A DNA stretch of 53,579 nucleotides from Candidatus Levyibacteriota bacterium (GTDB lineage Bacteria; Patescibacteriota; Microgenomatia; Levybacterales; GWA1-39-11): the NCBI GenBank assembly GCA_050255815.1, contig JBLMVJ010000020.1, positions 1-53,579 of the forward strand, in the 5' to 3' direction. The number at the start of each line of letters is the position of its first letter. Positions within the stretch are counted from its first letter, which is position 1. Both the position numbers and the translations under genes were made by a program. Under the pieces are notes generated by a model. The model had not been told where the DNA came from and searched no databases. It saw only the letters and a program-made list of their open reading frames with translations. This document shows positions 1-53,579 of this stretch, one piece after another.

Positions 1-149
1 CAAGCCTTATCACGTCATTTATTTTGTATTATTTTGGCAGCGGGGTGATACGGGGTTTTGCATTGACGCTGGCAATAGGAATCCTGGTTTCCATGTTCTC
101 AGCAATAGTAGTGACCAGGAACTTATTGAGAGTATTTGATCGCAAGTAG
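1..149 (+). CDS. secD: SecD protein-export membrane protein, C-terminal fragment (5' end outside the window)
   Basis: Frame ending at TAG 147-149 translates to ...GVIRGFALTLAIGILVSMFSAIVVTRNLLRVFDRK, typical of the last SecD TM helix. secF follows directly. Confidence 0.75.
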   Translation, partial: SLITSFILYYFGSGVIRGFALTLAIGILVSMFSAIVVTRNLLRVFDRK

Positions 150-206
150 CATGTAGCAGGTAGCACGTAGTGTAAATACCACTTGCTACCCGCCACGAGC
201 CACAAG
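142..206 (+). repeat. Heptamer-phased tract 1: GCAAGTA GCATGTA GCAGGTA GCACGTA, then CCACTTG CTACCCG CCACGAG CCACAAG
   Basis: Read directly. TAG occurs at 147, 154, 161 and 168 (7-nt spacing); the first TAG is the secD stop codon. The second arm is partly complementary to the first. Confidence 0.85.
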
Positions 207-211
207 CTTAT

Positions 212-1111
212 ATGAATATCATACGGCATAAAAATTGGTTATTTCTTTTATCGGGGATTGTTATTGTTCCCGGACTCATCTCCCTCATTTTCTTTGGGCT
301 GAAGCCATCAATTGATTTCACCGGTGGTTCCCGTACAGAGCTCAACCTTACCATTGCTCCTGAGAAAACAGGAGAACTGAAGAGCTATTTGGTTTCACGA
401 AAAATCCCCGCGCAGGAAGTAATTAAAAGTGCCCCGACAGAAGTTTTAATCAGGACACAGGTAATTAACCAAAAACAGAAAGACCAAATGGTTAATTTGA
501 TTAAAGAGAAATATCCCCAGGCTACAGAGCGGTCATTTGAGACCGTAGGTGCAACCATAGGACAGGAAACAGAGCTGAATGCGCTTAGGGCAGTTCTTAT
601 TGCAAGCTTAGCTATAACTCTCTACATTGCTTTTGCATTCCGTAAGGTATCCCGTCCCGTAGCATCATGGAAATTTGGCATATGCGCCATAGTCGCATTA
701 CTGCATGATATTTTAGTGGTGGTAGGAATTTTTTCTATCCTGGGAGTAATCTTCCGCGTAGAGATAGATGCGCTATTTATTACTGCGCTGTTAACCGTTA
801 TGGGATTTTCAGTGCATGATACTATAGTGGTTTTTGACAGGATCCGTGAGAACCTGCGTAAAAATGCACGTATCCCGTTTGAAGAGATTGTGAATAATTC
901 AATTCTGGAAACTATGAATAGGTCGCTTAATACGTCCCTTACTGTTGTTCTGGTTTTGTTTATGCTTATGTTGTTTGGCGGGGAATCCACCAGATGGTTT
1001 ATTGCGGCCTTGTTGGTGGGAATTATTTCCGGGACTTATTCCTCTATCTTTAATGCGTCCCCGCTGTTAGTATTATGGTACGAGTTTGACAAGAAAAGAA
1101 AAAACAAATAG
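212..1111 (+). CDS. secF: SecF protein-export membrane protein
   Basis: 299 aa. N-terminal TM helix then the IDFTGG motif, followed by a C-terminal six-TM SecDF-type region (FSVHDTIVVFDRIREN). Confidence 0.9.
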   Translation: MNIIRHKNWLFLLSGIVIVPGLISLIFFGLKPSIDFTGGSRTELNLTIAPEKTGELKSYLVSRKIPAQEVIKSAPTEVLIRTQVINQKQKDQMVNLIKEKYPQATERSFETVGATIGQETELNALRAVLIASLAITLYIAFAFRKVSRPVASWKFGICAIVALLHDILVVVGIFSILGVIFRVEIDALFITALLTVMGFSVHDTIVVFDRIRENLRKNARIPFEEIVNNSILETMNRSLNTSLTVVLVLFMLMLFGGESTRWFIAALLVGIISGTYSSIFNASPLLVLWYEFDKKRKNK

Positions 1112-1183
1112 AAGTACACTTCGCAAAATTCAATAGAAATTACAATTAGTTTCTATGAATTTCCTAATTTCCAATTGCAATTT

Positions 1184-2329
1184 ATGAAATTATACGATTC
1201 TTTTACGCGTTCAAAACAAGAACTTAAACCGCTTAAAAAAAATAAGGTTTCTCTCTATGTGTGTGGCATTACCCCAAATAATGCAACCCATTTGGGCCAT
1301 GCCTTCACGTATGTTTCTTTTGATGCACTCATAAGATACCTTCATTACAAAGGGTTCCAAGTGCACTATTTACAGAATGCCACGGATATTAATGATAGCG
1401 ATGATGTAATTTTGCAGGCGTCAAAAGACGGGAGGAGTTGGCAGGAAGAAGCAGATTTTTGGATTAGGCACTTCCATAAACAGATGGATTCATTACATGT
1501 TTTGCGTCCTACTAAATACGTATTAGCTACTTCTGTCATACAAAAAATTATTTCCATAAATTCCAAATTATTGGAAAAAGGATTTGCATATGAAAAAAAT
1601 GGAAATGTATATTTTTCCATAGACACTTTTCCTAAATATGGTGAGCTTTCAAAGTTCAGCCGGGAACAGATGTTGTTTATTTCAAAAGACCGGGGAAATG
1701 ATACATTAGACCCTAATAAGAAAAATCCGTTGGATTTTGTATTGTGGTTTGGGTCTTCGGAAGAACCAAATTGGGAGGCATCTTTTGGCGTAGGGCGGCC
1801 CGGGTGGCATATAGAATGTACGTCTATGATCCACGAATTTTTAGGGGAACAGATAGATATCCATGGAGGAGGAAGAGATTTAATTTATCCTCATCATGAA
1901 AGTGAAATAGCCCAGTCAGAAAATCTTACCGGAAAAAAATATGTGCAAACCTGGATGCACACCTCTATGGTGTTGTGCGAAGGGGAGAAAATGAGTAAAT
2001 CACTTGGCAATTTAGTTTTAATAGAAGAATTACTAAAAAAATATTCACCAGATGCTATCCGCTGGATGATTCTTTCCCACCACTATAGAATGCCTTGGGA
2101 ATTTGAAGAATTAGAACTCCAGGAAATTGAAGAAAAAGTTGCAAAACTAACTTCTAAACTTAGTTCGGATACCATGAACCATGAACCATTAACCATGAAC
2201 CAATTCGAAGAATTAATGGATGATGACCTTTCCACCCCAAAAGTTCTAGGCCTTATCGAAGACCTCATTCAAGAAGGTAAAACCCCAGAAGCAAAAAAGA
2301 TCTTGCAAATCCTCGGCTTCAAAATATAA
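1184..2329 (+). CDS. cysS: Cysteine--tRNA ligase-like class I enzyme, short form without the C-terminal anticodon-binding domain
   Basis: Motifs: LYVCGITPNNATHLGHA (HIGH region), GRPGWHIEC, HGGGRDLIYPHHESEIAQ, KMSKSLGN. ATG at 1184 gives MKLYDSFTR, like the CysRS N-terminus. The TTG at 1175 is the longest-ORF start. Confidence 0.8.
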   Translation: MKLYDSFTRSKQELKPLKKNKVSLYVCGITPNNATHLGHAFTYVSFDALIRYLHYKGFQVHYLQNATDINDSDDVILQASKDGRSWQEEADFWIRHFHKQMDSLHVLRPTKYVLATSVIQKIISINSKLLEKGFAYEKNGNVYFSIDTFPKYGELSKFSREQMLFISKDRGNDTLDPNKKNPLDFVLWFGSSEEPNWEASFGVGRPGWHIECTSMIHEFLGEQIDIHGGGRDLIYPHHESEIAQSENLTGKKYVQTWMHTSMVLCEGEKMSKSLGNLVLIEELLKKYSPDAIRWMILSHHYRMPWEFEELELQEIEEKVAKLTSKLSSDTMNHEPLTMNQFEELMDDDLSTPKVLGLIEDLIQEGKTPEAKKILQILGFKI

Positions 2330-2389
2330 ATAGAATGAGATGTGTTTAGATACAAAGCTATGTGGATAAAAGTGGTACTCCTAAGGATT

Positions 2390-2848
2390 TCAGTTTTCAA
2401 ACCCGAGTTTTTGTCTGACCAAATTGGAAACTAGACCGGCGTCTGCTTTTCCTTTTACTTTTGGCATTAAAACACCCATGACTTTTCCCATATCCTGCAT
2501 TGTTTTTGCCCCTGTTTGCTCAACTGCTTCGGATACAAGTTTAACCACTTCTTCTTCCGGCATTTGTTCAGGTAAATAACCTTGTAAAACCTCTATTTCC
2601 TTTTTCTCTTTTTCTGCCAGTTCCGGGCGTCCGCCTTTTTCATACAGTTCAATTGATTCTTTTCTTTTTTTTATCTCTTTCCCAACTACATCAATAACGT
2701 CTTCATCCGTTGCCTCATATCCGGCGCCGCCTTTATTAATTTCAAAGTACTGAAGGGCAGATTTAAGCATGCGGATGGTAGATAGTTTATCTTCATCCTT
2801 TGCTAGCATTGCCGCTTTGAGATCTTCCTGCAGTTCATTTTTTAGCAT
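2390..2848 (-). CDS. GatB/YqeY domain-containing protein
   Basis: 152 aa. MLKNELQEDLKAAMLAKD...LSTIRMLKSAL and ...GKADAGLVSNLVRQKL are typical of the YqeY/GatB C-terminal domain. Confidence 0.8.
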   Translation of the reverse strand: MLKNELQEDLKAAMLAKDEDKLSTIRMLKSALQYFEINKGGAGYEATDEDVIDVVGKEIKKRKESIELYEKGGRPELAEKEKKEIEVLQGYLPEQMPEEEVVKLVSEAVEQTGAKTMQDMGKVMGVLMPKVKGKADAGLVSNLVRQKLGFEN

Positions 2849-2860
2849 ATTGTAATTATA

Positions 2861-4246
2861 TCACTTATTTAACTTCTTATATTCTTCATGAATCCGAAAA
2901 ATTAAATATTCGCGGTTATTTTTAGACAAATCTTCGTCGCATTCTTCAAAAAGGGCTTGCAGGATTTTCCCAATTGCCGGTCCCGGCTTGATCTTTAATT
3001 CACGCATTATGTCATTCCCATCAACTTTTAAATCATTTATTGAAAATGGAGGATTTAGTTGTAGTTCTATTCTCTCCTTAAACTTCTTTAACCGCCAGCT
3101 CTCAGCGGTTTGAGTACCTGACCCTAAGCGGTCGCCTATCCGTAAATCTATCATATCCCGTACATTTTCCAATCCGACTCTTCTGATAAATCGTCTTACT
3201 GCGCTGTCAGTAATATGCTCATCTATGGTAAACATGTGCCACCGGATAAGAGTGATAATTTTTTCCCGTTCTTTTTTTGAAAAATGAAGCCGGTCACAAA
3301 TTTCCCGTGTAATTCTGGCTCCTGCTACTTCATGGTTATAAAAAATAACCAACCCGTTTTCATCCTCAGAGCGGACTTTTGGTTTCCCTACATCATGAAG
3401 GAGTGTTGCAAAGCGGGTAATGGGATTGTTAGAGCCACAATATTTTAATGCCAATACATTATGGGTAAATACATCATACGTATGGTGTCTTCCCGGACGT
3501 TCCTGTGATACCCCTTTCCCCAACGCTAACTCGGGAAGAATTAGATCCAAAAGTCCTGTGACATCTAAGAGCATAACTCCTTCATACGCATTTTCTGATG
3601 CTAGGATTTTTAGTAGCTCATCCCTGATGCGTTCTCCTGAGACATGTTTTATCAATCCTGCATTTTTTACTATGGCTTCCATAGTTTTTTTCTCTATAGA
3701 AAAGGATAGCTGGGTTGCAAACCTCACCGCCCGCATAAGGCGTAGGGAGTCTTCCTTAAAGCGCTCGTCTGCTTTTCCTACTGCTTTGATAGTCTTTATC
3801 TTCAGGTCTTCCTGGCCATTAAACGGATCTATGAGCTCAAATTCTGCGTGTTTATTAGTGAGCTTTAGTGCGATTGCATTAATGGTGAAGTCCCGCCTAC
3901 TTAGGTCTTCATCTATAGTTTTGCCCCAGGAAACTTTTTCCGGTCTCCGGTGATCCTTATAAGAGGATTCGGTCCTGAAAGTAGTTATTTCAACCACACC
4001 TGGATGTTCATTTTCTGTAACCTGCGGTAAGGGAACACCTACCGTACCAAAGGAATTATCGTAAAAAGAATCAGGGAATACTGCCTGAAGGTTTTCAGGG
4101 GTAGCATTTGTAGTTAAATCCCAGTCTTTTGGTTCTTTATCCAACAGTAAATTCCTGACGCATCCGCCTACTAAATAGACTTCAAAGCCGGCTGATTCCA
4201 GTCTCTCATAAATTCCTAGAACGTCTTTATCTATTTTATGTATCAT
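2861..4246 (-). CDS. cca: CCA-adding tRNA nucleotidyltransferase / poly(A) polymerase family protein with an HD domain
   Basis: 461 aa. N-terminal GGCVRNLLL...DWDL nucleotidyltransferase motif, RRDFTINA, and a C-terminal HD region (LLHDVGKP). Confidence 0.85.
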   Translation of the reverse strand: MIHKIDKDVLGIYERLESAGFEVYLVGGCVRNLLLDKEPKDWDLTTNATPENLQAVFPDSFYDNSFGTVGVPLPQVTENEHPGVVEITTFRTESSYKDHRRPEKVSWGKTIDEDLSRRDFTINAIALKLTNKHAEFELIDPFNGQEDLKIKTIKAVGKADERFKEDSLRLMRAVRFATQLSFSIEKKTMEAIVKNAGLIKHVSGERIRDELLKILASENAYEGVMLLDVTGLLDLILPELALGKGVSQERPGRHHTYDVFTHNVLALKYCGSNNPITRFATLLHDVGKPKVRSEDENGLVIFYNHEVAGARITREICDRLHFSKKEREKIITLIRWHMFTIDEHITDSAVRRFIRRVGLENVRDMIDLRIGDRLGSGTQTAESWRLKKFKERIELQLNPPFSINDLKVDGNDIMRELKIKPGPAIGKILQALFEECDEDLSKNNREYLIFRIHEEYKKLNK

Positions 4247-4258
4247 ATGGTATATTAA

Positions 4259-5983
4259 ATGTCGTTACGGGAAGCGGTATACGAGCAATTTAATTTTATC
4301 ATGAAAACGTGGAAAGTACTTCACTCTGAACCGGTAAAAAAACTCGATGAACAGAAAATCATCAAAATCCTTCTTAAAAACAGGGGATTAGAAACAAAAA
4401 AAGAAATAGAAGGTTTTCTCAATCCTTCTTTGGATAGTGTAACTTTTCAAGCAGTTGGAGTAGATGATAGAGAGTTGAATCAAACACTGGATCTCATACA
4501 AAAAACAATCAAGGAAAACAAATGGATTGTGATATATGGGGATTATGATGTAGATGGTATTTGTGCAGCTGCAATCTTATGGGAAACCATCTATGCTTTT
4601 TACCGGCAGGTTCAGCCATATATTCCCCATAGGATAGATGAGGGATATGGCCTTTCTGAAAAAGGAATTCAGAATTTAGAGTCTAAAATTCAGAACATTG
4701 GATTAATTATTACCGTAGACAATGGGGTAGTCGCTCATAAGGCGATTGAATACGCCAAAAGCCTTGGAATTTCAGTGATAGTTACAGACCATCATGTGGC
4801 AGGAGATAAAAAGCTGAATGCAGATGCAGTGGTGCATACAACGCAGTTATGCGGAACTGGAATTGCGTACCTTCTGGCAAAAGAAATAACCAATAACCAA
4901 GCACCAATGTTCAAACCAATAAATAATGAACAATTCAATAATGAGGAAGAGCATCTCGAATTAGTTGCATTGGCGACGGTTGCAGATTTGGTCCCACTAA
5001 ATAAATATAATAGGGCATTGTTAAAATCAGGACTTGAATATCTGCGCACAACAAAACGTTTGGGACTGTTAGCTCTTTTTGATGAAGCGCAGGTAAAAAA
5101 AGAGGAAATAGATACGTACCATATAGGACATATTATTGCACCCAGGCTCAATGCATCAGGCAGGATTACTCATGCATTGGATTCACTCAGGTTATTGTGT
5201 ACAAAAGACGCTGCAAGGGCAAAAGTACTGGCAAAGCATTTAGGGAATATAAATAGAGAGCGGCAACAAATTACTTTTGATTCTGCTGAAGAGGCAAAGA
5301 ATCAAATTAGAAATACCAAGCTCGAAACTCAAAATATTTTAGTGGTTGAGAGTGAGATGTATGAACAGGGAGTCATAGGTTTAATAGCGTCTCGGTTAGT
5401 AGAAGAATTTTATAAACCTGCTATTGCAGTTTCCGTGGGAGAAAAAATATCAAAGGGATCTGCCAGATCTGTTAGTGGGGTGAATATTATAGAGCTTATC
5501 CGTTCCTGTTCAGATATTCTTTCTGAAGCCGGGGGACACCCTATGGCAGCAGGATTTAGTATAGAAACCATAAGGCTAGAGGAATTTAAGAATAAATTGA
5601 TAAGTCTGGCAGAGAAGTTAGATAAAAACTTGTTCCAGCGGAATCTTACCATAGATATGGAGTTACCGTGGAATATGGTAGGAATTGAATTATGTGATGA
5701 AATTGAAAAATTGAAACCTTTTGGCATGGGAAATCCTCAGCCTGTTTTTTTTGTAAGCAATGTTACCGTAAGTTCGTTTAAAAAAGTTGGGGTGGATGGA
5801 AAACACTTGCAGTTATTTTTAGAAAAAGACGGGAAAATGCTAAAAGGTATATTCTTCAGGCATAATGGGGATGCAATTCAGCAGGGAAGCAGGGTGGATG
5901 TTGTGTTTACCCCGGATAAACACGAATGGAATGGAAATATCAGTGTAGAGTTAAAGATAAAAGATATTAAAATTATTTCTTAA
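4259..5983 (+). CDS. recJ: Single-stranded-DNA-specific exonuclease RecJ
   Basis: 574 aa. DHH-family motifs YGDYDVDGICAAAIL, ITVDNG, VTDHH, and DHHA1 GGHPMAAG. Alternative start at ATG 4301. Confidence 0.9.
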   Translation: MSLREAVYEQFNFIMKTWKVLHSEPVKKLDEQKIIKILLKNRGLETKKEIEGFLNPSLDSVTFQAVGVDDRELNQTLDLIQKTIKENKWIVIYGDYDVDGICAAAILWETIYAFYRQVQPYIPHRIDEGYGLSEKGIQNLESKIQNIGLIITVDNGVVAHKAIEYAKSLGISVIVTDHHVAGDKKLNADAVVHTTQLCGTGIAYLLAKEITNNQAPMFKPINNEQFNNEEEHLELVALATVADLVPLNKYNRALLKSGLEYLRTTKRLGLLALFDEAQVKKEEIDTYHIGHIIAPRLNASGRITHALDSLRLLCTKDAARAKVLAKHLGNINRERQQITFDSAEEAKNQIRNTKLETQNILVVESEMYEQGVIGLIASRLVEEFYKPAIAVSVGEKISKGSARSVSGVNIIELIRSCSDILSEAGGHPMAAGFSIETIRLEEFKNKLISLAEKLDKNLFQRNLTIDMELPWNMVGIELCDEIEKLKPFGMGNPQPVFFVSNVTVSSFKKVGVDGKHLQLFLEKDGKMLKGIFFRHNGDAIQQGSRVDVVFTPDKHEWNGNISVELKIKDIKIIS

Positions 5984-6260
5984 GTCTTTTATCTAATTCC
6001 TGTCTGTACTTTTCCGATAAAGCTTGGCTTCTTAGTCCTTCTATGGGGTGTCTGGATAAGCCGAAAGATCCTATTTTCCTATTACCGGAAGCACGTGTCC
6101 TGGCCGCCGCATCCAAAAGGCTTGCCTGGATATCAGACATTGGTATTCCTACCGAATTTGCGGCATTTACTGCTCTTACCGCTTTTCTTCCCAACGTAAC
6201 TCCTTGGTCATCTAAGACCCTTTTCATATCTGGCCCTAATATTTCCGGATATCTTGGCAT
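5973..6260 (-). CDS. Hypothetical 95-aa protein
   Basis: Composition is more protein-like than the overlapping plus-strand ORF 6043-6357. GAGGAG lies 15 nt upstream of the ATG, preceded by a structured leader. No family recognised. Confidence 0.45.
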   Translation of the reverse strand: MPRYPEILGPDMKRVLDDQGVTLGRKAVRAVNAANSVGIPMSDIQASLLDAAARTRASGNRKIGSFGLSRHPIEGLRSQALSEKYRQELDKRLKK

Positions 6261-6291
6261 ATTTTTCGTCGTAAGCTCCTCAAAAAAGAAA

Positions 6292-6314
6292 AAACTCCCA
6301 ACTTGTGGGAGTTT
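6292..6314 (-). terminator. Intrinsic-terminator-like hairpin inside the leader of the 95-aa ORF (possible attenuator)
   Basis: On the minus strand: AAACTCCCA-CAAGT-TGGGAGTTT followed by TTTCTTTTTTG, immediately before GAGGAG and the ATG at 6260. Confidence 0.45.
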
Positions 6315-6397
6315 GGAAACAAACGAATTCCAAGCCCCCGCTATGGGAGTTGAATAAAAAGCTTGGAAATTCCGTTTATTTTCATACCTATGATTGA

Positions 6398-6448
6398 ATC
6401 ATAGTTGTTCAAATTCCCCTTGTCAAGTGGGAAGCTACAGGATACAAT
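6398..6448. promoter_or_regulatory. Back-to-back candidate sigma70-type promoters with overlapping -35 boxes
   Basis: Plus strand: TTGTCA (6420-6425), N17, TACAAT (6443-6448), with the aspS ATG 6 nt later. Minus strand: TTGACA (6426-6421), N17, TATGAT (6403-6398). The palindrome CTATGATT-G-AATCATAG (6388-6404) overlaps the minus-strand -10 box. Confidence 0.4.
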
Positions 6449-6454
6449 ACCTGT

Positions 6455-7825
6455 ATGGCTAAATCAGGTTTATCTGAGGCTAACAGAATATTGGCGCTGG
6501 AGTGTCTTGATAAGGTAGGACAGGAAGTGACTTTGCGCGGTTGGGTGCAGGTAGTGCGTGCACATGGGAAAATTGCATTTATTGACCTTCGTGACAGGAG
6601 CGCTCTTATTCAGGTTGGTGCATTTGAAGGAGACCTCCCGGCTGAATTTGCAAAACTGGGTTCCCAGGATGTTATTGAAGTGCAGGGTTTAGTAAAAGAG
6701 CGGGGAGAGCGGTACGTAAATAAGAATATTTCTACAGGGACCGTGGAAGTTGAGGCAAAGTCCCTGAAAATAGTCCAGAAGTCTGATGCAATGCCTTTTG
6801 ACATGGGAGGCCGTGAATTAAACCTGGAGCTTCCTACACTGCTGGACTACCGTTCTCTTACCCTCAGACATGATACGGTCCGCAAAATCTTTGAGGTACA
6901 GGCAGCACTGGCTGATGAGTTCAGAAAAGCGGCAAAAAAACTAGGCTGTATAGAAGTTTTTGTTCCCACTATTGCAGCAGGTGCAACAGAGGGCGGTGCA
7001 GAAGTTTTTGAAGTAAACTATTTTGGCCATAAAGCTTACATGACCCAAAGTCCGCAGTTATACAAGCAGGTTATGGTAAGTATTTTTGAAAGGGTATTTA
7101 CCATAGCAAAGGCCTACCGGGCAGAACCATCAGTAACCACAAGGCATCTGACGGAAGCAACACAAATGGATATTGAAATTGGGTTCATAGAAAATTTTGA
7201 AGAGCTACTAGATGCTTTGGAATTTGTAGGAACATCTATGATCAAAAATGTTAGTGAAGAGTATGAACATATTTTAAAAGAATTTAATGTAGAAAAGCCC
7301 TTAGTTTCTTCCAGGGTGCCGCGTCTTACCCTGAGGGAAGCGCAGAAAATTGTTACAGAACGGACGGGCAGGGACTTGTCACGAGAAATGGATTTAAACC
7401 CTGAAGATGAAATAGAGATTTGTGCTTGGGCGCATGAAACACATAAGTCAGATTTTGTGACTATCACCCATTTCCCCACAAAAAAACGTGCATTCTATAC
7501 CTATCCGGATCCGGAAAATCCGGAATACAGCCTGTCTTACGACTTATTATTTAGGGGTCTTGAGATCCTTAGCGGTTCTCAACGTATTTCAGATTTTAAC
7601 CAATTGAAAGAGGCTATGGTAAAAAAAGGTGTTTCTCCTGAAAGTTTTGGGCTTTATCTACAGGCATTTCAATATGGTATGCCTCCTGAAGGGGGGTTTT
7701 CTTTTGGGCTGGAACGTCTTACTATGAAACTTTTAGAATTAAAGAATGTAAGGGAAGCAAGCCTTTTCCCGCGTGACATGGAGCGCGTGGATGAACGTTT
7801 CTCTGCTCATGAAAAAGAAGATTGA
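6455..7825 (+). CDS. aspS: Aspartate--tRNA ligase, archaeal/eukaryotic type (class IIb)
   Basis: 456 aa. N-terminal OB fold (VTLRGWVQVVRAHGKIAFIDLRD). Class II motifs FRAE-like YRAEPS, SYDLLFRGLEILSGSQRI, and GGFSFGLERL. Confidence 0.9.
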   Translation: MAKSGLSEANRILALECLDKVGQEVTLRGWVQVVRAHGKIAFIDLRDRSALIQVGAFEGDLPAEFAKLGSQDVIEVQGLVKERGERYVNKNISTGTVEVEAKSLKIVQKSDAMPFDMGGRELNLELPTLLDYRSLTLRHDTVRKIFEVQAALADEFRKAAKKLGCIEVFVPTIAAGATEGGAEVFEVNYFGHKAYMTQSPQLYKQVMVSIFERVFTIAKAYRAEPSVTTRHLTEATQMDIEIGFIENFEELLDALEFVGTSMIKNVSEEYEHILKEFNVEKPLVSSRVPRLTLREAQKIVTERTGRDLSREMDLNPEDEIEICAWAHETHKSDFVTITHFPTKKRAFYTYPDPENPEYSLSYDLLFRGLEILSGSQRISDFNQLKEAMVKKGVSPESFGLYLQAFQYGMPPEGGFSFGLERLTMKLLELKNVREASLFPRDMERVDERFSAHEKED

Positions 7826-8795
7826 AAAAACAGTTTCAAAAACCTCCTCTTCCCTTAAAAAAGTAAAAAAAAACGTTTTTAAGAAAAGAAGATTTCCCCA
7901 TCTTTATCTTATTTTTGGGCTGACAGTTTTAAATGTTTTTCTCCTGGTATTATTCATCATTTTGTTTACCCTTATCCAGTTTGTTTCTGTCAGGGATATT
8001 CCTGTGGGGAAGGCACGGCAGACAACATTTTCTTATTTCCTTAAACGCCCGGATCTTTTAACTTCTTCAAAAGCACTTGCAATTTATGATGTAACTTCAA
8101 ATATATTTCTTCTTTCTAAGAACGAAAATTTACGGTTTTCTCCGGCCTCTACTGCAAAAGTGATGTCCCTTTTGGTTGCTTTAGAACATTATCCTTCTGA
8201 TACGGTATTCACCGCAGACTATCCTGCCGTTACCAGAGAGGGTTCTAGGATGGGACTTTTCCTGGGTGAGAAGATTGGCTTTTTGGATCTGCTGTACGGA
8301 GTTATGCTTCCTTCAGGAAATGATGCGATTTATTTAATTGCGGAAAACTATCCGGGAGGAGTAAATGGTTTTGTTTCCAAAATGAACGAAAAAGCGCTTG
8401 AATTAGGGTTAGATAACACCCATTTTGTTGACCCGGCCGGCTATGAGGATGAGAACTATACTACCGCATATGATTTAGCCAGGCTTTGCGCCTACGCCTT
8501 GACCAATCCAACCTTTGCTGAAGTGGTAAAGACACGGGAGAAAACTATATATAATGTAGAACGCACTATTCCCCATCAGCTGAAGAATTTGAATGAATTG
8601 CTATCAATCCCTGGGGTTACCGGTATCAAAACAGGTTTTACCAATGAGGCTGAGGGTGTGCTCACCACTTCTTTTACCTACAATAAACATTCTTATGTGA
8701 TTGTGGTTCTCAGAAGCCAGGACAGATTCCAGGATACGCTGGAGTTGATAAAAGGGATTACCCAGGATTTGAAAGATCAAAACTATGCGTTGTAA
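7808..8795 (+). CDS. D-alanyl-D-alanine carboxypeptidase (peptidase S11 family), membrane-anchored
   Basis: SxxK motif (PASTAKVMS), SGND (PSGNDA) and KTG (IKTGFT). ATG 7808 overlaps the aspS stop. The longer ORF from 7773 overlaps aspS and is unlikely. Confidence 0.8.
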
Positions 8796-9812
8796 CTATC
8801 TGGCTATAGCGTCCACGTAGGCCAGGAAATTATTTTTTCCGGTAAAAACTAAAATAGGCATGAGGTATTGTTGGTTATCATCAGTCCCCAAATAGTACCC
8901 CAGGTCAATACTGGTGATTTCAACGGAGGTACCGGGAGCAGGAGAGGCAATAAAACCTTTTCCGTTTTTCAAGTCCTCGTAGGCTACTTCAGACCTTTTT
9001 AGCGGATAAGTAGAAGAGGTGGTAAGGTCCGGTGTAAAATGATGGAATTGTCCTGAGACTACTTCAGGTCCGGTAGTAGGATTTGCAACTAATAAATAGA
9101 GCGGGGAAGTATTATACGTAGGGTAGTAGATAGCTTTTTCGTCTACCTGGTTTTGATAGAAATCAAGGCGGATAATTTGGCCGCTTGACTGGTCTGCGGG
9201 GGTAAGATTCGTGTTTACTATAGTATAGTAAGAAGTCTTTACGTTTTTCATATCTATATCTGAACGGTCAGCACTCAACGCATCCATTAAATCTGTTGTT
9301 GGTTTCAGGTAATCGGTTCCGGAATAAAGGGTTGAAGAAAAGGTTGGGTTGGTTGCAAAGTCAGACTCAACAGAAAAATTAAAGGATACAATATCATAGG
9401 TTAAAATATTATTTTTTCCCGGCTTACTCCATTTGTGTACCGTTGACGTTACAGACTGAAGGTAATTACCATATCCTGCATTTGCTGCTTTGTTCTTTGC
9501 ATTATTCAATGCCGTAATATTTACCGGATTTTGCTTTAGGGCATATACTTTTATGCGGTCCCCAAAACCCGGATACCCCCCCGTAACCGTATTTAGGGTA
9601 AACTCCGGTACTGCCTCATTTGATTTTGGGAAATCTATAGGCGGAAGCGCTCCAAATTTTTGTTCCGGAGGGGGTGCTTTAGGCGGATTCAAAATAGCCA
9701 TAAGCATGCTTCCGCCTTTGAAGAACATGAATATAATTATGGCTAAAACGCTGGCAGCACCGGCGATTTTTAAAATAATCCTGGTTTCTCTGGTGACTTG
9801 AGCAAGCGACAT
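8796..9812 (-). CDS. Hypothetical membrane-anchored extracytoplasmic protein
   Basis: Single N-terminal TM helix (ILKIAGAASVLAIIIFMFF), then a Pro-rich linker and a beta-rich domain. Start taken at the internal ATG (MSLAQV) to avoid overlapping gltX. Confidence 0.6.
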   Translation of the reverse strand: MSLAQVTRETRIILKIAGAASVLAIIIFMFFKGGSMLMAILNPPKAPPPEQKFGALPPIDFPKSNEAVPEFTLNTVTGGYPGFGDRIKVYALKQNPVNITALNNAKNKAANAGYGNYLQSVTSTVHKWSKPGKNNILTYDIVSFNFSVESDFATNPTFSSTLYSGTDYLKPTTDLMDALSADRSDIDMKNVKTSYYTIVNTNLTPADQSSGQIIRLDFYQNQVDEKAIYYPTYNTSPLYLLVANPTTGPEVVSGQFHHFTPDLTTSSTYPLKRSEVAYEDLKNGKGFIASPAPGTSVEITSIDLGYYLGTDDNQQYLMPILVFTGKNNFLAYVDAIAR

Positions 9813-9880
9813 ATTCTTATATCGGAGTTTTCCGATCTTACATTGAGTATATTGTAGAGCCTGTGATAAAATCAAGCTGT

Positions 9881-11098
9881 ATGAATAGTCAAGTACGTGT
9901 ACGTTTTGCGCCGAGTCCTACCGGAACCCTTCATGTAGGCGGTGTCAGGACCGCACTTTTTAATTATTTTCTTGCCAGGTCTACCGGTGGTGTCTTTATT
10001 CTCAGAATTGAAGATACAGACCAGGCAAGAAAGGTAGAAGGAGCAGTGGAGCAAATCCGGGAATCACTGCAGTGGCTGGGGGCTGACTGGGATGAATTAG
10101 TGACCCAATCCCAACGCCTTGATGTATACAAAAAATATGCTGATCAGCTGGTTTCAGAAGGAAAAGCAAAAGTAGATGAAGGGGCAATCAGATTTATTAC
10201 TCCTAAAGAAGGAATAACCGGCTGGACAGATGCAGTTGGGAATAAAGAAATTTCTTTTGCAAATAAAGATATTGAGGATTTTATTATTTTAAAAAAAGAC
10301 GGTTATCCTACTTACCACCTTGCAAATGTAGTAGACGACCACCTGATGGAAATTTCCCATGTAATCCGTGGAGAAGATTGGATTCCTTCAGCACCAAAGC
10401 ACCTTATGTTGTATAAGTCATTTGGCTGGAACCCGCCCATTTTTGCCCATGTCCCAAATATTTTAGGTACTGACGGGAAAAAGCTTTCAAAACGCAGGGG
10501 AGCAAAATCAGTCCTTGATTTTAAGCATGAAGGTTATTTGTCGGAAGCATTATTGAATTATTTGATGCTTTTAGGATGGTCTCCAAAAGATAATCGGGAA
10601 ATTTTGGGCCGGAATGAATTACAAAAAGAATTTAAGCTGGAAAATGTAAACTCAGCACCTGCAGTCTTTGATGAACGGAAGCTATTGTGGATGAATGGCG
10701 AATATATTAGGGAATTTAAAATTCAAGATTTAAAATTTAAAATTTTAGAATACGACCCACAGATTTCCTCCCTTCATCATTTTAATGAGTATTTGTCGCT
10801 GGCACAGACCAGGATGAAGACGCTTGCAGACTTTCGGGAACTTGCAGAAAATAAAAAAACAGAACTTTCTGAGAAACAAAAAGAACTGGCAAAAAATCTT
10901 ATTGAAGCATTTCAAAGTATCGCATGGAATAAGGATGAAATTCTAAAAACCGCATTTAATGTCCGGGATAACCTGGGCCTTTCTACAAAAGACTTATACG
11001 TCGTACTGACCGGAAAACCCCAGGGACTGCCGCTTGCAGAGAAGCTGGAAACTGACGGGCAGGAGGAGACAATAATTTTTCTCCAAAAACAAATATGA
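9881..11098 (+). CDS. gltX: Glutamate--tRNA ligase (short, 405 aa)
   Basis: VRVRFAPSPTGTLHVGGVRTALFNY (HIGH region), ILRIEDTDQAR, and KLSKRRG (KMSKS equivalent). Confidence 0.9.
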   Translation: MNSQVRVRFAPSPTGTLHVGGVRTALFNYFLARSTGGVFILRIEDTDQARKVEGAVEQIRESLQWLGADWDELVTQSQRLDVYKKYADQLVSEGKAKVDEGAIRFITPKEGITGWTDAVGNKEISFANKDIEDFIILKKDGYPTYHLANVVDDHLMEISHVIRGEDWIPSAPKHLMLYKSFGWNPPIFAHVPNILGTDGKKLSKRRGAKSVLDFKHEGYLSEALLNYLMLLGWSPKDNREILGRNELQKEFKLENVNSAPAVFDERKLLWMNGEYIREFKIQDLKFKILEYDPQISSLHHFNEYLSLAQTRMKTLADFRELAENKKTELSEKQKELAKNLIEAFQSIAWNKDEILKTAFNVRDNLGLSTKDLYVVLTGKPQGLPLAEKLETDGQEETIIFLQKQI

Positions 11099-11679
11099 TT
11101 AAACAGACTGCCCGGTTTATATCCTTCCTTTTCCACCCTTTTTTTATTGCAATTATTGCAACGTTTTTGATAGTTTTTAAAAATACCTCTAACCTGGTTA
11201 CGTCTTTAGAATGGTCTTTAGTAGCAGGACTATTTTCCCTTATTGTATTTATTTTTGAGTATTATGGTGTAAAAAAAGGATACTTTTCCAACTTTGATGT
11301 TTCCCGGAGGAGGCAACGTGCGCCGCTTTTTACCTTTGTTATTGTTACCATGCTGGCCTTTATACTCATGCTATTTGTCCTGCACGGCCCCATGCAGCTT
11401 ATTATAGGAGCAGCCTGTCTTACCGTAAGCATCCTGATTTTAAGTGTGGTGAACATGTGGGTAAAGGCTTCGGTGCATGTGGCTGGTATATCCGCATTCC
11501 TTCTTTCCATGGGAATAATTTATGGCGGATATGTTTACCTGGCAATATTCCTTATTCCTTTGGTCGCATGGTCCCGCGTAAAAATCCACCGGCATACTAT
11601 TCCGGAAGTGATTACGGGAGGATGTTTGGGAATTTTTCTGACCATGCTTTCATACCTTGTGGTACAATATTTACATTAG
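11095..11679 (+). CDS. PAP2-superfamily-like integral membrane protein
   Basis: Six predicted TM helices. C-terminal SRVKIHRHTIPE fits the SRxxxxxHxxx(D/E) phosphatase motif, with an upstream SVH. ATGA overlap with the gltX stop. Confidence 0.55.
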   Translation: MIKQTARFISFLFHPFFIAIIATFLIVFKNTSNLVTSLEWSLVAGLFSLIVFIFEYYGVKKGYFSNFDVSRRRQRAPLFTFVIVTMLAFILMLFVLHGPMQLIIGAACLTVSILILSVVNMWVKASVHVAGISAFLLSMGIIYGGYVYLAIFLIPLVAWSRVKIHRHTIPEVITGGCLGIFLTMLSYLVVQYLH

Positions 11680-11681
11680 TT

Positions 11682-12050
11682 ATGGTTATTTTTAAATCAT
11701 TTAAATACGCATCTGAAGGAATTGTCTATGCAATTTACCATAACCTCAATATGAGGATCCACATTCTTGCGGCTATCCTGGTGATTGCTGCAAGCATCTA
11801 TTTTGATGTAACTCCTTTTGAGATGGGAATTTTAGGTACCATGATACTTTTGGTGATCTGTACCGAAATGATTAATACTTCGCTTGAAGAAATGACGGAT
11901 CTAATTACTATGGAGCATAGGAAAGAAGCAAAGCATGCAAAGGATGTAGCTGCCGGGATGGTGTTAGTGAGCAGTATTGGATCTATTATTGTGGGAGTCC
12001 TTATTTTTCTTCCCCATATTCTGCGTATTTTTGAACATCCCGTCCGTTAG
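11682..12050 (+). CDS. dgkA: Diacylglycerol/undecaprenol kinase (DgkA family)
   Basis: 122 aa from ATG 11682. FKYASEGIVYA...N.RIH, EMINTSLE and AKDVAAGMVL are typical of prokaryotic DAGK. Confidence 0.8.
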   Translation: MVIFKSFKYASEGIVYAIYHNLNMRIHILAAILVIAASIYFDVTPFEMGILGTMILLVICTEMINTSLEEMTDLITMEHRKEAKHAKDVAAGMVLVSSIGSIIVGVLIFLPHILRIFEHPVR

Positions 12051-12307
12051 TTTTCAGAATCCCCTGATTTGGAATGCGCGGTGGTAAGTGCTAAAATCTC
12101 AGAAAGTTTTTTTACAAATTTTTTTGCATGGTCTTTACTCATACCAATCCTGCTTACCACCTGGAACTGGTTTTGGCCAGCACCTTTCTGGCAAACATCT
12201 ATAATTACCCCGTCTTCATTAACGTTCATAAAAACCATATCCGTGTAAAGGATAGGCAGATTTTGTGGAAGGCTCACTTGTATATTTTGTTCTTCCAGTT
12301 TTTTCAT
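12047..12307 (-). CDS. Hypothetical small protein (possibly DUF3467-like)
   Basis: 86 aa. Pattern LYTDMVFMNVNEDGVIIDV....VVSRIGMSKDHAKKFVKKL. Weak recognition only. Confidence 0.45.
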   Translation of the reverse strand: MKKLEEQNIQVSLPQNLPILYTDMVFMNVNEDGVIIDVCQKGAGQNQFQVVSRIGMSKDHAKKFVKKLSEILALTTAHSKSGDSEN

Positions 12308-12316
12308 AATATGTAA

Positions 12317-12670
12317 TTATAACACTTTTGAGCCCGCAGGGATCTCTTTTTCCGGATGCAGGAGAACCGGAGTTCCATTGTCATCCGCTGCCAGGATCAT
12401 TCCCTGGCTCTCTATACCCCTGAACGTTTTTGGCTGTAAATTTGTCACAACCGGAATCATCTTTCCTATAAAATACTCAGGCTGGAAGAATTCGCGGATT
12501 GCCGTGAGAACCGTTCTTTGTTCTTCCCCAAAATCTATGGTAAGCTTTATAAGCTTGTCGGTCTCAGGAACTGCTTCAGCTGCAGTAACTTTGCCAATTT
12601 TTATTTCAATTTTTTTGAAGTCAGCTATATCTATCATTCCTTCTATTCTACCATATTTATCAGGCCTCAA
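12317..12670 (-). CDS. Free-standing tRNA-binding domain protein (Trbp111/CsaA/EMAP-like OB fold)
   Basis: IKIGKVTAAEAVPETDKLIKLTIDFGEEQRTVLTAI...VTNLQPKTFRGIESQGMILAA. The start is uncertain (TTG 12670 or ATG 12637). Confidence 0.8.
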   Translation of the reverse strand: MRPDKYGRIEGMIDIADFKKIEIKIGKVTAAEAVPETDKLIKLTIDFGEEQRTVLTAIREFFQPEYFIGKMIPVVTNLQPKTFRGIESQGMILAADDNGTPVLLHPEKEIPAGSKVL

Positions 12671-12722
12671 ATCATTTTTAAGTTTTACCGTTTAGATTTT
12701 TGAAAACTGCTATAATGAATGT

Positions 12723-13718
12723 ATGGAGCGGGTAGAAACCGGTTTGAAACACCACATCCTCAAGAACCATATTATTGTAGCCCTTCTTTTTGTCCTTTCA
12801 TTATGGTTCATTGTGCAGCTTCGTGAAATTCTGGTAATCCTTTTCATGGGTTACATTCTCATGGTTGCGCTGCTTCCCTATGTAGAATTTTTAGTTAAGC
12901 ATAAAATCCCCAGAGCTTTGGCAGCAGGTATAGTGTATTTTGTTGTCCTTGCGGTGGTAGCTCTTTTAATAGTCCCTCTTATTCCCTTTTTCTCAACTCA
13001 ATTCCAGTCGCTTATTCGCTCTTTTCCCGCATACCTGAATGGTATTTTAAAATTGTTACGAGTTGAGATGAATCCTTCCCAGATTCAGGCATTTATTGTA
13101 TCCCAACTAAATGCTATTGGTTCCAGCGCTTTTGCCGTGACAGGAGCAATATTAGGTACTGTATTTTCAACTTTCCTTGTTTTTGTTATTAGTTTTTACT
13201 TAACCCTAGATTATGAACGGATGAAACGGGAGCTGAGTCTCCTGTTCCCTAAAAACCAAAAAGAAAAAATGATGGATATTTTAATGCAGGTTGAAGATAA
13301 ACTGGGCGCATGGTTTAGGGGTCAAATTGTGCTATGTTTTTCAATAGGCTTACTTACCTGGATAGCATTATCAATTATTAATTTTCCGTTTGCACTCCCC
13401 CTGGCACTTTTGGCAGGTCTTTTAGAGATTATTCCAACCATAGGCCCTATCCTTTCTGCGGTTCCGGCTGCTATAGTTGCCCTTTCTATCTCACCCGGTA
13501 TGACATTTCTGGTGATCCTTATTTACATAGGGATTCAGGCCCTGGAAAATAATCTCTTTGTTCCCAAAATAATGCAGCGGGCAGTAGGATTAAATCCTAT
13601 TCTTATTATTATAGGAATCAGTGTGGGGGCGACCCTTATGGGGATTATTGGAGCCTTGTTATCTATTCCTTTTATTGCTATGCTCATCATTATTATCAGA
13701 AATATTTCTGAAGAATAG
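12723..13718 (+). CDS. AI-2E family transporter (PerM/UPF0118)
   Basis: 331 aa, about 8 TM helices. Signature LLAGLLEIIPTIGPILSAVPAAIVAL and LENNLFVPKIM. Confidence 0.85.
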   Translation: MERVETGLKHHILKNHIIVALLFVLSLWFIVQLREILVILFMGYILMVALLPYVEFLVKHKIPRALAAGIVYFVVLAVVALLIVPLIPFFSTQFQSLIRSFPAYLNGILKLLRVEMNPSQIQAFIVSQLNAIGSSAFAVTGAILGTVFSTFLVFVISFYLTLDYERMKRELSLLFPKNQKEKMMDILMQVEDKLGAWFRGQIVLCFSIGLLTWIALSIINFPFALPLALLAGLLEIIPTIGPILSAVPAAIVALSISPGMTFLVILIYIGIQALENNLFVPKIMQRAVGLNPILIIIGISVGATLMGIIGALLSIPFIAMLIIIIRNISEE

Positions 13719-13737
13719 TAATGTGTAATTTAGCCCC

Positions 13738-13765
13738 TTGATTCCATCTTTTTCTTTGTTATAAT
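13738..13765 (+). promoter_or_regulatory. Candidate sigma70-type promoter
   Basis: TTGATT (13738-13743), N16, TATAAT (13760-13765), 40 nt upstream of the wHTH gene. Confidence 0.4.
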
Positions 13766-13804
13766 TCCATAAGAACTGCCTCATAATCCTCTGCCTTTTT
13801 CTAC

Positions 13805-14086
13805 ATGGAACTTATTTTAGATACGAAAAAAAGGACGGTCACCAGGGGTGGAAGAACTATTAAGTTGTCCCCACGGGAAATGAATTTGCTTTCTTATTTT
13901 ATCCGCAATAAAAATAATATAGTTGACAGAAAAAATCTCCTCATTAATATTTGGAATTATGCGCCTGATATTGATACGCGGGTAGTAGATGTATATGTGG
14001 GATATCTGCGAAGAAAGATTGATAGCGGATATTCAAAAAAACTAATACATTCCGTACGCGGCTTAGGGTACCTCTTTAAAGAATAG
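13805..14086 (+). CDS. Stand-alone OmpR/PhoB-type winged-helix DNA-binding domain protein (no receiver domain)
   Basis: 93 aa. IKLSPREMNLLSYF, VVDVYVGYLRRKID and IHSVRGLGYLF match only the Trans_reg_C effector domain. Confidence 0.75.
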   Translation: MELILDTKKRTVTRGGRTIKLSPREMNLLSYFIRNKNNIVDRKNLLINIWNYAPDIDTRVVDVYVGYLRRKIDSGYSKKLIHSVRGLGYLFKE

Positions 14087-14106
14087 TATCTACTTGCTGA
14101 AAATGA

Positions 14107-14136
14107 AAACGAGCAAACCACAAGGCTTGCTCGTTT
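14107..14136 (-). terminator. Intrinsic terminator downstream of the 62-aa gene
   Basis: On the minus strand: AAACGAGCAAGCC-TTGT-GGTTTGCTCGTTT followed by TCATTTT. The stem needs one G-U pair on the minus strand but an A-C mismatch on the plus strand. Confidence 0.55.
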
Positions 14137-14159
14137 CCGGTTTCGAAACCAAAATTCCC

Positions 14160-14348
14160 TTACATTCCAGGAGCCGCCGGAGGTGTTCCTCCTCCCATAT
14201 CAGTTCCTCCTGTTGAAGGTTCCGGTGTTGGGGCTGCTGGTTCCGGAGCTGCAGGCATTCCTCCGCCCATGTCTGGTACTGGAGCTGCTGGTTCCGGAGC
14301 CGGAGGAGTCTGTGCAGGCATTCCGCCTTGGTTTTGTGTATCATCCAT
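14160..14348 (-). CDS. Pro/Ala/Gly-rich repetitive 62-aa protein
   Basis: GGAGGTG sits 10 nt upstream of the ATG and a terminator lies 24 nt after the stop. Internal repeats GGMPAxxPxAPEPAAP and DMGGG. Confidence 0.5.
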   Translation of the reverse strand: MDDTQNQGGMPAQTPPAPEPAAPVPDMGGGMPAAPEPAAPTPEPSTGGTDMGGGTPPAAPGM

Positions 14349-14429
14349 TATTCATATTCACCTCCCCTATTTACTTACCATTTCATTGTTTCATAATTTA
14401 AAACACTACGCAAGACAACTGGGTAACTC

Positions 14430-16130
14430 TTACTTTTTATCAAGCTTTGATTGAATCGCATCTATAACTTGTTGGGTGGTTAGCGTAGGAAACAACTTAT
14501 AAGATTTTTGTGCTTCGCCCAGGGCCTCCGGAAGCTTGCCCATATTGTAATGTGCCAGGGAAAGTGTGATCCATAATTTTGCTGATAAAGGATATTTTTG
14601 TATTGCCTTTCTTATAAAAGTTTCCGCTTCCTTATTTTTACTCGAGAGTACTAGGACCCGGGCAATATTTTCGTACATAGGAAGACGGTCATTTAAGGAT
14701 AATGCCTTTTTATAATATAAGTAAGCATTATGGTAATTCTCATTATGTTCCTCAATAGTGCCCAGGTTGTTTACCGCTATCCATAAATGAGGTTCTATAT
14801 TTAAAGCTTGTCTAAAATGGACTTGGGCCTGCATAATATTGCCCGCTTTAAAATATTCGTCTCCTAAATTATTCTCCAAAAGCGCGCTTTGTGAAGTTTT
14901 TGCATCAGCTGCGTAGAGAGTAAAAGCGTCTTTCCATTGGGTATTTCTAACCATAGTCCTGAGCGAGAATATGAAGCATAGAAATATAAGGCTCAAAAAA
15001 ATAACCTGTTCTTTTTTAGGAAAGCGTTGAATTCCCAGGTTTATCATGATTCCTATTAAACCTATAATTCCAACTGATGAGAAATAAAACCATCTGGTAG
15101 CAACAGTTGCATCAAGCGGGATGATTTGCAGATGCGGAATAATCCCTAATAAAAACCAAAACAAGAAAAAAATGAATAATTTAGATTCTGTAAAGTGCTT
15201 CTTTACCAAACGGATATAGAAAAGACAAAGAGACCCTAAAAATATCACAGTAAGGAAAAAAGGAAGCAAGAATGTTCCCAAATTAAAAGTATGTATGACC
15301 CATTGTTGAGTAAAGCCTAAATTGTCCGGATAGAAAAACGTTTTTATATAGTAGAAAAAGATAATAGGTATATGGAGGAGCCTATTGAAAAACGGGACTT
15401 TTGCAAAAGGAGGCGGTTCAATCCAAAATATATTCGTACTTTGGGAAGAAAACCTTAACATTATATATAAGAAAACTGCACCAAAAATAGAGAAAAGTAT
15501 TTTTTTTATATTTTTCTTTTTAAAGAAAAGGAAATTGCAGAAAGCGATAATGGAAAAAAGGATGCCAGTTTCTTTTGATAACAGGGAAAGCAAAAGCAGG
15601 ATAGAAAGGAGCAGGTATTGTTTACCGGAAAGATTTTTCTTCAAGCTTAGTAATAATGCGGACATACCAAAGAAGAAAAAAAGAACGTCCTGAATATTTG
15701 AGACGTAAACAGCGTTCTCCTGGTTTATGGGGTGGATTAAAAAAAGTATTGCAAGAAGGTATGATAAATTTTTCTTCAGGAATTTTGAAAATAATATATA
15801 AACAAGGAAGGCATTTATGGTAACCAGAATGATTTGGATAAAATGGAAAATAAAGGGGTTTGGGCCAAAAAACAAACGAAGTGAATAGATATAAAAAAGC
15901 ATAAGGGGTTTATAATAGCCGGAAAGAAGGGGACCGGCTTCTAAAACCTGATGATGGTAGAAAAAAACTTTGAAGAGGTCAAAAAAAGAATTAACCAGGG
16001 CATAATTATAAACCTGATCCATATCATCACCTACAAAACCGGATGAAAAAGTTTGCAGATAGACGAAGCAAGAAATAAGAAGCAGAATAAGAAAAAACCT
16101 TTTGCTCTCTATTTTTTTAAAGAGGCTCAT
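14430..16130 (-). CDS. TMTC/PMT-like GT-C membrane glycosyltransferase with C-terminal TPR repeats
   Basis: 566 aa. N-terminal FSSGFVGDDMDQV motif, then about 11 TM helices. The C-terminal 170 aa carry TPR-like repeats (AQVHFRQALNIEP, AYLYYKKALSLN, ALGEAQKSYKLFP). Confidence 0.7.
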   Translation of the reverse strand: MSLFKKIESKRFFLILLLISCFVYLQTFSSGFVGDDMDQVYNYALVNSFFDLFKVFFYHHQVLEAGPLLSGYYKPLMLFYIYSLRLFFGPNPFIFHFIQIILVTINAFLVYILFSKFLKKNLSYLLAILFLIHPINQENAVYVSNIQDVLFFFFGMSALLLSLKKNLSGKQYLLLSILLLLSLLSKETGILFSIIAFCNFLFFKKKNIKKILFSIFGAVFLYIMLRFSSQSTNIFWIEPPPFAKVPFFNRLLHIPIIFFYYIKTFFYPDNLGFTQQWVIHTFNLGTFLLPFFLTVIFLGSLCLFYIRLVKKHFTESKLFIFFLFWFLLGIIPHLQIIPLDATVATRWFYFSSVGIIGLIGIMINLGIQRFPKKEQVIFLSLIFLCFIFSLRTMVRNTQWKDAFTLYAADAKTSQSALLENNLGDEYFKAGNIMQAQVHFRQALNIEPHLWIAVNNLGTIEEHNENYHNAYLYYKKALSLNDRLPMYENIARVLVLSSKNKEAETFIRKAIQKYPLSAKLWITLSLAHYNMGKLPEALGEAQKSYKLFPTLTTQQVIDAIQSKLDKK

Positions 16131-16264
16131 GACATTCTAACTATACCAAATCAGCCGTGAAATATCTTGCAGTCCTCTTACTGTATTTTGACTGCTGGCT
16201 TAAACTGAACCGCTACCATTCTGTATATGAATACAAAGAGGAATCTGAAGGGAGGTGTTTATAT

Positions 16265-16510
16265 ATGGGGATACTTTTGTGGATAATCTTCGGAGCATTG
16301 GCAGGATGGTTAGCGTCTATTGTGATGAAAAGCTCACAGGGAATATTTGGCGACATCATTTTGGGAATATTAGGTGCAGTGGTTGGCGGACTCATTATGA
16401 GTTTCTTCGGCCAGGCAGGGGTAACCGGTTTTAATGTATATAGTCTTTTGGTCGCAATTATTGGAGCAGTAGTGCTGATTTGGTTAGGAAGAGTGTTCTA
16501 TAGAACATAG
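16265..16510 (+). CDS. GlsB/YeaQ/YmgE family (transglycosylase-associated) small membrane protein
   Basis: 81 aa from ATG 16265, preceded by GGGAGGTG. IIFGALAGWLASIVM...GDIILGILGAVVGG is typical of the family. Confidence 0.8.
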   Translation: MGILLWIIFGALAGWLASIVMKSSQGIFGDIILGILGAVVGGLIMSFFGQAGVTGFNVYSLLVAIIGAVVLIWLGRVFYRT

Positions 16511-16586
16511 GCTTGCAGTATTTTGATCTAATACTTACCTTTTTGTCTATCTTGAAAATACCCTGAGTAAATGGTTAAAAAAAGGT

Positions 16587-17573
16587 ATGTTAAAATTCCT
16601 GTCCAAATGGAAGGTTACCCTTCTTTTTAGCTGCTTCCTTTTAGGTGGAATAAGCTTATGTATAACCATTCACCCCTTCCAGATAAACGCTGCCGCTTCT
16701 CATGTTGTTATCTCTGAGGTACAAATAAGCGGGAAAACTGCTACTGATGAATTTATAGAAATATATAATCCAACTTCTTCTTCAATAAATTTAGGCGGCT
16801 GGAAGCTCAAGCACGCTATCCCAAGCGGAACCGTATCAGGTCTGGTCGCAAATATTTCCGGAACAATTGCTTCCCACGGATATTTCCTGGTTTCTTCACC
16901 TAATTATTCAGGAAACGTACTTCCGGATCAATTATATTCTTCTTCCGGTTATTCAATTACTGACAATAACACGATTCTATTATTTGATAATAATGAGGTG
17001 CTAATTGATAAAGTTGGGATGGGGACTGCAACTGATAAGGAGGGTGAGGGGTCAGCGCCAAATCCTTCAAACGGAATGAGTATAGAGCGGAAATCCTTCT
17101 TTTCTTCTGACTTAGAATCAATGGTGCATGGTGGTATTGATGAATTTTCAGGAAACGGAGAAGATACTGACAATAATGTGGAAGATTTTATTTTAAGAGG
17201 AGCTTCTGAACCTCAAAATAGTCTTTCAATAAAAGAGCCATGGGATCTTACCCCTACGCCTACTTCTACACCTGTTCCTACTTCTACGCCAACACCTATC
17301 CCAACAAGTGCCCCGGTTCCTACTAATACCCCAACTCCTACACCTATCCTGCAAATTCAACCAACAGCAACTACAATACCGCTTCCTACCGTTACGCCAA
17401 CTCCTAAGACGTTTCCTGGTGCGGGACCCACCATAACGCCTATTAATCTACGGATAGTACCGGCAGTAATGAGGCCTCATCTGATATGTATCCCAAAAAC
17501 ATTGGTACTGCGTGTTTTATATCTGGCATTTCCAGTTCAGATTCCTTCCTGCAGGTTAACCTTCATGAGGTGA
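16587..17573 (+). CDS. Secreted lamin-tail-domain (LTD) protein with a Pro/Thr-rich tail
   Basis: Signal/TM N-terminus, VVISEVQISGKTATDEFIEIYNPTSSSINLGGWKL (LTD signature), then a PTPT linker. The atypical C-terminus overlaps the HAD gene by 18 nt. Confidence 0.7.
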   Translation: MLKFLSKWKVTLLFSCFLLGGISLCITIHPFQINAAASHVVISEVQISGKTATDEFIEIYNPTSSSINLGGWKLKHAIPSGTVSGLVANISGTIASHGYFLVSSPNYSGNVLPDQLYSSSGYSITDNNTILLFDNNEVLIDKVGMGTATDKEGEGSAPNPSNGMSIERKSFFSSDLESMVHGGIDEFSGNGEDTDNNVEDFILRGASEPQNSLSIKEPWDLTPTPTSTPVPTSTPTPIPTSAPVPTNTPTPTPILQIQPTATTIPLPTVTPTPKTFPGAGPTITPINLRIVPAVMRPHLICIPKTLVLRVLYLAFPVQIPSCRLTFMR

Positions 17574-18323
17574 GAGTATGAATTTTTCTATAACATGAGC
17601 GACCCCGTCTTCATCTACAGAGGGGGCAATGTAATCTGCAACTTCTTTTAGGTCAGGGATTGCGTTTCCCATGGCAACCTTAAGCCCGCATGCCATAAGA
17701 AGTGGGAAATCATTATACCCATCCCCAACGCCAATAATTTCTTCCCTTTTTACCGGTACTGTTTCCAGGATCTTTTCAATTCCGTGTAGTTTCGTTGCAT
17801 TTATATGGGTGATATTAACGCCATATTTATCAGGTTCTTTATGTTTTGTTTTATGCAGGGCAATATTAGAAAATTTTGAGAGATCATTAAAAACTTTCAC
17901 CATAGTTTCATGGGAATAGCATTCATAGGAAAATATCATGTAGGCTTTTTTAAAATCATCAACTTTATAGAAGGGACCGCCATCATAGAAGTCTTCTTTT
18001 ACAAAATATTCAATTCCATAGCTCTTAAGAATTGATGTTACTTCTTTCGCTTCCCCTTTTTCTATAGGGCAGTCGTAAAGCGGTTCTTTAGATTCTATAT
18101 CAATAACACATGCCCCTGCGTTTGTAACAATAAGTCCGGACGTAATTCCTAATGCTTCTCTAACTTTTGCGGTTGCGTTAAAAGCCCTTCCCGTTACCAG
18201 AAAAATACTTACCTTCTTTTCAGCTTTTTTAATTGCCCCGGAAACGTTTATTGAGGGTATTGCGTCATATTCATAGGGGATGAGAGTCCCGTCTATATCT
18301 AGCATGAGGGCTTTGTATTCCAT
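17556..18323 (-). CDS. Cof-type HAD-IIB family hydrolase
   Basis: MLDIDGTLIP (motif I), TGR (motif II), and GVGDGYNDFPLLMACGLKVAMGNA (motif III/IV). Confidence 0.85.
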   Translation of the reverse strand: MEYKALMLDIDGTLIPYEYDAIPSINVSGAIKKAEKKVSIFLVTGRAFNATAKVREALGITSGLIVTNAGACVIDIESKEPLYDCPIEKGEAKEVTSILKSYGIEYFVKEDFYDGGPFYKVDDFKKAYMIFSYECYSHETMVKVFNDLSKFSNIALHKTKHKEPDKYGVNITHINATKLHGIEKILETVPVKREEIIGVGDGYNDFPLLMACGLKVAMGNAIPDLKEVADYIAPSVDEDGVAHVIEKFILSPHEG

Positions 18324-18408
18324 AAATAATTATATCACTATTTTTATACGGCAAAAGACAGAAGATATTTTAGATTCTTCCGTCTTTTGCTTTTTTTGAC
18401 CGGAACCG

Positions 18409-18543
18409 CTATTCCTGGTTTTTATCCGTTGTGTCATCTTCTCCCCAATCCTCCATCATCTGGTCATCATTGCTTGCTCTTCCGCCTTTTATACCTTCCT
18501 GGTCTTCTTGTTCCTGGTCAATTCTTTGATCATCATCTGCCAT
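18409..18543 (-). CDS. Small acidic 44-aa protein, paralogue A (below the ORF-track size cutoff)
   Basis: AAGGAGGTGAATAACATATG start context. Translation: MADDDQRIDQEQEDQEGIKGGRASNDDQMMEDWGEDDTTDKNQE. A weak hairpin (18354-18387) lies downstream. Confidence 0.5.
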   Translation of the reverse strand: MADDDQRIDQEQEDQEGIKGGRASNDDQMMEDWGEDDTTDKNQE

Positions 18544-18591
18544 ATGTTATTCACCTCCTTTCAGGTTTATTTTGAATAGCCTTTTCCGGCG

Positions 18592-18726
18592 CTACTCGTT
18601 CCGGTCCTCTTTTGAGTCCTCCTCATTTTTGTCGTAAGCACTTCCTCCCTTTTCTCCTTTTTCATGCTCAGACTTGGATTGGGACTGATCCATTTTGTCT
18701 TCATCATTTTTTGTATTGTCTGCCAT
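18592..18726 (-). CDS. Small acidic 44-aa protein, paralogue B (below the ORF-track size cutoff)
   Basis: AAGGAGGTGAAAAAACATATG start context, almost identical to paralogue A. Translation: MADNTKNDEDKMDQSQSKSEHEKGEKGGSAYDKNEEDSKEDRNE. Confidence 0.5.
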   Translation of the reverse strand: MADNTKNDEDKMDQSQSKSEHEKGEKGGSAYDKNEEDSKEDRNE

Positions 18727-18749
18727 ATGTTTTTTCACCTCCTTTTCTT

Positions 18750-19232
18750 CTAATTCACTGTTTTAATTTCAAAATTTTCCTCATCTTCAGTTTGCCCATC
18801 AGGAAGAATAAATATAAAACATCCTGATACTTCTCTGGGTTGGTTTGAATGCACATCCCTTGCAGTTCTTTTCTGCATCCGCGAAGCAATTGCTTCTACG
18901 AGTAAAAGTATCTGATACACATTTGTGTAACGTTTCTCTCCCTGGTGGTTTTCCGGCAAAAAATCCCTAATTTCATCTGCAGTTGTTTCCCCGGAAAAGT
19001 TTGTCTTGATATAACGGTTTATCACCTGAACTCCTCTTTTCTCATAACTGCCTTTTCCATTAAAAAAATATACTATAGCTATATTCATTCCCTCTTTGGT
19101 AAAAATTATTGCCTCAGTTTTTCCTAATCTTCCCTCGCCTTGTATAAGTTGTATTGCCGGGTATGCCTCATTTTCATATATTTGGTTGTTGTTTTCCGCT
19201 TCTGCAAAACGTATATGTTTTTGAGGCTTCAT
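18750..19232 (-). CDS. Hypothetical 160-aa cytoplasmic protein, first gene of the operon with the twin acidic peptides
   Basis: Intact ORF with no recognisable family. Its stop lies 23 nt before the paralogue B start. Confidence 0.55.
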   Translation of the reverse strand: MKPQKHIRFAEAENNNQIYENEAYPAIQLIQGEGRLGKTEAIIFTKEGMNIAIVYFFNGKGSYEKRGVQVINRYIKTNFSGETTADEIRDFLPENHQGEKRYTNVYQILLLVEAIASRMQKRTARDVHSNQPREVSGCFIFILPDGQTEDEENFEIKTVN

Positions 19233-19436
19233 GAACCCATATTACGGTTTATCTGTTAGAGGAAAATAGCATTTCCGTAGAAAAACGGTAAGAAACATTT
19301 GAGCTGAATATAGACAATCACTTGCTGATATAGCGGAAAGAGACTAGGGAGGTTTTTGTCCACAAACAACTTAATTAGATAAATTCTTAAATATCCTTGA
19401 CTACAGACATGCTCTAGCTGTACGCTAGATATTGGC

Positions 19437-22400
19437 GTGAAAATTCATTTTAGAAAAAGAAGAAAGGTTTTACTGGGTTTTACTTTAATAGAACTATTAA
19501 TTGCCATAGGTATTCTGTCAGTTCTTCTTTCCATAGTCCTTATTGCGGTAAACCCTTTTGAGCAGATTAATAAAGCAAATGATGTAACCACAAAAGCTTC
19601 CTCAAAAGACCTGGTTTCTGCAGTAAATTATTATTTTACCGCTGAGAAAGTTACTCCCTGGACTAAAGACACCTCCTGTAGGAGTGAGCTAACTACCGGA
19701 AAAGTTTTAACAGATATGCCTTCTTGTGCGCAGGATTTGACAAAAGGCGGAAAATTGCAGGAAAGTGTGATGGCCAGTCCGCAATCTAAAGATATATATG
19801 TTACAGAATGCGCTGATGCGGTAGCGGTTTGTTATCATCCCAAATCCCAGGCATTCCTGAAAGAAGAGGATGCAAAATACACAAAAAATGGGGCATTGCA
19901 GCCCGGGTGCCCCGGAGGGTCAGGGTGTTACTCGTGTACATTTTCAACCAACGATGCACAGGAATGTTTTCAGGCGCTCAACCCAAATGGCTCTCTATCA
20001 CTGGTGGTGTCCCCTACGCCGGGGCAGCCCATTCCCATTCCTGAACGGCACTCAAAAGATGTTTGTTCTTCAGGAGGACCGGGAGAAGCTGCTTGTATGG
20101 CAGATGTAGTTACTAATGCAGCCGGAACTCCGCTCACATCTCTGGCTTTGCCTGCAGGATTTGGTCCGGCACAGATTCATACTGCGTATAACCTTCCCTG
20201 TACTCCCGGAGGAACTTTGCAGTCAGTCTGCGCAACTCCTTCCAGTTTTGGTCCGCGTACCATTGCTATAGTAGACGCTTACCATTCCCCAACTATAGAA
20301 CAGGATTTGGCTGTGTATAATCAGACCTATGGGTTACCACCATGTACTGTTACAAACGGATGCTTATCTATAGTTAACCAAAACGGTACCACTTCCCCTA
20401 TGCCTTCAGTCAATTCACTCTGGGCTTTAGAGATAGCTTTAGATGTCCAGATGGCGCATGCAGTTTGTCAAACGTGCAAAATTTTAGTAGTGGAGACAAA
20501 TTCAAACTATTTGGTTGATTTAAGTGCCGGAGTAAACAGGGCAGCCCTTATGGGTGCACATGCCATATCAAACAGTTATGGGGGAGCAGATTGGGCTGGT
20601 GAAACAGCGTATGATGCAGCATTTGACCACCCAGGTATTTTTATTACTGCCTCTTCAGGAGACTGGGGTTACGGAACATACCATCCTGCCTCTTCTTCCC
20701 ATGTGATTGCGGTGGGCGGAACCAGGCTATCATTGTATCCTGATAATACCTACGCTTCAGAAACCGCTTGGACCGGGGCCGGGAGCGGTTGTTCTCCGTA
20801 CTATACTGCTAATGCATTCCAAACTGCAGTTTCCGGTTGGAGTGCCACCGGTTGTGGAACAAAAAGAGGAGTGGCAGATGTTTCCGCAATTGCAGACCCG
20901 AATACGGGTGTTGCTATCTATAACTCAACTTCTTATAACGGAAAAACCGGATGGTGGATACTGGGGGGCACCAGCGTATCTTCTCCTATCATAAGTGCTG
21001 CTTTAGTTCTTCAGGAAGCAAATCCGGCAAATGCTACTCAATACGTATATGACCATGCCAATAGGTATAGAGATGTAGCCTCCGGTTCAAACGGCTCATG
21101 TGGAGGAAAAACTGCGTGTACGGCTGCCGTAGGATATGACGGGCCTACCGGCCTGGGTTCCCCAAATGTGCTTCCTCCGGCTAACCAAACGCCGGTCCCT
21201 ACCCCTACGCCCATTCCTCCTACTGCCACTCCAACCCCAATTGTGTCCGGCCCAACTCCAACCCCTATTCCATATGCTTTGGATGATACAAAGCTATTAG
21301 GTTCATACGCTGTATTTTTATATACTGATCCTGGAGTCCCCTCTCCCTGGATGATGGATATTTCCTTTAGGCCTGATTTTGGGGGAGTTGTTTCACAGCA
21401 AAAGTATAACCCAACTCTTTATTATGATCCTGACAACGGAGATACTGTTTTGAACGCTGCTTATTTTGCAGATGGCCAGTTTGGGGATTCAGCTAGTGCT
21501 ACCCATATAGCATTTCGTAAACTTACCACAAAACTGGAAGGATTTATGAGCCAACCATACCTATGGAGGTCTTATAGGGAAGGATGCGGAAGAACTGTAT
21601 ACTGGAGGCTTTTTACCAATGGTGATAGAAGTAAAATGGGACCCACTCAGACCGGAACTATTGATTGTTCTACCACCGTTGGTGTTGTGGATCCGCCCCT
21701 TTCCTGGTATACCGTTTTTGATGCAGTGGCCCAAAGACAGAAATACTACGAACCCCTATGGGATGCGGACAACAACGGGGTGATTGATTATAACGACTAT
21801 GTTATCATGGCCTTAAAGACAAAATCCCGGGCCGGAGGCTGGGTACCTCCTGAAATTCCACCATCCCGCTATATTGTTGATGTAAATAATAAGTCATTTA
21901 CTAAAGTTACCAACTACTCTTTAACCGGCAAGACTCCTGTACCTACCTGTGCGTTAGGAGAAACTACCATATGTCCTCAGATGCCAATTTTCTCTGGGTC
22001 TGATGCTATTGGTCAATGCAATATAGGAACTGCAGTTTATGCAGTATTTTCAAGTGCGAATTGCCCTGGTACGGTCTTGACCCCAACGCCCACATCAGTT
22101 CCAACGTCAACATCTACTTTGGCGCCCCCTACGCCTACACCTACTACAGCACCTGTTAGCTGTAATACCCAGCATACGGTAAGCCTCAGCTCATCCGGTC
22201 CAGTTGTTGCTCTTCCCGGTGATACGGTTAATAATACGCTTACCATTATTAGTAATGACACTTCCGGGTGTTCAGCCTCATATACTATAAGTGTAGGAAG
22301 TCCTACCGGATGGACCATAAACGGTATACCCACTAGCTTTACGTTGGCCGGAGGGGCTACAAAAAGTATCCCCTTTACCATTTCTGTTCCAGCATCTGCA

Positions 22401-23366
22401 ATGGCAGATAACTACACCTACCAATTCTGGGTGGCAAAACAAGGCCAAACATCTGTCAATCCAGTTAATGGATATATTCAGGTTGCACAAGTAGGTCCCA
22501 CAAATACACCTACCCCTACTCCTATTTCTTGTACTCAGGGATGGACTAAATCACTAGGGAGCGCCAGCATGAGCGGAAACGGAGGAGATACTATTAACCA
22601 ATCACTAACCATTACTAATAATAATCCTGCCGGTTGTGGATCTGCAGTATTTACGATTAGTTATTCAGAACCATCCGGATGGACAACTTTAAGCCTACCG
22701 CCATCTATTACACTAAGCGGCGGACAAAGCACCACTATCCCTTTTACTATCACTATTTCAACCGGTGCACTGGTTGGCGATTACACTACCCAATACTGGA
22801 TTAATAGTGGGGACACACCTGTAAATGCAACTATTCACGTGCTCAGTACTGGCACGCCTCCTTCAGGACAAATGTTTAGCAATTTTGGCGGAAAATTCTA
22901 CGGGGATTATGCACTTTTTGAATTTTCTTATAACATGAATGGTACCGGAAACTTCCGCCTGGATGTAGCTTCTGATCCATCAGCTCTCAATCAAACTGTA
23001 GGACCTAATCCACTTGCATACTATGGTTTTGCCTTTACTTCAGGAAATGCAATGGATGCCAGCAATACCGCCACACCAACTTCTGTCAGAGGTTTTATTA
23101 AATCCAGTCCGTCAGCTACCTGGTCAGGGTGGAAATGCGGCTCCACCATCTATTACCGTATGTATAATAGTGGAGACCTTAGGATCATGAGTCCTATCCA
23201 ATCAGCAACAGTGGATTGCACAACCGTAGTAAATGTTCTCCCGTGGGACGCATGGTACAAAGCTATTTACTATGGCGTATATGATAGTAGGTATGATGCG
23301 GATAATAATGGAGTGGTGAACTGGACAGATTATTGGATATTAGTCAGAGCTACCAGGTTGAGGTAA
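19437..23366 (+). CDS. Giant type IV pilin-like (prepilin N-terminus) protein fused to a sedolisin-type (peptidase S53) serine protease, NEW3-like domains and dockerin-like loops
   Basis: Leader MKIHFRKRRKVLLG / FTLIELLIAIGILSV (G-F-T-L-I-E class III signal). S53 motifs: LEIALDVQMAH (compare GEASLDVQY), ASSGDWGYG, GGTSVSSPI. Two PTP linkers. Two about 110-aa domains with the PTGWT/PSGWT...IPFTI pattern. DADNNGVIDYNDY and DADNNGVVNWTDY loops. Confidence 0.8.
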   Translation: MKIHFRKRRKVLLGFTLIELLIAIGILSVLLSIVLIAVNPFEQINKANDVTTKASSKDLVSAVNYYFTAEKVTPWTKDTSCRSELTTGKVLTDMPSCAQDLTKGGKLQESVMASPQSKDIYVTECADAVAVCYHPKSQAFLKEEDAKYTKNGALQPGCPGGSGCYSCTFSTNDAQECFQALNPNGSLSLVVSPTPGQPIPIPERHSKDVCSSGGPGEAACMADVVTNAAGTPLTSLALPAGFGPAQIHTAYNLPCTPGGTLQSVCATPSSFGPRTIAIVDAYHSPTIEQDLAVYNQTYGLPPCTVTNGCLSIVNQNGTTSPMPSVNSLWALEIALDVQMAHAVCQTCKILVVETNSNYLVDLSAGVNRAALMGAHAISNSYGGADWAGETAYDAAFDHPGIFITASSGDWGYGTYHPASSSHVIAVGGTRLSLYPDNTYASETAWTGAGSGCSPYYTANAFQTAVSGWSATGCGTKRGVADVSAIADPNTGVAIYNSTSYNGKTGWWILGGTSVSSPIISAALVLQEANPANATQYVYDHANRYRDVASGSNGSCGGKTACTAAVGYDGPTGLGSPNVLPPANQTPVPTPTPIPPTATPTPIVSGPTPTPIPYALDDTKLLGSYAVFLYTDPGVPSPWMMDISFRPDFGGVVSQQKYNPTLYYDPDNGDTVLNAAYFADGQFGDSASATHIAFRKLTTKLEGFMSQPYLWRSYREGCGRTVYWRLFTNGDRSKMGPTQTGTIDCSTTVGVVDPPLSWYTVFDAVAQRQKYYEPLWDADNNGVIDYNDYVIMALKTKSRAGGWVPPEIPPSRYIVDVNNKSFTKVTNYSLTGKTPVPTCALGETTICPQMPIFSGSDAIGQCNIGTAVYAVFSSANCPGTVLTPTPTSVPTSTSTLAPPTPTPTTAPVSCNTQHTVSLSSSGPVVALPGDTVNNTLTIISNDTSGCSASYTISVGSPTGWTINGIPTSFTLAGGATKSIPFTISVPASAMADNYTYQFWVAKQGQTSVNPVNGYIQVAQVGPTNTPTPTPISCTQGWTKSLGSASMSGNGGDTINQSLTITNNNPAGCGSAVFTISYSEPSGWTTLSLPPSITLSGGQSTTIPFTITISTGALVGDYTTQYWINSGDTPVNATIHVLSTGTPPSGQMFSNFGGKFYGDYALFEFSYNMNGTGNFRLDVASDPSALNQTVGPNPLAYYGFAFTSGNAMDASNTATPTSVRGFIKSSPSATWSGWKCGSTIYYRMYNSGDLRIMSPIQSATVDCTTVVNVLPWDAWYKAIYYGVYDSRYDADNNGVVNWTDYWILVRATRLR

Positions 23367-23813
23367 TGTCTTTTTGTTCTTCGCAACAAAAAACGCCACT
23401 CCAATAATTACCATTACCAATATAATTCCTCCGGCTAAAAGGTACATTACCGGTATTCCTCCGTTGGATTTTTTAGTTGCAGTAGTTTCCGGTGCTTTTA
23501 ATGTAAAGTTAAGCAAGCTAGAGGAGGATAGCGTTTTATTTTTGAATTCTGATGCTTCCAGCCCCAATGCTTTTGGTCCCTGGGCAGAAATAGTATAGGT
23601 ACCTGCCGGTACGGTAGCTTCATAATATCCCAGAGGGTCTGTGTTTGCGGCCGCAACAGTTTTTCCTGCTGCGTTTACAAAAAGTACTATTCCCGGGGCA
23701 ACCGGGTTATTTTTTTGGTCTAATATCTTGCCGGCTATCTTCACATCAGCGGCAAAAGCAGGGGAAGTTGCTGAGAGCAAAAAAAGAACAAGGAAAAAAA
23801 GCTTTTTAACCAT
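23340..23813 (-). CDS. Secreted carboxypeptidase-regulatory-like (CarboxypepD_reg) domain protein with a C-terminal TM anchor
   Basis: Signal peptide ...SPAFA/AD. GKILDQKNNPVAPGIVLFVN...TDPLGYYEATVPAGTYTI, then a C-terminal hydrophobic helix plus KNKK. Its 3' end overlaps the giant gene by 27 nt (convergent). Confidence 0.65.
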   Translation of the reverse strand: MVKKLFFLVLFLLSATSPAFAADVKIAGKILDQKNNPVAPGIVLFVNAAGKTVAAANTDPLGYYEATVPAGTYTISAQGPKALGLEASEFKNKTLSSSSLLNFTLKAPETTATKKSNGGIPVMYLLAGGIILVMVIIGVAFFVAKNKKTLPQPGSSD

Positions 23814-23897
23814 ACTTTATTGTACCCACTATAAAAGAGAGATTGCAAGAGCGACAAGAAAGGTTAAATTTCCATCAATTTCTGAATTTCCTTCGTC

Positions 23898-23954
23898 TTG
23901 ACAAATCTCATGTCCCCCAATATAATATACAGTCTAATAGTTAGATAGTCTAAT
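23898..23954 (+). promoter_or_regulatory. Consensus sigma70-type promoter plus a candidate MarR operator
   Basis: TTGACA (23898-23903), N17, TATAAT (23921-23926). Downstream lie the inverted repeat TCTAA-TAG-TTAGA (23933-23945) and the direct repeat AGTCTAAT (23931-38 and 23947-54), all before the marR ATG at 23959. Confidence 0.5.
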
Positions 23955-23958
23955 TAAT

Positions 23959-24390
23959 ATGGGTGCAGTAAATATTGATACGGAACTTTTTGAGCTGATG
24001 TTTCAGGTTTCAAAAAACTTTAAAGAAAAGATGGCCGGTTTTGCCGGAGCTGTAGATATCACCATGCTGCAATTCATGGCACTTTCTTTCATAGAGAAAA
24101 ATAAATCAGTGCATGTAAAGGATGTAGCTGACTATTTTTCCATTGAAATGCCTACCGCCACTTCACTTCTGAATAAATTAGCTAAATTAAAGCTAATTAA
24201 ACGTATGGAAGACAGATCAGATAGAAGGGTTGTAAAAATAACCTTAACTGAAAAAGGAGCAGCTTTGTTAACGGACGCAAAGAAAATTCAAAAAAAGAAT
24301 ATGAAAAAAACGCTTTCTGTCCTTTCTGAAAAACAAAAAGTTGATATGCGGGATATTCTTACTACCATATTGGAAAAATCACATGTTTAA
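23959..24390 (+). CDS. MarR family transcriptional regulator
   Basis: 143 aa. wHTH pattern LQFMALSFIEKNKSVHVKDVADYFSIEMPTATSLLNKLAKLKLIKRMEDRSDRRVVKITLTEKG. Confidence 0.85.
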   Translation: MGAVNIDTELFELMFQVSKNFKEKMAGFAGAVDITMLQFMALSFIEKNKSVHVKDVADYFSIEMPTATSLLNKLAKLKLIKRMEDRSDRRVVKITLTEKGAALLTDAKKIQKKNMKKTLSVLSEKQKVDMRDILTTILEKSHV

Positions 24391-25480
24391 AAAAATTATT
24401 ACCATACGTTTTCTCGTTATAGTTGCCGTAGTGTCCGCAATATTAATTGCCGGCTTAAACATTACCTCTTTTGTGAAACCTGCATCCAGAACCGCAGAAG
24501 TTTCCTTACGCCGCGTTGACTCCAGGATATTGGCAGAGGGAAAAGTTGCCTCACAAAATGAGGCAAATCTTCATTTCCAGACCGGGGGGAAATTAAGCTA
24601 CCTTTCTGTAAAAGAAGGAGATACTGTCTATGCAGGCCAGACTATTGCAAACCTGGACACGTATGCATTACAACGCCAGTTAACTGCGGCTCTTAACACG
24701 TACCGTTCTACGCGGGACACCTTTGATCAGACACAGGATAATTCCCAAAACGGTGTTTTACATGGACAACAAAGGTACAGCCTGGAAGTTCCAAATAAGG
24801 CGGGAATAACCGGAGGGCCGGAGGAAAATATTATCAATGATATGATAAAGCGGATTGTAGACCAGAATCAGGCCACTTTAGATAATTCAGTCATTAACGT
24901 AGAACTGGCTAATTATGCGCTCCAGCTTTCCTCTCTCACATCACCTTTTGATGGAATAGTGGTACATGAAGATGTAAATGTAGCAGGTCAAAATGTTACG
25001 CCGGCTGCTTCATTCCTGATTATAGACCCTAAGGCATTAGTTTTTAGGGCAAATCTGAATGAGCAAGACATTGATTATGTTGACGTAGGAAGTCCTGCAA
25101 CTGTTGTTATAAACGGGGACAATAAAACCTATGCGGGAACGGTTTTGAAGGTATATCCTGAAAAAATATCGCTGCCTTCTGGGCAAAACGTATACAGAGT
25201 GGATATAGCAGTCTCTGATTTTGGGAATATCTATTATGCTCAGGCAGGGTCTGTCCAAATAAAAAGCAACGTAAATATGGAAACATTATTGGTTCCCACA
25301 TGGCTTATCCTTAATAGTCAGAGCATTTGGGTAAAAGAAAAAGATAAAACTATTCTGAAGAAGGTTACGGTTGGAAGAACTCATGGGGACTACACGGAAA
25401 TCCTGGGTGGTCTTTCCACTACAGACCAGGTGGTAACAAACCCTGAAAGTATTGTTGCACAAAAATATAACATCTTATGA
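24383..25480 (+). CDS. HlyD/efflux periplasmic adaptor family protein
   Basis: N-terminal TM helix, biotinyl-lipoyl-like hairpin (VKEGDTVYAGQTIANLD), coiled-coil region and a beta-barrel C-terminus. ATG 24383 overlaps the marR stop. Confidence 0.75.
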   Translation: MFKKIITIRFLVIVAVVSAILIAGLNITSFVKPASRTAEVSLRRVDSRILAEGKVASQNEANLHFQTGGKLSYLSVKEGDTVYAGQTIANLDTYALQRQLTAALNTYRSTRDTFDQTQDNSQNGVLHGQQRYSLEVPNKAGITGGPEENIINDMIKRIVDQNQATLDNSVINVELANYALQLSSLTSPFDGIVVHEDVNVAGQNVTPAASFLIIDPKALVFRANLNEQDIDYVDVGSPATVVINGDNKTYAGTVLKVYPEKISLPSGQNVYRVDIAVSDFGNIYYAQAGSVQIKSNVNMETLLVPTWLILNSQSIWVKEKDKTILKKVTVGRTHGDYTEILGGLSTTDQVVTNPESIVAQKYNIL

Positions 25481-26106
25481 AAAATTTGATTAAAAAAATA
25501 AGAAATCCAAAAGTCTTACGGGTTTTAATTGGGGCATTGATAGTTATTCTTGTTGTAGGAGGGTACCTCTTTTTTGAGAAAACAAACGGGCGGGTGCAGA
25601 TAGATAATTCTTTAGTTCAGTCACCCATTATTAACATAGTTCCCGCTGCTCCCGGACGCCTTATGGAGCTGGATGCGGTAGAAGGGCATATGGTAAAAAC
25701 AGGGGATACACTGGCAGTAGTAGGATCTGAAACTATAAGGTCGCAGACTAATGGTTTGATAATCCTGGCAAATAATCAGGTAGGAGGAACGGTTTCTCCT
25801 ACGCAGCCGCTTATCCAAATTATTGCAACCCAAAATATGCGGATTGCCGGGACCATAGATGAAAATAAGGGACTGAGTGATATAAAAGTAGGACAGCCGG
25901 TTTCTTTTACCGTAGACGCTTTACCCGGTACGTTTTGGGGATATGTAGATGAGATTTCCCCTTCTGCAAAACAAACCCAGGCAGCGTTTTCTATTTCTTC
26001 AGAACGCCCTACCCAGCAATTTGTGGTATATGCCCGTTTTAACAGTGCAGCTTATCCTCTCATTAAAAACGGCATGAGTGTCAAAATGACCGTTTTCACC
26101 AAGTGA
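25477..26106 (+). CDS. Short HlyD-family secretion/adaptor protein (EmrA-like)
   Basis: N-terminal TM helix. VEGHMVKTGDTLAVV lipoyl-like motif and VGQPVSFTVDALPG barrel motif. ATGA overlap with the upstream gene. Confidence 0.7.
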   Translation: MKNLIKKIRNPKVLRVLIGALIVILVVGGYLFFEKTNGRVQIDNSLVQSPIINIVPAAPGRLMELDAVEGHMVKTGDTLAVVGSETIRSQTNGLIILANNQVGGTVSPTQPLIQIIATQNMRIAGTIDENKGLSDIKVGQPVSFTVDALPGTFWGYVDEISPSAKQTQAAFSISSERPTQQFVVYARFNSAAYPLIKNGMSVKMTVFTK

Positions 26107-27623
26107 TGTCAGAGAAAAAAAAGAAGGCCTCCTTCCAGGCCCAGCAATGGATGATACTCACTACCGTTATGATTGCCTCTTTTTTGGGGAGGCTTGACGG
26201 TACTATTGTAAACCTGGCACTGCCTAAAATTATTACCGATTTTGGCATCACGGTTTCCCAGGCCAGTTGGATTTCTACGGCATACATTATTGCAAACGCT
26301 ATTTTTGTCCCTATTTTTGGAAAACTGGGAGATTTAATAGGACGCAAATCGCTCTATATTTTTGGTATAGTCGGGTTTACCATTACTTCTGCTTTGGCCG
26401 GCCTTTCTTTTAACCTTCCATCTATGGTGATTTTCCGTATCCTGCAGGCAATTACCGTATCTATTGATTATCCTATTGCGCTTTCAATTATTGCCTATGA
26501 ATTTAAAGACCGCGGACAGCGTGCCCAAGCCATGGGATTGTGGTCTGCTGTTTTTGCCGGGGCTGCAGTTTTTGGTCCGCTTTTGGGAGGTCCGTTAATT
26601 GACGTTTTCTCCTGGCGTTCTGTGTTTTATATCAATATTCCATTAGGGATTATAGGCACCTATATGGCATGGCAGTTTATCCATGAGCCAAAAAGGGAAA
26701 TAAAAGGAGTGAAGAATTTTGACGTTTTAGGTTCTTTGCTTTTAGGTATATCGCTCGGCGTTCTTGTACTGGTTTTGGACCAGGGACAATCCTGGGGATG
26801 GACCAGCCGGAATAGCATTATCTCTTATGTTATTACTATTGCCTCTATGCTTCTATTCCTTTTTGTTGAAAGCCGCCAGAAAGAGCCGGTTGTTGATTTA
26901 AAATTCTTTAAAATCCCTACCTTTTCAGCAGCTATAGTCACTTCATTTATTTCTTTCATGGGTATGATAGGCGGAATTTTTTTGATTCCTATTTTTGTAC
27001 AAACATACCTGGGATATTCCGTGACTAAAACCGGATATTTATTTATCCCTATGGCTTTTGGTATTGGAGTTTCTGCCCAGATTGGAGCCAGGCTTTCTGC
27101 CCGGATTCAGCCCCGCATTATCACCGCTTTTGGCATGGCAGTATCTGCAGCAGCTTTATATTTTCTGTTTTCCGGAATTGACGTAAAATGGGGAGCCTGG
27201 GATGTTATCTGGAGGTTAACTCTCTTTGCGGCAGGATTGGGAATAGGTCTTTCTCCGTTAACGAATGCTGCAACTTCAACGGTTCCTATCCATGAAGTTG
27301 GTATTGCGTCTTCAGTATTAGCTTTGGCACGCAATATCTCAGGGGCTTTTGGTGTTGCTATTTTCGCAACTATCTTAACAGATAGTACTACCCGCCAGTT
27401 GGTAACCCTGCAAAAATATTCTGTGATAAATTCAACGGACCCGGTAGCAATCCAAACATACATGGGTTTATTGGCAGTAAAAGCAAATGTGTTGGCATAC
27501 TCAACCGTGTTTAAAGTGGCCGGAGTCTTGTTGGGCTTAGGAGCAGTATCTGCGTTATTTGTGAAAGAGAGTAAGCGTGATTTTGGGGCAGTGCCGGAAG
27601 AGCATCAGATGATAGAAATGTAG
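26103..27623 (+). CDS. MFS transporter, DHA2 (EmrB/QacA, 14-TMS) family
   Basis: 506 aa. LDGTIVNLALPKI, GKLGDLIGRK (motif A) and 14 hydrophobic segments. Confidence 0.9.
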   Translation: MMSEKKKKASFQAQQWMILTTVMIASFLGRLDGTIVNLALPKIITDFGITVSQASWISTAYIIANAIFVPIFGKLGDLIGRKSLYIFGIVGFTITSALAGLSFNLPSMVIFRILQAITVSIDYPIALSIIAYEFKDRGQRAQAMGLWSAVFAGAAVFGPLLGGPLIDVFSWRSVFYINIPLGIIGTYMAWQFIHEPKREIKGVKNFDVLGSLLLGISLGVLVLVLDQGQSWGWTSRNSIISYVITIASMLLFLFVESRQKEPVVDLKFFKIPTFSAAIVTSFISFMGMIGGIFLIPIFVQTYLGYSVTKTGYLFIPMAFGIGVSAQIGARLSARIQPRIITAFGMAVSAAALYFLFSGIDVKWGAWDVIWRLTLFAAGLGIGLSPLTNAATSTVPIHEVGIASSVLALARNISGAFGVAIFATILTDSTTRQLVTLQKYSVINSTDPVAIQTYMGLLAVKANVLAYSTVFKVAGVLLGLGAVSALFVKESKRDFGAVPEEHQMIEM

Positions 27624-27690
27624 AACATTTATATCCTCCGTGCCGGATGAAAGAAATGTAGAACATTTATATCCTCCGTGCCGGATGAAA
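27615..27690 (+). repeat. Perfect 38-bp tandem duplication (2 copies) spanning the MFS gene stop codon
   Basis: GAAATGTAGAACATTTATATCCTCCGTGCCGGATGAAA at 27615-27652 is repeated exactly at 27653-27690. Confidence 0.95.
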
Positions 27691-27693
27691 TAG

Positions 27694-29124
27694 TTATATG
27701 GTTTGAAGGGTAAAGTGGAATATACTTCCTTTCGGTTTATTTGCATCAACCCAGAGTTTTCCCCGGTGACCCTTTATTATTTCTTGAGTGATATATAGTC
27801 CTAATCCAAATCCTTTCGTACTATTTCTATCAATCTGATAGAAACGCTGGAAAATAAGGTCTCTTTGCTCTTCAGGTATTCCGCCTCCGGAATCTTTGAC
27901 TGAAACCTCTGTCTTTCCATCTTCTTCCTGCTTTACATAAACCTGAATCTCTGAAAATATGGGAGAATATTTTGCAGCATTTGAAATAAGGTTTATGAGC
28001 ACTTGCTCTATCCGCATGGGATCCGCTATTACCTGCATTTTTATTTTTTTATTATTATAGGTAATTTTATGGTGCTTGTAGATGATCTGCATTTTTTTTA
28101 TTACGCCCAGGATCAGTTTGTTAAGGTCGGTGCATTCAAAAAGCATATGTAGTTTTTGGGTCTCAATCCTTGAATCATCCAGAATATCATTAATTAATAG
28201 GTTCAGCCTGTTCAATTCTGTGTTAATCAGATTGAATTCGCTTATTTTCATCTGGTCCATCCCATATTTTTTAATTTTTCTCAGATGGGATTCTGATATA
28301 AGTTTTAATGTAGTGAGTGGTGTTTTTAATTCATGGGCAGCTGTGGATAAGAATTCCGCCTTTAGTTCTTCCAACTTCTTCTTTTTGGTAATATCCCTGA
28401 TGCCGCCCACCAGCGCAATAGGCTTACCATAATGTTTAATTACGGAAGCAGTTAGCCAGATAGAGAAAGTAGACCCGTTTTTATGTTTTACTTCAATTTC
28501 CCCTGACCAGTACCCCTTTTTCCTTAAAGTAGGGAGAATTATTTTTTCTGCAAAAAGAGGATCCTTATTCATATCATTGACTGATTTTCCTTGCAGCTCT
28601 TTGGGTGGAAATCCATATATCCGTTCCACTGATTTATTAGAAAAGAGTATTTTTCCATCAAGTCCTACTATTTGGATACCGTCATCAGCTGCTTCTAGAG
28701 CTTTTGCGAAAAGCTGCAGCCGCTTTTCCATCTGCATATGTCTTGAGATGTCGCGGGTAATCGTAGAAAAACCTATTGTTTCTCCTTTCCTGTCTTTAAT
28801 GGGAGAAATAGTAATAGAAACCTGTACCAGTCTTTTGTCTTTTGTTAAACGTTCAGTTTCATAGTTGGATACAACTCTGTGTCTGGCAAGTATTTCGAAA
28901 AGTTTTATGATCTCGCCTTTCTTCTGGGACGGCACAATAATGTCTACGTTTTTACCTAAAACTTCTTGCTCTGTGTATCCATAAAGCTTTTCTGCAGCCG
29001 GATTCCAGGATGTAATTCTTCTTTTGAGGTCTGTGCCGATAATAGAGTCGTTAGAAGAGTTGACCAAGAAATCTAAATGAGCTTTAATGGCAGCATGGCT
29101 TTTATGTACCAGCTTAGATCTCAT
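27694..29124 (-). CDS. Cytoplasmic sensor histidine kinase with two PAS domains
   Basis: 476 aa, no TM helix. Two PAS-like repeats (ITSWNPAAEKLYGYTEQEVLG and ILFSNKSVERIYGFPPKELQG). H-box STAAHELKTPLT, then N, G1 (KDSGGGIP) and G2 (GFGLGL) boxes. Confidence 0.85.
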   Translation of the reverse strand: MRSKLVHKSHAAIKAHLDFLVNSSNDSIIGTDLKRRITSWNPAAEKLYGYTEQEVLGKNVDIIVPSQKKGEIIKLFEILARHRVVSNYETERLTKDKRLVQVSITISPIKDRKGETIGFSTITRDISRHMQMEKRLQLFAKALEAADDGIQIVGLDGKILFSNKSVERIYGFPPKELQGKSVNDMNKDPLFAEKIILPTLRKKGYWSGEIEVKHKNGSTFSIWLTASVIKHYGKPIALVGGIRDITKKKKLEELKAEFLSTAAHELKTPLTTLKLISESHLRKIKKYGMDQMKISEFNLINTELNRLNLLINDILDDSRIETQKLHMLFECTDLNKLILGVIKKMQIIYKHHKITYNNKKIKMQVIADPMRIEQVLINLISNAAKYSPIFSEIQVYVKQEEDGKTEVSVKDSGGGIPEEQRDLIFQRFYQIDRNSTKGFGLGLYITQEIIKGHRGKLWVDANKPKGSIFHFTLQTI

Positions 29125-29169
29125 GGCAGTTACATACTATAACACCTTATTTTTGTTTTCTCAAGTCTG

Positions 29170-29364
29170 TTACATCTTGAGGAGTTCCAGGATGCGGTAG
29201 AGTAAGAATCCGGGCCATAAAACTGCCTTAAGAATTCCAAACAACCCCTCCGTTAACGTATGGGAATGTTGAAGGTAGTAAATAAGGGCGCCAACCAACC
29301 CCATACCATATACCGCACTTCCTCCTGATTGATGGTTAATTTGCTTCCATGATTTATTTGCCAT
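29170..29364 (-). CDS. Hypothetical 64-aa two-TM membrane protein
   Basis: Two hydrophobic helices (AVYGMGLVGALIYYL and LFGILKAVLWPGFLLY). No family recognised. Confidence 0.4.
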   Translation of the reverse strand: MANKSWKQINHQSGGSAVYGMGLVGALIYYLQHSHTLTEGLFGILKAVLWPGFLLYRILELLKM

Positions 29365-29419
29365 ACCATTACTGTACTCCTTGTCTTATGGGAAATCAAC
29401 CAAGTATAGATAGGGGAAA

Positions 29420-29517
29420 GATGTAGGTTATAGGACTTAAGATATACGAAATTTCTTAGGTCTTACGTCTTACATCATAAGTCTATCCACCAGAAGTTAG
29501 AAGCTAGGATCTAATCA
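29420..29517 (+). repeat. Heptamer-phased tract 2, forming a long imperfect hairpin upstream of tspO
   Basis: GATGTAG GTTATAG GACTTAA GATATAC ... CTTAGGT CTTACGT CTTACAT CATAAGT ... TTAGAAG CTAGGAT CTAATCA. The arm at 29420-29441 pairs with 29455-29476 (22 positions, 4 G-U pairs, 2 mismatches). Confidence 0.8.
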
Positions 29518-29557
29518 TTGACACTTTTCCTTTTTTCTTACATACTTATATATAGCA

Positions 29558-30031
29558 ATGAGAGATCTGCCTAAGTTGATTGCTTCAGTTGTTCTATGTG
29601 AAGGCGTGGGAATTATTGCTTCTTTTTTCACCATCCCTTCTATTCCTACCTGGTATGCCCACCTGACTAAACCTGGCTTTTCCCCTCCTGATTGGCTTTT
29701 TGGTCCTGTATGGATTCTCTTATATTTTCTTATGGGAATTTCTTTATATTTAGTTTGGCGGGAAGGGTTGCATAAGAAAAAAGTGCATATAGCAGTGAAC
29801 TATTTTTTGCTCCAGCTGGGGTTCAATTTCTTTTGGAGTATTATTTTCTTTGGTATGCACCAGCCGTTTTTAGCCCTCATAGATATAGCGGCAATGCTGT
29901 ATGCTATCATTATGACCATGGAGCATTTTAAACTTGTTTCAAAACCTGCTATGTATTTGCTGGTCCCCTACCTGGCGTGGGTTACTTTTGCTACCATCCT
30001 GAATTTTTCTATAGTATTACTCAACATATAA
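29558..30031 (+). CDS. tspO: TspO/MBR family tryptophan-rich sensory protein
   Basis: 157 aa, 5 TM helices. WYAHLTKPGFSPPDWLFGPVWILLY and LVPYLAWVTFATILN are typical. Confidence 0.85.
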   Translation: MRDLPKLIASVVLCEGVGIIASFFTIPSIPTWYAHLTKPGFSPPDWLFGPVWILLYFLMGISLYLVWREGLHKKKVHIAVNYFLLQLGFNFFWSIIFFGMHQPFLALIDIAAMLYAIIMTMEHFKLVSKPAMYLLVPYLAWVTFATILNFSIVLLNI

Positions 30032-30046
30032 TTCCTGTATCCAGGT

Positions 30047-30081
30047 AATACTTAATTCTGAATACTTGATACTTAATACTC
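30047..30081 (+). repeat. Heptamer-phased tract 3: AATACTT AATTCTG AATACTT GATACTT AATACTC
   Basis: Read directly. Lies between the convergent tspO and mgtA-like genes. TAC occurs at 30049, 30063, 30070 and 30077. Confidence 0.8.
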
Positions 30082-30083
30082 TT

Positions 30084-32642
30084 TCAGAGGCTGTACTTCT
30101 TCAAAAACACTTTTTTCAGCGATTCAACCAGGACCAGGTAGGTTGATACCAGGATAATAAGAATGAAAAAGTACAGAGGCGGTGGAGTCACAAACCCTAA
30201 CGTTTTTGCAAGAGGAGAGAAAGGTATAAGTAAAGATGCTAAGACAATCCCAACGCACGTTATCAGTAACCACTTTCCCGGGCGGCTCATAAAAAACGGA
30301 CTGCGGGAAGTCCGGATTACAAAGACTACCAGGATTTCTGTTGCCATAGATTCTATAAACCAACCCGTTTGGAAGAGGGCGCCCTGTGCCTTGAAGAGAA
30401 AGAGCATAACGCCAAAAGTCAGAAAATCGTAAAGGGAACTGATAGGACCAAAGAAAATCATATAATTTCTAATGAAATTGATATTCCAATGCCGTGGTTT
30501 CAGAAGGGATTCATGGTCTACATTATCAGAAGGGATAGAAAGTTGTGATAAGTCATAAAGCCCATTGGTTAGTAGAATCTGTACCGGGCTCATAGGGAGA
30601 AACGGTAGAAAAAAAGATGCACCGGCAGCAGAGAACATATTCCCAAAGTTTGAGCTGGTGCCCATAAGGATGTATTTAATGGTGTTGTTAAATGTTTTAC
30701 GGCCTTCTATAATCCCGTCAGCAATTACATCCAGGCTTTTTCTGAGAAGTACAATTGCCGCCGCGTCTTTTGCTACGTCTATTGCCGTATTTACTGAAAT
30801 GCCTACATCAGCATTCCGCAGTGATGGTATATCATTGATCCCGTCTCCCAGGTAACCTACCGTATGGCCATTATCTTTTAACACTTTAATAATCCGTAGT
30901 TTCTGCTCCGGGTTTACCCGGGCAAAAATATTTACATCCAAAACTTTTTTCTGCAATTCCGTGTCTGACAATTTATCTATTTCATTCCCCAGTAAAATTC
31001 CTTCTACCTCCATCCCTACCTCTTTGCAGACTTTTTGGGTAACTATTTCATTGTCCCCGGTAATTACCTTCACTGCTACATTCAGGTGTTTTAACTTGAC
31101 TAGTGCTTCTTTTGTAGAAACTTTTGGAATATCCAGAAAGGTGAGATACCCCTGGAAATCCAGTCCTTCCACATCTTTCCATGAATAAGCATCTTTTTTC
31201 TTTACTTTTTTTACCGCAACGGCAACCAGCCGCAGGCCTTCATTGTTCAACTCTTCAAATTTCTTCTTTAAATTATGCACTTCTTCTGTTTGTTTACAGT
31301 ATTCTAAAATAGACTGTGGAGCGCCTTTTGCAATAAGGGTGGCTTCATCTTTTTCCCAAATTACTGAGTACATTGCTTTGCGGTTATAATCAAAAGGCTC
31401 ATCCTCTAGTTTAGTGACCGTATCTGCGTGTTTTATATTGTGTTTCATAGCGTATTTCCAGATAGCCGCATCTATGCCGTTCCCAATTGCTTTATGGTGG
31501 ATAATTGCGTTGTTACAATGAAGGGCATTTAATAGTACATGTCCATCCTTCTGTCCTTCCCGGTTAAAAAAATCAACCAGCTCTATATTTCCCTCCGTAA
31601 GCGTTCCTGTTTTATCAGTGCAGAGCGTGTCCATGTTCCCCAAATTTTCTATAGCAATCAGCTGTTTTGCGACTACATGTTTTTTTGCCAGTTTTCCCGC
31701 TCCATGGGACAAGCTGACTGTTACAATGACCGGCAATAGTTCCGGAGTTAAACCTACCGCTATAGCAAGTGAAAATAAAAGCGATTCCAGAAAGTGATGG
31801 CCTAAAAATGCATTGATAACAAAAATCAAAAGAGTGAGGGTTAGAATTACTTTGACTAAAAGCTTTCCGAAACCGGTAAGTCCCTTTTCAAAATCTGTTT
31901 CCGGTTTTATGAATACCGTACTTTTTGCAATTTTTCCAAATTCCGTATCTTTTCCAATCCTCAAAATAACTCCTTTTCCTGATCCGCTATCAACGGAGGT
32001 CCCCATGAAGGCAACATTAGAAATACCTCCAATCCCTTCAGGCTCTTTTAAAAGTGCATCTGCCGTTTTGAATGAGGTCTTGGATTCCCCGGTGAGTGCA
32101 GACTGGTTAATTTCTAAATCATTTGTCTGTATGAGGCGCAAGTCTGCAGGAATAATACTTCCCTGGGATAGCAAGACTACATCCCCTACCGTTAAAGTGG
32201 CTACGGGAATTTCAATTTTCTCGTCATTGCGTATGACTAAAGCGGTAGGTGAAATTTTCTTGAGTAAGTTATCTATGGTCCTTTCTGCGCCGTATTCATT
32301 CCAAAAGCCCAAAATAACACTTACTAAAATCATGCCAAAGATATAGTAAGAGCTTATCTGCTGCCCCAAAAGAAAAGAGACAAAAGTAGCAACAGCCAGG
32401 ATGATGATAAGGGGATTGCTCTTAAATTGGCGGAATATGATTGAGAACATATTAACCTTACGTTTATGGATAGTGTTCAGGCCATATTTTTTCTGCCGTT
32501 CTATTACCTGAGATTCCGTAAGCCCTGATAAGCGGGTTTCCAGGCGGGTGAGTATGTCTTCATAGTTCAACTTCCAAAATTCCTGATCCAGTTTTTCTTC
32601 CGGCATACTTTTATGGTACAGGAGATGGGTAAGTGCTTTCAA
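30084..32642 (-). CDS. mgtA: Magnesium-importing P-type ATPase (P3B, MgtA-like)
   Basis: LTGES, DKTGTLT, GDGINDIPSLRNADVGISV, and the MgtA-specific LPMSPVQILLTNGLYDLSQLSIPSDNVD...KPRHWN...FFGPISSLYDFLTF. TTG 32642 is the longest start; ATG 32606 (MPEEKL) is the likelier one. Confidence 0.85.
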   Translation of the reverse strand: MKALTHLLYHKSMPEEKLDQEFWKLNYEDILTRLETRLSGLTESQVIERQKKYGLNTIHKRKVNMFSIIFRQFKSNPLIIILAVATFVSFLLGQQISSYYIFGMILVSVILGFWNEYGAERTIDNLLKKISPTALVIRNDEKIEIPVATLTVGDVVLLSQGSIIPADLRLIQTNDLEINQSALTGESKTSFKTADALLKEPEGIGGISNVAFMGTSVDSGSGKGVILRIGKDTEFGKIAKSTVFIKPETDFEKGLTGFGKLLVKVILTLTLLIFVINAFLGHHFLESLLFSLAIAVGLTPELLPVIVTVSLSHGAGKLAKKHVVAKQLIAIENLGNMDTLCTDKTGTLTEGNIELVDFFNREGQKDGHVLLNALHCNNAIIHHKAIGNGIDAAIWKYAMKHNIKHADTVTKLEDEPFDYNRKAMYSVIWEKDEATLIAKGAPQSILEYCKQTEEVHNLKKKFEELNNEGLRLVAVAVKKVKKKDAYSWKDVEGLDFQGYLTFLDIPKVSTKEALVKLKHLNVAVKVITGDNEIVTQKVCKEVGMEVEGILLGNEIDKLSDTELQKKVLDVNIFARVNPEQKLRIIKVLKDNGHTVGYLGDGINDIPSLRNADVGISVNTAIDVAKDAAAIVLLRKSLDVIADGIIEGRKTFNNTIKYILMGTSSNFGNMFSAAGASFFLPFLPMSPVQILLTNGLYDLSQLSIPSDNVDHESLLKPRHWNINFIRNYMIFFGPISSLYDFLTFGVMLFLFKAQGALFQTGWFIESMATEILVVFVIRTSRSPFFMSRPGKWLLITCVGIVLASLLIPFSPLAKTLGFVTPPPLYFFILIILVSTYLVLVESLKKVFLKKYSL

Positions 32643-32699
32643 CCGGAGGAAACTTACTGCGGCTATTGCATCCTATTTTTATTTTTGCTTAAATAATTA

Positions 32700-32805
32700 T
32701 TGCATTCTGAGAGATAGGTAGAGTATCGGCTCTGTGACCTATCCGGCAACCCTCATAGCATGGGTGCCAAACCGGCCAAGAATGCGGTTTTGCAACAAAC
32801 TATGA
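32700..32805 (+). promoter_or_regulatory. SAM riboswitch of the SAM-I clan (SAM-I/IV- or SAM-IV-like, no internal P4)
   Basis: P1 GCATTCT (32702-08) pairs with AGAATGC (32779-85). J1/2 GAGAG. P2 ATAGGT..ACCTAT with inner AGAG/CTCT. Invariant CGGCAACC. P3 ACCC-TCATAGCAT-GGGT, then GCCAAACC. The element sits directly upstream of metK. Confidence 0.7.
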
Positions 32806-33929
32806 AAGACTTCATATTTACCTCAGAATCTGTCTGCGCGGGACATCCGGATAAAATTTGTGACCAGGTTAGCGATGCTATTGTTGATGCGGTACTGGAA
32901 AAAGATCCAAAAGGCAGAGTTGCGGTTGAAACATTAGTCACTGAAAATAAAATTGTGCTGGCAGGGGAAGTTACTACCGGTGCAAAAATTAATTTTGAAA
33001 AAATATCGCGGGAAACTATTAAAAAGCTTGGTTATACAAATCCCCATTTAAAATTTACCAATGAATCTCCTTTAGAAATATATATCCACCAGCAGTCACG
33101 TGAAATTGCTGCAGGTGTGGATACGGATGGGGCAGGGGACCAGGGAATGATGTTTGGATTTGCTTGTACAGACACTCCTGAGTATATGCCCATGCCCGTA
33201 ACGCTGGCGCACAAGCTTGCGGAAAAGATTGATGAGGCAAGAGTTTCAAAAAAGTTACCATATCTGCGTCCTGATGGGAAGACGCAAGTAAGCGTTCTGT
33301 ATAAAGATGGCCAACCGTATAAAATCACCTCTGTTGTAATAGCAGTTCCCCATGATGAAAACAAAAAACTTAAAGAAGTAAAGGAGGATATCTTTGAACA
33401 AGTGGTAAAACCTATGCTTTCCGGTTATGGATTTTCAATTGAGCCGGATAAGCTTCTGGTAAATGGGACAGGAGTCTGGCATATAGGGGGACCGGCAAGT
33501 GATACCGGGGTAACAGGGAGAAAAATTGTAGTTGATACCTATGGGGGATTTGCACGGGTAGGAGGAGGTGCTTTTTCCGGTAAGGACCCCACAAAAGTAG
33601 ACCGGTCGGGTGCATATGCAGCACGTTTTTTGGCAAAAAATATAGTAGCAGCAGGATTGGCTGACAAAGCAGAAGTACAACTGGCTTATTGTATAGGACA
33701 ATGCAGGCCTACCATGCAGGAGGTGGAAACATTTGGGACAGGAAAAGTTCCAAAGAAAAAGATACAACAATTCATGGCTGACCTTTTAGATACTTCTGTG
33801 AAAGGAATACTTGAAACTTTAGACTTGAGAAAGCCCCGGTATCTCAAGACTGCTGCCTACGGCCACTTTGGCAGAGAAGGGTTCCCATGGGAGCAGGTGA
33901 GGGTAAAGGGTCAAGGGTCAAGGGGTTAG
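32802..33929 (+). CDS. metK: S-adenosylmethionine synthase
   Basis: FTSESVCAGHPDKICDQVSDAIVDA, GAGDQGMMFGFA, GGPASDTGVTGRKIVVDTYGG and GGGAFSGKDPTKVDRSGAY. ATG 32802 was chosen because the upstream ATG 32760 lies inside the riboswitch. Confidence 0.9.
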   Translation: MKDFIFTSESVCAGHPDKICDQVSDAIVDAVLEKDPKGRVAVETLVTENKIVLAGEVTTGAKINFEKISRETIKKLGYTNPHLKFTNESPLEIYIHQQSREIAAGVDTDGAGDQGMMFGFACTDTPEYMPMPVTLAHKLAEKIDEARVSKKLPYLRPDGKTQVSVLYKDGQPYKITSVVIAVPHDENKKLKEVKEDIFEQVVKPMLSGYGFSIEPDKLLVNGTGVWHIGGPASDTGVTGRKIVVDTYGGFARVGGGAFSGKDPTKVDRSGAYAARFLAKNIVAAGLADKAEVQLAYCIGQCRPTMQEVETFGTGKVPKKKIQQFMADLLDTSVKGILETLDLRKPRYLKTAAYGHFGREGFPWEQVRVKGQGSRG

Positions 33930-33971
33930 TAATTATTTATACCTATACCCTAAACCCTAAATCCTATTCCC
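33902..33971 (+). repeat. Heptamer-phased tract 4: GGTAAAG GGTCAAG GGTCAAG GGGTTAG ... TATACCC TAAACCC TAAATCC TATTCCC
   Basis: Read directly. The two arms are imperfectly complementary, with periodic internal mismatches. The G-rich arm encodes the last residues of metK (KGQGSRG). Confidence 0.8.
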
Positions 33972-34024
33972 TGTGTTAACCATTTTATTACTCATTTTTA
34001 ATCTTAATAAAAACCTTTTTTGGT

Positions 34025-34498
34025 ATGATTACTTTCATGAAAGTAAAGGATGTACTACATACAGAGGTGGATTATGTTTATCCTAACGCCACCGTGTTAG
34101 AAGCGGCCAGGTTGATTTTTGGCAGGCATCATTTGGGGCTACCCGTAGTGGACCCGCTGAATAAACGGCTTATTGGTTTTGTAACAGACCAGGATATTCT
34201 TTACCAGCTTTTTCCTACCAGCAGGGAACTTTTTGAAGATTACGTGCATGAACGGAAATTTGAGCAGATGGAAAATAAGATTAAGTATATTCTGGAGAAA
34301 AAAGTTGGGGAGATTATGAATACCCACATCTATTCCGTAACTATGGATGAGCCGCTGTTAAAAGCAGAATCCTTAATGAAAGTGCATGATATTAGCAGGC
34401 TTCCGGTGGTAGATGAAGACCGTCATTTAGTAGGGATTCTGTCAAAGGGTGATATTTTCCGGCTGTTAGTCAGTAGGAAGCTGCGCGGCTTTGTCTAA
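34025..34498 (+). CDS. CBS-domain pair protein
   Basis: 157 aa. Two CBS repeats (GLPVVDPLNKRLIGFVTDQDIL and ISRLPVVDEDRHLVGILSKGDIF). Confidence 0.8.
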   Translation: MITFMKVKDVLHTEVDYVYPNATVLEAARLIFGRHHLGLPVVDPLNKRLIGFVTDQDILYQLFPTSRELFEDYVHERKFEQMENKIKYILEKKVGEIMNTHIYSVTMDEPLLKAESLMKVHDISRLPVVDEDRHLVGILSKGDIFRLLVSRKLRGFV

Positions 34499-34509
34499 AA
34501 GAAGTGTAA

Positions 34510-35718
34510 TTAGTCCAGGAAGGTGAGGGCAAATCCTTTTTTGCCTGCCCGTCCGGTTCTTCCTATCCTATGGATATAATCTTCATGGGTTTCTGGCTGG
34601 TCGTAATTGATAACATGAGTGACATCATCAATATCAAGTCCACGGGAAGCCACATCAGTAGCAATTAGTATTTGTGCATGGTTATTCCTAAACTGGTCCA
34701 GTGCGTGCTGCCGCTGGTTTTGTGATTTGTTACCGTGTATTGCAACTGCTTTAAATCCGCGTTCCACTAATACTTTTGATAATTTTTCCATCCCCCATTT
34801 AGTCCGCCCAAAAACAATAACTTTATCAAACCCGGGAGTTATGAGCAGGTCGTGCAAAATATCAATTTTATTTTTCCCGTTTGTCACCTTTACCACGCCC
34901 TGTTCTATATTAACTGTAAGCTCTTTTTTTACGGAAACAGTAACCGGATCCTTCACAAAACCTTGGAGGATATCCCTGGTTTTTTGGTCAACCGTTGCTG
35001 AGAAAAATAATGATTGGCGTGTTTTTGGCAAAAGGGACACTATAAATTTAATTTCATGGATAAAGCCTATATCTACCATACGGTCTACTTCATCCAACAC
35101 CACATTTTGGAAAAGGTTTGGTTCTAATTCCCTTCTTTGGATAAGATCTTTTAACCTTCCCGGTGTTCCTATGACAAAATGAGGCTTATGTCTCAGACCG
35201 TAAGCCTGGCGCCTGATATTTGTTCCCCCAATTGCAGCTACTACTTCCAGATCCATTCCTTTTGCAAAGATTTGGAATTCATCCTTAATTTGTATTGCAA
35301 GTTCACGGGTAGGAACTACAATTAAGGTCCTCTGAGCGCGGTCCGTATAAGATTTGTTAATAAGGGTTATGAGAAACGCTGCTGTTTTTCCGCTTCCTGT
35401 CTGGGCCATTCCTATAAGGTCACGACCGTTTAAAATCTCGGGAATAGCCTGCTCCTGAATAGGAGTAGGATGCGTATACCCGTGTTCAGAGATATTTCTT
35501 TTTAGTTTATCCGCTATAGAATATTCTGAAAAAAGAACGCTGGAAACAGAAGGTTTCATTTCCGTGTTTACCTCTTCTGCCTTTTTTATAAACAGAGCAG
35601 GGTCAAGTTTATTAATCCGTCTGGGATGGGTACTTTTTGACCTACCGGCATAGGAATTATTCCCATACCGCGGGTTATGGTTTCTTTGGTTAGAATGGAA
35701 CATATGTTTATCTGGCAA
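34510..35718 (-). CDS. DEAD-box ATP-dependent RNA helicase
   Basis: Q motif (GYTHPTPIQ), AQTGSGKTAAF, PTRELA, VLDEVDRM (DEVD variant), SAT, and HRIGRTGRAG. Confidence 0.9.
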   Translation of the reverse strand: MPDKHMFHSNQRNHNPRYGNNSYAGRSKSTHPRRINKLDPALFIKKAEEVNTEMKPSVSSVLFSEYSIADKLKRNISEHGYTHPTPIQEQAIPEILNGRDLIGMAQTGSGKTAAFLITLINKSYTDRAQRTLIVVPTRELAIQIKDEFQIFAKGMDLEVVAAIGGTNIRRQAYGLRHKPHFVIGTPGRLKDLIQRRELEPNLFQNVVLDEVDRMVDIGFIHEIKFIVSLLPKTRQSLFFSATVDQKTRDILQGFVKDPVTVSVKKELTVNIEQGVVKVTNGKNKIDILHDLLITPGFDKVIVFGRTKWGMEKLSKVLVERGFKAVAIHGNKSQNQRQHALDQFRNNHAQILIATDVASRGLDIDDVTHVINYDQPETHEDYIHRIGRTGRAGKKGFALTFLD

Positions 35719-35965
35719 TCTGAGGTTTTGCCTCTTTTACTGCTATGCTGCGTCCTGCTATTTGAGTACCGTTCAGTTGGTTAAGTGCCAGTTTTGCAAG
35801 ATCTTCAGTTTCCATCTCTACAAATCCAAACCCTTTTCCCTGCCCGGTCATTCTATCTACAATAACTTTAGCTGAAAGGACTTTTCCAATTTTTGAAAAA
35901 TGTTCTTCTAGCTGTGCGTCAGTTGTGCTGTAATCTAGGCTTCCTATAAATAATTTATTTGTCAT
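35708..35965 (-). CDS. RRM-type RNA-binding protein
   Basis: 85 aa. RNP-2 KLFIGSL and RNP-1 KGFGFVEM. AAAGGAGGAA Shine-Dalgarno upstream. Overlaps the helicase start by 11 nt. Confidence 0.85.
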   Translation of the reverse strand: MTNKLFIGSLDYSTTDAQLEEHFSKIGKVLSAKVIVDRMTGQGKGFGFVEMETEDLAKLALNQLNGTQIAGRSIAVKEAKPQIAR

Positions 35966-36230
35966 GCGTTCCTCCTTTCTTTAGGATTTCATGCGTGTGT
36001 ACGCAAAAACTTCTGCTCAAAATGAAGTGGGTCTTTTATATATGAAGATACAAAGTGGAATAGTGAGGTATCTTTATCTTTATTAAAAAACTAAATCTTC
36101 TTAAGCAGATGTTTCTGTGTACATCTGCACTGAAGACATTATAGCATAGTTGATTTCTAATGTCCAGTACACTATAGGATTATGCCTGAATAGCCCTGAT
36201 AAGCGGAAAACTTGACGTGAAACGTTAATT

Positions 36231-36968
36231 GTGAAAATATATAAGGGTATGGCTGCTGCTGCAGAAGTGTCTGCAAGAAGAGGCTTGGTTGAAGTAATCA
36301 GACCTCAGCATGAGGAAGTCTGGCAAATTTTACGGGATAATATCCGTCTTCATTTTATCCGCAACACCTATAACCCTTTAAATTTAGAGACGTATGATAT
36401 GAACGCTCCGGCCCTGCGTCCGGAGGATGGAATAGGAGGGTTGGGAAATGCCCCCATGGCAGTTAAATTTTGGGAAGTTTTCAAAGCGGGAGGAGAAGGT
36501 ATAAAAGACCACTCTATGCCGGGTGGGCCTAAATTCCAAAACCGGGAAGTATTTTCTTCCCGTCCGTATGATATCCAGTTTCATGAGGATAGAGGGGATG
36601 TGGCAGTGAAATTTCTCCAGTACCAGAAGCCGGATGAATCTTTAGAGCATAGTACGCGGATGCTTTATCAGGGACGCAGCCATGACGGGTGGACTGGCCA
36701 TGAAGTAAAAAGTATTGTGACGGTACATTGGCTGGAAGGAATAGGTCCTGTGATAGAGCCTACATACCGCAATAGAAATAATTCTTTTGAAGAAGAATGT
36801 ATTCGTGCAGAACAAATACTTGCAGATCCTGCACAGAAGGAGGAGATAGATAAGTTTGTAGCGGCTACCAGGGTAGAGGTGGGGAGAATAGTGAAGGATA
36901 CCAGAAGAAGAAAGTCACATGCAAAGGAGCATTTTACAATAATCGGGCCTTCCCATAAAGCCGCATAA
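36231..36968 (+). CDS. Hypothetical 245-aa cytoplasmic protein (orphan by eye)
   Basis: Intact ORF with protein-like composition and no recognised motif. Possible start at ATG 36249 instead of GTG 36231. Confidence 0.55.
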   Translation: MKIYKGMAAAAEVSARRGLVEVIRPQHEEVWQILRDNIRLHFIRNTYNPLNLETYDMNAPALRPEDGIGGLGNAPMAVKFWEVFKAGGEGIKDHSMPGGPKFQNREVFSSRPYDIQFHEDRGDVAVKFLQYQKPDESLEHSTRMLYQGRSHDGWTGHEVKSIVTVHWLEGIGPVIEPTYRNRNNSFEEECIRAEQILADPAQKEEIDKFVAATRVEVGRIVKDTRRRKSHAKEHFTIIGPSHKAA

Positions 36969-36972
36969 CATT

Positions 36973-37548
36973 TTATTTAAAGGTAAAACCTCTTGAGTTG
37001 CCAAACGTGATAAATCCGTCTATGTCTAGTGCTGTTTTGTAAATTTTTGCCGTAGTAAAATCAGCGCCGTTTATATCAGCTCCGGTTAAATCTGCCTCTG
37101 ATAAATTGCATTTGTTAAACACTACATTTTCCAAATTTGCCTTTTGAAAGTTAACTTTTCTTAGGTCACATAGGGTAAAGATGCTTTCTGATAAATCACT
37201 TTCTTCAAAAATGGAATCAGATAGCGAAAAGCTCTTGGAAATATTTTTACTTCCTGCTTTTAACTCTTGGAACACAGAGTTTTTGAGGATGGATTTTGTG
37301 AAGTTGCATTTTTTAATCTCTGCCTCTGTCCAATCAATATTACTGAGATTTGAGTTAGGGAAAAAGCAGCCGGAGAAAGAGGTAATGTCAAAGACACTGG
37401 ATGAAAGAATACACTCTTCAAATACGCATTTGGTAAAAGAAGTAAACCGCAGATTAGCACCTATAAATTTACAATGAGAAAACTGGCAATCCGTAAACTC
37501 CTGCCCCCTTAGTTCATCACCCGTAAATACCTCATTTTTATATTTCAT
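36973..37548 (-). CDS. Pentapeptide-repeat protein
   Basis: 191 aa, nearly all A(D/N)LxF-type quintets (ANLRFTSFTKCVFEECILSSSVFDITSFSGCFFPNSNLSN..., ANLENVVFNKCNLSEADLTGADINGADF). Confidence 0.8.
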   Translation of the reverse strand: MKYKNEVFTGDELRGQEFTDCQFSHCKFIGANLRFTSFTKCVFEECILSSSVFDITSFSGCFFPNSNLSNIDWTEAEIKKCNFTKSILKNSVFQELKAGSKNISKSFSLSDSIFEESDLSESIFTLCDLRKVNFQKANLENVVFNKCNLSEADLTGADINGADFTTAKIYKTALDIDGFITFGNSRGFTFK

Positions 37549-37569
37549 ACGGTAATTATTTAATTCCGT

Positions 37570-38919
37570 CTACATACGGTACATTTTTTTTGAAAATTCC
37601 AGGATGCGGGGGTCTACCATAACATCATTCGGGAAAATTTTCTTAGTGACCACCATTCCATTTAGGGTCCTGCAGCGGCTCAGTGCTACGTATGTTTGGC
37701 CGTGAGTAAAGGGAGATTTAGAAAAATCTATGTTAACTTTATTAAACGTCATCCCCTGGCTCTTGTGGATGGTAATTGCCCAGGCAAGTTTCAGGGGGTA
37801 TTGCCTGAGCTTTCCTAGGGTTACCGGAATAACTGTTTGGGTTTCATCATCAAATTCATATTTTATGTTTTCCCATTCTTCCACGGGTACGGTTACTATT
37901 TCATGGAAACCTTCTTCATCCAGCTTTACCTCAATCTTATGTTCATCTAGTTTGTGCACCACTCCTGACGTTCCGTTTACCCAGCGTCTGCCTTTATCAT
38001 TTTTTATAAAAATAATCCTGGCGCCCTTTTTTAATTTCAGCTCTATCTCTACAGGCAGGCTCCGGTCTTCTGTGGGAAAATTCCCTTCAACTTCTGCCTT
38101 ATAGATAAATAACGGCTCATTTATTTTAGTAAGTTCTGAATCATTGATCCCCATAACTACGCTGTTTGTTGTGGCAAGCGTTGTAAATTCCCGGCGTATT
38201 TTTTCATATCCTCCGGTAACAACACGCTGGTTCACTAGTTCTAGGTGAGAAGTGCCGGCTTCCCCTATTCGTATCTTATTTAAAAGTGAAATGTACTGCT
38301 CATCTTTTTGCCTGAAGATTTGGGTGAGTTCTATAACAGTAAAAGACCCGGAGGAAAAAGCGTCAGAGCTGAAAAAATAAGGGGATTCATAGAACTCTTC
38401 AAATACGCGGGTTTCTTCACGGGTAACAATAGGCGGGAGTTGGTACAGGTCTCCTACCGTAATAATTTGGACGCCGCCAAAAGGAAGTGTCCTGTCTTTT
38501 CCGTTCAGCCGCAGAAATTTGTCTAGATGGTCAAATACATCTGAGCGTACCATAGATATTTCGTCTATGACTATGGCGTCCAGGTCTTTATAGATGCGCA
38601 GGTTAGAGTGGCGCGCAGGTGTGTGAGGGTCCAGAAAGCGGGGAGGCAGATGGAAAAAGGAATGGATAGTTTGTCCTTTTACGTTTATTGCCGCAAGACC
38701 GGTAGGTGCTAAAACTACTATTTTTTTCTTGGTATGGTTTCTGAAGTATTCTATAAGCGTGGATTTGCCGGTACCCGCCTTACCGGTAATAAACAGGTTG
38801 AGATTTGTGTTCTCCATGCTGTCAAAACAATCCTGAAATTCCGGGGTAAACTGAAAGGCTTCATGTCCGGAGGAGACTAAATTCTTTACTTTTTTGATTG
38901 TTTTTCCAAGCGTTCCCAT
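37570..38919 (-). CDS. PIF1/RecD-like SF1B ATP-dependent DNA helicase
   Basis: Walker A GKAGTGKST, APTGLAAINVKGQTIHSFF, IVIDEISMV, GDLYQLPPI, ITIHKSQGMTF and YVALSRCRTL. Start taken at ATG 38919. Confidence 0.8.
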   Translation of the reverse strand: MGTLGKTIKKVKNLVSSGHEAFQFTPEFQDCFDSMENTNLNLFITGKAGTGKSTLIEYFRNHTKKKIVVLAPTGLAAINVKGQTIHSFFHLPPRFLDPHTPARHSNLRIYKDLDAIVIDEISMVRSDVFDHLDKFLRLNGKDRTLPFGGVQIITVGDLYQLPPIVTREETRVFEEFYESPYFFSSDAFSSGSFTVIELTQIFRQKDEQYISLLNKIRIGEAGTSHLELVNQRVVTGGYEKIRREFTTLATTNSVVMGINDSELTKINEPLFIYKAEVEGNFPTEDRSLPVEIELKLKKGARIIFIKNDKGRRWVNGTSGVVHKLDEHKIEVKLDEEGFHEIVTVPVEEWENIKYEFDDETQTVIPVTLGKLRQYPLKLAWAITIHKSQGMTFNKVNIDFSKSPFTHGQTYVALSRCRTLNGMVVTKKIFPNDVMVDPRILEFSKKMYRM

Positions 38920-39042
38920 GTATAGAAAATACAAGTATACCACTATGCAAGGGTTGGTTTGTAGGTCTTAAGTGTGGGCCTGAGTAGTCAGGAGTTTTGC
39001 TGGTTGATTGTAATTTCAATAGCCATGGAAACTCAAGACCTG

Positions 39043-40767
39043 TCAACCAAACGTGAAGGTGAATACTTGAATTCCTGGCGACTGAAACTGAAGCCTTAAC
39101 GTGTGATTTTCTGTTTTCCCATGCAAATCAACTATGTGGTAAAGCCTGTCTGAGTCAACTGTAATAATGCCGTTTTTTACATCTTTTCCGGAAACAGAGG
39201 GAGCTATAACTTTTCCATCCACATATACTTTTACAGTCTGGAGATTTGAATTGCTTCCTGGCCTCAAAATAATATATACATTGCTCGCAATAAAGTTATA
39301 ATTGAGGGAAGCATTTTCCCCAGCAGTTGCAGATTCATTAGATATATTCCATTGTCCTCCATAGCTAAAAGCATTCAACGGGATATTTTCAGAAAGTGCA
39401 AATGTTTCTACTCCGTTAGGAAGCGATCCTGAAGGATAGTAATATTGCATTCGCGCTGATCCCAGGTATGTTTCCGGGGATATTCTCCCAGCTGGGGTTT
39501 GGTCTTGTGTTGGTACAAAAGATGTGTCGACTTTTTTGCCAGTCTCTTTCAGGAGGACCTGGATTGTTTTTTCAGTCTGGTCATATTCCCCTTCCCCAAA
39601 ATGGGTCCTTCTGATATTTCCATTCACATCAATAAGGTACTCAGCCGGCCAGTACTCATTGTTATAATTATTCCATGTAGAATAATTGTTATCCTGGGCA
39701 ACCGGGTATAAGATCTTATACATCTTTATTGCTTGTTCCACATTCGTGGTTTCATGTTCAAATTGAAATTCAGGCGTATGGATTCCAACAACTACAAACC
39801 CCTGGTTTTTGTACTTGTTATACCAGGAAGTAGTAAAGGGAAGGGTCCTAATACAGTTGATGCAGGTGTATGTCCAAAAATCTACCAATACCACTTTCCC
39901 TTTTAAATCCTTGATAGATATTGGTTTATCAGTATTGAGCCAATGTGTTATTCCAAGAAAGTCCGGCGCAGGCGTATCTGCATTAAATAAGTCATTTATA
40001 TTAATATTATTTGTATTTATAGTGTTTCCTTTTAGTAGGGCAAGCTGGTTTTTTACTGCTTTATTATTTTCCAGATTTATAAGATTAATCCCATATGAAG
40101 TGTTAGCAATAAATGATTCAAAATTTGTATCCAGATGAAAGAAAATTCCTATAGCGAAGAACGCCATTATCACGCCAAATCCTTTTTGTACATTTCCTGT
40201 ATTTGACCGGAGACTTGGTATTTTACGAAACAAACCTTCTCCGCCAACCATGATGAGAAACATAGGAATACCAGAGCCTACAGCATAAAAAAGAGTAATC
40301 AGCAGTGTTTCTGTAGTTACCTTGCTGGTTGCAGCAAGTGCAATAACTGAAGCCATAATTGGGCCAACACAGGGGGCCCAGATAATGCCAATAGATAGCC
40401 CTATGAAAACTCCGCCAAAAAATCCAGTATTAGGTTTTGCTGTTGGGGCAAAGGCAGAAAGCTTTGTAAATAGCTGTTCCATAAGGACCTGAAATTTAGG
40501 AACAAACAGGCTAGTTCCAAAAGTGAGAAGGATGATTGCTGCAACTATTCTCAGCGCATCAGCCGGTATTCCTGTGAGTTGTATTATTTTTGTTAGAAAA
40601 AGTGTGAAGAAAGTGAAGCTTACAATAAATCCAACTATTATACCAAGGGGTTTTCTTTTTCCTCTCCCCACTGATCCTGAAAGAACAATAGGAAGTATTG
40701 GCAAAATGCATGGTGATAGTATTGTTACTATTCCTGCAAGAAACGCAAATCCCAAAAGTAAAATCAT
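39043..40767 (-). CDS. DipZ-like thiol:disulfide interchange protein (CcdA/DsbD membrane domain, thioredoxin-like domain and C-terminal beta-sandwich)
   Basis: LSPCILPILPIVL and WAPCVGPI (DsbD-type Cys pairs), DFWTYTCINCIRTLP (CxxC redoxin), and a C-terminal ...LRLQFQSPGIQVFTFTFG. Confidence 0.85.
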   Translation of the reverse strand: MILLLGFAFLAGIVTILSPCILPILPIVLSGSVGRGKRKPLGIIVGFIVSFTFFTLFLTKIIQLTGIPADALRIVAAIILLTFGTSLFVPKFQVLMEQLFTKLSAFAPTAKPNTGFFGGVFIGLSIGIIWAPCVGPIMASVIALAATSKVTTETLLITLFYAVGSGIPMFLIMVGGEGLFRKIPSLRSNTGNVQKGFGVIMAFFAIGIFFHLDTNFESFIANTSYGINLINLENNKAVKNQLALLKGNTINTNNININDLFNADTPAPDFLGITHWLNTDKPISIKDLKGKVVLVDFWTYTCINCIRTLPFTTSWYNKYKNQGFVVVGIHTPEFQFEHETTNVEQAIKMYKILYPVAQDNNYSTWNNYNNEYWPAEYLIDVNGNIRRTHFGEGEYDQTEKTIQVLLKETGKKVDTSFVPTQDQTPAGRISPETYLGSARMQYYYPSGSLPNGVETFALSENIPLNAFSYGGQWNISNESATAGENASLNYNFIASNVYIILRPGSNSNLQTVKVYVDGKVIAPSVSGKDVKNGIITVDSDRLYHIVDLHGKTENHTLRLQFQSPGIQVFTFTFG

Positions 40768-40768
40768 A

Positions 40769-40870
40769 TTATTCCTTTAATAACGTTTGAATTGCTAATT
40801 CAGTTTTATCATACTCGCCTTCACCAAAATATGTTCTTCGGACATCACCCTCTGAAATCGGGTTTAAGTA
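40769..40870 (-). pseudogene. Start-less fragment of a thioredoxin-like (TlpA/DipZ-type) paralogue
   Basis: Hand translation YLNPISEGDVRRTYFGEGEYDKTELAIQTLLKE* aligns with DipZ YLIDVNGNIRRTHFGEGEYDQTEKTIQVLLKE. Bounded upstream by an in-frame TAA (40871-73). Its stop lies 1 nt before the dipZ ATG. Confidence 0.6.
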
Positions 40871-40874
40871 TTAA

Positions 40875-43514
40875 CTAGTGAACATGGTGTAAAAAAAGTT
40901 TTGTCCTATTATTAATTATCTTTTGAACGTCAAACATAATAACAATGGTTAAGGCTGCACCTATTGCGATTAACCAACTTTCATGACCAAGAGCTGTTGT
41001 TTCAAAAACTTCTCTAAGAGGTGTATAAATAATACTTAGTGTTGCTAGAATTGAAAGTAATGATGCCCAAAAGAGATATTTATTTACCAGTAAACCTCTA
41101 TTTAATACGCAATATCTGAATGATCTAAAGTTATAAGCATTTGCAATCTGTACAAATATCATACTAACTAAAATAGTTGTTCTTGCAACCTCTGGTGGAA
41201 ACCTTAAAATATTAAAAGAAAGGTATGAAACGCAAAATGCAATTATTCCCATCGTTACTCCGTTTAAAATGAGAAGATTGAAGAATTCTCCAGTTAAAAT
41301 TTGTGCATTTTTCCGGGGCCTTTCCTGCATGATATCTTTTGATGTTTTATTAAATCCTAGTGTTATTGCTGGCATATCATCAGTCACAATATTCATAAAA
41401 AGGATTTGCAGTGCAGTAAGAATTGGCGTGTACCATCCCAAATATGGCGCGACTATCATACCAGTAAATAAGATATAAATATCAGAAAAATTACAGGCAA
41501 GCTGATATGTCACAAATTTACGGATATTATTGAAAATTGTTCGTCCTTCCTTAATTGCAATAACAATTGTTGCGAAATTATCGTCTTTTAGCGTAATGTC
41601 TGCTACCGAACGAGAGACGTCAGTCCCGTTTATACCCATTGCAACTCCAATATGCGCCTCCTTTAAAGCCGGCGCGTCGTTAACACCATCGCCAGTCATT
41701 GTCACAATTTCATTGTTGGCCTTTAACGCCTTCACGATACGAAGTTTATCTTCGGGTTGCACCCTCGCAAAAATCGCTATTTTGCCAACATTATTTATAA
41801 GTTCTTCATCGGACAAATCTTTTAGTTCTAGTCCTGTTAGGATATCACCTGTGATACCTATCTCATTGGCTATTGCTTGGGCTGTCGCTTTGTCGTCGCC
41901 CGTTATCATTTTTACTTTAATACCGCTTTGTTTACAAAGAGCAATAGCTTCGGCTACTTCTTCACGTGGCGGGTCTTCCATACCTACTATCCCCAGAAAT
42001 ATAAAAGAATCTTCTTTGTACGCAGCTTCCCCATTTAATTTGTATGCAAGTGCGATAGTACGAAAACCCTGAGAAGTGAGTTTTTTGTTAGCGTTTAGAA
42101 TGTCTTCTCGGTCACTTTCAGACAGGCGGTTTATTTCATTCCCTTCTTGCACTGAGATACATTGTTTAAGCAATATATCGGGTGCGCCTTTTGCATAAAC
42201 TATTTTTGCTGATGGAGCATCATAAAGGACTGACATCATTTTTCGCTTTGAATCAAAGGGCATCTCTTCCTCCCTCCTATTGGGGAAATTCTCACGAAAT
42301 AAATTAAATTTTGCCCCTAAGATAAGGAGAGCTCCTTCTGTTGCCGACCCTATCACCTTATAAAAATCGTCACTCCCAGACCGTTCAATATTTGAGTCGT
42401 TACAAATGACGGCACACTGCAATAATTTTTGGACAGACTCATTATTTGGAAGAGATATTTGCTTGCCGTTGTGGAAAATGGATCCTTTGGCTTCAAAACC
42501 CACGCCTCCAATATCAAAAATCGTTCCGTTCGTGAGAATCTTGCGAACCGTCATTTCGCCTTTTGTTAGCGTCCCAGTTTTATCCGAACAAATTACCGAT
42601 GTTTCCCCTAATGTTTCAATAATGGACATACGATTAACAATCGCATTTTGTTTGGCCATTCGGTTGACCCCGTAGGCAAGAGTAGCAGTTAATACAACCG
42701 GAAAACCTTCCGGAAAAGAAGAAACTGCGAGTGCGATTACAACAATAAGAATACTTATGCTTAACTCAAACGTCACAGTTTCAGCCCGGTAGAACAACAC
42801 AATACCCGTAATTATTGCCGCAGCAATCCCAATGCCCACCATATATTTAGAAACTGTGTTCACTTTTTCTTGGAGCGGAAGCTTTTTTTCTGCAGAAGAT
42901 ATCATGCTTGCAATATGTCCAAATTTGGTTTTCATGCCAGTTTGTATTACCTGAGCTACACACCTACCGCTTACGACGAAAGATCCCATATAAAGAACGT
43001 TCTCATTTGAGTATGACGTATGTGAGAACGTTTCGGTTTTTACAATATCTTCAGGTTCACCCGTAAGGATAGACTCATTGGTCTTAAGATTACTTGCCTC
43101 AAGAACAATACAGTCTGCCGGAATTTTTTCACCCGTTCTTAGAACTATATAGTCCCCCGGAACCAATTCTTTTGATGGAGTCTCATTTTCTTCCCCATCG
43201 CGAATAACTCGCGTAACAGGCATAATCATGTTGCGTAAAGAGCTCAATGCCTTTTCTGCTTTAAATTCCTGAATAAAGCCAGTCGTAATGACAATTGTGA
43301 CAACGACAAGAATAACGTATCCAGTAATTGCTTCGCCCAAAAAGAATGAAAGAATAGCAGTAATACCAAGAAGATAGATTACAAAATTCTTTTTAGCTTG
43401 TCTTATGAGAATTTGCAATGCCGATGTTTTATTCTTTTCTTGAATTTCATTAAAACCGAATTCTTTGAGTTTTTGTTGCGCTTCTTGTTGTGTTAGTCCC
43501 TTGAATTTTTTCAT
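40875..43514 (-). CDS. Cation-transporting P-type ATPase, P2A (Ca2+/PacL-SERCA-like)
   Basis: 879 aa. N-terminal LTQQEAQQKLKEFGFNE, TGEPE, CSDKTGTLTKGEM, MITGDDKATA and TGDGVNDAPALKEAHIGVAMG. Confidence 0.85.
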   Translation of the reverse strand: MKKFKGLTQQEAQQKLKEFGFNEIQEKNKTSALQILIRQAKKNFVIYLLGITAILSFFLGEAITGYVILVVVTIVITTGFIQEFKAEKALSSLRNMIMPVTRVIRDGEENETPSKELVPGDYIVLRTGEKIPADCIVLEASNLKTNESILTGEPEDIVKTETFSHTSYSNENVLYMGSFVVSGRCVAQVIQTGMKTKFGHIASMISSAEKKLPLQEKVNTVSKYMVGIGIAAAIITGIVLFYRAETVTFELSISILIVVIALAVSSFPEGFPVVLTATLAYGVNRMAKQNAIVNRMSIIETLGETSVICSDKTGTLTKGEMTVRKILTNGTIFDIGGVGFEAKGSIFHNGKQISLPNNESVQKLLQCAVICNDSNIERSGSDDFYKVIGSATEGALLILGAKFNLFRENFPNRREEEMPFDSKRKMMSVLYDAPSAKIVYAKGAPDILLKQCISVQEGNEINRLSESDREDILNANKKLTSQGFRTIALAYKLNGEAAYKEDSFIFLGIVGMEDPPREEVAEAIALCKQSGIKVKMITGDDKATAQAIANEIGITGDILTGLELKDLSDEELINNVGKIAIFARVQPEDKLRIVKALKANNEIVTMTGDGVNDAPALKEAHIGVAMGINGTDVSRSVADITLKDDNFATIVIAIKEGRTIFNNIRKFVTYQLACNFSDIYILFTGMIVAPYLGWYTPILTALQILFMNIVTDDMPAITLGFNKTSKDIMQERPRKNAQILTGEFFNLLILNGVTMGIIAFCVSYLSFNILRFPPEVARTTILVSMIFVQIANAYNFRSFRYCVLNRGLLVNKYLFWASLLSILATLSIIYTPLREVFETTALGHESWLIAIGAALTIVIMFDVQKIINNRTKLFLHHVH

Positions 43515-43669
43515 ACGTTCGAAATATAAAAAAGTATGCTATTTAACTATAGCAAATGCTTCTAAAGTGTGTAAATTAGTTTTGAACTTGGGGATAAAAG
43601 AGATGCGATTTTGAGCTTAGAAGTATATAAGAGTAGTGCATGCAATTCTGTAGCTTTAGCGAAAGATTG

Positions 43670-43740
43670 CTGCTGTGCAGGGATTCGAACCCCAATAAAC
43701 GGATCCAGATTCCGTTGTCCTACCATTAGACGACACAGCA
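43670..43740 (-). tRNA. tRNA-Gln (anticodon CUG)
   Basis: Hand-folded cloverleaf. Acceptor TGCTGTG/CACAGCA (U1-A72, G73 discriminator as in bacterial tRNA-Gln). D arm GTCT-AATGGTA-GGAC. Anticodon arm ACGGA-AT CTG GA-TCCGT. T arm with a TTCGAAT loop. No encoded CCA. Confidence 0.8.
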
Positions 43741-43836
43741 TTGACTCGAACTATTGGAGAAGCACGAGGTCTACATATTTTACTAAATTGGAGCTGGAAT
43801 ATCCATGCATGAGGGGAAGAGAGGTTGAAAGAATCC

Positions 43837-43862
43837 AAAAGGCGGGAGAGAGCCCGCCTTTT
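43837..43862. terminator. Bidirectional intrinsic terminator hairpin
   Basis: AAAA-GGCGGG-AGAGAG-CCCGCC-TTTT. A/T runs on both flanks. Confidence 0.6.
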
Positions 43863-44021
43863 GATGGTCAAACGGTTATACGGCGCTTCAAGAACACCGT
43901 TTTTTTCAAAGAAAACAAACGGACGAATTGAAGCAGAGTGAGCATCTTTCCTTAGGGGCGAAGCCCCGGTATGCCGGGGAAGATGCTACTTTAATATTAG
44001 AACGAATAACTCAGAAGATTG

Positions 44022-45527
44022 TTACGTCTTAGGGATATTGAGTTTGAATTTTTGTATTACCCCTTTATTTACTTCACTATTTTTTACCAGTATGGTCACG
44101 TTACCGTCTGCATAAACCGGAATCCATTCGGAGCCCAGAAGCAATGGAAGCAGGAATGGGCGGATTCTGGTAGGGTCATCTGTTGCTACATTAAACACTA
44201 CCGCATTTATGTGGTACTTTTCAGCCTGTTTTTTGAAAAAGCCGGGGTCAGCCATCATACGGTAGTATTCATCAAAAAATGGTCCGGGATACGCTTCCGG
44301 ACGGGCGTCTATGAATACCTGCTGCCGTGGATACAGCCGGTAAATCAAGTAGTTGCCTACAATGTAGTTATTAAATATATTTCCTTTGATATGGTTATTC
44401 ACTATGAAGTCGGCTGCTTTTTCAGCTGAAGGGACAAACTGGAAATGCAATAGGTCATAATCAAATAAGCCTTTTATATGGAACCCTACTATAAAAACTA
44501 CAATAGCTACACTCATCCCTTTTAATATGGTCAAGTTCGATTTCTCCATTTTTTTCTTCAGGGTTTCCTCAAGCTTTGTAAATGATTCTACTAAGTAAAC
44601 GAGACCAAGTACGCCAAACAGGGGGATACACCTGGTATAGCGCAATCCAAGGAAAGCTCCCACAAGCGCATTCCCCAGGTTTCCCTTTTTCCATAGTTTT
44701 GTAGAAAAACCAATTAAAAATAATAACATGAGGAACTCAAACGTCATCACTTGTAGTACCAGGGTGTATGCTATGTTTTGGTTAGTGCTGGTTGATTCAA
44801 ATATTTTGAGTGGTGAGGTATTTTCCTCTACATTAAAGTTGTAATTACTGGAAAACGTAAATGGAAGCAGAGCGCCTTTTACAAAACTAGGATTAATAAA
44901 GATGGAGACTAATAAGAAACCTCCGATTATTAGCAAGTTTTTCTTGATTTTTTTGCTGCGTAAATATTCCTCGGCCAAAAAGAATAGGTATATACCTAAC
45001 CCAAGGATAAAGTAAATGTGGGAATTTACCCAAAGCAATTCAATAGCCGGTAGACCGAAAAGCCAATATAGTTTCCCCGACTCTTTATATTTCTCCACAA
45101 GGAAAATAAATACACTAATAAATAAGTAGGAGAAAAGTTCCGGTAGGACATAGAAGCGGAGTGAAAAAATAGTGATAGACAGTAATGAAAAGATGATTGC
45201 CCAGAAAATTGATCCTTTTTTTATGGCTACCAGGTAAAGGATAGAAAAAGTGAGAAGTACCATGATGACCTTAAATACGAGTAGCGCCTGAAGTCCCAGT
45301 AATGAAACCAGATAAAATATTACCTCTGCAAACCATTCATGATTCACTATGGGAAAGTTAGGGTGCGTGTAGGAGAAAAGATTTGTTTGGGGGACACAGA
45401 GACATTTTAAGACCACTTCCCCCATTTTCAAATGCCGGCCCAGATCCCCCAGCATAGAAATATCCTTGGTAAAAAGTAACAGGAGTAAATAGGAAAACGG
45501 GATGAGTGCAAAGAGGAATTTCCTCAT
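44022..45527 (-). CDS. Polytopic membrane protein, possible GT-C-type glycosyltransferase
   Basis: 501 aa, about 11 TM helices, then a roughly 120-aa soluble C-terminus. N-terminal GDLGRHLKMGE...NHEW motif. Family not firmly recognised. Confidence 0.55.
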   Translation of the reverse strand: MRKFLFALIPFSYLLLLLFTKDISMLGDLGRHLKMGEVVLKCLCVPQTNLFSYTHPNFPIVNHEWFAEVIFYLVSLLGLQALLVFKVIMVLLTFSILYLVAIKKGSIFWAIIFSLLSITIFSLRFYVLPELFSYLFISVFIFLVEKYKESGKLYWLFGLPAIELLWVNSHIYFILGLGIYLFFLAEEYLRSKKIKKNLLIIGGFLLVSIFINPSFVKGALLPFTFSSNYNFNVEENTSPLKIFESTSTNQNIAYTLVLQVMTFEFLMLLFLIGFSTKLWKKGNLGNALVGAFLGLRYTRCIPLFGVLGLVYLVESFTKLEETLKKKMEKSNLTILKGMSVAIVVFIVGFHIKGLFDYDLLHFQFVPSAEKAADFIVNNHIKGNIFNNYIVGNYLIYRLYPRQQVFIDARPEAYPGPFFDEYYRMMADPGFFKKQAEKYHINAVVFNVATDDPTRIRPFLLPLLLGSEWIPVYADGNVTILVKNSEVNKGVIQKFKLNIPKT

Positions 45528-45535
45528 GCTTTATT

Positions 45536-46945
45536 TTAACTTACTGCCTTACGGTCTTTCCAGAGGAGTCTGTCAACATGAAAGAGTTCCGGAAGCCTGT
45601 TCAGGAATGGGATATATGGAAATGCCATAAGTAATAGCACCAGGGACCCTAAGATAATGGCGCCATCCCGGTCCTGGTTATCATCATTTGCCAGTACCGA
45701 ATGGTCTAACAAGCCCAGAGGCGCCAACCACCATGCGCCCGGTGGAATAGTGACTTTCTCTTCCCGCAGCATACCATACTGGTCTGTTGTCATAGTGAGT
45801 TTGGTTGCCTGGTCTTCCAGCGCTCCGGTATCGGAAAGGAACCGTAGCGGATATGTTGTATTGTATCCCGTGTCTGATTCATTTCTAATAGCTGCTTCAT
45901 ACAGGCCATTTTTCCCCATTAAAACTAATGCGCTAATTACCGGAATGACCGGGTTTTTAGGGTTATCTTTTACCGTGATCACCCCTTCCTTTTCAAAATA
46001 GTCGGAAGCGTCTTTCAGCATTTTTTCCTGTTTCTCTTTTTGTGCATTATTAAATAGTGCTAAGGAATCAGTTCCGCCCTTCAGTTCTACGTACTGGGCA
46101 TACGGTTCTTCCACATATACTTTTTTAGTATCAAACTGGTAGGGGTCTATGTCATCGGAATAGGTAGCCGTATCTGAACTATGGTCTATTTCAGAAATTA
46201 AGGTTTTTGCCATAAGCCCGGGATCCTCATTTGCTATTTGTTTAATGGTAAGGGGTGAAATGATTGGAGAGGGGAAAATTATTGCAAGAATTATAATTAC
46301 TATCATGAGGACTGCGCCTCTCAAAAATAATACGGTATGGTTTGCTTTTACCATCCGGACCGGAACATCTTTCCTGTAAGGTTTTGCAATCCCCCTTAGC
46401 CTTATTAAACCATAATGCAGGAATAAAACACCCAAGAGGAGTAAGGGGATAATGACAATATGGATCCCATAAATCTGGGCATAATTCAGGTTATTGATAA
46501 ACAATCCCAAGCCGCTTCCGTTATATAAATCTGCTCCCTGTAGGCTTCTCCATTGGGAAGAAAAATCATCCCTTAGGACGTAACCAAATTCCGCCTCCGT
46601 CAGAACCAGGAAAAACATGATGGACCCCAGAACCCACAAAAATCTGCGTGGAGGTTTAAATCCGGAAGTAAGAAAAACTATAAAAAGATGCAGGATCATA
46701 AAAACTACAAAAGCTTGGAGGGACCAAAGATGGACAGAACGGGTGAAAATCCCCACCGGGGTTTTAAACCACCAGTCAGGGCCAAAAAATACCATTACAG
46801 ATCCTGTAATGATTAATAGCATGAAGCAGATCATTGAGAGGAACCCTAATGAGTAGAAGAACTTATTTGCATAGGAGGGCACGTTTTCCAGCATTACACT
46901 TTTCAACAGCTGTATGGTGCCAATTCCTTTTGGGGAATCTTCCAT
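45536..46945 (-). CDS. Di-haem cytochrome b (bc1/b6-type N-terminal domain) with an atypical C-terminal extension
   Basis: Helix B VHLWSLQAFVVFMILH (H-x13-H). FKPPRRFLW (PRE-W motif). Helix D IHIVIIPLLLLGVLFLH (H-x14-H, as in b6/Firmicutes type). Then one TM helix, about 190 soluble residues, PGAWWLAPLGLL and a final TM helix. Confidence 0.75.
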   Translation of the reverse strand: MEDSPKGIGTIQLLKSVMLENVPSYANKFFYSLGFLSMICFMLLIITGSVMVFFGPDWWFKTPVGIFTRSVHLWSLQAFVVFMILHLFIVFLTSGFKPPRRFLWVLGSIMFFLVLTEAEFGYVLRDDFSSQWRSLQGADLYNGSGLGLFINNLNYAQIYGIHIVIIPLLLLGVLFLHYGLIRLRGIAKPYRKDVPVRMVKANHTVLFLRGAVLMIVIIILAIIFPSPIISPLTIKQIANEDPGLMAKTLISEIDHSSDTATYSDDIDPYQFDTKKVYVEEPYAQYVELKGGTDSLALFNNAQKEKQEKMLKDASDYFEKEGVITVKDNPKNPVIPVISALVLMGKNGLYEAAIRNESDTGYNTTYPLRFLSDTGALEDQATKLTMTTDQYGMLREEKVTIPPGAWWLAPLGLLDHSVLANDDNQDRDGAIILGSLVLLLMAFPYIPFLNRLPELFHVDRLLWKDRKAVS

Positions 46946-46984
46946 ATTTTAAGTGTGTCACACTTTTACTTCTTAGTCAAATGT

Positions 46985-47398
46985 TTACAGAAGATACTCT
47001 ATTACATAGAAAACTATGCCGGAAACAACGGAAAGTGTCCAGAAAAAAAGAAAAACAAATGTGATCATTTTATGTTTGAGAAAATAATTTGTTCCTTTTT
47101 TATAATTTTTCCAGGCAAGTATTAAAAAAACAATGAGTGCTATGAACATAACCAAAGATAGAATCCCGTGGAAAGCGCCAAAGAGCAGGTTAAAGTTTGC
47201 CTCATTTTTTCCCTCATGTGCCTTAGTCCTGGTAACCATATAGGTGATGTTAAACATTACCTCATAGATTAAAGCCGCAGCAGCGGGGATGGTTGGGAAT
47301 TTATTTTTCTTATAGCCGGAGTAAAAGGTATAGAAAATAACAGAGGAAACAACCAGTTCTGCTATGAGGGAAATAGTGCTGAAAAGAGGAGCATGCAT
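46985..47398 (-). CDS. Four-TM membrane protein of unknown function (possibly DUF420-like)
   Basis: 137 aa, four hydrophobic helices. Lies between the cupredoxin and cytochrome b genes on the same strand. Confidence 0.5.
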   Translation of the reverse strand: MHAPLFSTISLIAELVVSSVIFYTFYSGYKKNKFPTIPAAAALIYEVMFNITYMVTRTKAHEGKNEANFNLLFGAFHGILSLVMFIALIVFLILAWKNYKKGTNYFLKHKMITFVFLFFWTLSVVSGIVFYVIEYLL

Positions 47399-47428
47399 TC
47401 TTTATTAATAGTAGCCCTTTTTTTATAA

Positions 47429-47944
47429 CTACTCAACAATCAGTTGCCCTACTTGTCCCATGAGGCGGTGTTTACCAACAGAACAGTAGTATTCAAATGT
47501 TCCGGCTTTATCTGCAGTGAATTCTACGGTATTCGTTTCTCCGGCTTTCGTTAAAGGCATTTTTACCTGCAGTTCATCAATATTAAAATTATGCATCATA
47601 TCATGGCTGGTCATAACTATTTTTACTTTTGTTCCCTTTTTTACTTTAATTTGTGCAGGTTTGTAATAAAATGAACCGGCCTCCATTTGTACCGTTACTT
47701 CATTTGGTGTTTGATCAGTTTGTGCTCCTGCTACGGCATTTTTAGCCTCTGCCTTTGCTTCAGAAGAGCTTTCTGTCATTTCTTCACGCATGCTGTTTGC
47801 GCTTAATGATTTGTTTGTTGTCTTTAGTGATAAGGCCACTACACCAACCAGCGCAATGAAGGCAATAATGCCTACTGCCAAGAGTATTTTTCCGTTGCCT
47901 TTTTGTATCTGGGGTGTCTCTGGTGTTTCCTGATGGTCTTCCAT
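47429..47944 (-). CDS. Membrane-anchored cupredoxin (type 1 blue-copper protein)
   Basis: N-terminal TM anchor and a low-complexity linker. Copper ligands in MMHNFNI and YYCSVGKHRLMGQVGQLIVE (His, Cys, His, Met). Confidence 0.8.
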   Translation of the reverse strand: MEDHQETPETPQIQKGNGKILLAVGIIAFIALVGVVALSLKTTNKSLSANSMREEMTESSSEAKAEAKNAVAGAQTDQTPNEVTVQMEAGSFYYKPAQIKVKKGTKVKIVMTSHDMMHNFNIDELQVKMPLTKAGETNTVEFTADKAGTFEYYCSVGKHRLMGQVGQLIVE

Positions 47945-47961
47945 GCCATAAATAATAAATA

Positions 47962-47981
47962 ATTGTGATTATAATCACAAT
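47962..47981. promoter_or_regulatory. Perfect 20-bp palindrome matching the CRP/FNR-family operator architecture
   Basis: ATTGTGATTATAATCACAAT equals TGTGA-N6-TCACA with a central TATAAT. Lies 18 nt upstream of the cupredoxin ATG (47944) and 84 nt upstream of the rpf-like ATG (48065). Confidence 0.55.
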
Positions 47982-48064
47982 AACTTACAAAAAAGTATCT
48001 TAGTTTCTTTTAGTAACTATTGGGTTGCAGTGTGTTGGGAAATAGTGTATCCTTTTTGGGGTTC

Positions 48065-48583
48065 ATGGAAACTTTGAGACAAAAGGCTCTGAATCTTTTT
48101 TTTACTCTGGGGGAGCGTGTTGGCCTGATCTTAATAGTAGTAGCTTTCCTCTCATTTTTTATTTTAGATAGGACCAGCCAGGCATTTTCAAAAGATACGC
48201 CGCAGTTTATTCCGCAAAAAACAGAGTGGTATAACCATAATGTGGCTTTTGTAGCTGCATCAGCTAAGACAGAGGCTTCTTATAGTGTGGCCGTTGCTAC
48301 CGTAACCCCAACGCCAACTCCGCGTATAATAGTAGATCCCTCAGGGCAGGATGTGTGGCTGCGGTTGGCGGAATGTGAATCCCACCAGAACTGGCAGGAT
48401 AACACAGGGAACGGGTATTATGGTGGATTACAGTTTAGTCAGGGTGCATGGCAGTCGGTGGGTGGGTCAGGGTTGCCGTCTGAAGCATCCCGGGATGAAC
48501 AAATTATGCGCGGGAAAATGCTGCAGGCGGCACGCGGTTGGTCCCCATGGCGTAACTGCGCGGCAAAGATAGGTGCCTTATGA
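48065..48583 (+). CDS. Resuscitation-promoting-factor (Rpf)-type transglycosylase-like protein
   Basis: N-terminal TM helix and a PTPTP linker. WLRLAECESHQNWQDNTGNGYYGGLQFSQGAWQSVGG...SPWRNC matches the Rpf catalytic domain, including the CES Glu. Confidence 0.8.
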   Translation: METLRQKALNLFFTLGERVGLILIVVAFLSFFILDRTSQAFSKDTPQFIPQKTEWYNHNVAFVAASAKTEASYSVAVATVTPTPTPRIIVDPSGQDVWLRLAECESHQNWQDNTGNGYYGGLQFSQGAWQSVGGSGLPSEASRDEQIMRGKMLQAARGWSPWRNCAAKIGAL

Positions 48584-49452
48584 AATTTTTGAAGCCGGAT
48601 GTTACTTTTTGGATTATTTTAACTGTTATCCTCATTTCAGCCACATTTGTTCTTTCTCCTTTTGAGACACTGGAAACTCCAAGGGGCCCTATTCCTCAAA
48701 ATACTCCAAATTCTGTTGCTGCCTCTTCATCAGCGTCTGCCTCTACCGTTTCACCCGTACAAGTTGCGGTTAAGGCAATAATTGATGGGGACACTATGCT
48801 GGATTCCCGGAACATAAAGATTAGGCTTATTGGTGTTAATTCTCCGGAGCTAAACCAGCCATACTATAAGGAAGCAAAAGCAAAACTGGAAAAATTAATT
48901 TTGGGAAAAGTTGCGCAACTTGTAACAGATATAGAGAAGAAAGATACATACGGAAGGGAGCTTGCGTATATGTATAACGGCAATATGTTTGTGAATATTG
49001 AGATGGTAAAAAACGGAATGGCCATAGCAGATCCGATTTCCCCAAATACTGCCCACGTAAAAGAGTTTGAAAATGCCCAATTGGGAGCAAAGAAAAACTG
49101 CGCCGGTCTGTGGCAAGGGGAGTGCAGGAAGGATTTGTGTGTAAAGATCACCGGAATTCAGGCAGGACAAGGCAAAAATTTAAACATTGAGAGCATTTCA
49201 TTTTTAAATACGTGTTCCGGTCCGGTTAACCTTTCAGGATATCTTCTCAAAGATAGTTCCAGCAATTCCTATACTTTTCCCTCAACGGTTATCAATAAGT
49301 CTTTGACTCTTCATACTGGTTGCGCAAAAGATACCGGTTCTGATTTGTACTGGGGGTGTCCTCAGCGGTCTACACCCGTCTGGAATAACGCAGGTGATCG
49401 CGCATTTTTGTTTGACAGCTCCGGGCTTCTTGTTTCAGACTTTTCATATTAA
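48580..49452 (+). CDS. Secreted staphylococcal-nuclease-like (SNase) domain fused to a lamin-tail domain
   Basis: TM/signal N-terminus. VKAIIDGDTM...IRLIGVNSPE...YGRELAYMY (SNase motifs). C-terminal NIESISFLNTCSGPVNLSGYLLKD...WNNAGDRAFLFD (LTD). ATGA overlap with the rpf-like stop. Confidence 0.8.
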   Translation: MKFLKPDVTFWIILTVILISATFVLSPFETLETPRGPIPQNTPNSVAASSSASASTVSPVQVAVKAIIDGDTMLDSRNIKIRLIGVNSPELNQPYYKEAKAKLEKLILGKVAQLVTDIEKKDTYGRELAYMYNGNMFVNIEMVKNGMAIADPISPNTAHVKEFENAQLGAKKNCAGLWQGECRKDLCVKITGIQAGQGKNLNIESISFLNTCSGPVNLSGYLLKDSSSNSYTFPSTVINKSLTLHTGCAKDTGSDLYWGCPQRSTPVWNNAGDRAFLFDSSGLLVSDFSY

Positions 49453-49489
49453 AGGTCTGCTGTGATTGACAACACCGCCTCAAAACAGT

Positions 49490-49741
49490 ATGCTAACAAG
49501 CATTATGCCAGGGTCCTATATCCTTAAGAAAGATACCATTATCAGCACTATCATTGATGATTGTCCACGGGCGGTTGAATTACTAACTGAGTATGGTCTT
49601 TTTTGCGTCAGCTGTTTTCTCAATCAATTTGACACATTAGAAACCGGTGCCATAATCCATAGAATGACTGATGACCAGATAAATAGCATGATTAAGGAAA
49701 TTAATGAGCAGTTGAAGAAAGAGTCCCAGCCCCAGAAATAA
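49490..49741 (+). CDS. DUF1858-like small protein (hybrid-cluster-associated redox disulfide protein family)
   Basis: DTIISTIIDDCPRAVELLTEYGLFCVSCFLNQFDTLETGA resembles the DUF1858 CxxC-containing helix bundle. Lies immediately upstream of sufC. Confidence 0.6.
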   Translation: MLTSIMPGSYILKKDTIISTIIDDCPRAVELLTEYGLFCVSCFLNQFDTLETGAIIHRMTDDQINSMIKEINEQLKKESQPQK

Positions 49742-49742
49742 C

Positions 49743-50498
49743 ATGAGAATATTAAAAAACGCTTTAGTTATTGATAATTTATTTGCCCGGACCGTAGAGG
49801 GGAAAGAAATCCTGAAAGGTGTTTCACTGGTTATTAAAAAGGGGGAAATTCACGCAGTCATGGGGCCTAACGGCGGAGGAAAATCTACCCTGGCCCAGGT
49901 AGTTATGGGACATCCGGGGTATGTGGTGACCGCGGGAAAGATTTATGTAAACGGGGAAGACATTACAAAATTAAGCCCGGATAAACGGGCAAAGGCAGGG
50001 ATATTTTTAGCATTCCAGTATCCGGTGGAAGTGCCCGGGGTAAATTTTGCAAACTTTCTGCGGCAGGCGGTAAATGAAAAAATAACTGATAAGAAGGATA
50101 AAATCTCCCCTATTGCTTTCAGGAATAGGCTCAGTGAAAAGGCAGAAGAGCTGGCATTTTCCGCAGATGTTACTGCGCGCTTTTTAAATGAGGGCTTTTC
50201 CGGAGGAGAGAAGAAAAAAGCAGAAGTTTTACAGCTTGCCATGCTGAAGCCTCTCTTTGCAATTTTAGATGAACCGGATTCCGGATTGGATGTAGACGCC
50301 CTGAAATATATCTCTCACTCTTTAGTAAAGCTTTCCCATAAACCAGGACTGCTGCTCATTACCCACTACCAGCGGATTTTAAAGTATGTAAAGCCGGATT
50401 ATGTCCATATATTAATGGATGGGAAAATTATTACATCAGGGGACAGTAATCTGGCAAAAAAAATTGAGAAAAGCGGATATAAAAGCCTTTCAAAATAA
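49743..50498 (+). CDS. sufC: Fe-S cluster assembly ATPase SufC
   Basis: Walker A GPNGGGKST, signature LNEGFSGGEKK, and Walker B ILDEPDSGLD. Confidence 0.9.
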   Translation: MRILKNALVIDNLFARTVEGKEILKGVSLVIKKGEIHAVMGPNGGGKSTLAQVVMGHPGYVVTAGKIYVNGEDITKLSPDKRAKAGIFLAFQYPVEVPGVNFANFLRQAVNEKITDKKDKISPIAFRNRLSEKAEELAFSADVTARFLNEGFSGGEKKKAEVLQLAMLKPLFAILDEPDSGLDVDALKYISHSLVKLSHKPGLLLITHYQRILKYVKPDYVHILMDGKIITSGDSNLAKKIEKSGYKSLSK

Positions 50499-50502
50499 TC
50501 TC

Positions 50503-51894
50503 ATGAGTGATTCTGTGCGCACCCCTTATCTGTATGGTTTCCAAAAACCAGACCATTCTGTTTTTAAAACTCCTATTGGTTTGAACAAGAAAATTGTTGA
50601 ACAGATTTCTTACTATAAGAAAGAGCCGGAATGGATGAGGAAGTTTAGGCTGGATTCTTATGAGGTGTATAAGCAAAAAAAAATGCCTACCTGGGGCGCA
50701 GATCTGTCAGGTATACAGTTCAATAAGCTACATTATTATATAAGCCCAACGGACAAGAAATTCAGGGAGTGGGAAGACGTACCAAAAGAAATACTGGAAA
50801 CATATGACAAAATAGGGGTGCCGGATGCAGAGAAGAAATTCCTGGCAGGAGTTGGTGCCCAGTATGATTCTGAAGTAATTTACCATAGGCTGCGTGAGCA
50901 ATGGGAAAAACTGGGAGTGATATTTGTAGATACGGATACCGCAGTTCAAAAGTATCCGGAACTCGTACGGGAATATTTTGGAACTATAGTTGCTTCGTCT
51001 GATAATAAATTTGCAGCTTTAAATTCTGCAGTTTGGAGCGGCGGGAGTTTCCTCTATGTGCCAAAAGGCGTGCAGGTAACCATTCCGTTGCAAGCATATT
51101 TCAGAATTAACGCATCTGCCATGGGCCAGTTTGAACGGACCCTGATTATTGCGGAAGAAGGAAGCTTTGTGCATTATGTGGAAGGCTGTTCTGCCCCAAT
51201 TTATTCTACAGATTCTTTGCATGCTGCAGTGGTAGAGGCAGTGGTGAAGAAAGGCGCGCGGGTGAGGTACACTACTATCCAGAACTGGAGTAATAATGTC
51301 TACAATTTGGTGACCAAACGGATGGTGGTAGAAGAGGAAGCCGTGGGGGAATGGGTAGACGGAAATTTAGGGTCTAAGGCAACTATGAAATATCCCTCTT
51401 TAATTTTAAAAGGGAAAGGGGCGCGGGGAGAATTACTGTCCTTAGCATATGCAGGATCCGGACAGCACCAGGATGCCGGGGGGAAAGCAATCCATTTAGC
51501 ACCATATACTACCAGTACCATTACCTCTAAATCAGTAAGTGCGGATGGCGGAAGGACTTCTTACCGGGGAATGGTAAAAATTGCAAAAGGCGCCAAAGGT
51601 TCCAAATCTTTTGTGCGGTGTGATGCACTGTTGCTAGACCCATCCTCAAGGTCTGATACCTATCCGGTAAATATAGTAAATGAAGAGGATGTTACCCTGG
51701 GGCATGAAGCCTCTGTCTCAAAAGTGGGGGAAGATCAACTATTTTATCTCATGTCCCGGGGGCTTTCAGAAACACAGGCAACCGGGTTAATAGTGAATGG
51801 GTTTATAGAGCCAATTGTGAAAGAGCTGCCGTTAGAGTATGCGGTTGAGTTGAATAGGTTAATTAATTTGTCCATGGAAGGGGCCGTGGGATAA
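50503..51894 (+). CDS. sufB: Fe-S cluster assembly scaffold SufB
   Basis: 463 aa from ATG 50503. FERTLIIAEEGSFVHYVEGCSAP, HLAPYTTSTITSKSV, CDALLLD and QLFYLMSRGLSE. Confidence 0.9.
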   Translation: MSDSVRTPYLYGFQKPDHSVFKTPIGLNKKIVEQISYYKKEPEWMRKFRLDSYEVYKQKKMPTWGADLSGIQFNKLHYYISPTDKKFREWEDVPKEILETYDKIGVPDAEKKFLAGVGAQYDSEVIYHRLREQWEKLGVIFVDTDTAVQKYPELVREYFGTIVASSDNKFAALNSAVWSGGSFLYVPKGVQVTIPLQAYFRINASAMGQFERTLIIAEEGSFVHYVEGCSAPIYSTDSLHAAVVEAVVKKGARVRYTTIQNWSNNVYNLVTKRMVVEEEAVGEWVDGNLGSKATMKYPSLILKGKGARGELLSLAYAGSGQHQDAGGKAIHLAPYTTSTITSKSVSADGGRTSYRGMVKIAKGAKGSKSFVRCDALLLDPSSRSDTYPVNIVNEEDVTLGHEASVSKVGEDQLFYLMSRGLSETQATGLIVNGFIEPIVKELPLEYAVELNRLINLSMEGAVG

Positions 51895-51929
51895 CAAGTA
51901 TTAAGTATCGAGTATAGAGTATTGAGTAT
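51892..51929 (+). repeat. Heptamer-phased tract 5 between sufB and sufD: (TAA)CAAG TATTAAG TATCGAG TATAGAG TATTGAG TAT
   Basis: Read directly. The sufB stop TAA (51892) is followed by TAT at 51899, 51906, 51913, 51920 and 51927, all 7 nt apart. Confidence 0.85.
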
Positions 51930-52485
51930 GATGAAGAATATAATTATCAAAAAAGATGAAGAAAAGATTTTGCCTGTGGTTTGGACCGGAGGAGAAGAGC
52001 ACATTGATTACAAGATCTTACTCTCCCAGCCCGGAGCCAGTATTATCCTGTTGATGCTTTTTTTAGGCAAAAAACAACATGCAGGATTGGTCAACGTTTC
52101 CGTTATCCATGATTCTCCCCAAACAAAAAGCAAGGTTTTAGTAAAAGGAATCTTGGAAGACAGTGCATCTATAGACTTCAACGGACTGGTAAAAATACAG
52201 GAAAAAGCCAAAGGGTCACAGGCTTGGTTAGGGGCACATCTGCTGTTATTATCTGAATCAGCAAAAGGAAGGGCAGTGCCCAGCCTGGAGATTTTAGAGA
52301 ATGATGTGAAGGCAGGCCATGCAACCACTGTTGGAAGGATTAATGACAACCAGGTGTTTTATCTTATGTCCCGGGGACTCTCCAAAAAACAAGCAAGGAA
52401 GCTGATTATAGAAGGTTTTGTCCAGCAGTTTCTTGCTGAGTTCCCGGAGGAAGAGCGGAAGAAGGCAAGAAGAGAGTTGATGTAA
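51928..52485 (+). CDS. sufD: SufD-like Fe-S assembly protein (short SufBD-family form)
   Basis: 185 aa. C-terminal GHATTVGRINDNQVFYLMSRGLSKKQARKLIIEGF is the SufBD signature. Far shorter than canonical SufD. Confidence 0.7.
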   Translation: MMKNIIIKKDEEKILPVVWTGGEEHIDYKILLSQPGASIILLMLFLGKKQHAGLVNVSVIHDSPQTKSKVLVKGILEDSASIDFNGLVKIQEKAKGSQAWLGAHLLLLSESAKGRAVPSLEILENDVKAGHATTVGRINDNQVFYLMSRGLSKKQARKLIIEGFVQQFLAEFPEEERKKARRELM

Positions 52486-52513
52486 GATATAGGACGTAAG
52501 ACAAAAGATTTCT
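52479..52513 (+). repeat. Heptamer-phased tract 6 after sufD: GATGTAA GATATAG GACGTAA GACAAAA GATTTCT
   Basis: Read directly. The sufD stop TAA (52483) is followed by TAG (52490) and TAA (52497). The first 22 nt resemble the arms of tract 2 (GATGTAGGTTATAGGACTTAAG). Confidence 0.7.
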
Positions 52514-52595
52514 CGTCCAAAGGACTTGAACAATATGCTTCTCATGCTGGTATAAATATTCTTCGAACTGGCGAAGCCAAGTGAGAAGTCTAGAT

Positions 52596-53579
52596 ATGAA
52601 AAATATAAAGAAGGATTTTCCTATTTTTAAAACACATCCTAAATTAGTTTATTTGGATAGTGCGTCTACTTCCCAAAAACCTCACATAGTTATTGATGCG
52701 GTTTCAAACTTCTATATCAAATCGAATAGCAATGTCCACCGCGGAATCTATGACCTTTCACAAGAAGCAACAGATATCTATGAAGGGGTGAGAAAAAAAG
52801 TCGCAGATTTAATCCACGCTAAACCTGGTGAAATTATATTCACCGGAAATACCACAGAGGGAATTAATCTGGCGGTGTTCGGTTACTTTAAAAAACATTT
52901 AAAAAAGGGAGATATTGTTATTCTTTCAGAAATGGAACATCATTCCAACATAGTTCCCTGGCTTATGTTAAAAGAACAAATAGGGATAAAGACCATTTTT
53001 CTTCCCTTGTCCCCGGATTTTTCTCTCGATTATGCAAGAATATTAGACTCTAACATTAATTTTAAAAAAATAAAAGCAATTTCTCTAACCTATGCTTCAA
53101 ATGTATTGGGGACAGTAAATCCTTTAGAAAAAATTATTAAAGCTTTTAGGAAAAAAAATCCCCAGATGAAGATTCTTGTTGACGCTGCCCAAAGTATTTC
53201 CCATCTAAAAACTGATGTGAAAAAAATAGACGCAGATTTTCTGGCATTTTCTTCTCATAAAATGTTTGGTCCTGCCGGTCTTGGCGTTTTATATGTGAAG
53301 GAGGAACTGCTGGGTGAAACGGATCCGCTATTTTATGGAGGGCATATGATAACAGAGGTCACCAAAAATAAAGCAAGTTTTTCAACTACTGTTGCAAGAT
53401 TTGAAGCAGGGACCGGACGGCTGGAATCAGTTGCAGGATTGGGCGCAGCAATAGAATATATCAACAAACTCGGTTTTGAAAAGATTGCTAATAGAGATAA
53501 TGGACTTACAAGTTATGCATTTGGAGAATTATCAAAACTCGATTTTTTACAGTTATATTCAACAGGAAAAAACACTCTT
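52596..53579 (+). CDS. sufS: Cysteine desulfurase SufS (class V aminotransferase), 3' end outside the window
   Basis: Open to the window edge and absent from the ORF track. MKNIKKDFPIFK...VYLDSASTSQKP and the PLP lysine motif FSSHKMFGPAGLGVLY. Confidence 0.85.
   Translation, partial: MKNIKKDFPIFKTHPKLVYLDSASTSQKPHIVIDAVSNFYIKSNSNVHRGIYDLSQEATDIYEGVRKKVADLIHAKPGEIIFTGNTTEGINLAVFGYFKKHLKKGDIVILSEMEHHSNIVPWLMLKEQIGIKTIFLPLSPDFSLDYARILDSNINFKKIKAISLTYASNVLGTVNPLEKIIKAFRKKNPQMKILVDAAQSISHLKTDVKKIDADFLAFSSHKMFGPAGLGVLYVKEELLGETDPLFYGGHMITEVTKNKASFSTTVARFEAGTGRLESVAGLGAAIEYINKLGFEKIANRDNGLTSYAFGELSKLDFLQLYSTGKNTL

Follow-up and report, generated by a model that had tools for sequence, protein, structure and literature searches.

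Heptanucleotide repeats are the most abundant class of simple sequence repeats (SSRs) with units of 5 to 11 nt in many prokaryotes, as the survey of Mrazek, Guo & Shah (2007) is summarised in two later papers (PMC4679880, PMC4692102). According to the same summaries, the repeats have a sporadic distribution, and polymerase slippage has been proposed as their cause (Mrazek 2007, via PMC4679880, PMC4692102). In Xanthomonas, GGGAATC arrays are intergenic, contain degenerate positions (GGGANTN) and have lengths that are unlike between sister species (Rehm et al. 2015, PMC4692102); each genome holds 70 to 75 inverted pairs of such arrays, which are able to form stem-loops (PMC4692102). Direct TAACTGA repeats lie upstream of start codons in the Beggiatoaceae, and a putative role in translation has been proposed for them (MacGregor 2015, PMC4679880). 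Elements of four heptamer units are present in Geobacter, and in Nostoc, modest reporter effects are known for heptamer repeats close to recF and recO. Our literature search gave no report of heptamer repeats for CPR or Patescibacteria.

Phased triplets on RNA and intergenic palindromes form a second background. The operator of HutP consists of three UAG-N4 units, present twice, and overlaps a terminator/antiterminator in the hut leader, and the TRAP operator consists of 9 to 11 (G/U)AG repeats with 2- to 3-nt spacers. REPs have a conserved 5' GTAG, are scattered between genes as many near-identical copies and are associated with a RAYT (TnpA-REP) gene.

The tract that we compare with these systems lies at the secD-secF junction of the window, i.e., of the whole 53.6-kb stretch of DNA that was analysed. 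By its SecF homologues, the window belongs to Candidatus Levybacteria (CPR/Patescibacteria), with the nearest relative at 87% identity. The window edge cuts secD, of which the 3' end is present as a partial CDS (1–149, + strand); the ORF ends in ...RVFDRK-TAG and can be aligned to the C-terminal end of SecD in relatives, in which the upstream gene bears SecD Pfam domains. The downstream gene is secF (212–1111, + strand; NCBIfam SecF TIGR00966, E = 6e-84), which starts with the ATG at 212 and has no recognisable SD sequence. The spacer between the two genes is 62 nt long. Its first part is covered by arm 1 (142–170, + strand), which is apparent by eye, in TRF and in our array scan and reads GCAAGTA GCATGTA GCAGGTA GCACGTA G, equivalent to GTAGCAN x4. 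As described in the sequence-only reading, the four heptamers at 142–169 differ at position 4 alone (A, T, G, C), and the first TAG is the secD stop (147–149, + strand). TRF reports period 7, 4.1 copies and 86% matches, in agreement with the at least 3 head-to-tail copies that characterise a heptanucleotide SSR. Unit 1 (GCAAGTA) comprises the last two codons of secD plus most of the stop codon (CGC-AAG-TAG).

In the MFE structure, an 8-nt loop, TGTAAATA (171–178, + strand), separates arm 1 from arm 2 (179–207, + strand), which reads CCACTTG CTACCCG CCACGAG CCACAAG C and is degenerate. The second arm had also been described as heptamer phased. It does pair with arm 1, as the sequence and the fold both indicate, but its own periodicity is weak, with a counted lag-7 identity of only approximately 67%. 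A second array of the complementary unit close by on the other strand, here in degenerate form, is what is found in inverted heptamer pairs of the Xanthomonas type. The tail 3' of the stem is UUAUAUGAAU; the secF ATG follows the hairpin base at a distance of 5 nt, and the secD UAG lies 5 nt inside the 5' arm.

All three differences between the units of arm 1 fall in a single column, which is locally improbable (p ~0.008); such a pattern could be expected if the other six positions were under selection, and it speaks against the largely neutral origin that we favour below. Columns with all four bases were present in 9 of 361 arrays surveyed, below the 28.6 given by a random-placement null, and a hypervariable A/T/G/C column was rejected as a general signature. 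Since such columns are rare and not enriched, the A/T/G/C run is a curiosity and not a pattern. A concentration statistic over 29 arrays gave z = 4.3, a value that is contaminated by array-edge effects. The TAGs of arm 1 start at 147, 154, 161 and 168 and, as already noted from the letters, close all three frames of the + strand. This follows from 7 being coprime to 3 and is therefore a matter of arithmetic rather than a selected property. Selection for frame-closing stops was rejected as well: in 41 intergenic arrays, stop-containing heptamers numbered 28 versus 30.2±2.1 expected from base-permuted heptamers.

Folded as + strand RNA, 138–211 is predicted to form an imperfect hairpin of approximately 20 pairs (MFE -24.6 kcal/mol, z = -4.25), in which the U and G of every arm-1 UAG are paired. 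The same segment as - strand RNA reaches -40.9 kcal/mol (z = -8.0). The difference arises because the stem on the + strand carries about one A.C mismatch per heptad, four in total, and these turn into G.U pairs on the - strand. The weaker stem on the mRNA strand argues against optimisation for mRNA and is compatible with action of either strand. Within 1–1300, the tract has no Rfam match at the gathering threshold or at E <= 1, and the spacer hairpin of the nearest relative (L001) is likewise without a match. A promoter/terminator scan of 1–1300 predicted no site at the tract and nothing terminator-like at 140–215, unlike what is expected of an intrinsic terminator (GC-rich stem plus U-tract).

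To place the tract in an evolutionary context, we compared it with the same junction in relatives. Absence from orthologous junctions had been set beforehand as a result that would refute the sequence-only reading; the GTAGCAN tract is missing from nine of nine distinct relative loci (among L001–L007 and L208–L212). The tract thus differs between close relatives by its very presence, showing the evolutionary lability of heptanucleotide SSRs. In L001 (87% SecF identity) and L002–L004 (81%), the secD-secF spacer holds an unrelated hairpin of approximately 75 nt, ATATACCG...CGGTATAT, with MFEs of -35 and -29 kcal/mol, respectively; no homology is seen between the window spacer and the hairpin in the L001/L002 spacers. 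The relatives at 80% SecF identity (L005–L007) have a plain 30-nt spacer, and in five further Levybacteria with conserved synteny (L208–L212), the spacers measure 20, 19, 5, 20 and 1 nt. Three of the four closest lineages have some stable hairpin in this spacer, of unrelated sequence, which could mean that a hairpin is selected here and counts against the explanation that we prefer. The 62-nt spacer had been called unexpected. It is indeed long relative to the median of 8 nt across 58 CPR, Chloroflexota and other loci and to the 1 to 20 nt of the five Levybacteria, but not relative to the nearest relatives, in which the spacer ranges from 30 to approximately 115 nt.

The C-terminus of SecD is neither longer nor shorter than that of relatives (FDRK-stop in the window, FDRK-stop or FDKS-stop elsewhere), from which it follows that the secD stop is at its native position and that unit 1 is native coding sequence. 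Together, these two features fit growth of the array in situ and not an inserted element. Array density is patchy within the Levybacteria, with 0, 0, 1, 0 and 4 arrays per 21 kb compared to 4 in the syntenic 21 kb of the window.

The secD tract is one of several in the window. With a criterion of at least 3 copies and at least 85% identity at the lag, applied alike to all periods, we found 8 period-7 arrays versus 0.24±0.49 (maximum 2) in 100 dinucleotide-preserving shuffles, and zero arrays at period 6 and at periods 8 to 15 in the same 53.6 kb. Period 7 is also the period of 13 of the 30 TRF rows, and in 5 kb of intergenic DNA the lag-7 autocorrelation (z = 4.6) is the largest after lag 1. 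These data bear out the 7-nt periodicity for which a comparison with shuffled controls had been proposed; on the 53.6 kb of genome covered, period 7 exceeds both chance and the neighbouring periods. The tract is non-random and a real feature.

The sister tracts (all given on the + strand) occupy diverse positions, and those that follow were detected by both TRF and the array scan unless stated otherwise. Two lie in variable regions of proteins, a setting that we count in favour of a neutral repeat: ACCATGA x4.6 (2169–2202) within cysS, encoding DTMNHEPLTMNQ in a variable loop, and AATAACC x3.4 (4885–4907) within a variable linker of recJ. AATTTAA x4.7 (10713–10749) is located inside the ORF at 9863–11098. 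A GTCTTAC-type tract (29421–29484) folds with upstream sequence into a hairpin (MFE -24, z = -3.9, + strand), and TAATACT x5 (30046–30080; TRF) lies between the convergent TspO and MgtA genes. At the metK stop (33899–33967), AGGGTNA x3.6, a loop and CCCTAAA x3.6 make up a predicted hairpin, in which the AGGGTNA arm encodes the last 8 residues of MetK and provides the stop codon. Finally, GAGTATN x4.7 (51897–51930) fills the sufB-sufD spacer and overlaps the sufD start; folding gave no hairpin. Two array types recur within the window, the heptamer units of the tracts are unrelated to one another, and no second GTAGCAN array is present elsewhere in the 53.6 kb, which is probably a few percent of the genome. 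The proposal that the tracts are one shared operator family does not survive this comparison, given how the heptamers differ (GCANGTA, ACCATGA, AATAACC, AGGGTNA/CCCTAAA, GAGTATN, GTCTTAC).

We also applied the same criterion to 80 loci centred on SecF, 1.26 Mb in all, from contigs of CPR, Chloroflexota, Dormibacterota and others. Period 7 accounts for 73 arrays, compared to 25, 3, 2 and 1 for periods 6, 8, 9 and 10, respectively. Based on crude gene calls over 1.28 Mb, densities per kb are 0.35 in co-directional, 0.39 in convergent and 0.23 in divergent intergenic DNA versus 0.035 in ORFs, i.e., period-7 arrays are approximately 10-fold denser between genes and hence mainly intergenic. A reverse-complement partner (12 or more of 14 bases matching, no farther than 120 nt away) accompanies 29 of 81 arrays (36%), with 6 and 3 in the reversed and complemented controls; at 13 or more of 14 bases, the figures are 19 versus 0 and 0. 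Heptamer arrays or heptamer hairpins are also found in several other secD-secF spacers (L051, L066 and L074), and arrays abut the secF stop in L028, L050, L084 and L212. In a Magasanikbacteria locus (L081), three near-identical heptamer-armed palindromes of approximately 100 nt are found at 10955, 12811 and 19243.

Metagenome contigs with arrays of GTAGCAN x3 number at least 120 and range in GC content from 31% to 72%; some of these arrays are perfect inverted pairs. At gene 3' ends in metagenome loci, such arrays are sense in 37 cases and antisense in 18, a count that is confounded because the crude gene caller absorbs the stop-free strand into ORFs. In a set of 27 heptamer hairpins, stability is not consistently biased towards sense or antisense, and heptamer hairpins occur in every intergenic type, divergent included. 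The sequence-only reading had proposed a lineage-specific family. A set of period-7 tracts does exist in this genome, but such arrays are common in unrelated CPR, Chloroflexota and Dormibacterota.

Taken together, we consider it probable that the tract is a heptanucleotide SSR in the form of an inverted pair (quasi-palindrome), one of many in this Candidatus Levybacteria genome, slippage derived and largely neutral. From the pattern of the units we infer an origin by slippage and template switching. GCAAGTA, taken from the last codons of secD (CGC-AAG-TAG), would have been copied downstream through slipped-strand mispairing during replication, a process with a known preference for 7-nt units across many prokaryotes, and the complementary arm may have been made, or kept in step, via intramolecular template switching, as for quasi-palindromes. 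Homogenisation inside each arm would then let the arms drift apart as blocks, and this may explain a uniform GTAG in arm 1 next to the complement of GTGG in most of arm 2.

Once present, the stem may affect expression. In the secDF mRNA, its base would set the secD UAG (147) beside the secF AUG (212), and a ribosome ending secD would have to melt the stem. The start of secF, which lacks an SD, would become accessible in the process, so that its translation would be coupled to that of secD through the structure. A second possible effect is slower 3'-to-5' decay, as 3' exonucleases could be impeded by the stem. We regard such coupling or stability effects as probable by-products of a largely neutral, short-lived repeat and not as the reason for its existence; they are treated as incidental because most Levybacteria have 1- to 20-nt spacers and because the mRNA strand forms the weaker stem.

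Alternatively, the hairpin itself might be the selected feature. According to such an explanation, an intercistronic hairpin makes secF translation dependent on secD, or else determines the ratio of SecD to SecF as a 3' barrier of the REP kind, and the heptamers are no more than raw material. The stability of the fold on the mRNA strand (z = -4.25), the location of the stop and start codons, each approximately 5 nt from the stem base, the lack of a recognisable SD in secF and the different stable hairpins in the spacers of L001 and L002–L004 (-35 and -29 kcal/mol) all fit this, and intergenic structure opened by ribosomes is a known coupling mechanism (PMC4538824). However, L005–L007 and the five other Levybacteria manage with hairpin-free spacers of 1 to 30 nt (median 8 nt over 58 loci), the mRNA-strand stem is 16 kcal/mol weaker than its antisense counterpart, and heptamer hairpins populate all intergenic types, including divergent ones. 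On balance, a selected hairpin seems unlikely. That same strand difference (-40.9 kcal/mol, z = -8.0 for the - strand) might instead point to an antisense RNA or a DNA hairpin as the functional molecule. Four mismatches versus one is not statistically compelling, however; no - strand promoter or terminator is predicted here, the sole - strand ORF (29–229) is a shadow of secD/secF, and the 27 heptamer hairpins are without a consistent strand bias, making a functional - strand or DNA form highly improbable.

Two further explanations take the tract to be a recognised or a transposed element. The four UAGs at N4 spacing formally match one HutP half-site, and the sequence-only reading had accordingly suggested a binding array for an oligomeric RNA-binding protein of the HutP/TRAP type that reads phased UAG. 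We now consider such an operator extremely improbable. A second UAG set is missing, with none in arm 2; there is no terminator/antiterminator nearby, and the context is secD-secF and not a hut leader; the U and G of each UAG are paired in the predicted stem, and the tract is not conserved in relatives. Moreover, the tract is the sole GTAGCAN array of the window, and the other period-7 tracts use different heptamers, so that a single HutP/TRAP-type protein does not fit, and the GC range of GTAGCAN arrays (31% to 72%) indicates that there is no single cognate lineage. A search for the proteins themselves gave no HutP or TRAP domain in the 20 of approximately 45 window proteins that were scanned, which is weak evidence. 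A REP- or MITE-like mobile palindrome inserted in the spacer would account for the imperfect palindrome and for units that begin with GTAG as in REPs (a lead only), and both the palindromes of the Magasanikbacteria locus and the two recurring array types of the window are in keeping with mobility. Against this, the window has no second copy of the secD-secF element, the native secD codons of unit 1 at the native stop fit in-situ growth, no transposase or RAYT is found among the annotated genes (20 of approximately 45 window proteins scanned), and there are neither target-site duplications nor terminal repeats beyond the arms. We therefore judge insertion to be very unlikely. The tract could, lastly, have been created during assembly, but a 29-nt array is shorter than any read, the secD stop is at its native position with secF intact, and equivalent arrays exist in hundreds of independent assemblies, and an artefact is extremely improbable.

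A more far-reaching proposal, which we think improbable, is that CPR and other organisms with small or streamlined genomes possess heptamer-armed hairpins as a distinct, selected class of tunable RNA/DNA structure. Under this proposal, stems might change length in 7-nt slippage steps and so set coupling or 3'-end stability at gene ends, and the unpaired degenerate column might keep stems from reaching the thresholds at which RNase III cleaves or cruciforms are processed. If it were true, the copy between secD and secF would function in coupling by joining stop and start at the stem base.

Taken alone, the tract adds one heptanucleotide repeat to many and is of little consequence, and neither a riboregulator nor a protein operator should be annotated here. 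Of more general interest, the unexplained preference for 7-nt repeats and the inverted pairing reach CPR, Chloroflexota, Dormibacterota and other contigs, and this spread suggests a general property of replication and not a lineage-specific system. Arrays appear to grow from coding sequence, can supply or replace stops (secD, metK) and can add loop residues (cysS, recJ), and such array-supplied stops and residues matter for gene calling in metagenome-assembled genomes. In addition, array-rich (the window, L212) and array-poor (L208–L211) Levybacteria with conserved synteny lend themselves to a comparison aimed at the genetic basis of the 7-nt bias.

Compared to the systems introduced above, the protein operators are the most distant. 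The UAG triplets of the secD tract, phased at 7 nt, correspond to one HutP half-site, but the tract has no second half-site and no terminator, sits in the wrong gene context and is not conserved. For TRAP, four triplets at 4-nt spacing differ from its operator in both number and spacing. Like a REP, the tract is an imperfect palindrome between genes of one operon that may influence mRNA stability; unlike a REP, it shows an internal 7-nt periodicity, belongs to no multi-copy family in the available sequence and seems to have grown from local coding sequence.

The similarities are closer for the described heptamer repeats. As for TAACTGA in the Beggiatoaceae, stop-containing heptamers occupy short spacers beside start codons, often without a canonical RBS. 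There, however, the reuse of one heptamer at approximately 170 loci suggests a shared binding factor, whereas each window tract has its own unit. With the inverted pairs of Xanthomonas, the secD tract shares opposite-strand arrays that lie close by and could form a stem-loop or cruciform, degenerate unit positions, an intergenic location and a length that varies between sister species. It differs in that arm 2 is much more degenerate, that it contains no G-runs and therefore has no G-quadruplex potential, unlike the Xanthomonas arrays, and that its unit is present at one locus in 53.6 kb, compared to approximately 180 arrays of one unit per Xanthomonas genome. The best correspondence is with heptanucleotide SSRs (LSSRs, or cyanobacterial STRRs), which likewise consist of tandem 7-nt units, usually in 3 to 6 copies, with period 7 in strong excess, a mostly intergenic location, a sporadic phylogeny and locus-specific units. 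The CPR host, the overlap with and supply of a stop codon and the one fully degenerate unit column set the secD tract apart within this class. Nevertheless, it shows every defining feature of heptanucleotide SSRs that was tested and is a member of this known class, in a phylum where such repeats had gone unnoted.

In the closest relatives, the spacer between secD and secF holds a different hairpin of approximately 75 nt, which reads ATATACCG...AACTCTYGGCG...TTGCCAGAGACTC...CGGTAT (positions 130-215 of locus L001 and 4128-4236 of locus L002). Two lineages whose SecF identity is 81-87% share its conserved outer parts, and the element has no match in Rfam.

Several of the sister tracts lie in coding sequence. 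The heptamer arrays inside cysS (2169-2202) and recJ (4885-4907) fall in loops whose length and sequence differ across relatives, and the CysS segment TMNHEPLTMNQ looks like an in-frame expansion of 21 nt (3 x 7) from an ancestral T(M/V)NHE. In metK, the end of the open reading frame runs through a heptamer hairpin (33899-33967) made of 3.6 copies of AGGGTNA, a loop and 3.6 copies of CCCTAAA, so that the array encodes the final 8 residues of MetK (an RVKGQGSRG-type tail) together with the stop codon; the conserved domain of the protein stops at residue 381 of 389. The CCCTAAA unit is, by happenstance, also the plant-type telomere unit. A gene end is straddled by a 38-nt unit (GATGAAAGAAATGTAGAACATTTATATCCTCCGTGCCG) that is tandemly duplicated at 27608-27690 (2.2 copies, 97% identity), across the stop codon of the ORF at 26103-27623.

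The GAGTATN array between sufB and the sufD homologue immediately following it occupies the whole spacer, and the sufD start codon (TTG at 51922 or ATG at 51931) falls within it. This homologue (51922-52485) has only 187 residues and matches the C-terminal part of SufD alone (profile positions 116-273 of 275). Two tract types of the window were found twice, in mirrored order and each time flanking one short gene: a GTCTTAC-type palindrome (29420-29484), TspO and a TAATACT array (30046-30080) make up one set, and an AGTATTN array (51897-51929), sufD and a GTAAGAC-type palindrome (52477-52516) the other. The AGTATT arrays of both sets are 85% complementary across 33 nt; the palindromes have approximately 21 of 25 bases in common, a level at which approximately 10 matches per window-sized sequence are expected by chance. 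The mirrored arrangement around TspO and sufD could be a coincidence or a cassette-like structure.

The period-3 signal of the "intergenic" set arises because unlisted small ORFs sit in its long stretches (13719-14429, 18324-18749, 29125-29400 and 35719-36000). These include an orphan OmpR-type winged-helix fragment on the plus strand (approximately 13.84-14.12 kb) and, on the minus strand, Gly/Pro-rich and acidic small ORFs, one resembling a membrane protein and one that is RRM-like. Across the gene starts of the window (e.g., 212, 1175, 12723 and 29558), a recognisable Shine-Dalgarno sequence is rare, and several start codons lie 6-10 nt downstream of a TATAAT-like hexamer, which suggests that initiation in this organism is leaderless or Shine-Dalgarno-independent. 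In a relative with 80% SecF identity (L005), YqeY and the CCA-adding enzyme are separated by an inserted gene of the bAvd/23S-rRNA-IVP family (2796-3149); the syntenic position of the window lacks this gene.

A Magasanikbacteria locus (L081) contains three near-identical palindromic elements of approximately 100 nt (10955-11055, 12811-12913 and 19243-19342), with arms built of heptamer repeats (AAATGTC/AATTTCC...GGAAATT). Hairpins of this heptamer type behave there as a dispersed REP- or MITE-like family of the genome.

What the first reader, a model, noticed from the sequence alone, without database searches (positions are those of the whole stretch)
19437..23366. 1309-aa type IV pilin-like protein fused to a sedolisin protease and adhesion-type modules
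Seen in sequence:
- The N-terminus MKIHFRKRRKVLLG|FTLIELLIAIGILSVLLSIVLIAV is a textbook prepilin (class III) signal, with Gly-1, Phe+1 and Glu+5.
- About 225 residues later comes a catalytic domain with the sedolisin (S53) triad context: LEIALDVQMAH (Glu/Asp helix), ASSGDWGYG (oxyanion Asp) and GGTSVSSPI (Ser).
- Then follow a PTPTP linker, an unassigned roughly 190-aa module ending in DADNNGVIDYNDY, two tandem roughly 110-aa beta-sandwich-like repeats (PTGWT.../PSGWT...IPFTI, NEW3/CARDB-like), and a second diverged copy of the 190-aa module ending in DADNNGVVNWTDY. The two DADNNG loops are dockerin/EF-hand-like.

Established knowledge: type IV pilins and pseudopilins are normally 100-200 aa. 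S53 enzymes normally carry their own propeptide rather than a pilin helix.

Inference: this would be a pilus-displayed or pilus-secreted protease-adhesin, for example for attacking a host cell surface in an episymbiotic lifestyle. I do not know of a characterised pilin-protease fusion of this kind.
Basis: partly seen in the sequence, partly recalled or inferred. Interest (0 to 1): 0.8.

Follow-up and report, generated by a model that had tools for sequence, protein, structure and literature searches.

The report
Pilin-fused sedolisin protease in CPR bacteria
A 1309-residue surface protein of an uncultivated ultrasmall (Patescibacteria) bacterium joins a type IV pilin "handle" to an intact S53 (sedolisin-type) protease and a chain of binding modules; it is a real, conserved but rare example of the already described "modular pilin" design, and it suggests pili or pilus machinery that present a protease.

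Summary
The N-terminus passes the Pfam N_methyl and TIGR02532 cut-offs. Its alpha-1 helix is almost identical to ~150-aa pilins that sit in pilB-pilC operons of Levyibacteria. Residues ~198-585 get no direct Pfam or PDB hit, but a family profile matches kumamolisin/sedolisin (E=2e-26, whole mature domain), and Glu332/Asp336/Asp409/Ser513 are invariant in 74/74 relatives. Two NEW3 repeats and two copies of an unassigned module are confirmed; "dockerin" is not.

The fusion is not a chimera. About 16 independent assemblies carry it, and their S53 domains form one clade (40/40 bootstraps) among more than 3,500 protease-only clusters that use ordinary Sec signals. So the pilin module replaced a signal peptide, not a propeptide, which this subfamily lacks anyway. 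Three MAGs with the fusion also encode PilB, PilC and minor pilins elsewhere. A convergent CarboxypepD_reg membrane protein always lies downstream.

It fits the "modular pilin" class (Raynaud 2021), which already includes predicted S74 and M26 peptidase modules. It is therefore a new member of a known kind. Function (pilus-tip display versus membrane-anchored or released protease) remains inferred. Interest is moderate.

The parts
19437..23366 (+). Whole gene: 1309-aa modular pilin-S53 protease-adhesin (GTG start, stop included)
   Evidence: ORF list. Full-length relatives of 56-68% identity.
19437..19550 (+). Class III (prepilin) signal. It has a 14-residue basic leader ending in Gly14, Phe+1, Glu+5 and the hydrophobic alpha-1N. 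Predicted PilD cleavage is between Gly14 and Phe15.
   Evidence: Pfam N_methyl 21.9 bits vs cut-off 21.2. TIGR02532 20.7 bits vs 16.3. Alpha-1 is 54-58% identical to stand-alone Levyibacteria pilins, one of which lies in a pilB-pilC operon.
19437..20027 (+). Pilin module (residues 1-197): alpha-1 helix plus a clade-specific head with 8 invariant Cys
   Evidence: Alignment A2. AF2 model pLDDT 74, pTM 0.62, with helix 17-70 and a 4-strand sheet. Top Foldseek hits are type IV pilins but are not significant (best E=0.086). hhalign to stand-alone pilins aligns alpha-1C only.
20028..21191 (+). S53 (sedolisin/kumamolisin-type) peptidase domain, residues ~198-585, without a prodomain. Catalytic residues are Glu332 (20430-20432), Asp336 (20442-20444), oxyanion Asp409 (20661-20663) and Ser513 (20973-20975).
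   Evidence: Profile vs PDB: kumamolisin E=2.4e-26 over the full mature domain, catalytic residues aligned. These residues are invariant in 74/74 relatives. More than 7,800 and 13,969 homologs found.
21192..21257 (+). Pro/Thr-rich linker (residues 586-607)
   Evidence: Read from the sequence.
21258..21851 (+). Unassigned module A, copy 1 (residues 608-805), ending in an EF-hand-like loop DADNNGVIDYNDY (21762-21800) and ...RAGGWVPPE
   Evidence: Internal repeat with copy 2. Clade alignment A6. No Pfam or PDB assignment. AF2 pLDDT 52, so unreliable.
21852..22091 (+).
   Evidence: Cys positions. The same domain occurs in P0125, L001 and L005.
22149..22496 (+). NEW3/NPCBM_assoc beta-sandwich repeat 1 (residues 905-1020)
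   Evidence: Pfam PF10633, 36.3 bits vs cut-off 24.4. 43% identical to repeat 2.
22518..22850 (+). NEW3/NPCBM_assoc beta-sandwich repeat 2 (residues 1028-1138)
22851..23363 (+). Module A, copy 2 (residues 1139-1309), with loop DADNNGVVNWTDY (23295-23333) and C-terminus ...ILVRATRLR
   Evidence: The same C-terminal module occurs in P0125, L001, L003, L006, L169 and L170.
23340..23813 (-). Conserved convergent partner gene: 157 aa with a Sec signal, a CarboxypepD_reg beta-sandwich and a C-terminal membrane anchor. It overlaps the 3' end of the fusion gene by 27 nt. Its functional link to the fusion is inferred from synteny only.
   Evidence: Pfam PF13620, 34.6 bits vs cut-off 32.3. It is present immediately downstream and convergent in 8/8 fusion loci that have downstream DNA. 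It is absent next to the one non-fusion S53 checked.

Best explanation
The gene encodes a modular type IV pilin of a Levyibacteria-like Patescibacteria (CPR) bacterium.

Shown: a class III signal and alpha-1 helix of the lineage's own pilin type are fused through a Pro/Thr linker to a complete S53 peptidase that looks catalytically competent. A variable chain of beta-sandwich and Ca-loop modules follows. The pilin + S53 core is conserved in a small monophyletic clade, and the tail is shuffled between relatives.

Inferred mechanism: the protein is inserted into the membrane by Sec/SRP. The prepilin peptidase removes the 14-residue leader after Gly14. The alpha-1 helix is then taken up by the PilB/PilC machinery, most plausibly as a low-abundance, tip-located subunit because of its ~1,100-residue cargo. 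The pilus (or a short pseudopilus) would thereby present an active Ser-Glu-Asp protease together with binding modules that set target specificity. The likely use is to bind and cleave surface proteins of a host or neighbour cell, or to scavenge peptides for an organism that cannot make amino acids. The conserved downstream CarboxypepD_reg membrane protein is probably a partner (anchor, receptor for the Ca-loop module, or self-protection).
For: - N_methyl and TIGR02532 score above their cut-offs.
- Gly-1, Phe+1 and Glu+5 are kept in all relatives, with Ala-1 in one.
- The alpha-1 helix is 54-58% identical to ~150-aa stand-alone pilins, one of which lies in a pilB-pilC-...-pilin operon.
- The AF2 model of residues 1-197 (pLDDT 74) has a 54-residue N-terminal helix plus a beta-sheet, and its top Foldseek hits are type IV pilins.
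- S53 identity: profile E=2.4e-26 to kumamolisin over the whole mature domain. The catalytic Glu, Asp, Asp and Ser are invariant in 74/74 relatives, including 10/10 fusion proteins.
- The fusion is conserved in ~16 independent assemblies. It is monophyletic in 40/40 bootstraps. It is the only prepilin-bearing group among 277 family proteins inspected.
- The junction lies exactly where Sec signal peptides end in 118/120 top homologs.
- GC3 equals the genome background, so the gene is native.
- PilB (T2SSE 5e-127), PilC (T2SSF 4e-50) and a minor pilin occur in MAGs that carry the fusion.
- Literature: modular pilins with grafted effector modules are shown experimentally for S. sanguinis PilB and catalogued widely in CPR (PMC8179133). 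T4P are widespread in Patescibacteria, and essential in a Saccharibacterium (PMC11665869). Microgenomates encode PilD (PMC7143001).
Against: - There are no experimental data of any kind.
- No prepilin peptidase was seen. None is in the window, in +-10 kb of six orthologous loci, or in the +-3 kb around pilB in 80 loci.
- The gene is an orphan, never next to pilus genes.
- N_methyl passes its cut-off by only 0.7 bit.
- The head beyond alpha-1 has no significant sequence or fold match to known pilins (Foldseek best E=0.086; hhalign probability 3%).
- A mature subunit of ~1,295 residues exceeds the largest modular pilin cited (860 residues), and passage through the wall is untested.
- Characterised S53 enzymes have acidic pH optima and need a prodomain (PMC2635056, PMC6278154). 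This subfamily has no prodomain, and its activity and pH range are unknown.
Confidence: 0.55

Rival explanations
1. Membrane-anchored surface protease (bindosome-like or pseudopilus-like). The class III signal is cleaved by PilD, but the protein stays anchored in the cytoplasmic membrane by alpha-1, or forms only a very short pseudopilus. Its linkers and modules then reach through the thin CPR envelope. It is never part of a long pilus.
For: - The sequence evidence for the class III signal is the same as for the best explanation.
- The very large cargo and the orphan location away from pilus operons fit this reading.
- There is precedent: Sulfolobus sugar-binding proteins with class III signals whose surface localisation depends on a type IV filament system (PMC4471445).
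- The conserved membrane-anchored CarboxypepD_reg partner could hold the protein at the cell surface.
Against: A full, conserved ~190-aa pilin-like module with 8 invariant Cys is kept, not just the signal. A mere anchor would not need a conserved head. Sequence alone cannot separate this reading from the best explanation.
Confidence: 0.25
2. Pilin module as a secretion carrier with release. The T4P machinery exports the protein in the manner of a T2SS piston, or as a first subunit. The protease then cuts its own Pro/Thr linker and acts as a free, secreted enzyme-adhesin.
For: - T4P-dependent secretion of subtilisin-like proteases is documented in Dichelobacter nodosus (PMC3480457).
- S53 enzymes classically autoprocess an N-terminal segment (PMC2635056).
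- A flexible linker SPTPGQPIPIPER sits exactly at the junction.
Against: No cleavage site can be predicted. In D. nodosus the proteases are not fused to pilin. The non-fusion relatives need no N-terminal carrier at all.
Confidence: 0.12
3. Generic signal anchor. The N-terminus only resembles a prepilin signal and works as an ordinary Sec signal-anchor unrelated to pilus machinery.
For: The N_methyl score is marginal (21.9 vs 21.2). No PilD was found.
Against: - Two independent curated models pass their cut-offs.
- The G|FTL[IV]E motif is conserved across the clade.
- Alpha-1 is almost identical to operon-encoded pilins.
- 118/120 close protease relatives use normal Sec signals, so the substitution is specific.
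- PilB, PilC and pilins are present in the same MAGs.
Confidence: 0.05
4. Artefact or dead gene. The ORF is an assembly chimera of separate pilin and protease genes, or the protease domain is a non-catalytic binding module.
For: One orthologue (L001) has an in-frame TGA. Gene callers truncated some N-termini.
Against: - The same pilin + S53 order appears in ~16 independent assemblies from ENA, NCBI, JGI and Logan.
- The S53 domains are monophyletic.
- GC3 is uniform along the gene.
- All four catalytic residues are invariant.
Confidence: 0.02

Closest known systems
Modular type IV pilins (Streptococcus sanguinis PilB with a vWA module and PilC with a lectin module; the InterPro catalogue of Raynaud et al. 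2021, PMC8179133)
   Same: [quoted passage not shown] The class is frequent in CPR phyla and includes multi-module examples. Peptidase modules (S74, M26) were already predicted.
   Different: - The cargo is an S53 serine-carboxyl endopeptidase-type domain plus 5-6 further modules.
- An N-terminal pilin + S8/S53 architecture is not in their Dataset S1. The only IPR000209 entry there has the N_methyl motif at the C-terminal end.
- The mature size (~1,295 residues) exceeds the 860-residue extreme they cite.
- Nothing has been tested experimentally, and the pilin head fold is only modelled.
Kumamolisin / sedolisin (MEROPS family S53, clan SB)
   Same: There is homology over the whole mature catalytic domain at profile level (E=2.4e-26). 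Ser-Glu-Asp plus the oxyanion Asp align and are invariant. The C-terminal D...GYDGPTGLG region corresponding to the Ca site is retained.
   Different: - There is no Pro-kuma_activ prodomain in this protein or in any of the 120 closest relatives.
- The subfamily is missed by Pfam Peptidase_S8 at its cut-off.
- It has extra conserved Cys pairs.
- The pH optimum and specificity are unknown.
Sulfolobus solfataricus bindosome (sugar-binding proteins with class III signal peptides)
   Same: Functional, non-structural proteins carry a prepilin-type signal and depend on a type IV filament system for surface placement (PMC4471445).
   Different: The bindosome is archaeal, its cargo is solute-binding proteins rather than an enzyme, and no distinct pilin head module is retained.
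Dichelobacter nodosus AprV2/AprV5/BprV (type IV fimbriae-dependent secretion of subtilases)
   Same: Clan SB serine proteases whose export depends on type IV pilus biogenesis (PMC3480457).
   Different: Those are S8 enzymes with ordinary pre-pro sequences. They are not fused to pilin, and the organism is a diderm.
Dockerin type I modules
   Same: The loop DxDxNGxIDxxDY followed by a helix resembles one dockerin F-hand. The only PDB hits of the module profile are dockerins.
   Different: Those hits are not significant (E~0.1). There is a single loop per module instead of the duplicated 22-residue segment. There is no Pfam Dockerin_1 hit. The loop is embedded at the end of a ~170-aa beta-rich module.

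Membership tests
Type IV pilin / class III signal peptide protein | Short basic leader ending in Gly, then Phe(+1), Glu(+5) and ~20 hydrophobic residues; recognised by the N_methyl / TIGR02532 models | tested here: met
   MKIHFRKRRKVLLG|FTLIELLIAIGILSVLLSIVLIAV. PF07963 scores 21.9 bits vs 21.2 (marginal). TIGR02532 scores 20.7 vs 16.3. The motif is conserved in all clade members.
Type IV pilin / class III signal peptide protein | Globular head: alpha-1C packed on an antiparallel beta-sheet (lollipop fold) | tested here: inconclusive
   AF2 model pLDDT 74, pTM 0.62, with helix 17-70, a helical alpha-beta-loop and 4 strands. The top Foldseek hits are pilins (6t8s TM 0.50, prob 0.75) but the best E is 0.086. 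hhalign to stand-alone pilins aligns only alpha-1C, probability 3%.
Type IV pilin / class III signal peptide protein | Assembly machinery (PilB ATPase, PilC platform, other pilins) in the same genome | tested here: met
   Not present in the 53-kb window. In three MAGs that carry the orthologous fusion, a pilB-pilC-minor pilin operon lies on another contig (L100, L106, L110). Met for relatives only; the window's own genome could not be examined.
Type IV pilin / class III signal peptide protein | Prepilin peptidase (PilD, Peptidase_A24) present and cleaving the leader; incorporation into filaments | not testable with these tools
   No A24-like ORF was found in the window, in six orthologous loci, or in 80 pilB loci. 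Cleavage and incorporation need experiments.
Modular pilin (sensu Raynaud et al. 2021) | [quoted passage not shown] | tested here: met
   Pilin module 1-197, linker SPTPGQPIPIP, S53 domain from ~198. Definition taken from PMC8179133.
Sedolisin family S53 | Subtilisin-like catalytic domain homologous to sedolisin/kumamolisin | tested here: met
   Profile A1 vs PDB: kumamolisin E=2.4e-26 (chain residues 2-354 of 364) and sedolisin E=4e-21. Subtilisins match only partially, at E>=7e-6. The single sequence gives no hit.
Sedolisin family S53 | Ser-Glu-Asp triad plus an oxyanion-hole Asp | tested here: met
   Glu332, Asp336, Asp409 and Ser513 align to kumamolisin Glu78, Asp82, Asp164 and Ser278 (kumamolisin numbering from established knowledge). 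They are invariant in 74/74 relatives.
Sedolisin family S53 | N-terminal ~190-aa activation prodomain (Pro-kuma_activ, PF09286) | tested here: not met
   There is no PF09286 hit in this protein or in the precomputed Pfam column of the 120 closest relatives. The match to pro-kumamolisin 1t1e starts at chain residue 186, after the prodomain. The protein is therefore a member of the catalytic family but of an atypical, prodomain-less subfamily.
Sedolisin family S53 | Peptidase activity with an acidic pH optimum | not testable with these tools
   This needs an enzyme assay. The family property is stated in PMC2635056 and PMC6278154.
Dockerin | Tandem duplicated 22-residue Ca-binding F-hand segments; Pfam Dockerin_1 | tested here: not met
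   There is one loop per module, no Dockerin_1 hit, and dockerin chains match only at E=0.09-0.7. EF-hand_1 scores 14.5 bits vs a 25.4 cut-off.
NEW3 / NPCBM_assoc beta-sandwich | Pfam PF10633 above its gathering score | tested here: met
   36.3 bits vs 24.4, two stretches. The repeats are 43% identical.

The most novel reading that the evidence does not exclude
Levyibacteria-like CPR bacteria arm the tip of their type IV pili with an active, prodomain-less S53 protease plus rapidly shuffled binding modules. Together with a dedicated membrane partner (the conserved CarboxypepD_reg protein), this forms a two-gene 'enzymatic harpoon' that binds and cuts the surface layer of a host cell during episymbiotic attachment. 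This would be the first catalytic type IV pilus.
Probability: 0.2. Interest if true: 0.75.

Novelty: new member of a known kind. Interest (0 to 1): 0.5.

Why it matters
Type IV pili are near-universal in Patescibacteria, and they are essential for host finding in the one genetically tractable member. How these ultrasmall, auxotrophic cells breach or feed on their hosts is still open.

A conserved pilin-protease fusion gives a concrete, testable candidate for a pilus (or pilus-machinery-dependent surface structure) that does chemistry rather than only adhesion. It adds a clan SB digestive-type peptidase to the short list of predicted enzyme-bearing modular pilins.

It also exposes an annotation gap. 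A very large S53 subfamily (>3,500 clusters at 50% identity) lacks the canonical prodomain, escapes the Pfam cut-off, and is mostly labelled 'S8/subtilase'. This raises the question of how these enzymes fold and stay latent.

If the gene is instead an ordinary anchored exoprotease, the value is limited to better annotation of CPR surface proteomes.

Tried and rejected
- Direct Pfam, NCBIfam and PDB searches of the protease region found nothing. Only the family profile worked.
- The word-index homolog search with the pilin module returned only alpha-1 matches to small pilins. With module A it returned nothing, although the exhaustive search shows that clade members exist.
- Structure prediction of module A gave pLDDT 52. 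Its Foldseek hits are generic Ig-like sandwiches with no significant match, so I did not interpret them.
- Dockerin assignment was rejected: E~0.1, a single loop, and no Pfam hit.
- hhalign of the pilin head against stand-alone pilins gave no support beyond alpha-1C.
- The search for T4P machinery or other pilins in the window and in +-10 kb of six orthologous loci found none.
- A PilD motif search in all fetched loci, including 80 pilB loci, found none, so PilD presence stays untested.
- Horizontal-transfer origin was rejected on composition: GC3 of every module (0.31-0.38) equals the window background (0.37+-0.04). The raised total GC comes from the Gly/Ala/Pro/Thr-rich composition.
- Independent recurrent fusions were rejected: the fusion forms one clade in 40/40 bootstraps, and no other prepilin N-termini occur among 277 family proteins.
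- PHROGs (phage origin) gave nothing. Rfam and the promoter/terminator scans around the gene showed nothing of note.
- The 'Gammaproteobacteria' record titles of the orthologous MAGs were rejected as placeholder taxonomy.

Full report
**Observation**

The window holds a 3,930-nt ORF at 19437-23366 on the + strand (1309 aa, GTG start), exactly as described. The prepilin motif is the only one in all six frames of the 53.6-kb window.

**N-terminus**

- Pfam N_methyl (21.9 bits vs a 21.2 cut-off, residues 14-35) and NCBIfam TIGR02532 (20.7 vs 16.3) both pass their curated thresholds, the first only marginally.
- A homolog search with residues 1-205 returned only ~150-aa proteins carrying N_methyl. 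Their leader and alpha-1 helix are 54-58% identical to the query.
- One of these, from a Levyibacteriota MAG, lies in a pilB (MshEN+T2SSE)-pilC (T2SSF)-...-pilin operon. The alpha-1 helix is therefore the lineage's own pilin type.
- Residues ~38-197 form a head found only in this clade, with eight invariant cysteines.
- An AlphaFold2 model built on 14 sequences has moderate confidence (pLDDT 74, pTM 0.62). It shows a 54-residue N-terminal helix kinked at Pro40, a helical segment and a four-stranded sheet.
- The best Foldseek matches are type IV pilins: C. difficile PilA1 (TM 0.50 on the target, prob 0.75), then the ETEC type IVb pilin, the S. sanguinis pilus and a Vibrio pseudopilin. None is significant; the best E is 0.086.
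- Profile-profile comparison with the stand-alone pilins aligns only alpha-1C, with 3% probability.
- The class III signal is therefore well supported. The pilin fold of the head is plausible but not shown.

**Protease domain**

- The region nevertheless has thousands of homologs. There were 7,868 below E=1e-3 among the 8,000 candidates scored, variously named subtilase, S8 or S53 by their sources. The exhaustive search found 13,969 representative clusters, 3,568 of them below 1e-30.
- A 22-sequence profile matches kumamolisin at E=2.4e-26 over residues 2-354 of the 364-residue mature enzyme, and sedolisin at ~4e-21. Subtilisins match only partially, at E>=7e-6.
- In that alignment Glu332, Asp336, Asp409 and Ser513 fall on the kumamolisin Glu/Asp/oxyanion-Asp/Ser positions. 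All four are invariant in 74/74 aligned relatives, including the 10 fusion proteins in the alignment.
- This is an S53 catalytic domain. It belongs, however, to a subfamily without the canonical Pro-kuma_activ prodomain. No PF09286 appears in any of the 120 closest relatives, and the match to pro-kumamolisin starts after its prodomain.

**The fusion is real, old and rare**

- Of the 120 closest protease homologs, 118 begin with ordinary Sec-type signal peptides. These are followed directly by the conserved '...R..C.....A.C.A.VVT' segment that, in the window protein, follows the pilin module.
- The pilin module has therefore taken the place of a signal peptide, not of a propeptide.
- The exhaustive search of 1.84 billion representatives with residues 1-620 found only seven clusters matching across both modules: P0121-P0126 and P0085, at 56-68% identity.
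- Five GTDB species genomes (L002-L006) and three JGI metagenome contigs (L169-L171) carry the same fusion, with ORFs of 1,001 to ~1,440 aa where complete.
- A syntenic orthologue sits on a Logan contig (L001).
- All keep the (G/A)|FTL[IV]E motif, the Cys-rich head and the catalytic motifs.
- In a neighbour-joining tree of the catalytic domain alone, the fusion proteins form one clade in 40/40 bootstrap replicates.
- No other prepilin N-terminus occurs among the 277 proteins retrieved, nearly all of them S53 family members.
- GC3 of every module (0.31-0.38) equals the background of the window's genes (0.37 +- 0.04), so there is no compositional sign of recent transfer or chimerism.
- Public sources give these proteins at most the automatic name 'prepilin-type N-terminal cleavage/methylation domain-containing protein'.

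**C-terminal tail**

- After a Pro/Thr linker comes a ~190-aa unassigned module (A1). It ends in an EF-hand-like loop and helix.
- Two NEW3/NPCBM_assoc beta-sandwiches follow (36.3 bits vs a 24.4 cut-off; 43% identical to each other, E=6e-26).
- The tail ends with a second, diverged copy of the module (A2; 37% identity over ~100 aa, E=9e-19).
- Module A has no relatives outside the clade by word-index search. It has no Pfam hit.
- Its only PDB profile matches are dockerins at E~0.1, restricted to the loop.
- Its AF2 model is unreliable (pLDDT 52), and that model's structural matches are generic Ig-like sandwiches with no significant match.
- 'Dockerin' is therefore not supported; 'single Ca-loop at the end of a beta-rich module' is as far as the data go.
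- Across the clade the tail is shuffled: 1-5 NEW3 repeats, FN3-like domains, a CarboxypepD_reg domain, NHL/Vgb-lyase-like beta-propeller repeats, and module A of two subtypes. The pilin + S53 core is constant.
- That is the pattern expected of a constant effector with changing target-binding modules (inference).

**Context and organism**

- The window is ordinary chromosomal DNA: SecF, CysRS, AspRS, GluRS, RecJ, CCA-adding enzyme, MetK, SufB, P-type ATPases, a MarR-HlyD-MFS operon, a PAS histidine kinase and one tRNA-Gln.
- MetK is closest to Patescibacteria/Candidatus Daviesbacteria (64-66%).
- The PilB genes of the fusion-bearing MAGs are 68% identical to a Levyibacteriota PilB and rank among Levyibacteria/Microgenomates.
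- The 'uncultured Gammaproteobacteria' titles of those MAGs are placeholders.
- No pilus machinery or other pilin lies in the window or within +-10 kb of six orthologous loci.
- Three MAGs that carry the fusion do encode a pilB-pilC-minor pilin operon on other contigs. L100 matches the MAG of L005, L106 that of L004, and L110 that of L003. Pfam confirms T2SSE 5e-127, T2SSF 4e-50 and N_methyl.
- A prepilin peptidase was not seen in any fetched DNA, so that criterion remains untested.
- The literature reports PilD in a closed Microgenomates genome and T4P as widespread in the phylum (PMC7143001; PMC11665869).
- One neighbour is conserved: a convergent ~150-170-aa gene immediately downstream (window 23340-23813, overlapping the fusion's 3' end by 27 nt). 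It encodes a Sec signal, one CarboxypepD_reg beta-sandwich and a C-terminal membrane anchor.
- This gene is present in all eight fusion loci that have downstream sequence, while no other flanking gene is shared. It is absent beside the one non-fusion S53 relative examined.

**Mechanism**

Shown:
- a class III signal and pilin-type alpha-1;
- an intact S53 catalytic apparatus;
- a conserved fusion of single origin;
- pilus machinery in the same genomes (for relatives).

Inferred:
- Sec/SRP insertion and PilD cleavage after Gly14;
- uptake of alpha-1 by the PilB/PilC machinery, probably as a rare tip subunit because of the bulky cargo;
- presentation of protease plus binding modules to a target surface or substrate.

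I put this at about 0.55. The rivals are:
- a membrane-anchored, bindosome-like surface enzyme that never enters long pili (0.25; precedent in PMC4471445);
- a carrier-and-release route analogous in outcome to the T4P-dependent subtilase secretion of D. nodosus (0.12; PMC3480457);
- a generic signal anchor (0.05);
- an artefact or dead domain (0.02).

Caveats on activity: characterised sedolisins are acid-active and prodomain-dependent (PMC2635056, PMC6278154). Neither property can be assumed or tested here.

**Comparison with what is known, and novelty**

- The design is that of 'modular pilins', defined experimentally for S. sanguinis PilB and catalogued by Raynaud et al. (2021). Their survey lists more than 1,200 proteins in 264 architectures, many from CPR phyla, and mentions predicted S74 and M26 peptidase modules.
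- Their dataset contains no N-terminal pilin + S8/S53 architecture. The likely reason is that signature databases do not recognise this S53 subfamily.
- A full-text search for sedolisin together with pilin found no description of such a fusion.
- I therefore file it as a new member of a known kind: a new cargo (a clan SB digestive-type peptidase), the largest size so far, and a conserved partner gene, but the same principle.

**Verdict**

Interest is moderate (0.5). The gene is a good, concrete candidate for an enzyme-bearing pilus in episymbiotic bacteria. It is not unprecedented in concept, and it is entirely untested.

Noticed in passing
window 23340-23813 (-); also L001 4302-4811, L003 ~14253-14723, L005 13868-14356 and 14389-14862, L006 13737-14237, L169 ~9119-9325, L170 ~9116-9322: A small convergent gene lies immediately downstream of every pilin-S53 fusion that has downstream DNA (8/8 loci), while no other flank gene is conserved. 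It encodes a Sec signal, a CarboxypepD_reg beta-sandwich and a C-terminal TM anchor. It is duplicated in L005. It may be an anchor, receptor or self-protection partner.
   Followed up: partly
L001 2450-2452: The orthologous fusion gene on Logan contig SRR6837583_356859 has a single in-frame TGA where relatives have Trp/Asn. The frame stays open for ~620 further codons. This is a point mutation, a sequencing error or read-through, and the gene was consequently called as two genes (700 + 551 aa).
   Followed up: partly
L001 287-352; P0001 and P0125 N-termini: Several orthologues have no ATG/GTG/TTG upstream of the GFTLVE motif; in L001 the probable start is ATT or ATA. Gene callers therefore start them inside alpha-1 ('MVVLG...'), which hides the prepilin signal from annotation. 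The window's copy starts with GTG.
   Followed up: partly
L002-L006, L008, L012, L091-L167 (record titles): Many TPA MAGs titled 'uncultured Gammaproteobacteria/Pseudomonadales bacterium' (SRPxxxx_co / binchicken assemblies) group with Levyibacteria/Microgenomates by MetK and PilB similarity. They have ~37-39% GC. Their titles look like placeholder taxonomy.
   Followed up: partly
S53 homologs P0002-P0266: A very large S53 subfamily (>3,500 clusters at 50% identity; Actinomycetota, Chloroflexota, Patescibacteria) lacks the Pro-kuma_activ prodomain. It carries a short two-Cys N-terminal segment instead and is mostly labelled 'S8/subtilase'. The Pfam Peptidase_S8 model misses many members. Giant members exist (P0128 2,535 aa; P0150 2,852 aa).
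   Followed up: partly
L003 and L005 ~9812-9930; P0124 residues 1-40: Upstream of the true leader there is an in-frame degenerate second copy of the motif ('KIAKGFTLLQKGQNGSKLLKKVKTGFTLVELL'). This suggests a small duplication of the leader region or an alternative start.
   Followed up: no
window 48580-49449 (+) and 16587-17570 (+): The window also encodes a staphylococcal-nuclease + lamin-tail-domain fusion and a second LTD protein. These are likely secreted or surface nucleic-acid-scavenging proteins typical of CPR genomes.
   Followed up: no
window 45536-46942 (-) and 44022-45524 (-): A cytochrome b N-terminal-domain protein sits next to a 500-aa ORF with no Pfam hit, and a DsbD/thioredoxin-like protein lies at 39043-40764. 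These are unexpected for a fermentative Patescibacteria genome.
   Followed up: no
window 24341-26106 (+): The HlyD-type membrane-fusion protein of the MarR-HlyD-MFS operon is present as two consecutive ORFs (379 + 209 aa), both hitting HlyD_D23/HlyD_3. They are either tandem paralogues or a split gene.
   Followed up: no
The word-index homolog search did not return the clade's own members for the pilin head or module A, although the exhaustive search shows they exist. Negative results from that tool for short, divergent modules should not be read as absence.
   Followed up: yes

Follow-up and report, generated by a model that had tools for sequence, protein, structure and literature searches.

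How can a cytochrome b work in a CPR-like genome when the genes around it encode neither a Rieske protein nor a cytochrome c, and is the blue-copper protein encoded beside it its partner? The question is posed by a locus of Candidatus Levyibacteriota bacterium (GCA_050255815.1 JBLMVJ010000020.1:1-53579), analysed here as one stretch of 53,579 nt (53.6 kb) that we call the window. ORF calling at 45536-47944 places a cupredoxin, a four-transmembrane (4-TM) protein and a cytochrome b on the minus strand, with gaps of 30 nt between the first two and 39 nt between the last two, just as the initial annotation had described three co-directional genes at short distances. Pfam searches and a motif scan of the window found no Rieske, c-type cytochrome or oxidase gene.

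The cytochrome b (469 aa, 45536..46945, minus strand; ORF calling and Pfam) is, by its sequence and its predicted structure, genuine and b6-like. Matches to Cytochrom_B_N_2 (4.3e-18) and Cytochrome_B (4.5e-11) cover residues 28-231 only, and Pfam, b6 alignment and Foldseek together delimit an N-terminal four-helix di-haem bundle (residues 1 to ~195, 46361..46945, minus strand). The canonical features first read from it (H-x13-H, H-x14-H and PRRFLW) are present. In an alignment H72-x13-H86 and H162-x14-H177, paired as H72/H162 and H86/H177, fall on the ligands H86, H100, H187 and H202 of cytochrome b6; the four histidines are invariant across 31 homologues, and the protein would be expected to be loaded with haem. 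The bundle superposes on b6 chains with a TM score of 0.66-0.68 and an rmsd of 3.6-3.9 Å across about 205 residues (Foldseek), at 28-30% identity to solved b6. Likeness to the b6/subunit IV arrangement (PetB/PetD, QcrB/QcrC) lies in this bundle and its histidine spacing, in the b6-type end of helix D ('IR.RGI..P') and in the family's having, besides a fused form, a split one with a protein of about 200 aa and a separate second protein. It differs from b6 in that the CxGG motif, with the cysteine for haem cn, is absent from the protein, and in scores far under the curated NCBIfam cutoffs (57.1 vs 325 bits for b6, PRK03735; 64.9 vs 290 for ExtP, NF040969). The outer-face cd loop, EAEFGY..R.DFS.QWR.LQ..D.YNG.G, hardly varies and is common to the split Firmicute form.

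Hydropathy and the AlphaFold model predict six TM helices in the whole protein, with residues 224-429 as a helical soluble domain. The C-terminal module (residues 200-469, 45536..46348, minus strand), delimited from the AF2 model (pLDDT 81.8) and from homology to separate proteins, runs from TM helix E through an all-helical extracytoplasmic domain of ~200 aa, with no Cys and no conserved His, to PPGAWW, TM helix F and a basic tail. The layout originally proposed (TM helix, soluble insert, PGAWW, last TM helix) is correct, but its interpretation as a replaced subunit IV with a PEWY-like motif was confirmed by none of the homology tests. Cytochrom_B_C (PF00032) was not matched at E up to 0.1, sequence and profile searches returned no PDB or Pfam match, and a fold search of the PDB gave no match either (best E 0.46, TM <=0.24); in hhalign against PetD, PGAWW, which lacks an acidic residue, falls on PEWY with a probability of 3.7%. 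Unlike subunit IV, the second module consists of two TM helices around the helical domain, with undetectable homology. It is homologous to separate proteins of 310-380 aa that Alicyclobacillus and others encode behind a short b6-like gene. As modelled, the outer-face domain is novel, with no solved structural relative.

Full-length homologues of the cytochrome b (445-527 aa) number more than 500, with identities of 56-84% among the best 120 listed. The 80 species-representative loci belong to Saccharimonadia, Daviesbacteria, Levyibacteriota, Doudnabacteria, Adlerbacteria, Berkelbacteria and Parcubacteria; the family spans Patescibacteria and occurs as two genes in Alicyclobacillus and other phyla. 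Its sequences indicate selection along the full length. The gene is usually encoded alone, and neighbour clustering found no conserved neighbour. Among 1197 ORFs flanking 87 homologous loci there was no protein with the Rieske pattern C-x-H...C-x2-H and no c-type cytochrome, the five CxxCH matches being glutaredoxin-like proteins, an HNH nuclease and similar. The split pair of Alicyclobacillus mengziensis is followed by a 69-aa ORF alone, with no Rieske gene within 8 kb. The absence of Rieske and cytochrome c partners thus holds for the window, as had been claimed, and for 87 related loci. The family is conserved and independent of both partners, unlike the b6f and Firmicute bc complexes, with neither partner present in about 90 cytochrome b loci. 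The reported lack of a terminal oxidase is true of the window but not of the relatives: two loci (L078 and L023) have quinol-oxidase operons, cyoA/B/C/D, at a distance of 1.5-6 kb from cytochrome b.

In four further loci (L045, L054, L061 and L071), genes for FMN_bind, ApbE and an NqrB/RnfD+NqrF-like protein follow cytochrome b at 63-86 nt. NQR/RNF-like extracytosolic flavinylation has been described as a 'single-pathway' module from NAD(P)H to an outer FMN, in a cluster description whose text nowhere mentions 'cytochrome b' (Meheust et al. 2021, PMC8238504). Such modules occur in CPR, as the cytochrome b family does, and carry electrons across the membrane in the absence of a complete chain, as the cytochrome b would; the cytochrome b family lies immediately upstream of them in at least four loci, whereas the window itself lacks the flavin module.

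The cupredoxin (171 aa, 47429..47944, minus strand; ORF calling and Pfam) matches Cupredoxin_1 (2.5e-11) and Copper-bind (5.5e-10), each above the gathering score. By hydropathy it has an N-in anchor (TM helix at residues 20-38), a low-complexity linker of ~40 residues and a cupredoxin head. It had been called a membrane-anchored blue-copper protein with HNF and YYCSVGKHRLM ligands, and both motifs and the N-terminal TM helix are indeed seen: H118 (HNF), C154, H159 and M162 (YYCSVGKHRLM) are all in the expected positions, and the fold with its His, Cys, His and Met ligands identifies a predicted type-1 (blue) site that is presumably loaded with copper. Its best solved relative is subunit II of Thermus ba3 oxidase (E about 5e-10), followed by nitrosocyanin. 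The Thermus subunit shares the size and the single-TM-plus-cupredoxin build, and its CuA histidine aligns with H118. A CuA domain (C-x3-C) is nevertheless ruled out for the window protein, which has one Cys; the first CuA cysteine is lost in a 4-residue deletion, which leaves a mononuclear site (His-Cys-His-Met, C-x4-H-x2-M spacing), and no oxidase subunit I lies beside the gene. The family is large (585 matches, anchored proteins of 150-180 aa, best 54% identity), and its members are frequently annotated COX2. One homologue, in L099, lies near a copper-homeostasis cluster. The cupredoxin homologues of other loci stand alone, away from cytochrome b, and none of 89 other cytochrome b loci has a cupredoxin within about 6 kb; the idea of the triad as a conserved module did not survive this synteny comparison. 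Because a cupredoxin is adjacent solely in the window, a specific complex of cytochrome b with cupredoxin is not a property of the family.

Between these two genes lies one for a small DUF420/CtaM-like membrane protein (46985..47398, minus strand; ORF calling and a weak Pfam match). Its length is the 137 aa first reported; of the four TM helices assigned to it, hydropathy gives three clear ones and a weaker fourth, which would fit the 4-5 TM segments reported for the DUF420 family. The DUF420 (PF04238) match, 5.9e-5 and 23.8 bits, is under the 30.5-bit cutoff, while the L018 homologue reaches 28.0 bits. Of the families that the initial annotation had named for HMM searches, Cupredoxin_1 and the cytochrome b N-terminal families are therefore matched, DUF420 falls below cutoff and Cytochrom_B_C is not matched. 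DUF420-like homologues adjoin cytochrome b in L007, L018 and L088, and with the window this makes 4 of 10 DUF420-like loci, in both gene orders; in L096 the homologue directly follows cyoB-cyoC-cyoD-cyoE, and five further loci have neither a cytochrome b of this family nor a cyo operon. CtaM (DUF420) is needed for haem-copper oxidase assembly in Bacillus and Staphylococcus, and the L096 gene ends its cyo cluster as ctaM does in Bacillus firmus (PMC9145763). The window protein resembles CtaM in its small polytopic build and weak DUF420 match but scores under the Pfam cutoff and, as in the three other loci, is paired with cytochrome b and not with an oxidase. Most likely it would be a maturation factor or a small subunit for haem/copper proteins.

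A CRP-type operator heads the operon. The perfect palindrome TGTGA-N6-TCACA, TGTGATTATAATCACA (47964..47979), is the sole match in the window, against 0.02 expected by chance, and is placed 20 nt upstream of the cupredoxin ATG; in the window it thus precedes the cupredoxin gene and not the cytochrome b gene. A candidate CRP/FNR-type operator had been suggested here, and the site proves to be perfect and to recur upstream of cytochrome b in related loci. Related loci totalling 973 kb contain 13 copies of the palindrome, at 12 distinct loci, against 0.9 in shuffles; all 13 sit 36-111 nt upstream of the cytochrome b ORF, with none elsewhere in 922 kb. L089 likewise has it, eight one-mismatch sites also lie upstream of cytochrome b, and the core GTGA-N6-TCAC is enriched 39-fold there. 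Stand-alone cupredoxin homologues and DUF420 homologues lack the palindrome. Since it recurs upstream of cytochrome b and is absent elsewhere, these patterns indicate that the triad is lineage-specific but co-regulated.

CRP-family regulators neighbour cytochrome b in nine loci, with cNMP_binding and HTH_Crp_2 domains, a RETVSR recognition helix and no FNR cysteine cluster; none is encoded in the window. Their helix resembles RETVGR, the recognition helix of E. coli CRP, and the window site is a perfect 16-bp CRP consensus. A promoter-like site overlapping the operator (TTGTGA, 17 nt, TATTAT; 47952..47980, minus strand; 9/12 consensus positions) would, if real, make the transcript nearly leaderless, although such sites do not outnumber the shuffled expectation in this region.

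The transcription unit exceeds the three genes first claimed: it is headed by the operator and also takes in a fourth gene and a hairpin resembling a terminator. The fourth gene (44022..45527, minus strand; ORF calling) encodes a polytopic membrane protein of 501 aa with a C-terminal soluble part and no matches in Pfam, NCBIfam or PDB; it starts 8 nt past the end of cytochrome b, in the same direction, and is probably co-transcribed with it. The closest relative, L088, keeps this arrangement with an identical 8-nt gap and 75% identity, and the gene is absent at the remaining cytochrome b loci compared. A hairpin found by pattern scan (43835..43864, minus strand; 12-bp stem, 7 G-C pairs, T-rich tail) would close the four-gene unit ahead of tRNA-Gln (43669-43740). 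The DipZ gene noted close by is a DsbD_TM-thioredoxin fusion (Pfam) at 39043-40767, 4.8 kb off.

Our preferred reading, to which we give a probability of about 0.5, is that the operon's cytochrome b is a transmembrane electron conduit with the cupredoxin as outer-face partner, a substitute for complex III. Two bis-His haems would link a membrane or inner-side redox pool, most likely scavenged quinone, to one-electron carriers tethered outside. In the lineage of the window, an anchored mononuclear cupredoxin would have been recruited into the operon as the outer-face partner, and the unit would act from quinol to cupredoxin, which could then supply NirK or other copper enzymes. For other lineages the NQR/RNF-like module appears to provide the partner, its flavinylated FMN-binding protein, and the whole set would join the O2- or N-oxide-linked accessory genes already known from some CPR (cyo, NDH-2, blue-copper protein, FNR/CRP regulators). 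Quinone use, the direction of flow, the topology and a contact between cupredoxin and cytochrome b are what we infer for such a unit.

Blue-copper acceptors of bc-type complexes include plastocyanin with b6f, the membrane-anchored sulfocyanin SoxE with archaeal SoxM, and auracyanin with ACIII. The likeness lies in the cupredoxin as an outer-face one-electron carrier, and SoxE is anchored like the window protein. To our knowledge, the first electron goes in all of those systems to a Rieske protein or, in ACIII, to Fe-S and haem c subunits. None of those subunits is present here, and we infer the partnership of cupredoxin and cytochrome b from their shared operon alone. Against the preferred reading, Qo-type quinol oxidation without a Rieske-type high-potential acceptor would be unprecedented in the cytochrome b protein family; a cupredoxin of high potential would have to pass electrons uphill to b haems of low potential, which leaves the direction of electron flow uncertain. 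The analysis confirmed no quinone-binding residue in the protein. The window holds no quinone, haem, oxidase or NirK gene. In soil Saccharibacteria, for which scavenging of quinone and haem has been proposed, cyo occurs together with a blue-copper protein, an NqrB/F-like fusion and regulators of the FNR family (PMC6031116). A 2025 paper reports that complex III is missing from Patescibacteria with the single-domain cupredoxin 'pcy', in which some non-classical protein, as yet unidentified, must connect quinone with cupredoxin (PMC12931201); the "quinol:cupredoxin module" of the initial annotation is plausible and matches this gap.

The best surviving alternative, which we consider unlikely, is that the genes are co-transcribed but functionally separate, with the cupredoxin and the DUF420/CtaM-like protein handling copper or maturing a haem-copper oxidase from another part of the genome and the cytochrome b working independently of partners. 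The oxidase subunit II kinship and frequent COX2 annotation of the cupredoxin family, the role of CtaM as an oxidase assembly factor together with the homologue after cyoBCDE in L096, the copper-homeostasis cluster near the L099 homologue and the normally single cytochrome b gene all suit this explanation. It fits poorly with the adjacency of a DUF420-like gene to cytochrome b, which arises independently at four loci and in either order (4/10 seen), with an operator that is otherwise exclusive to cytochrome b, is missing from stand-alone cupredoxins and yet heads the whole operon, and with the full His-Cys-His-Met site, typical of electron carriers, that the cupredoxin retains.

We regard as more doubtful a role in redox protection of the envelope rather than in energy metabolism, in which the di-haem b would export electrons for repair or detoxification. 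The protein would then resemble MsrQ/YedZ, cytochrome b561 CybB or DsbD-type systems, and the cupredoxin or FMN proteins would relay electrons at the outer face to counter oxidants or copper stress. The bundle, however, is of bc type and not of YedZ or b561 type, and the split form occurs in the fully respiring Alicyclobacillus. Neighbours are variable and often of redox or stress type (MsrA in L006; thioredoxin, rhodanese and DUF302 in L004), but repair enzymes (MsrP-like proteins, peroxidases, SOD) do not recur among them. On its side, the window has the DsbD-thioredoxin fusion 4.8 kb away and an apparently dedicated CRP/FNR-family switch, and the Saccharibacteria cyo oxidase has itself been interpreted as oxygen scavenging (PMC6031116).

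Lower again we place the idea of the initial annotation in its strict form, a copper-based Q-cycle without Rieske protein, in which the tethered cupredoxin would replace the Rieske head, dock on the outer-face crater of cytochrome b and take the first quinol electron at a Qo-like site, the second passing down the b haems. The cupredoxin is built like a Rieske protein, with an N-terminal TM anchor, a flexible linker of ~40 aa and a high-potential one-electron head with a solvent-exposed His ligand, and it is co-transcribed beneath the cytochrome b operator. The features of the putative site point both ways. No part of the family is more conserved than the cd loop, which in bc complexes lines Qo, but here this loop is polar and acidic, as against a hydrophobic Qo pocket; P-x-W-W precedes helix F, the position of PEWY or PPWF in bc complexes, but a Qo/PEWY site is unsupported by every homology test; and at the ef-loop position, the docking place of a Rieske head, there is the 200-aa outer-face domain. 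The published quinol-to-cupredoxin gap fits such a cycle (PMC12931201), whereas the 0/89 count of cupredoxins at other cytochrome b loci and the lack of an acceptor for the cupredoxin in the window do not.

The host genome is a Microgenomates-type Patescibacterium, in line with the CPR-like genome first described: its nearest relatives fall within the Patescibacteria, and a Levyibacteriota contig with its own copy of the cytochrome b shares a MarR-HlyD-HlyD-MFS block at 39-64% identity. An assembly or binning artefact, with the contig or a segment coming from a respiring non-CPR organism that has an ordinary bc complex elsewhere, is highly improbable, for although a few homologues are found in MAGs labelled Gammaproteobacteria, Actinomycetota, Propionibacteriaceae or Acidiferrales, those contigs look small-genome (for example, a 692-kb contig named Actinomycetota), Saccharimonadales and Adlerbacteria carry homologues on single contigs of 0.5-0.8 Mb, composition near the locus is uniform (GC 0.37-0.44 save one 0.47 bin at 20-22 kb), the content is CPR-style (LTD-domain proteins, an SNase-LTD secreted nuclease, a giant pilin-like protein, no biosynthetic operons), and the synteny with the Levyibacteriota contig points the same way.

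The cyo operons of relatives and the DUF420-like gene of L096 suggest that the unit is probably an accessory of a known CPR aerobic gene set and not a self-contained chain. Read as a transmembrane conduit with a cupredoxin on its outer face, the operon would be a concrete candidate for the 'complex III substitute' of the CPR, a function predicted here from its genes.

The operon lies on the minus strand, and its first three ORFs were found with the coordinates that the initial annotation had given them: a 171-aa cupredoxin (47944..47429), a 137-aa membrane protein (47398..46985) and a 469-aa cytochrome b (46945..45536), separated by intergenic gaps of 30 and 39 nt. A fourth ORF, encoding a polytopic 501-aa protein (45527..44022), begins 8 nt past the cytochrome b stop, and a strong terminator-like hairpin (43864-43835) follows just before tRNA-Gln. 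The HMM searches proposed earlier confirmed the cupredoxin (Pfam Cupredoxin_1 and Copper-bind) and the cytochrome b (Cytochrom_B_N_2 and Cytochrome_B on residues 28-231); the DUF420 match of the 137-aa protein was weak (23.8 bits against a Pfam cutoff of 30.5), and Pfam detected no Cytochrom_B_C domain in the cytochrome b. The remaining genes of the window are housekeeping genes, SufCBDS, a DsbD_TM-thioredoxin fusion, two P-type ATPases, TspO, LTD-domain proteins and a giant pilin-like protein. Neither Pfam nor a motif scan found a Rieske, c-type cytochrome, oxidase, quinone-synthesis or haem-synthesis gene within the window, so that the lack of an adjacent Rieske, cytochrome c or oxidase gene noted at first extends to the whole stretch.

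Divergent from the operon, at 48020-49741, are genes for an Rpf-like transglycosylase (48020-48583), a secreted nuclease with SNase and lamin-tail domains (48580-49452) and a DUF1858 protein, the last directly 5' of SufC-SufB-SufD-SufS. The tetrapyrrole-binding TspO/MBR membrane protein is encoded at 29558-30031, and a homologue with 57% identity lies about 700 nt 5' of the cytochrome b gene in the related locus L089 (778-1242); it may be linked to haem scavenging by a haem auxotroph.

Residues 17-189 of the cytochrome b align to cytochrome b6 with an E-value of 1e-16 (phmmer against the PDB). The canonical haem-ligand histidines on whose alignment the first proposal hung proved sound, since H72, H86, H162 and H177 coincide with the four b6 ligands in this alignment. 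The end of helix D is retained in its b6-type form (IRLRGIAKP in the window, IRKQGISGP in b6), and the b6 residues responsible for holding haem cn, a cysteine and a double glycine, are substituted (SLGF). An AlphaFold model of the whole protein matched solved b6 chains with a TM score of 0.66-0.68 and an rmsd of 3.6-3.9 A over approximately 205 residues. The protein nevertheless scores far under curated family cutoffs, and the unit differs from a Rieske/cytochrome b complex in three of the four defining features tested (Rieske, subunit IV/PEWY and cytochrome c). We infer that the cytochrome b is descended from, and works like, cytochrome b6.

Past helix D the order is a fifth TM helix (205-223), an all-helical domain of approximately 200 residues, the motif PPGAWW, a sixth TM helix (430-448) and a basic tail. 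Since the N-terminus is cytoplasmic by homology to b6, the large domain would be on the outer face. This domain contains no cysteine, nor any histidine that is conserved in the wider family, and is therefore probably free of redox cofactors. A second model of the C-terminal module (residues 200-469), built from a deeper alignment, reached a pLDDT of 81.8, and a Foldseek search with it found no structural relative of the outer domain in the PDB (best E-value 0.46); sequence profiles of the module also had no match in the PDB. The initial annotation had read this region as a replacement of subunit IV that kept a PEWY-like motif. An hhalign comparison with PetD (approximate sequences) recovered that register, with PGAWW on PEWY and YIPFLNR on VPFIEN, at a probability of only 3.7%, and we treat the putative register as a lead and not a result. 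No homology of the module to subunit IV or Cytochrom_B_C was detected: Pfam, the PDB profile search, a PDB search with the last 71 residues and Foldseek all returned nothing.

A large protein database holds 547 homologues of the cytochrome b. Every one of the best 120 is full length (444-527 aa; 56-84% identical), and the named ones among them are each called 'cytochrome b N-terminal domain-containing protein' and come from Patescibacteria or Saccharimonadales. A scan of one genome per species gave 86 loci in Saccharimonadia, Daviesbacteria, Levyibacteriota, Doudnabacteria, Adlerbacteria, Berkelbacteria and Parcubacteria; single contigs of 0.5-0.8 Mb are among the cytochrome b loci, and a few MAGs are implausibly labelled. 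The family is strongly conserved end to end, with the outer-face cd loop (EAEFGY.LR.DFS.QWR.LQ..D.YNG.G) and several outer-domain motifs almost invariant. It is already in the databases, under a generic name only. Dibrova et al. (2017) do no more than list Saccharibacteria and Patescibacteria sequences, which may be of the present family, within cytochrome b subfamily G. Our literature search found no description of this family in CPR, of its architecture, Rieske independence, split and fused forms or operator, or of its links to a flavin module, cyo or cupredoxin.

When the C-terminal module alone was used in a library-wide search, only 76 cluster representatives were returned. They include 310-380-aa proteins that bear the module without a cytochrome b domain, from Alicyclobacillus mengziensis, A. 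ferrooxydans, A. tolerans, Sulfoacidibacillus ferrooxidans, Peptococcaceae and Dormibacteria, while fused forms also occur in Ktedonobacteraceae. In A. mengziensis and one Patescibacteria MAG the module gene overlaps the 3' end of a b6-like gene for approximately 200 aa, and no Rieske gene was found near either split pair. The existence of this unit in several phyla identifies the window protein as the fused form of a Rieske-independent two-gene unit. One family protein, P0122 (982 aa), joins the cytochrome b and module to approximately 540 further residues with weak PQQ_2/beta-propeller matches; the extension may be another type of outer-face partner or a gene-calling artefact.

Among solved structures, the cupredoxin is closest to subunit II of the Thermus ba3 oxidase, a protein of equal size and likewise built of one helix plus a cupredoxin domain; nitrosocyanin is second. 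H118 aligns with the CuA histidine. A four-residue deletion relative to the CuA domain of Thermus ba3 takes the first CuA cysteine and leaves C154, H159 and M162, giving a predicted mononuclear His-Cys-His-Met site of the kind seen in cupredoxins that carry electrons. Between the anchor (residues 20-38) and the head lies a low-complexity linker of approximately 40 residues, so the head would be tethered outside the membrane. The cupredoxin family comprises 585 matches, anchored proteins of 150-180 aa with a best identity of 54%, and in the two readable contexts the homologues stand alone, with neither cytochrome b nor a DUF420-like gene. One homologue (49% identity; locus L099, 4362-12519) lies 3' of a GSDH gene (PQQ-type sugar dehydrogenase-like), close to a copper-homeostasis cluster of a CsoR-like repressor, HMA proteins, a Cu-ATPase and a DsbD_TM-cupredoxin fusion. 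This locus and the window (7773-11098) have the gene order Peptidase_S11 - unknown - GluRS in common.

We collected 89 other loci carrying this cytochrome b. The triad had been put forward for a synteny check in other Patescibacteria, and the combination turned out not to be general: a cupredoxin within approximately 6 kb of cytochrome b was absent from all 89. Searches of 87 cytochrome b loci with the cupredoxin, DUF420-like and 501-aa proteins (tblastn, phmmer and HMM) gave no cupredoxin, two DUF420-like genes and no copy of the 501-aa protein. The closest relative, L088 (84% identity), adds one DUF420-like and one 501-aa gene and is the sole carrier of the latter; the DUF420-like gene adjoins cytochrome b in L007, L018 and L088. 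A conserved three-gene module was excluded by the absence of cupredoxins beside cytochrome b, together with the lack of partners in the DUF420-like and cupredoxin loci. After clustering of the 1197 flanking ORFs no neighbour occurred in more than 16 loci, and a motif scan of these ORFs for Rieske proteins and c-type cytochromes gave spurious matches only.

Several kinds of neighbour do recur. In L045, L054, L061 and L071 the cytochrome b is followed in operon-like fashion, +63 to +86 nt past its end, by a flavin module of FMN_bind, ApbE and NqrB/RnfD plus FAD/NAD-binding genes, and looser versions occur elsewhere. This arrangement contains the NQR/RNF-like single-pathway module that was described in Actinobacteria and CPR without mention of cytochrome b, and that has been proposed to take electrons from NAD(P)H and deliver them to a flavin on the outer face (Meheust et al., PMC8238504); the half-circuit lacks a return path, which the cytochrome b might provide. 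Complete operons for a bo3-type quinol oxidase (cyo) lie 1.5-6 kb from cytochrome b in L078 (8860-13131; Saccharimonadales) and L023 (11648-13408). P-type ATPases of approximately 790 aa adjoin the family in nine loci, including L012 (3600-5975) and L031 (1901-4270); two of these loci are operon-like, with an 8-nt gap or overlapping ends, and by eye the ATPase N-termini resemble P3-type proton pumps. The window has P2-type ATPases at 40875-43514 and 30084-32642, one of them 0.5 kb past the operon terminator. On an 805-kb Saccharimonadales contig (L001/L028, 9221-9844, minus strand), a His-rich, TM-anchored 207-aa protein with a C-terminal C-x2-H-x4-M, no Pfam match and no cupredoxin signal is divergent from cytochrome b, and the intergenic region common to both genes holds a one-mismatch CRP box.

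A candidate CRP/FNR-type operator near the operon had also been noticed at the outset, and comparison with related loci bore it out. The palindrome TGTGA-N6-TCACA (TGTGATTATAATCACA), at 47964-47979 and 20 nt 5' of the cupredoxin ATG, is the sole perfect copy in the window, where 0.02 are expected by chance; the only other site is a one-mismatch match, at chance level. In 973 kb from 87 related loci there are 13 perfect sites in 12 distinct loci, all located 36-111 nt 5' of the cytochrome b ORF and none elsewhere (0.9 in shuffles), and L089, fetched later, has a further one. One-mismatch sites are 17-fold enriched 5' of cytochrome b, and the core GTGA-N6-TCAC is 39-fold enriched, occurring upstream in 19 of 80 distinct loci. 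CRP/FNR-family regulators are neighbours in nine loci, one of their genes preceded by its own one-mismatch site. They have the recognition helix RETVSR, which resembles the RETVGR of CRP and not the E--SR of FNR, and they lack the FNR cysteine cluster. No such operator precedes the cyo operons or the cupredoxin and DUF420 homologues that stand alone. In the window the operator heads the cupredoxin gene and not cytochrome b directly, so that the cupredoxin and DUF420-like genes have come to lie between the family operator and cytochrome b. No other evidence speaks as strongly as this position for joint expression and use of the three genes in this lineage, and the fourth probably joins them.

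We give a probability of about 0.5 to a transmembrane conduit with outer-face partners, belonging to the quinone/O2/N-oxide accessory set of CPR. The basis is a conserved bc-type di-haem bundle, independent of Rieske and cytochrome c, with a highly conserved polar outer-face loop, a large outer domain probably free of cofactors and a dedicated CRP-type switch, in a family that recurs beside outer-face one-electron carriers (an FMN protein; here a cupredoxin) and quinol oxidases. The two haems would form an electron path between the outer face of the membrane and its inner side, where the partner would most likely be a quinone; scavenging of quinone and haem has been proposed for these organisms (Starr et al., PMC6031116). 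With a low-potential flavin partner, electrons could go inward to quinone and close the half-circuit that the NQR/RNF-like module lacks. With the high-potential cupredoxin they would more plausibly go outward, from quinol to copper, the unit then standing in for complex III and supplying copper enzymes such as NirK. Against such a role stand the adjacency of a cupredoxin in the window alone and the fact that no quinone site could be confirmed; we also know of no bc-type site that oxidises quinol in the absence of a Rieske-like acceptor. The function as a whole is inferred, and a single lineage provides the evidence for the specific cupredoxin pairing.

A different explanation draws on the DUF420-like gene. 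A metagenome scan with this protein gave six further loci, none with cytochrome b or cupredoxin, and in L096 (15-4393) the gene lies directly 3' of cyoB-cyoC-cyoD-cyoE, an arrangement that fits the role of CtaM/DUF420 in haem-copper oxidase assembly (PMC9145763). The window genes might accordingly be co-transcribed but functionally separate copper/oxidase maturation genes, which we consider unlikely beside the joint use that the operator position points to. In L092 (4001-4985) the DUF420-like gene is convergent and overlapping with that of a 189-aa membrane protein that weakly matches Ferric_reduct (di-haem b), which makes a third class of membrane protein with b haem beside DUF420-like genes. 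Searches of Pfam, NCBIfam and the PDB left the 501-aa protein without a match. The idea of a divergent oxidase subunit I was rejected, there being no COX1 signal in a protein of TM helices and a C-terminal soluble part, and our impression is of a build nearer a GT-C-type glycosyltransferase.

Further alternatives to the conduit reading carry less weight. A role of the operon in envelope redox protection is improbable, and a strict Q-cycle with copper in place of the Rieske cluster, which would have to place quinol oxidation at the bc-type site, is a little less probable still. A binning artefact is very improbable: the MarR-HlyD-HlyD-MFS efflux block at 23959-27623 is 39-64% identical and syntenic to a block (L021, 5291-9120) on a 219-kb contig of Levyibacteriota, a Microgenomates group of Patescibacteria, where it lies 2-6 kb from that genome's own cytochrome b, and the window is uniform in composition but for one 0.47-GC bin at 20-22 kb. 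A non-CPR origin of the window is thus unlikely. The sole GC-rich stretch (0.47 against approximately 0.40) is spanned by the gene for a 1309-aa protein with an N-terminal pilin-type methylation motif (19437-23366).

The CPR/Patescibacteria account for a large part of bacterial diversity, and the usual description of them is as fermenters that lack electron-transport chains. Some of them encode quinol oxidases, NirK, qNOR and cupredoxins, for which we know of no connection. A 2025 survey states that an unidentified non-classical protein appears to take the place of complex III between quinone and cupredoxin (PMC12931201). The present locus joins a cupredoxin physically and regulatorily to a conserved Rieske-independent cytochrome b and is therefore a concrete, testable candidate for that substitute. 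In the most far-reaching version, which we regard as a long shot, the operon would be the 'missing complex III' of Patescibacteria, a quinol oxidoreductase that depends on copper, has no Rieske protein and in which the tethered cupredoxin serves as the Rieske head on a b6-like core with a new outer-face domain, using host-scavenged quinone and feeding copper enzymes such as NirK. If that were true, the family would constitute a new bc-type enzyme class in which the outer-face partner can be exchanged (cupredoxin or flavinylated FMN protein) and which has a dedicated CRP-type switch.

Beyond CPR, the family offers an outer-face domain without a solved structural relative and a clean, conserved operator, and the split version in cultivable Alicyclobacillus makes experimental study possible. 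Specialists in bioenergetics or CPR would find it surprising enough to follow up experimentally, and through it a question already posed in the literature becomes accessible to direct testing. If quinol is oxidised without a Rieske protein, the accepted minimal design of a bc-type enzyme would need revision; if the unit is a mere electron wire for envelope chemistry, it would still be a new component in the sparse redox toolkit of these ultra-small bacteria.
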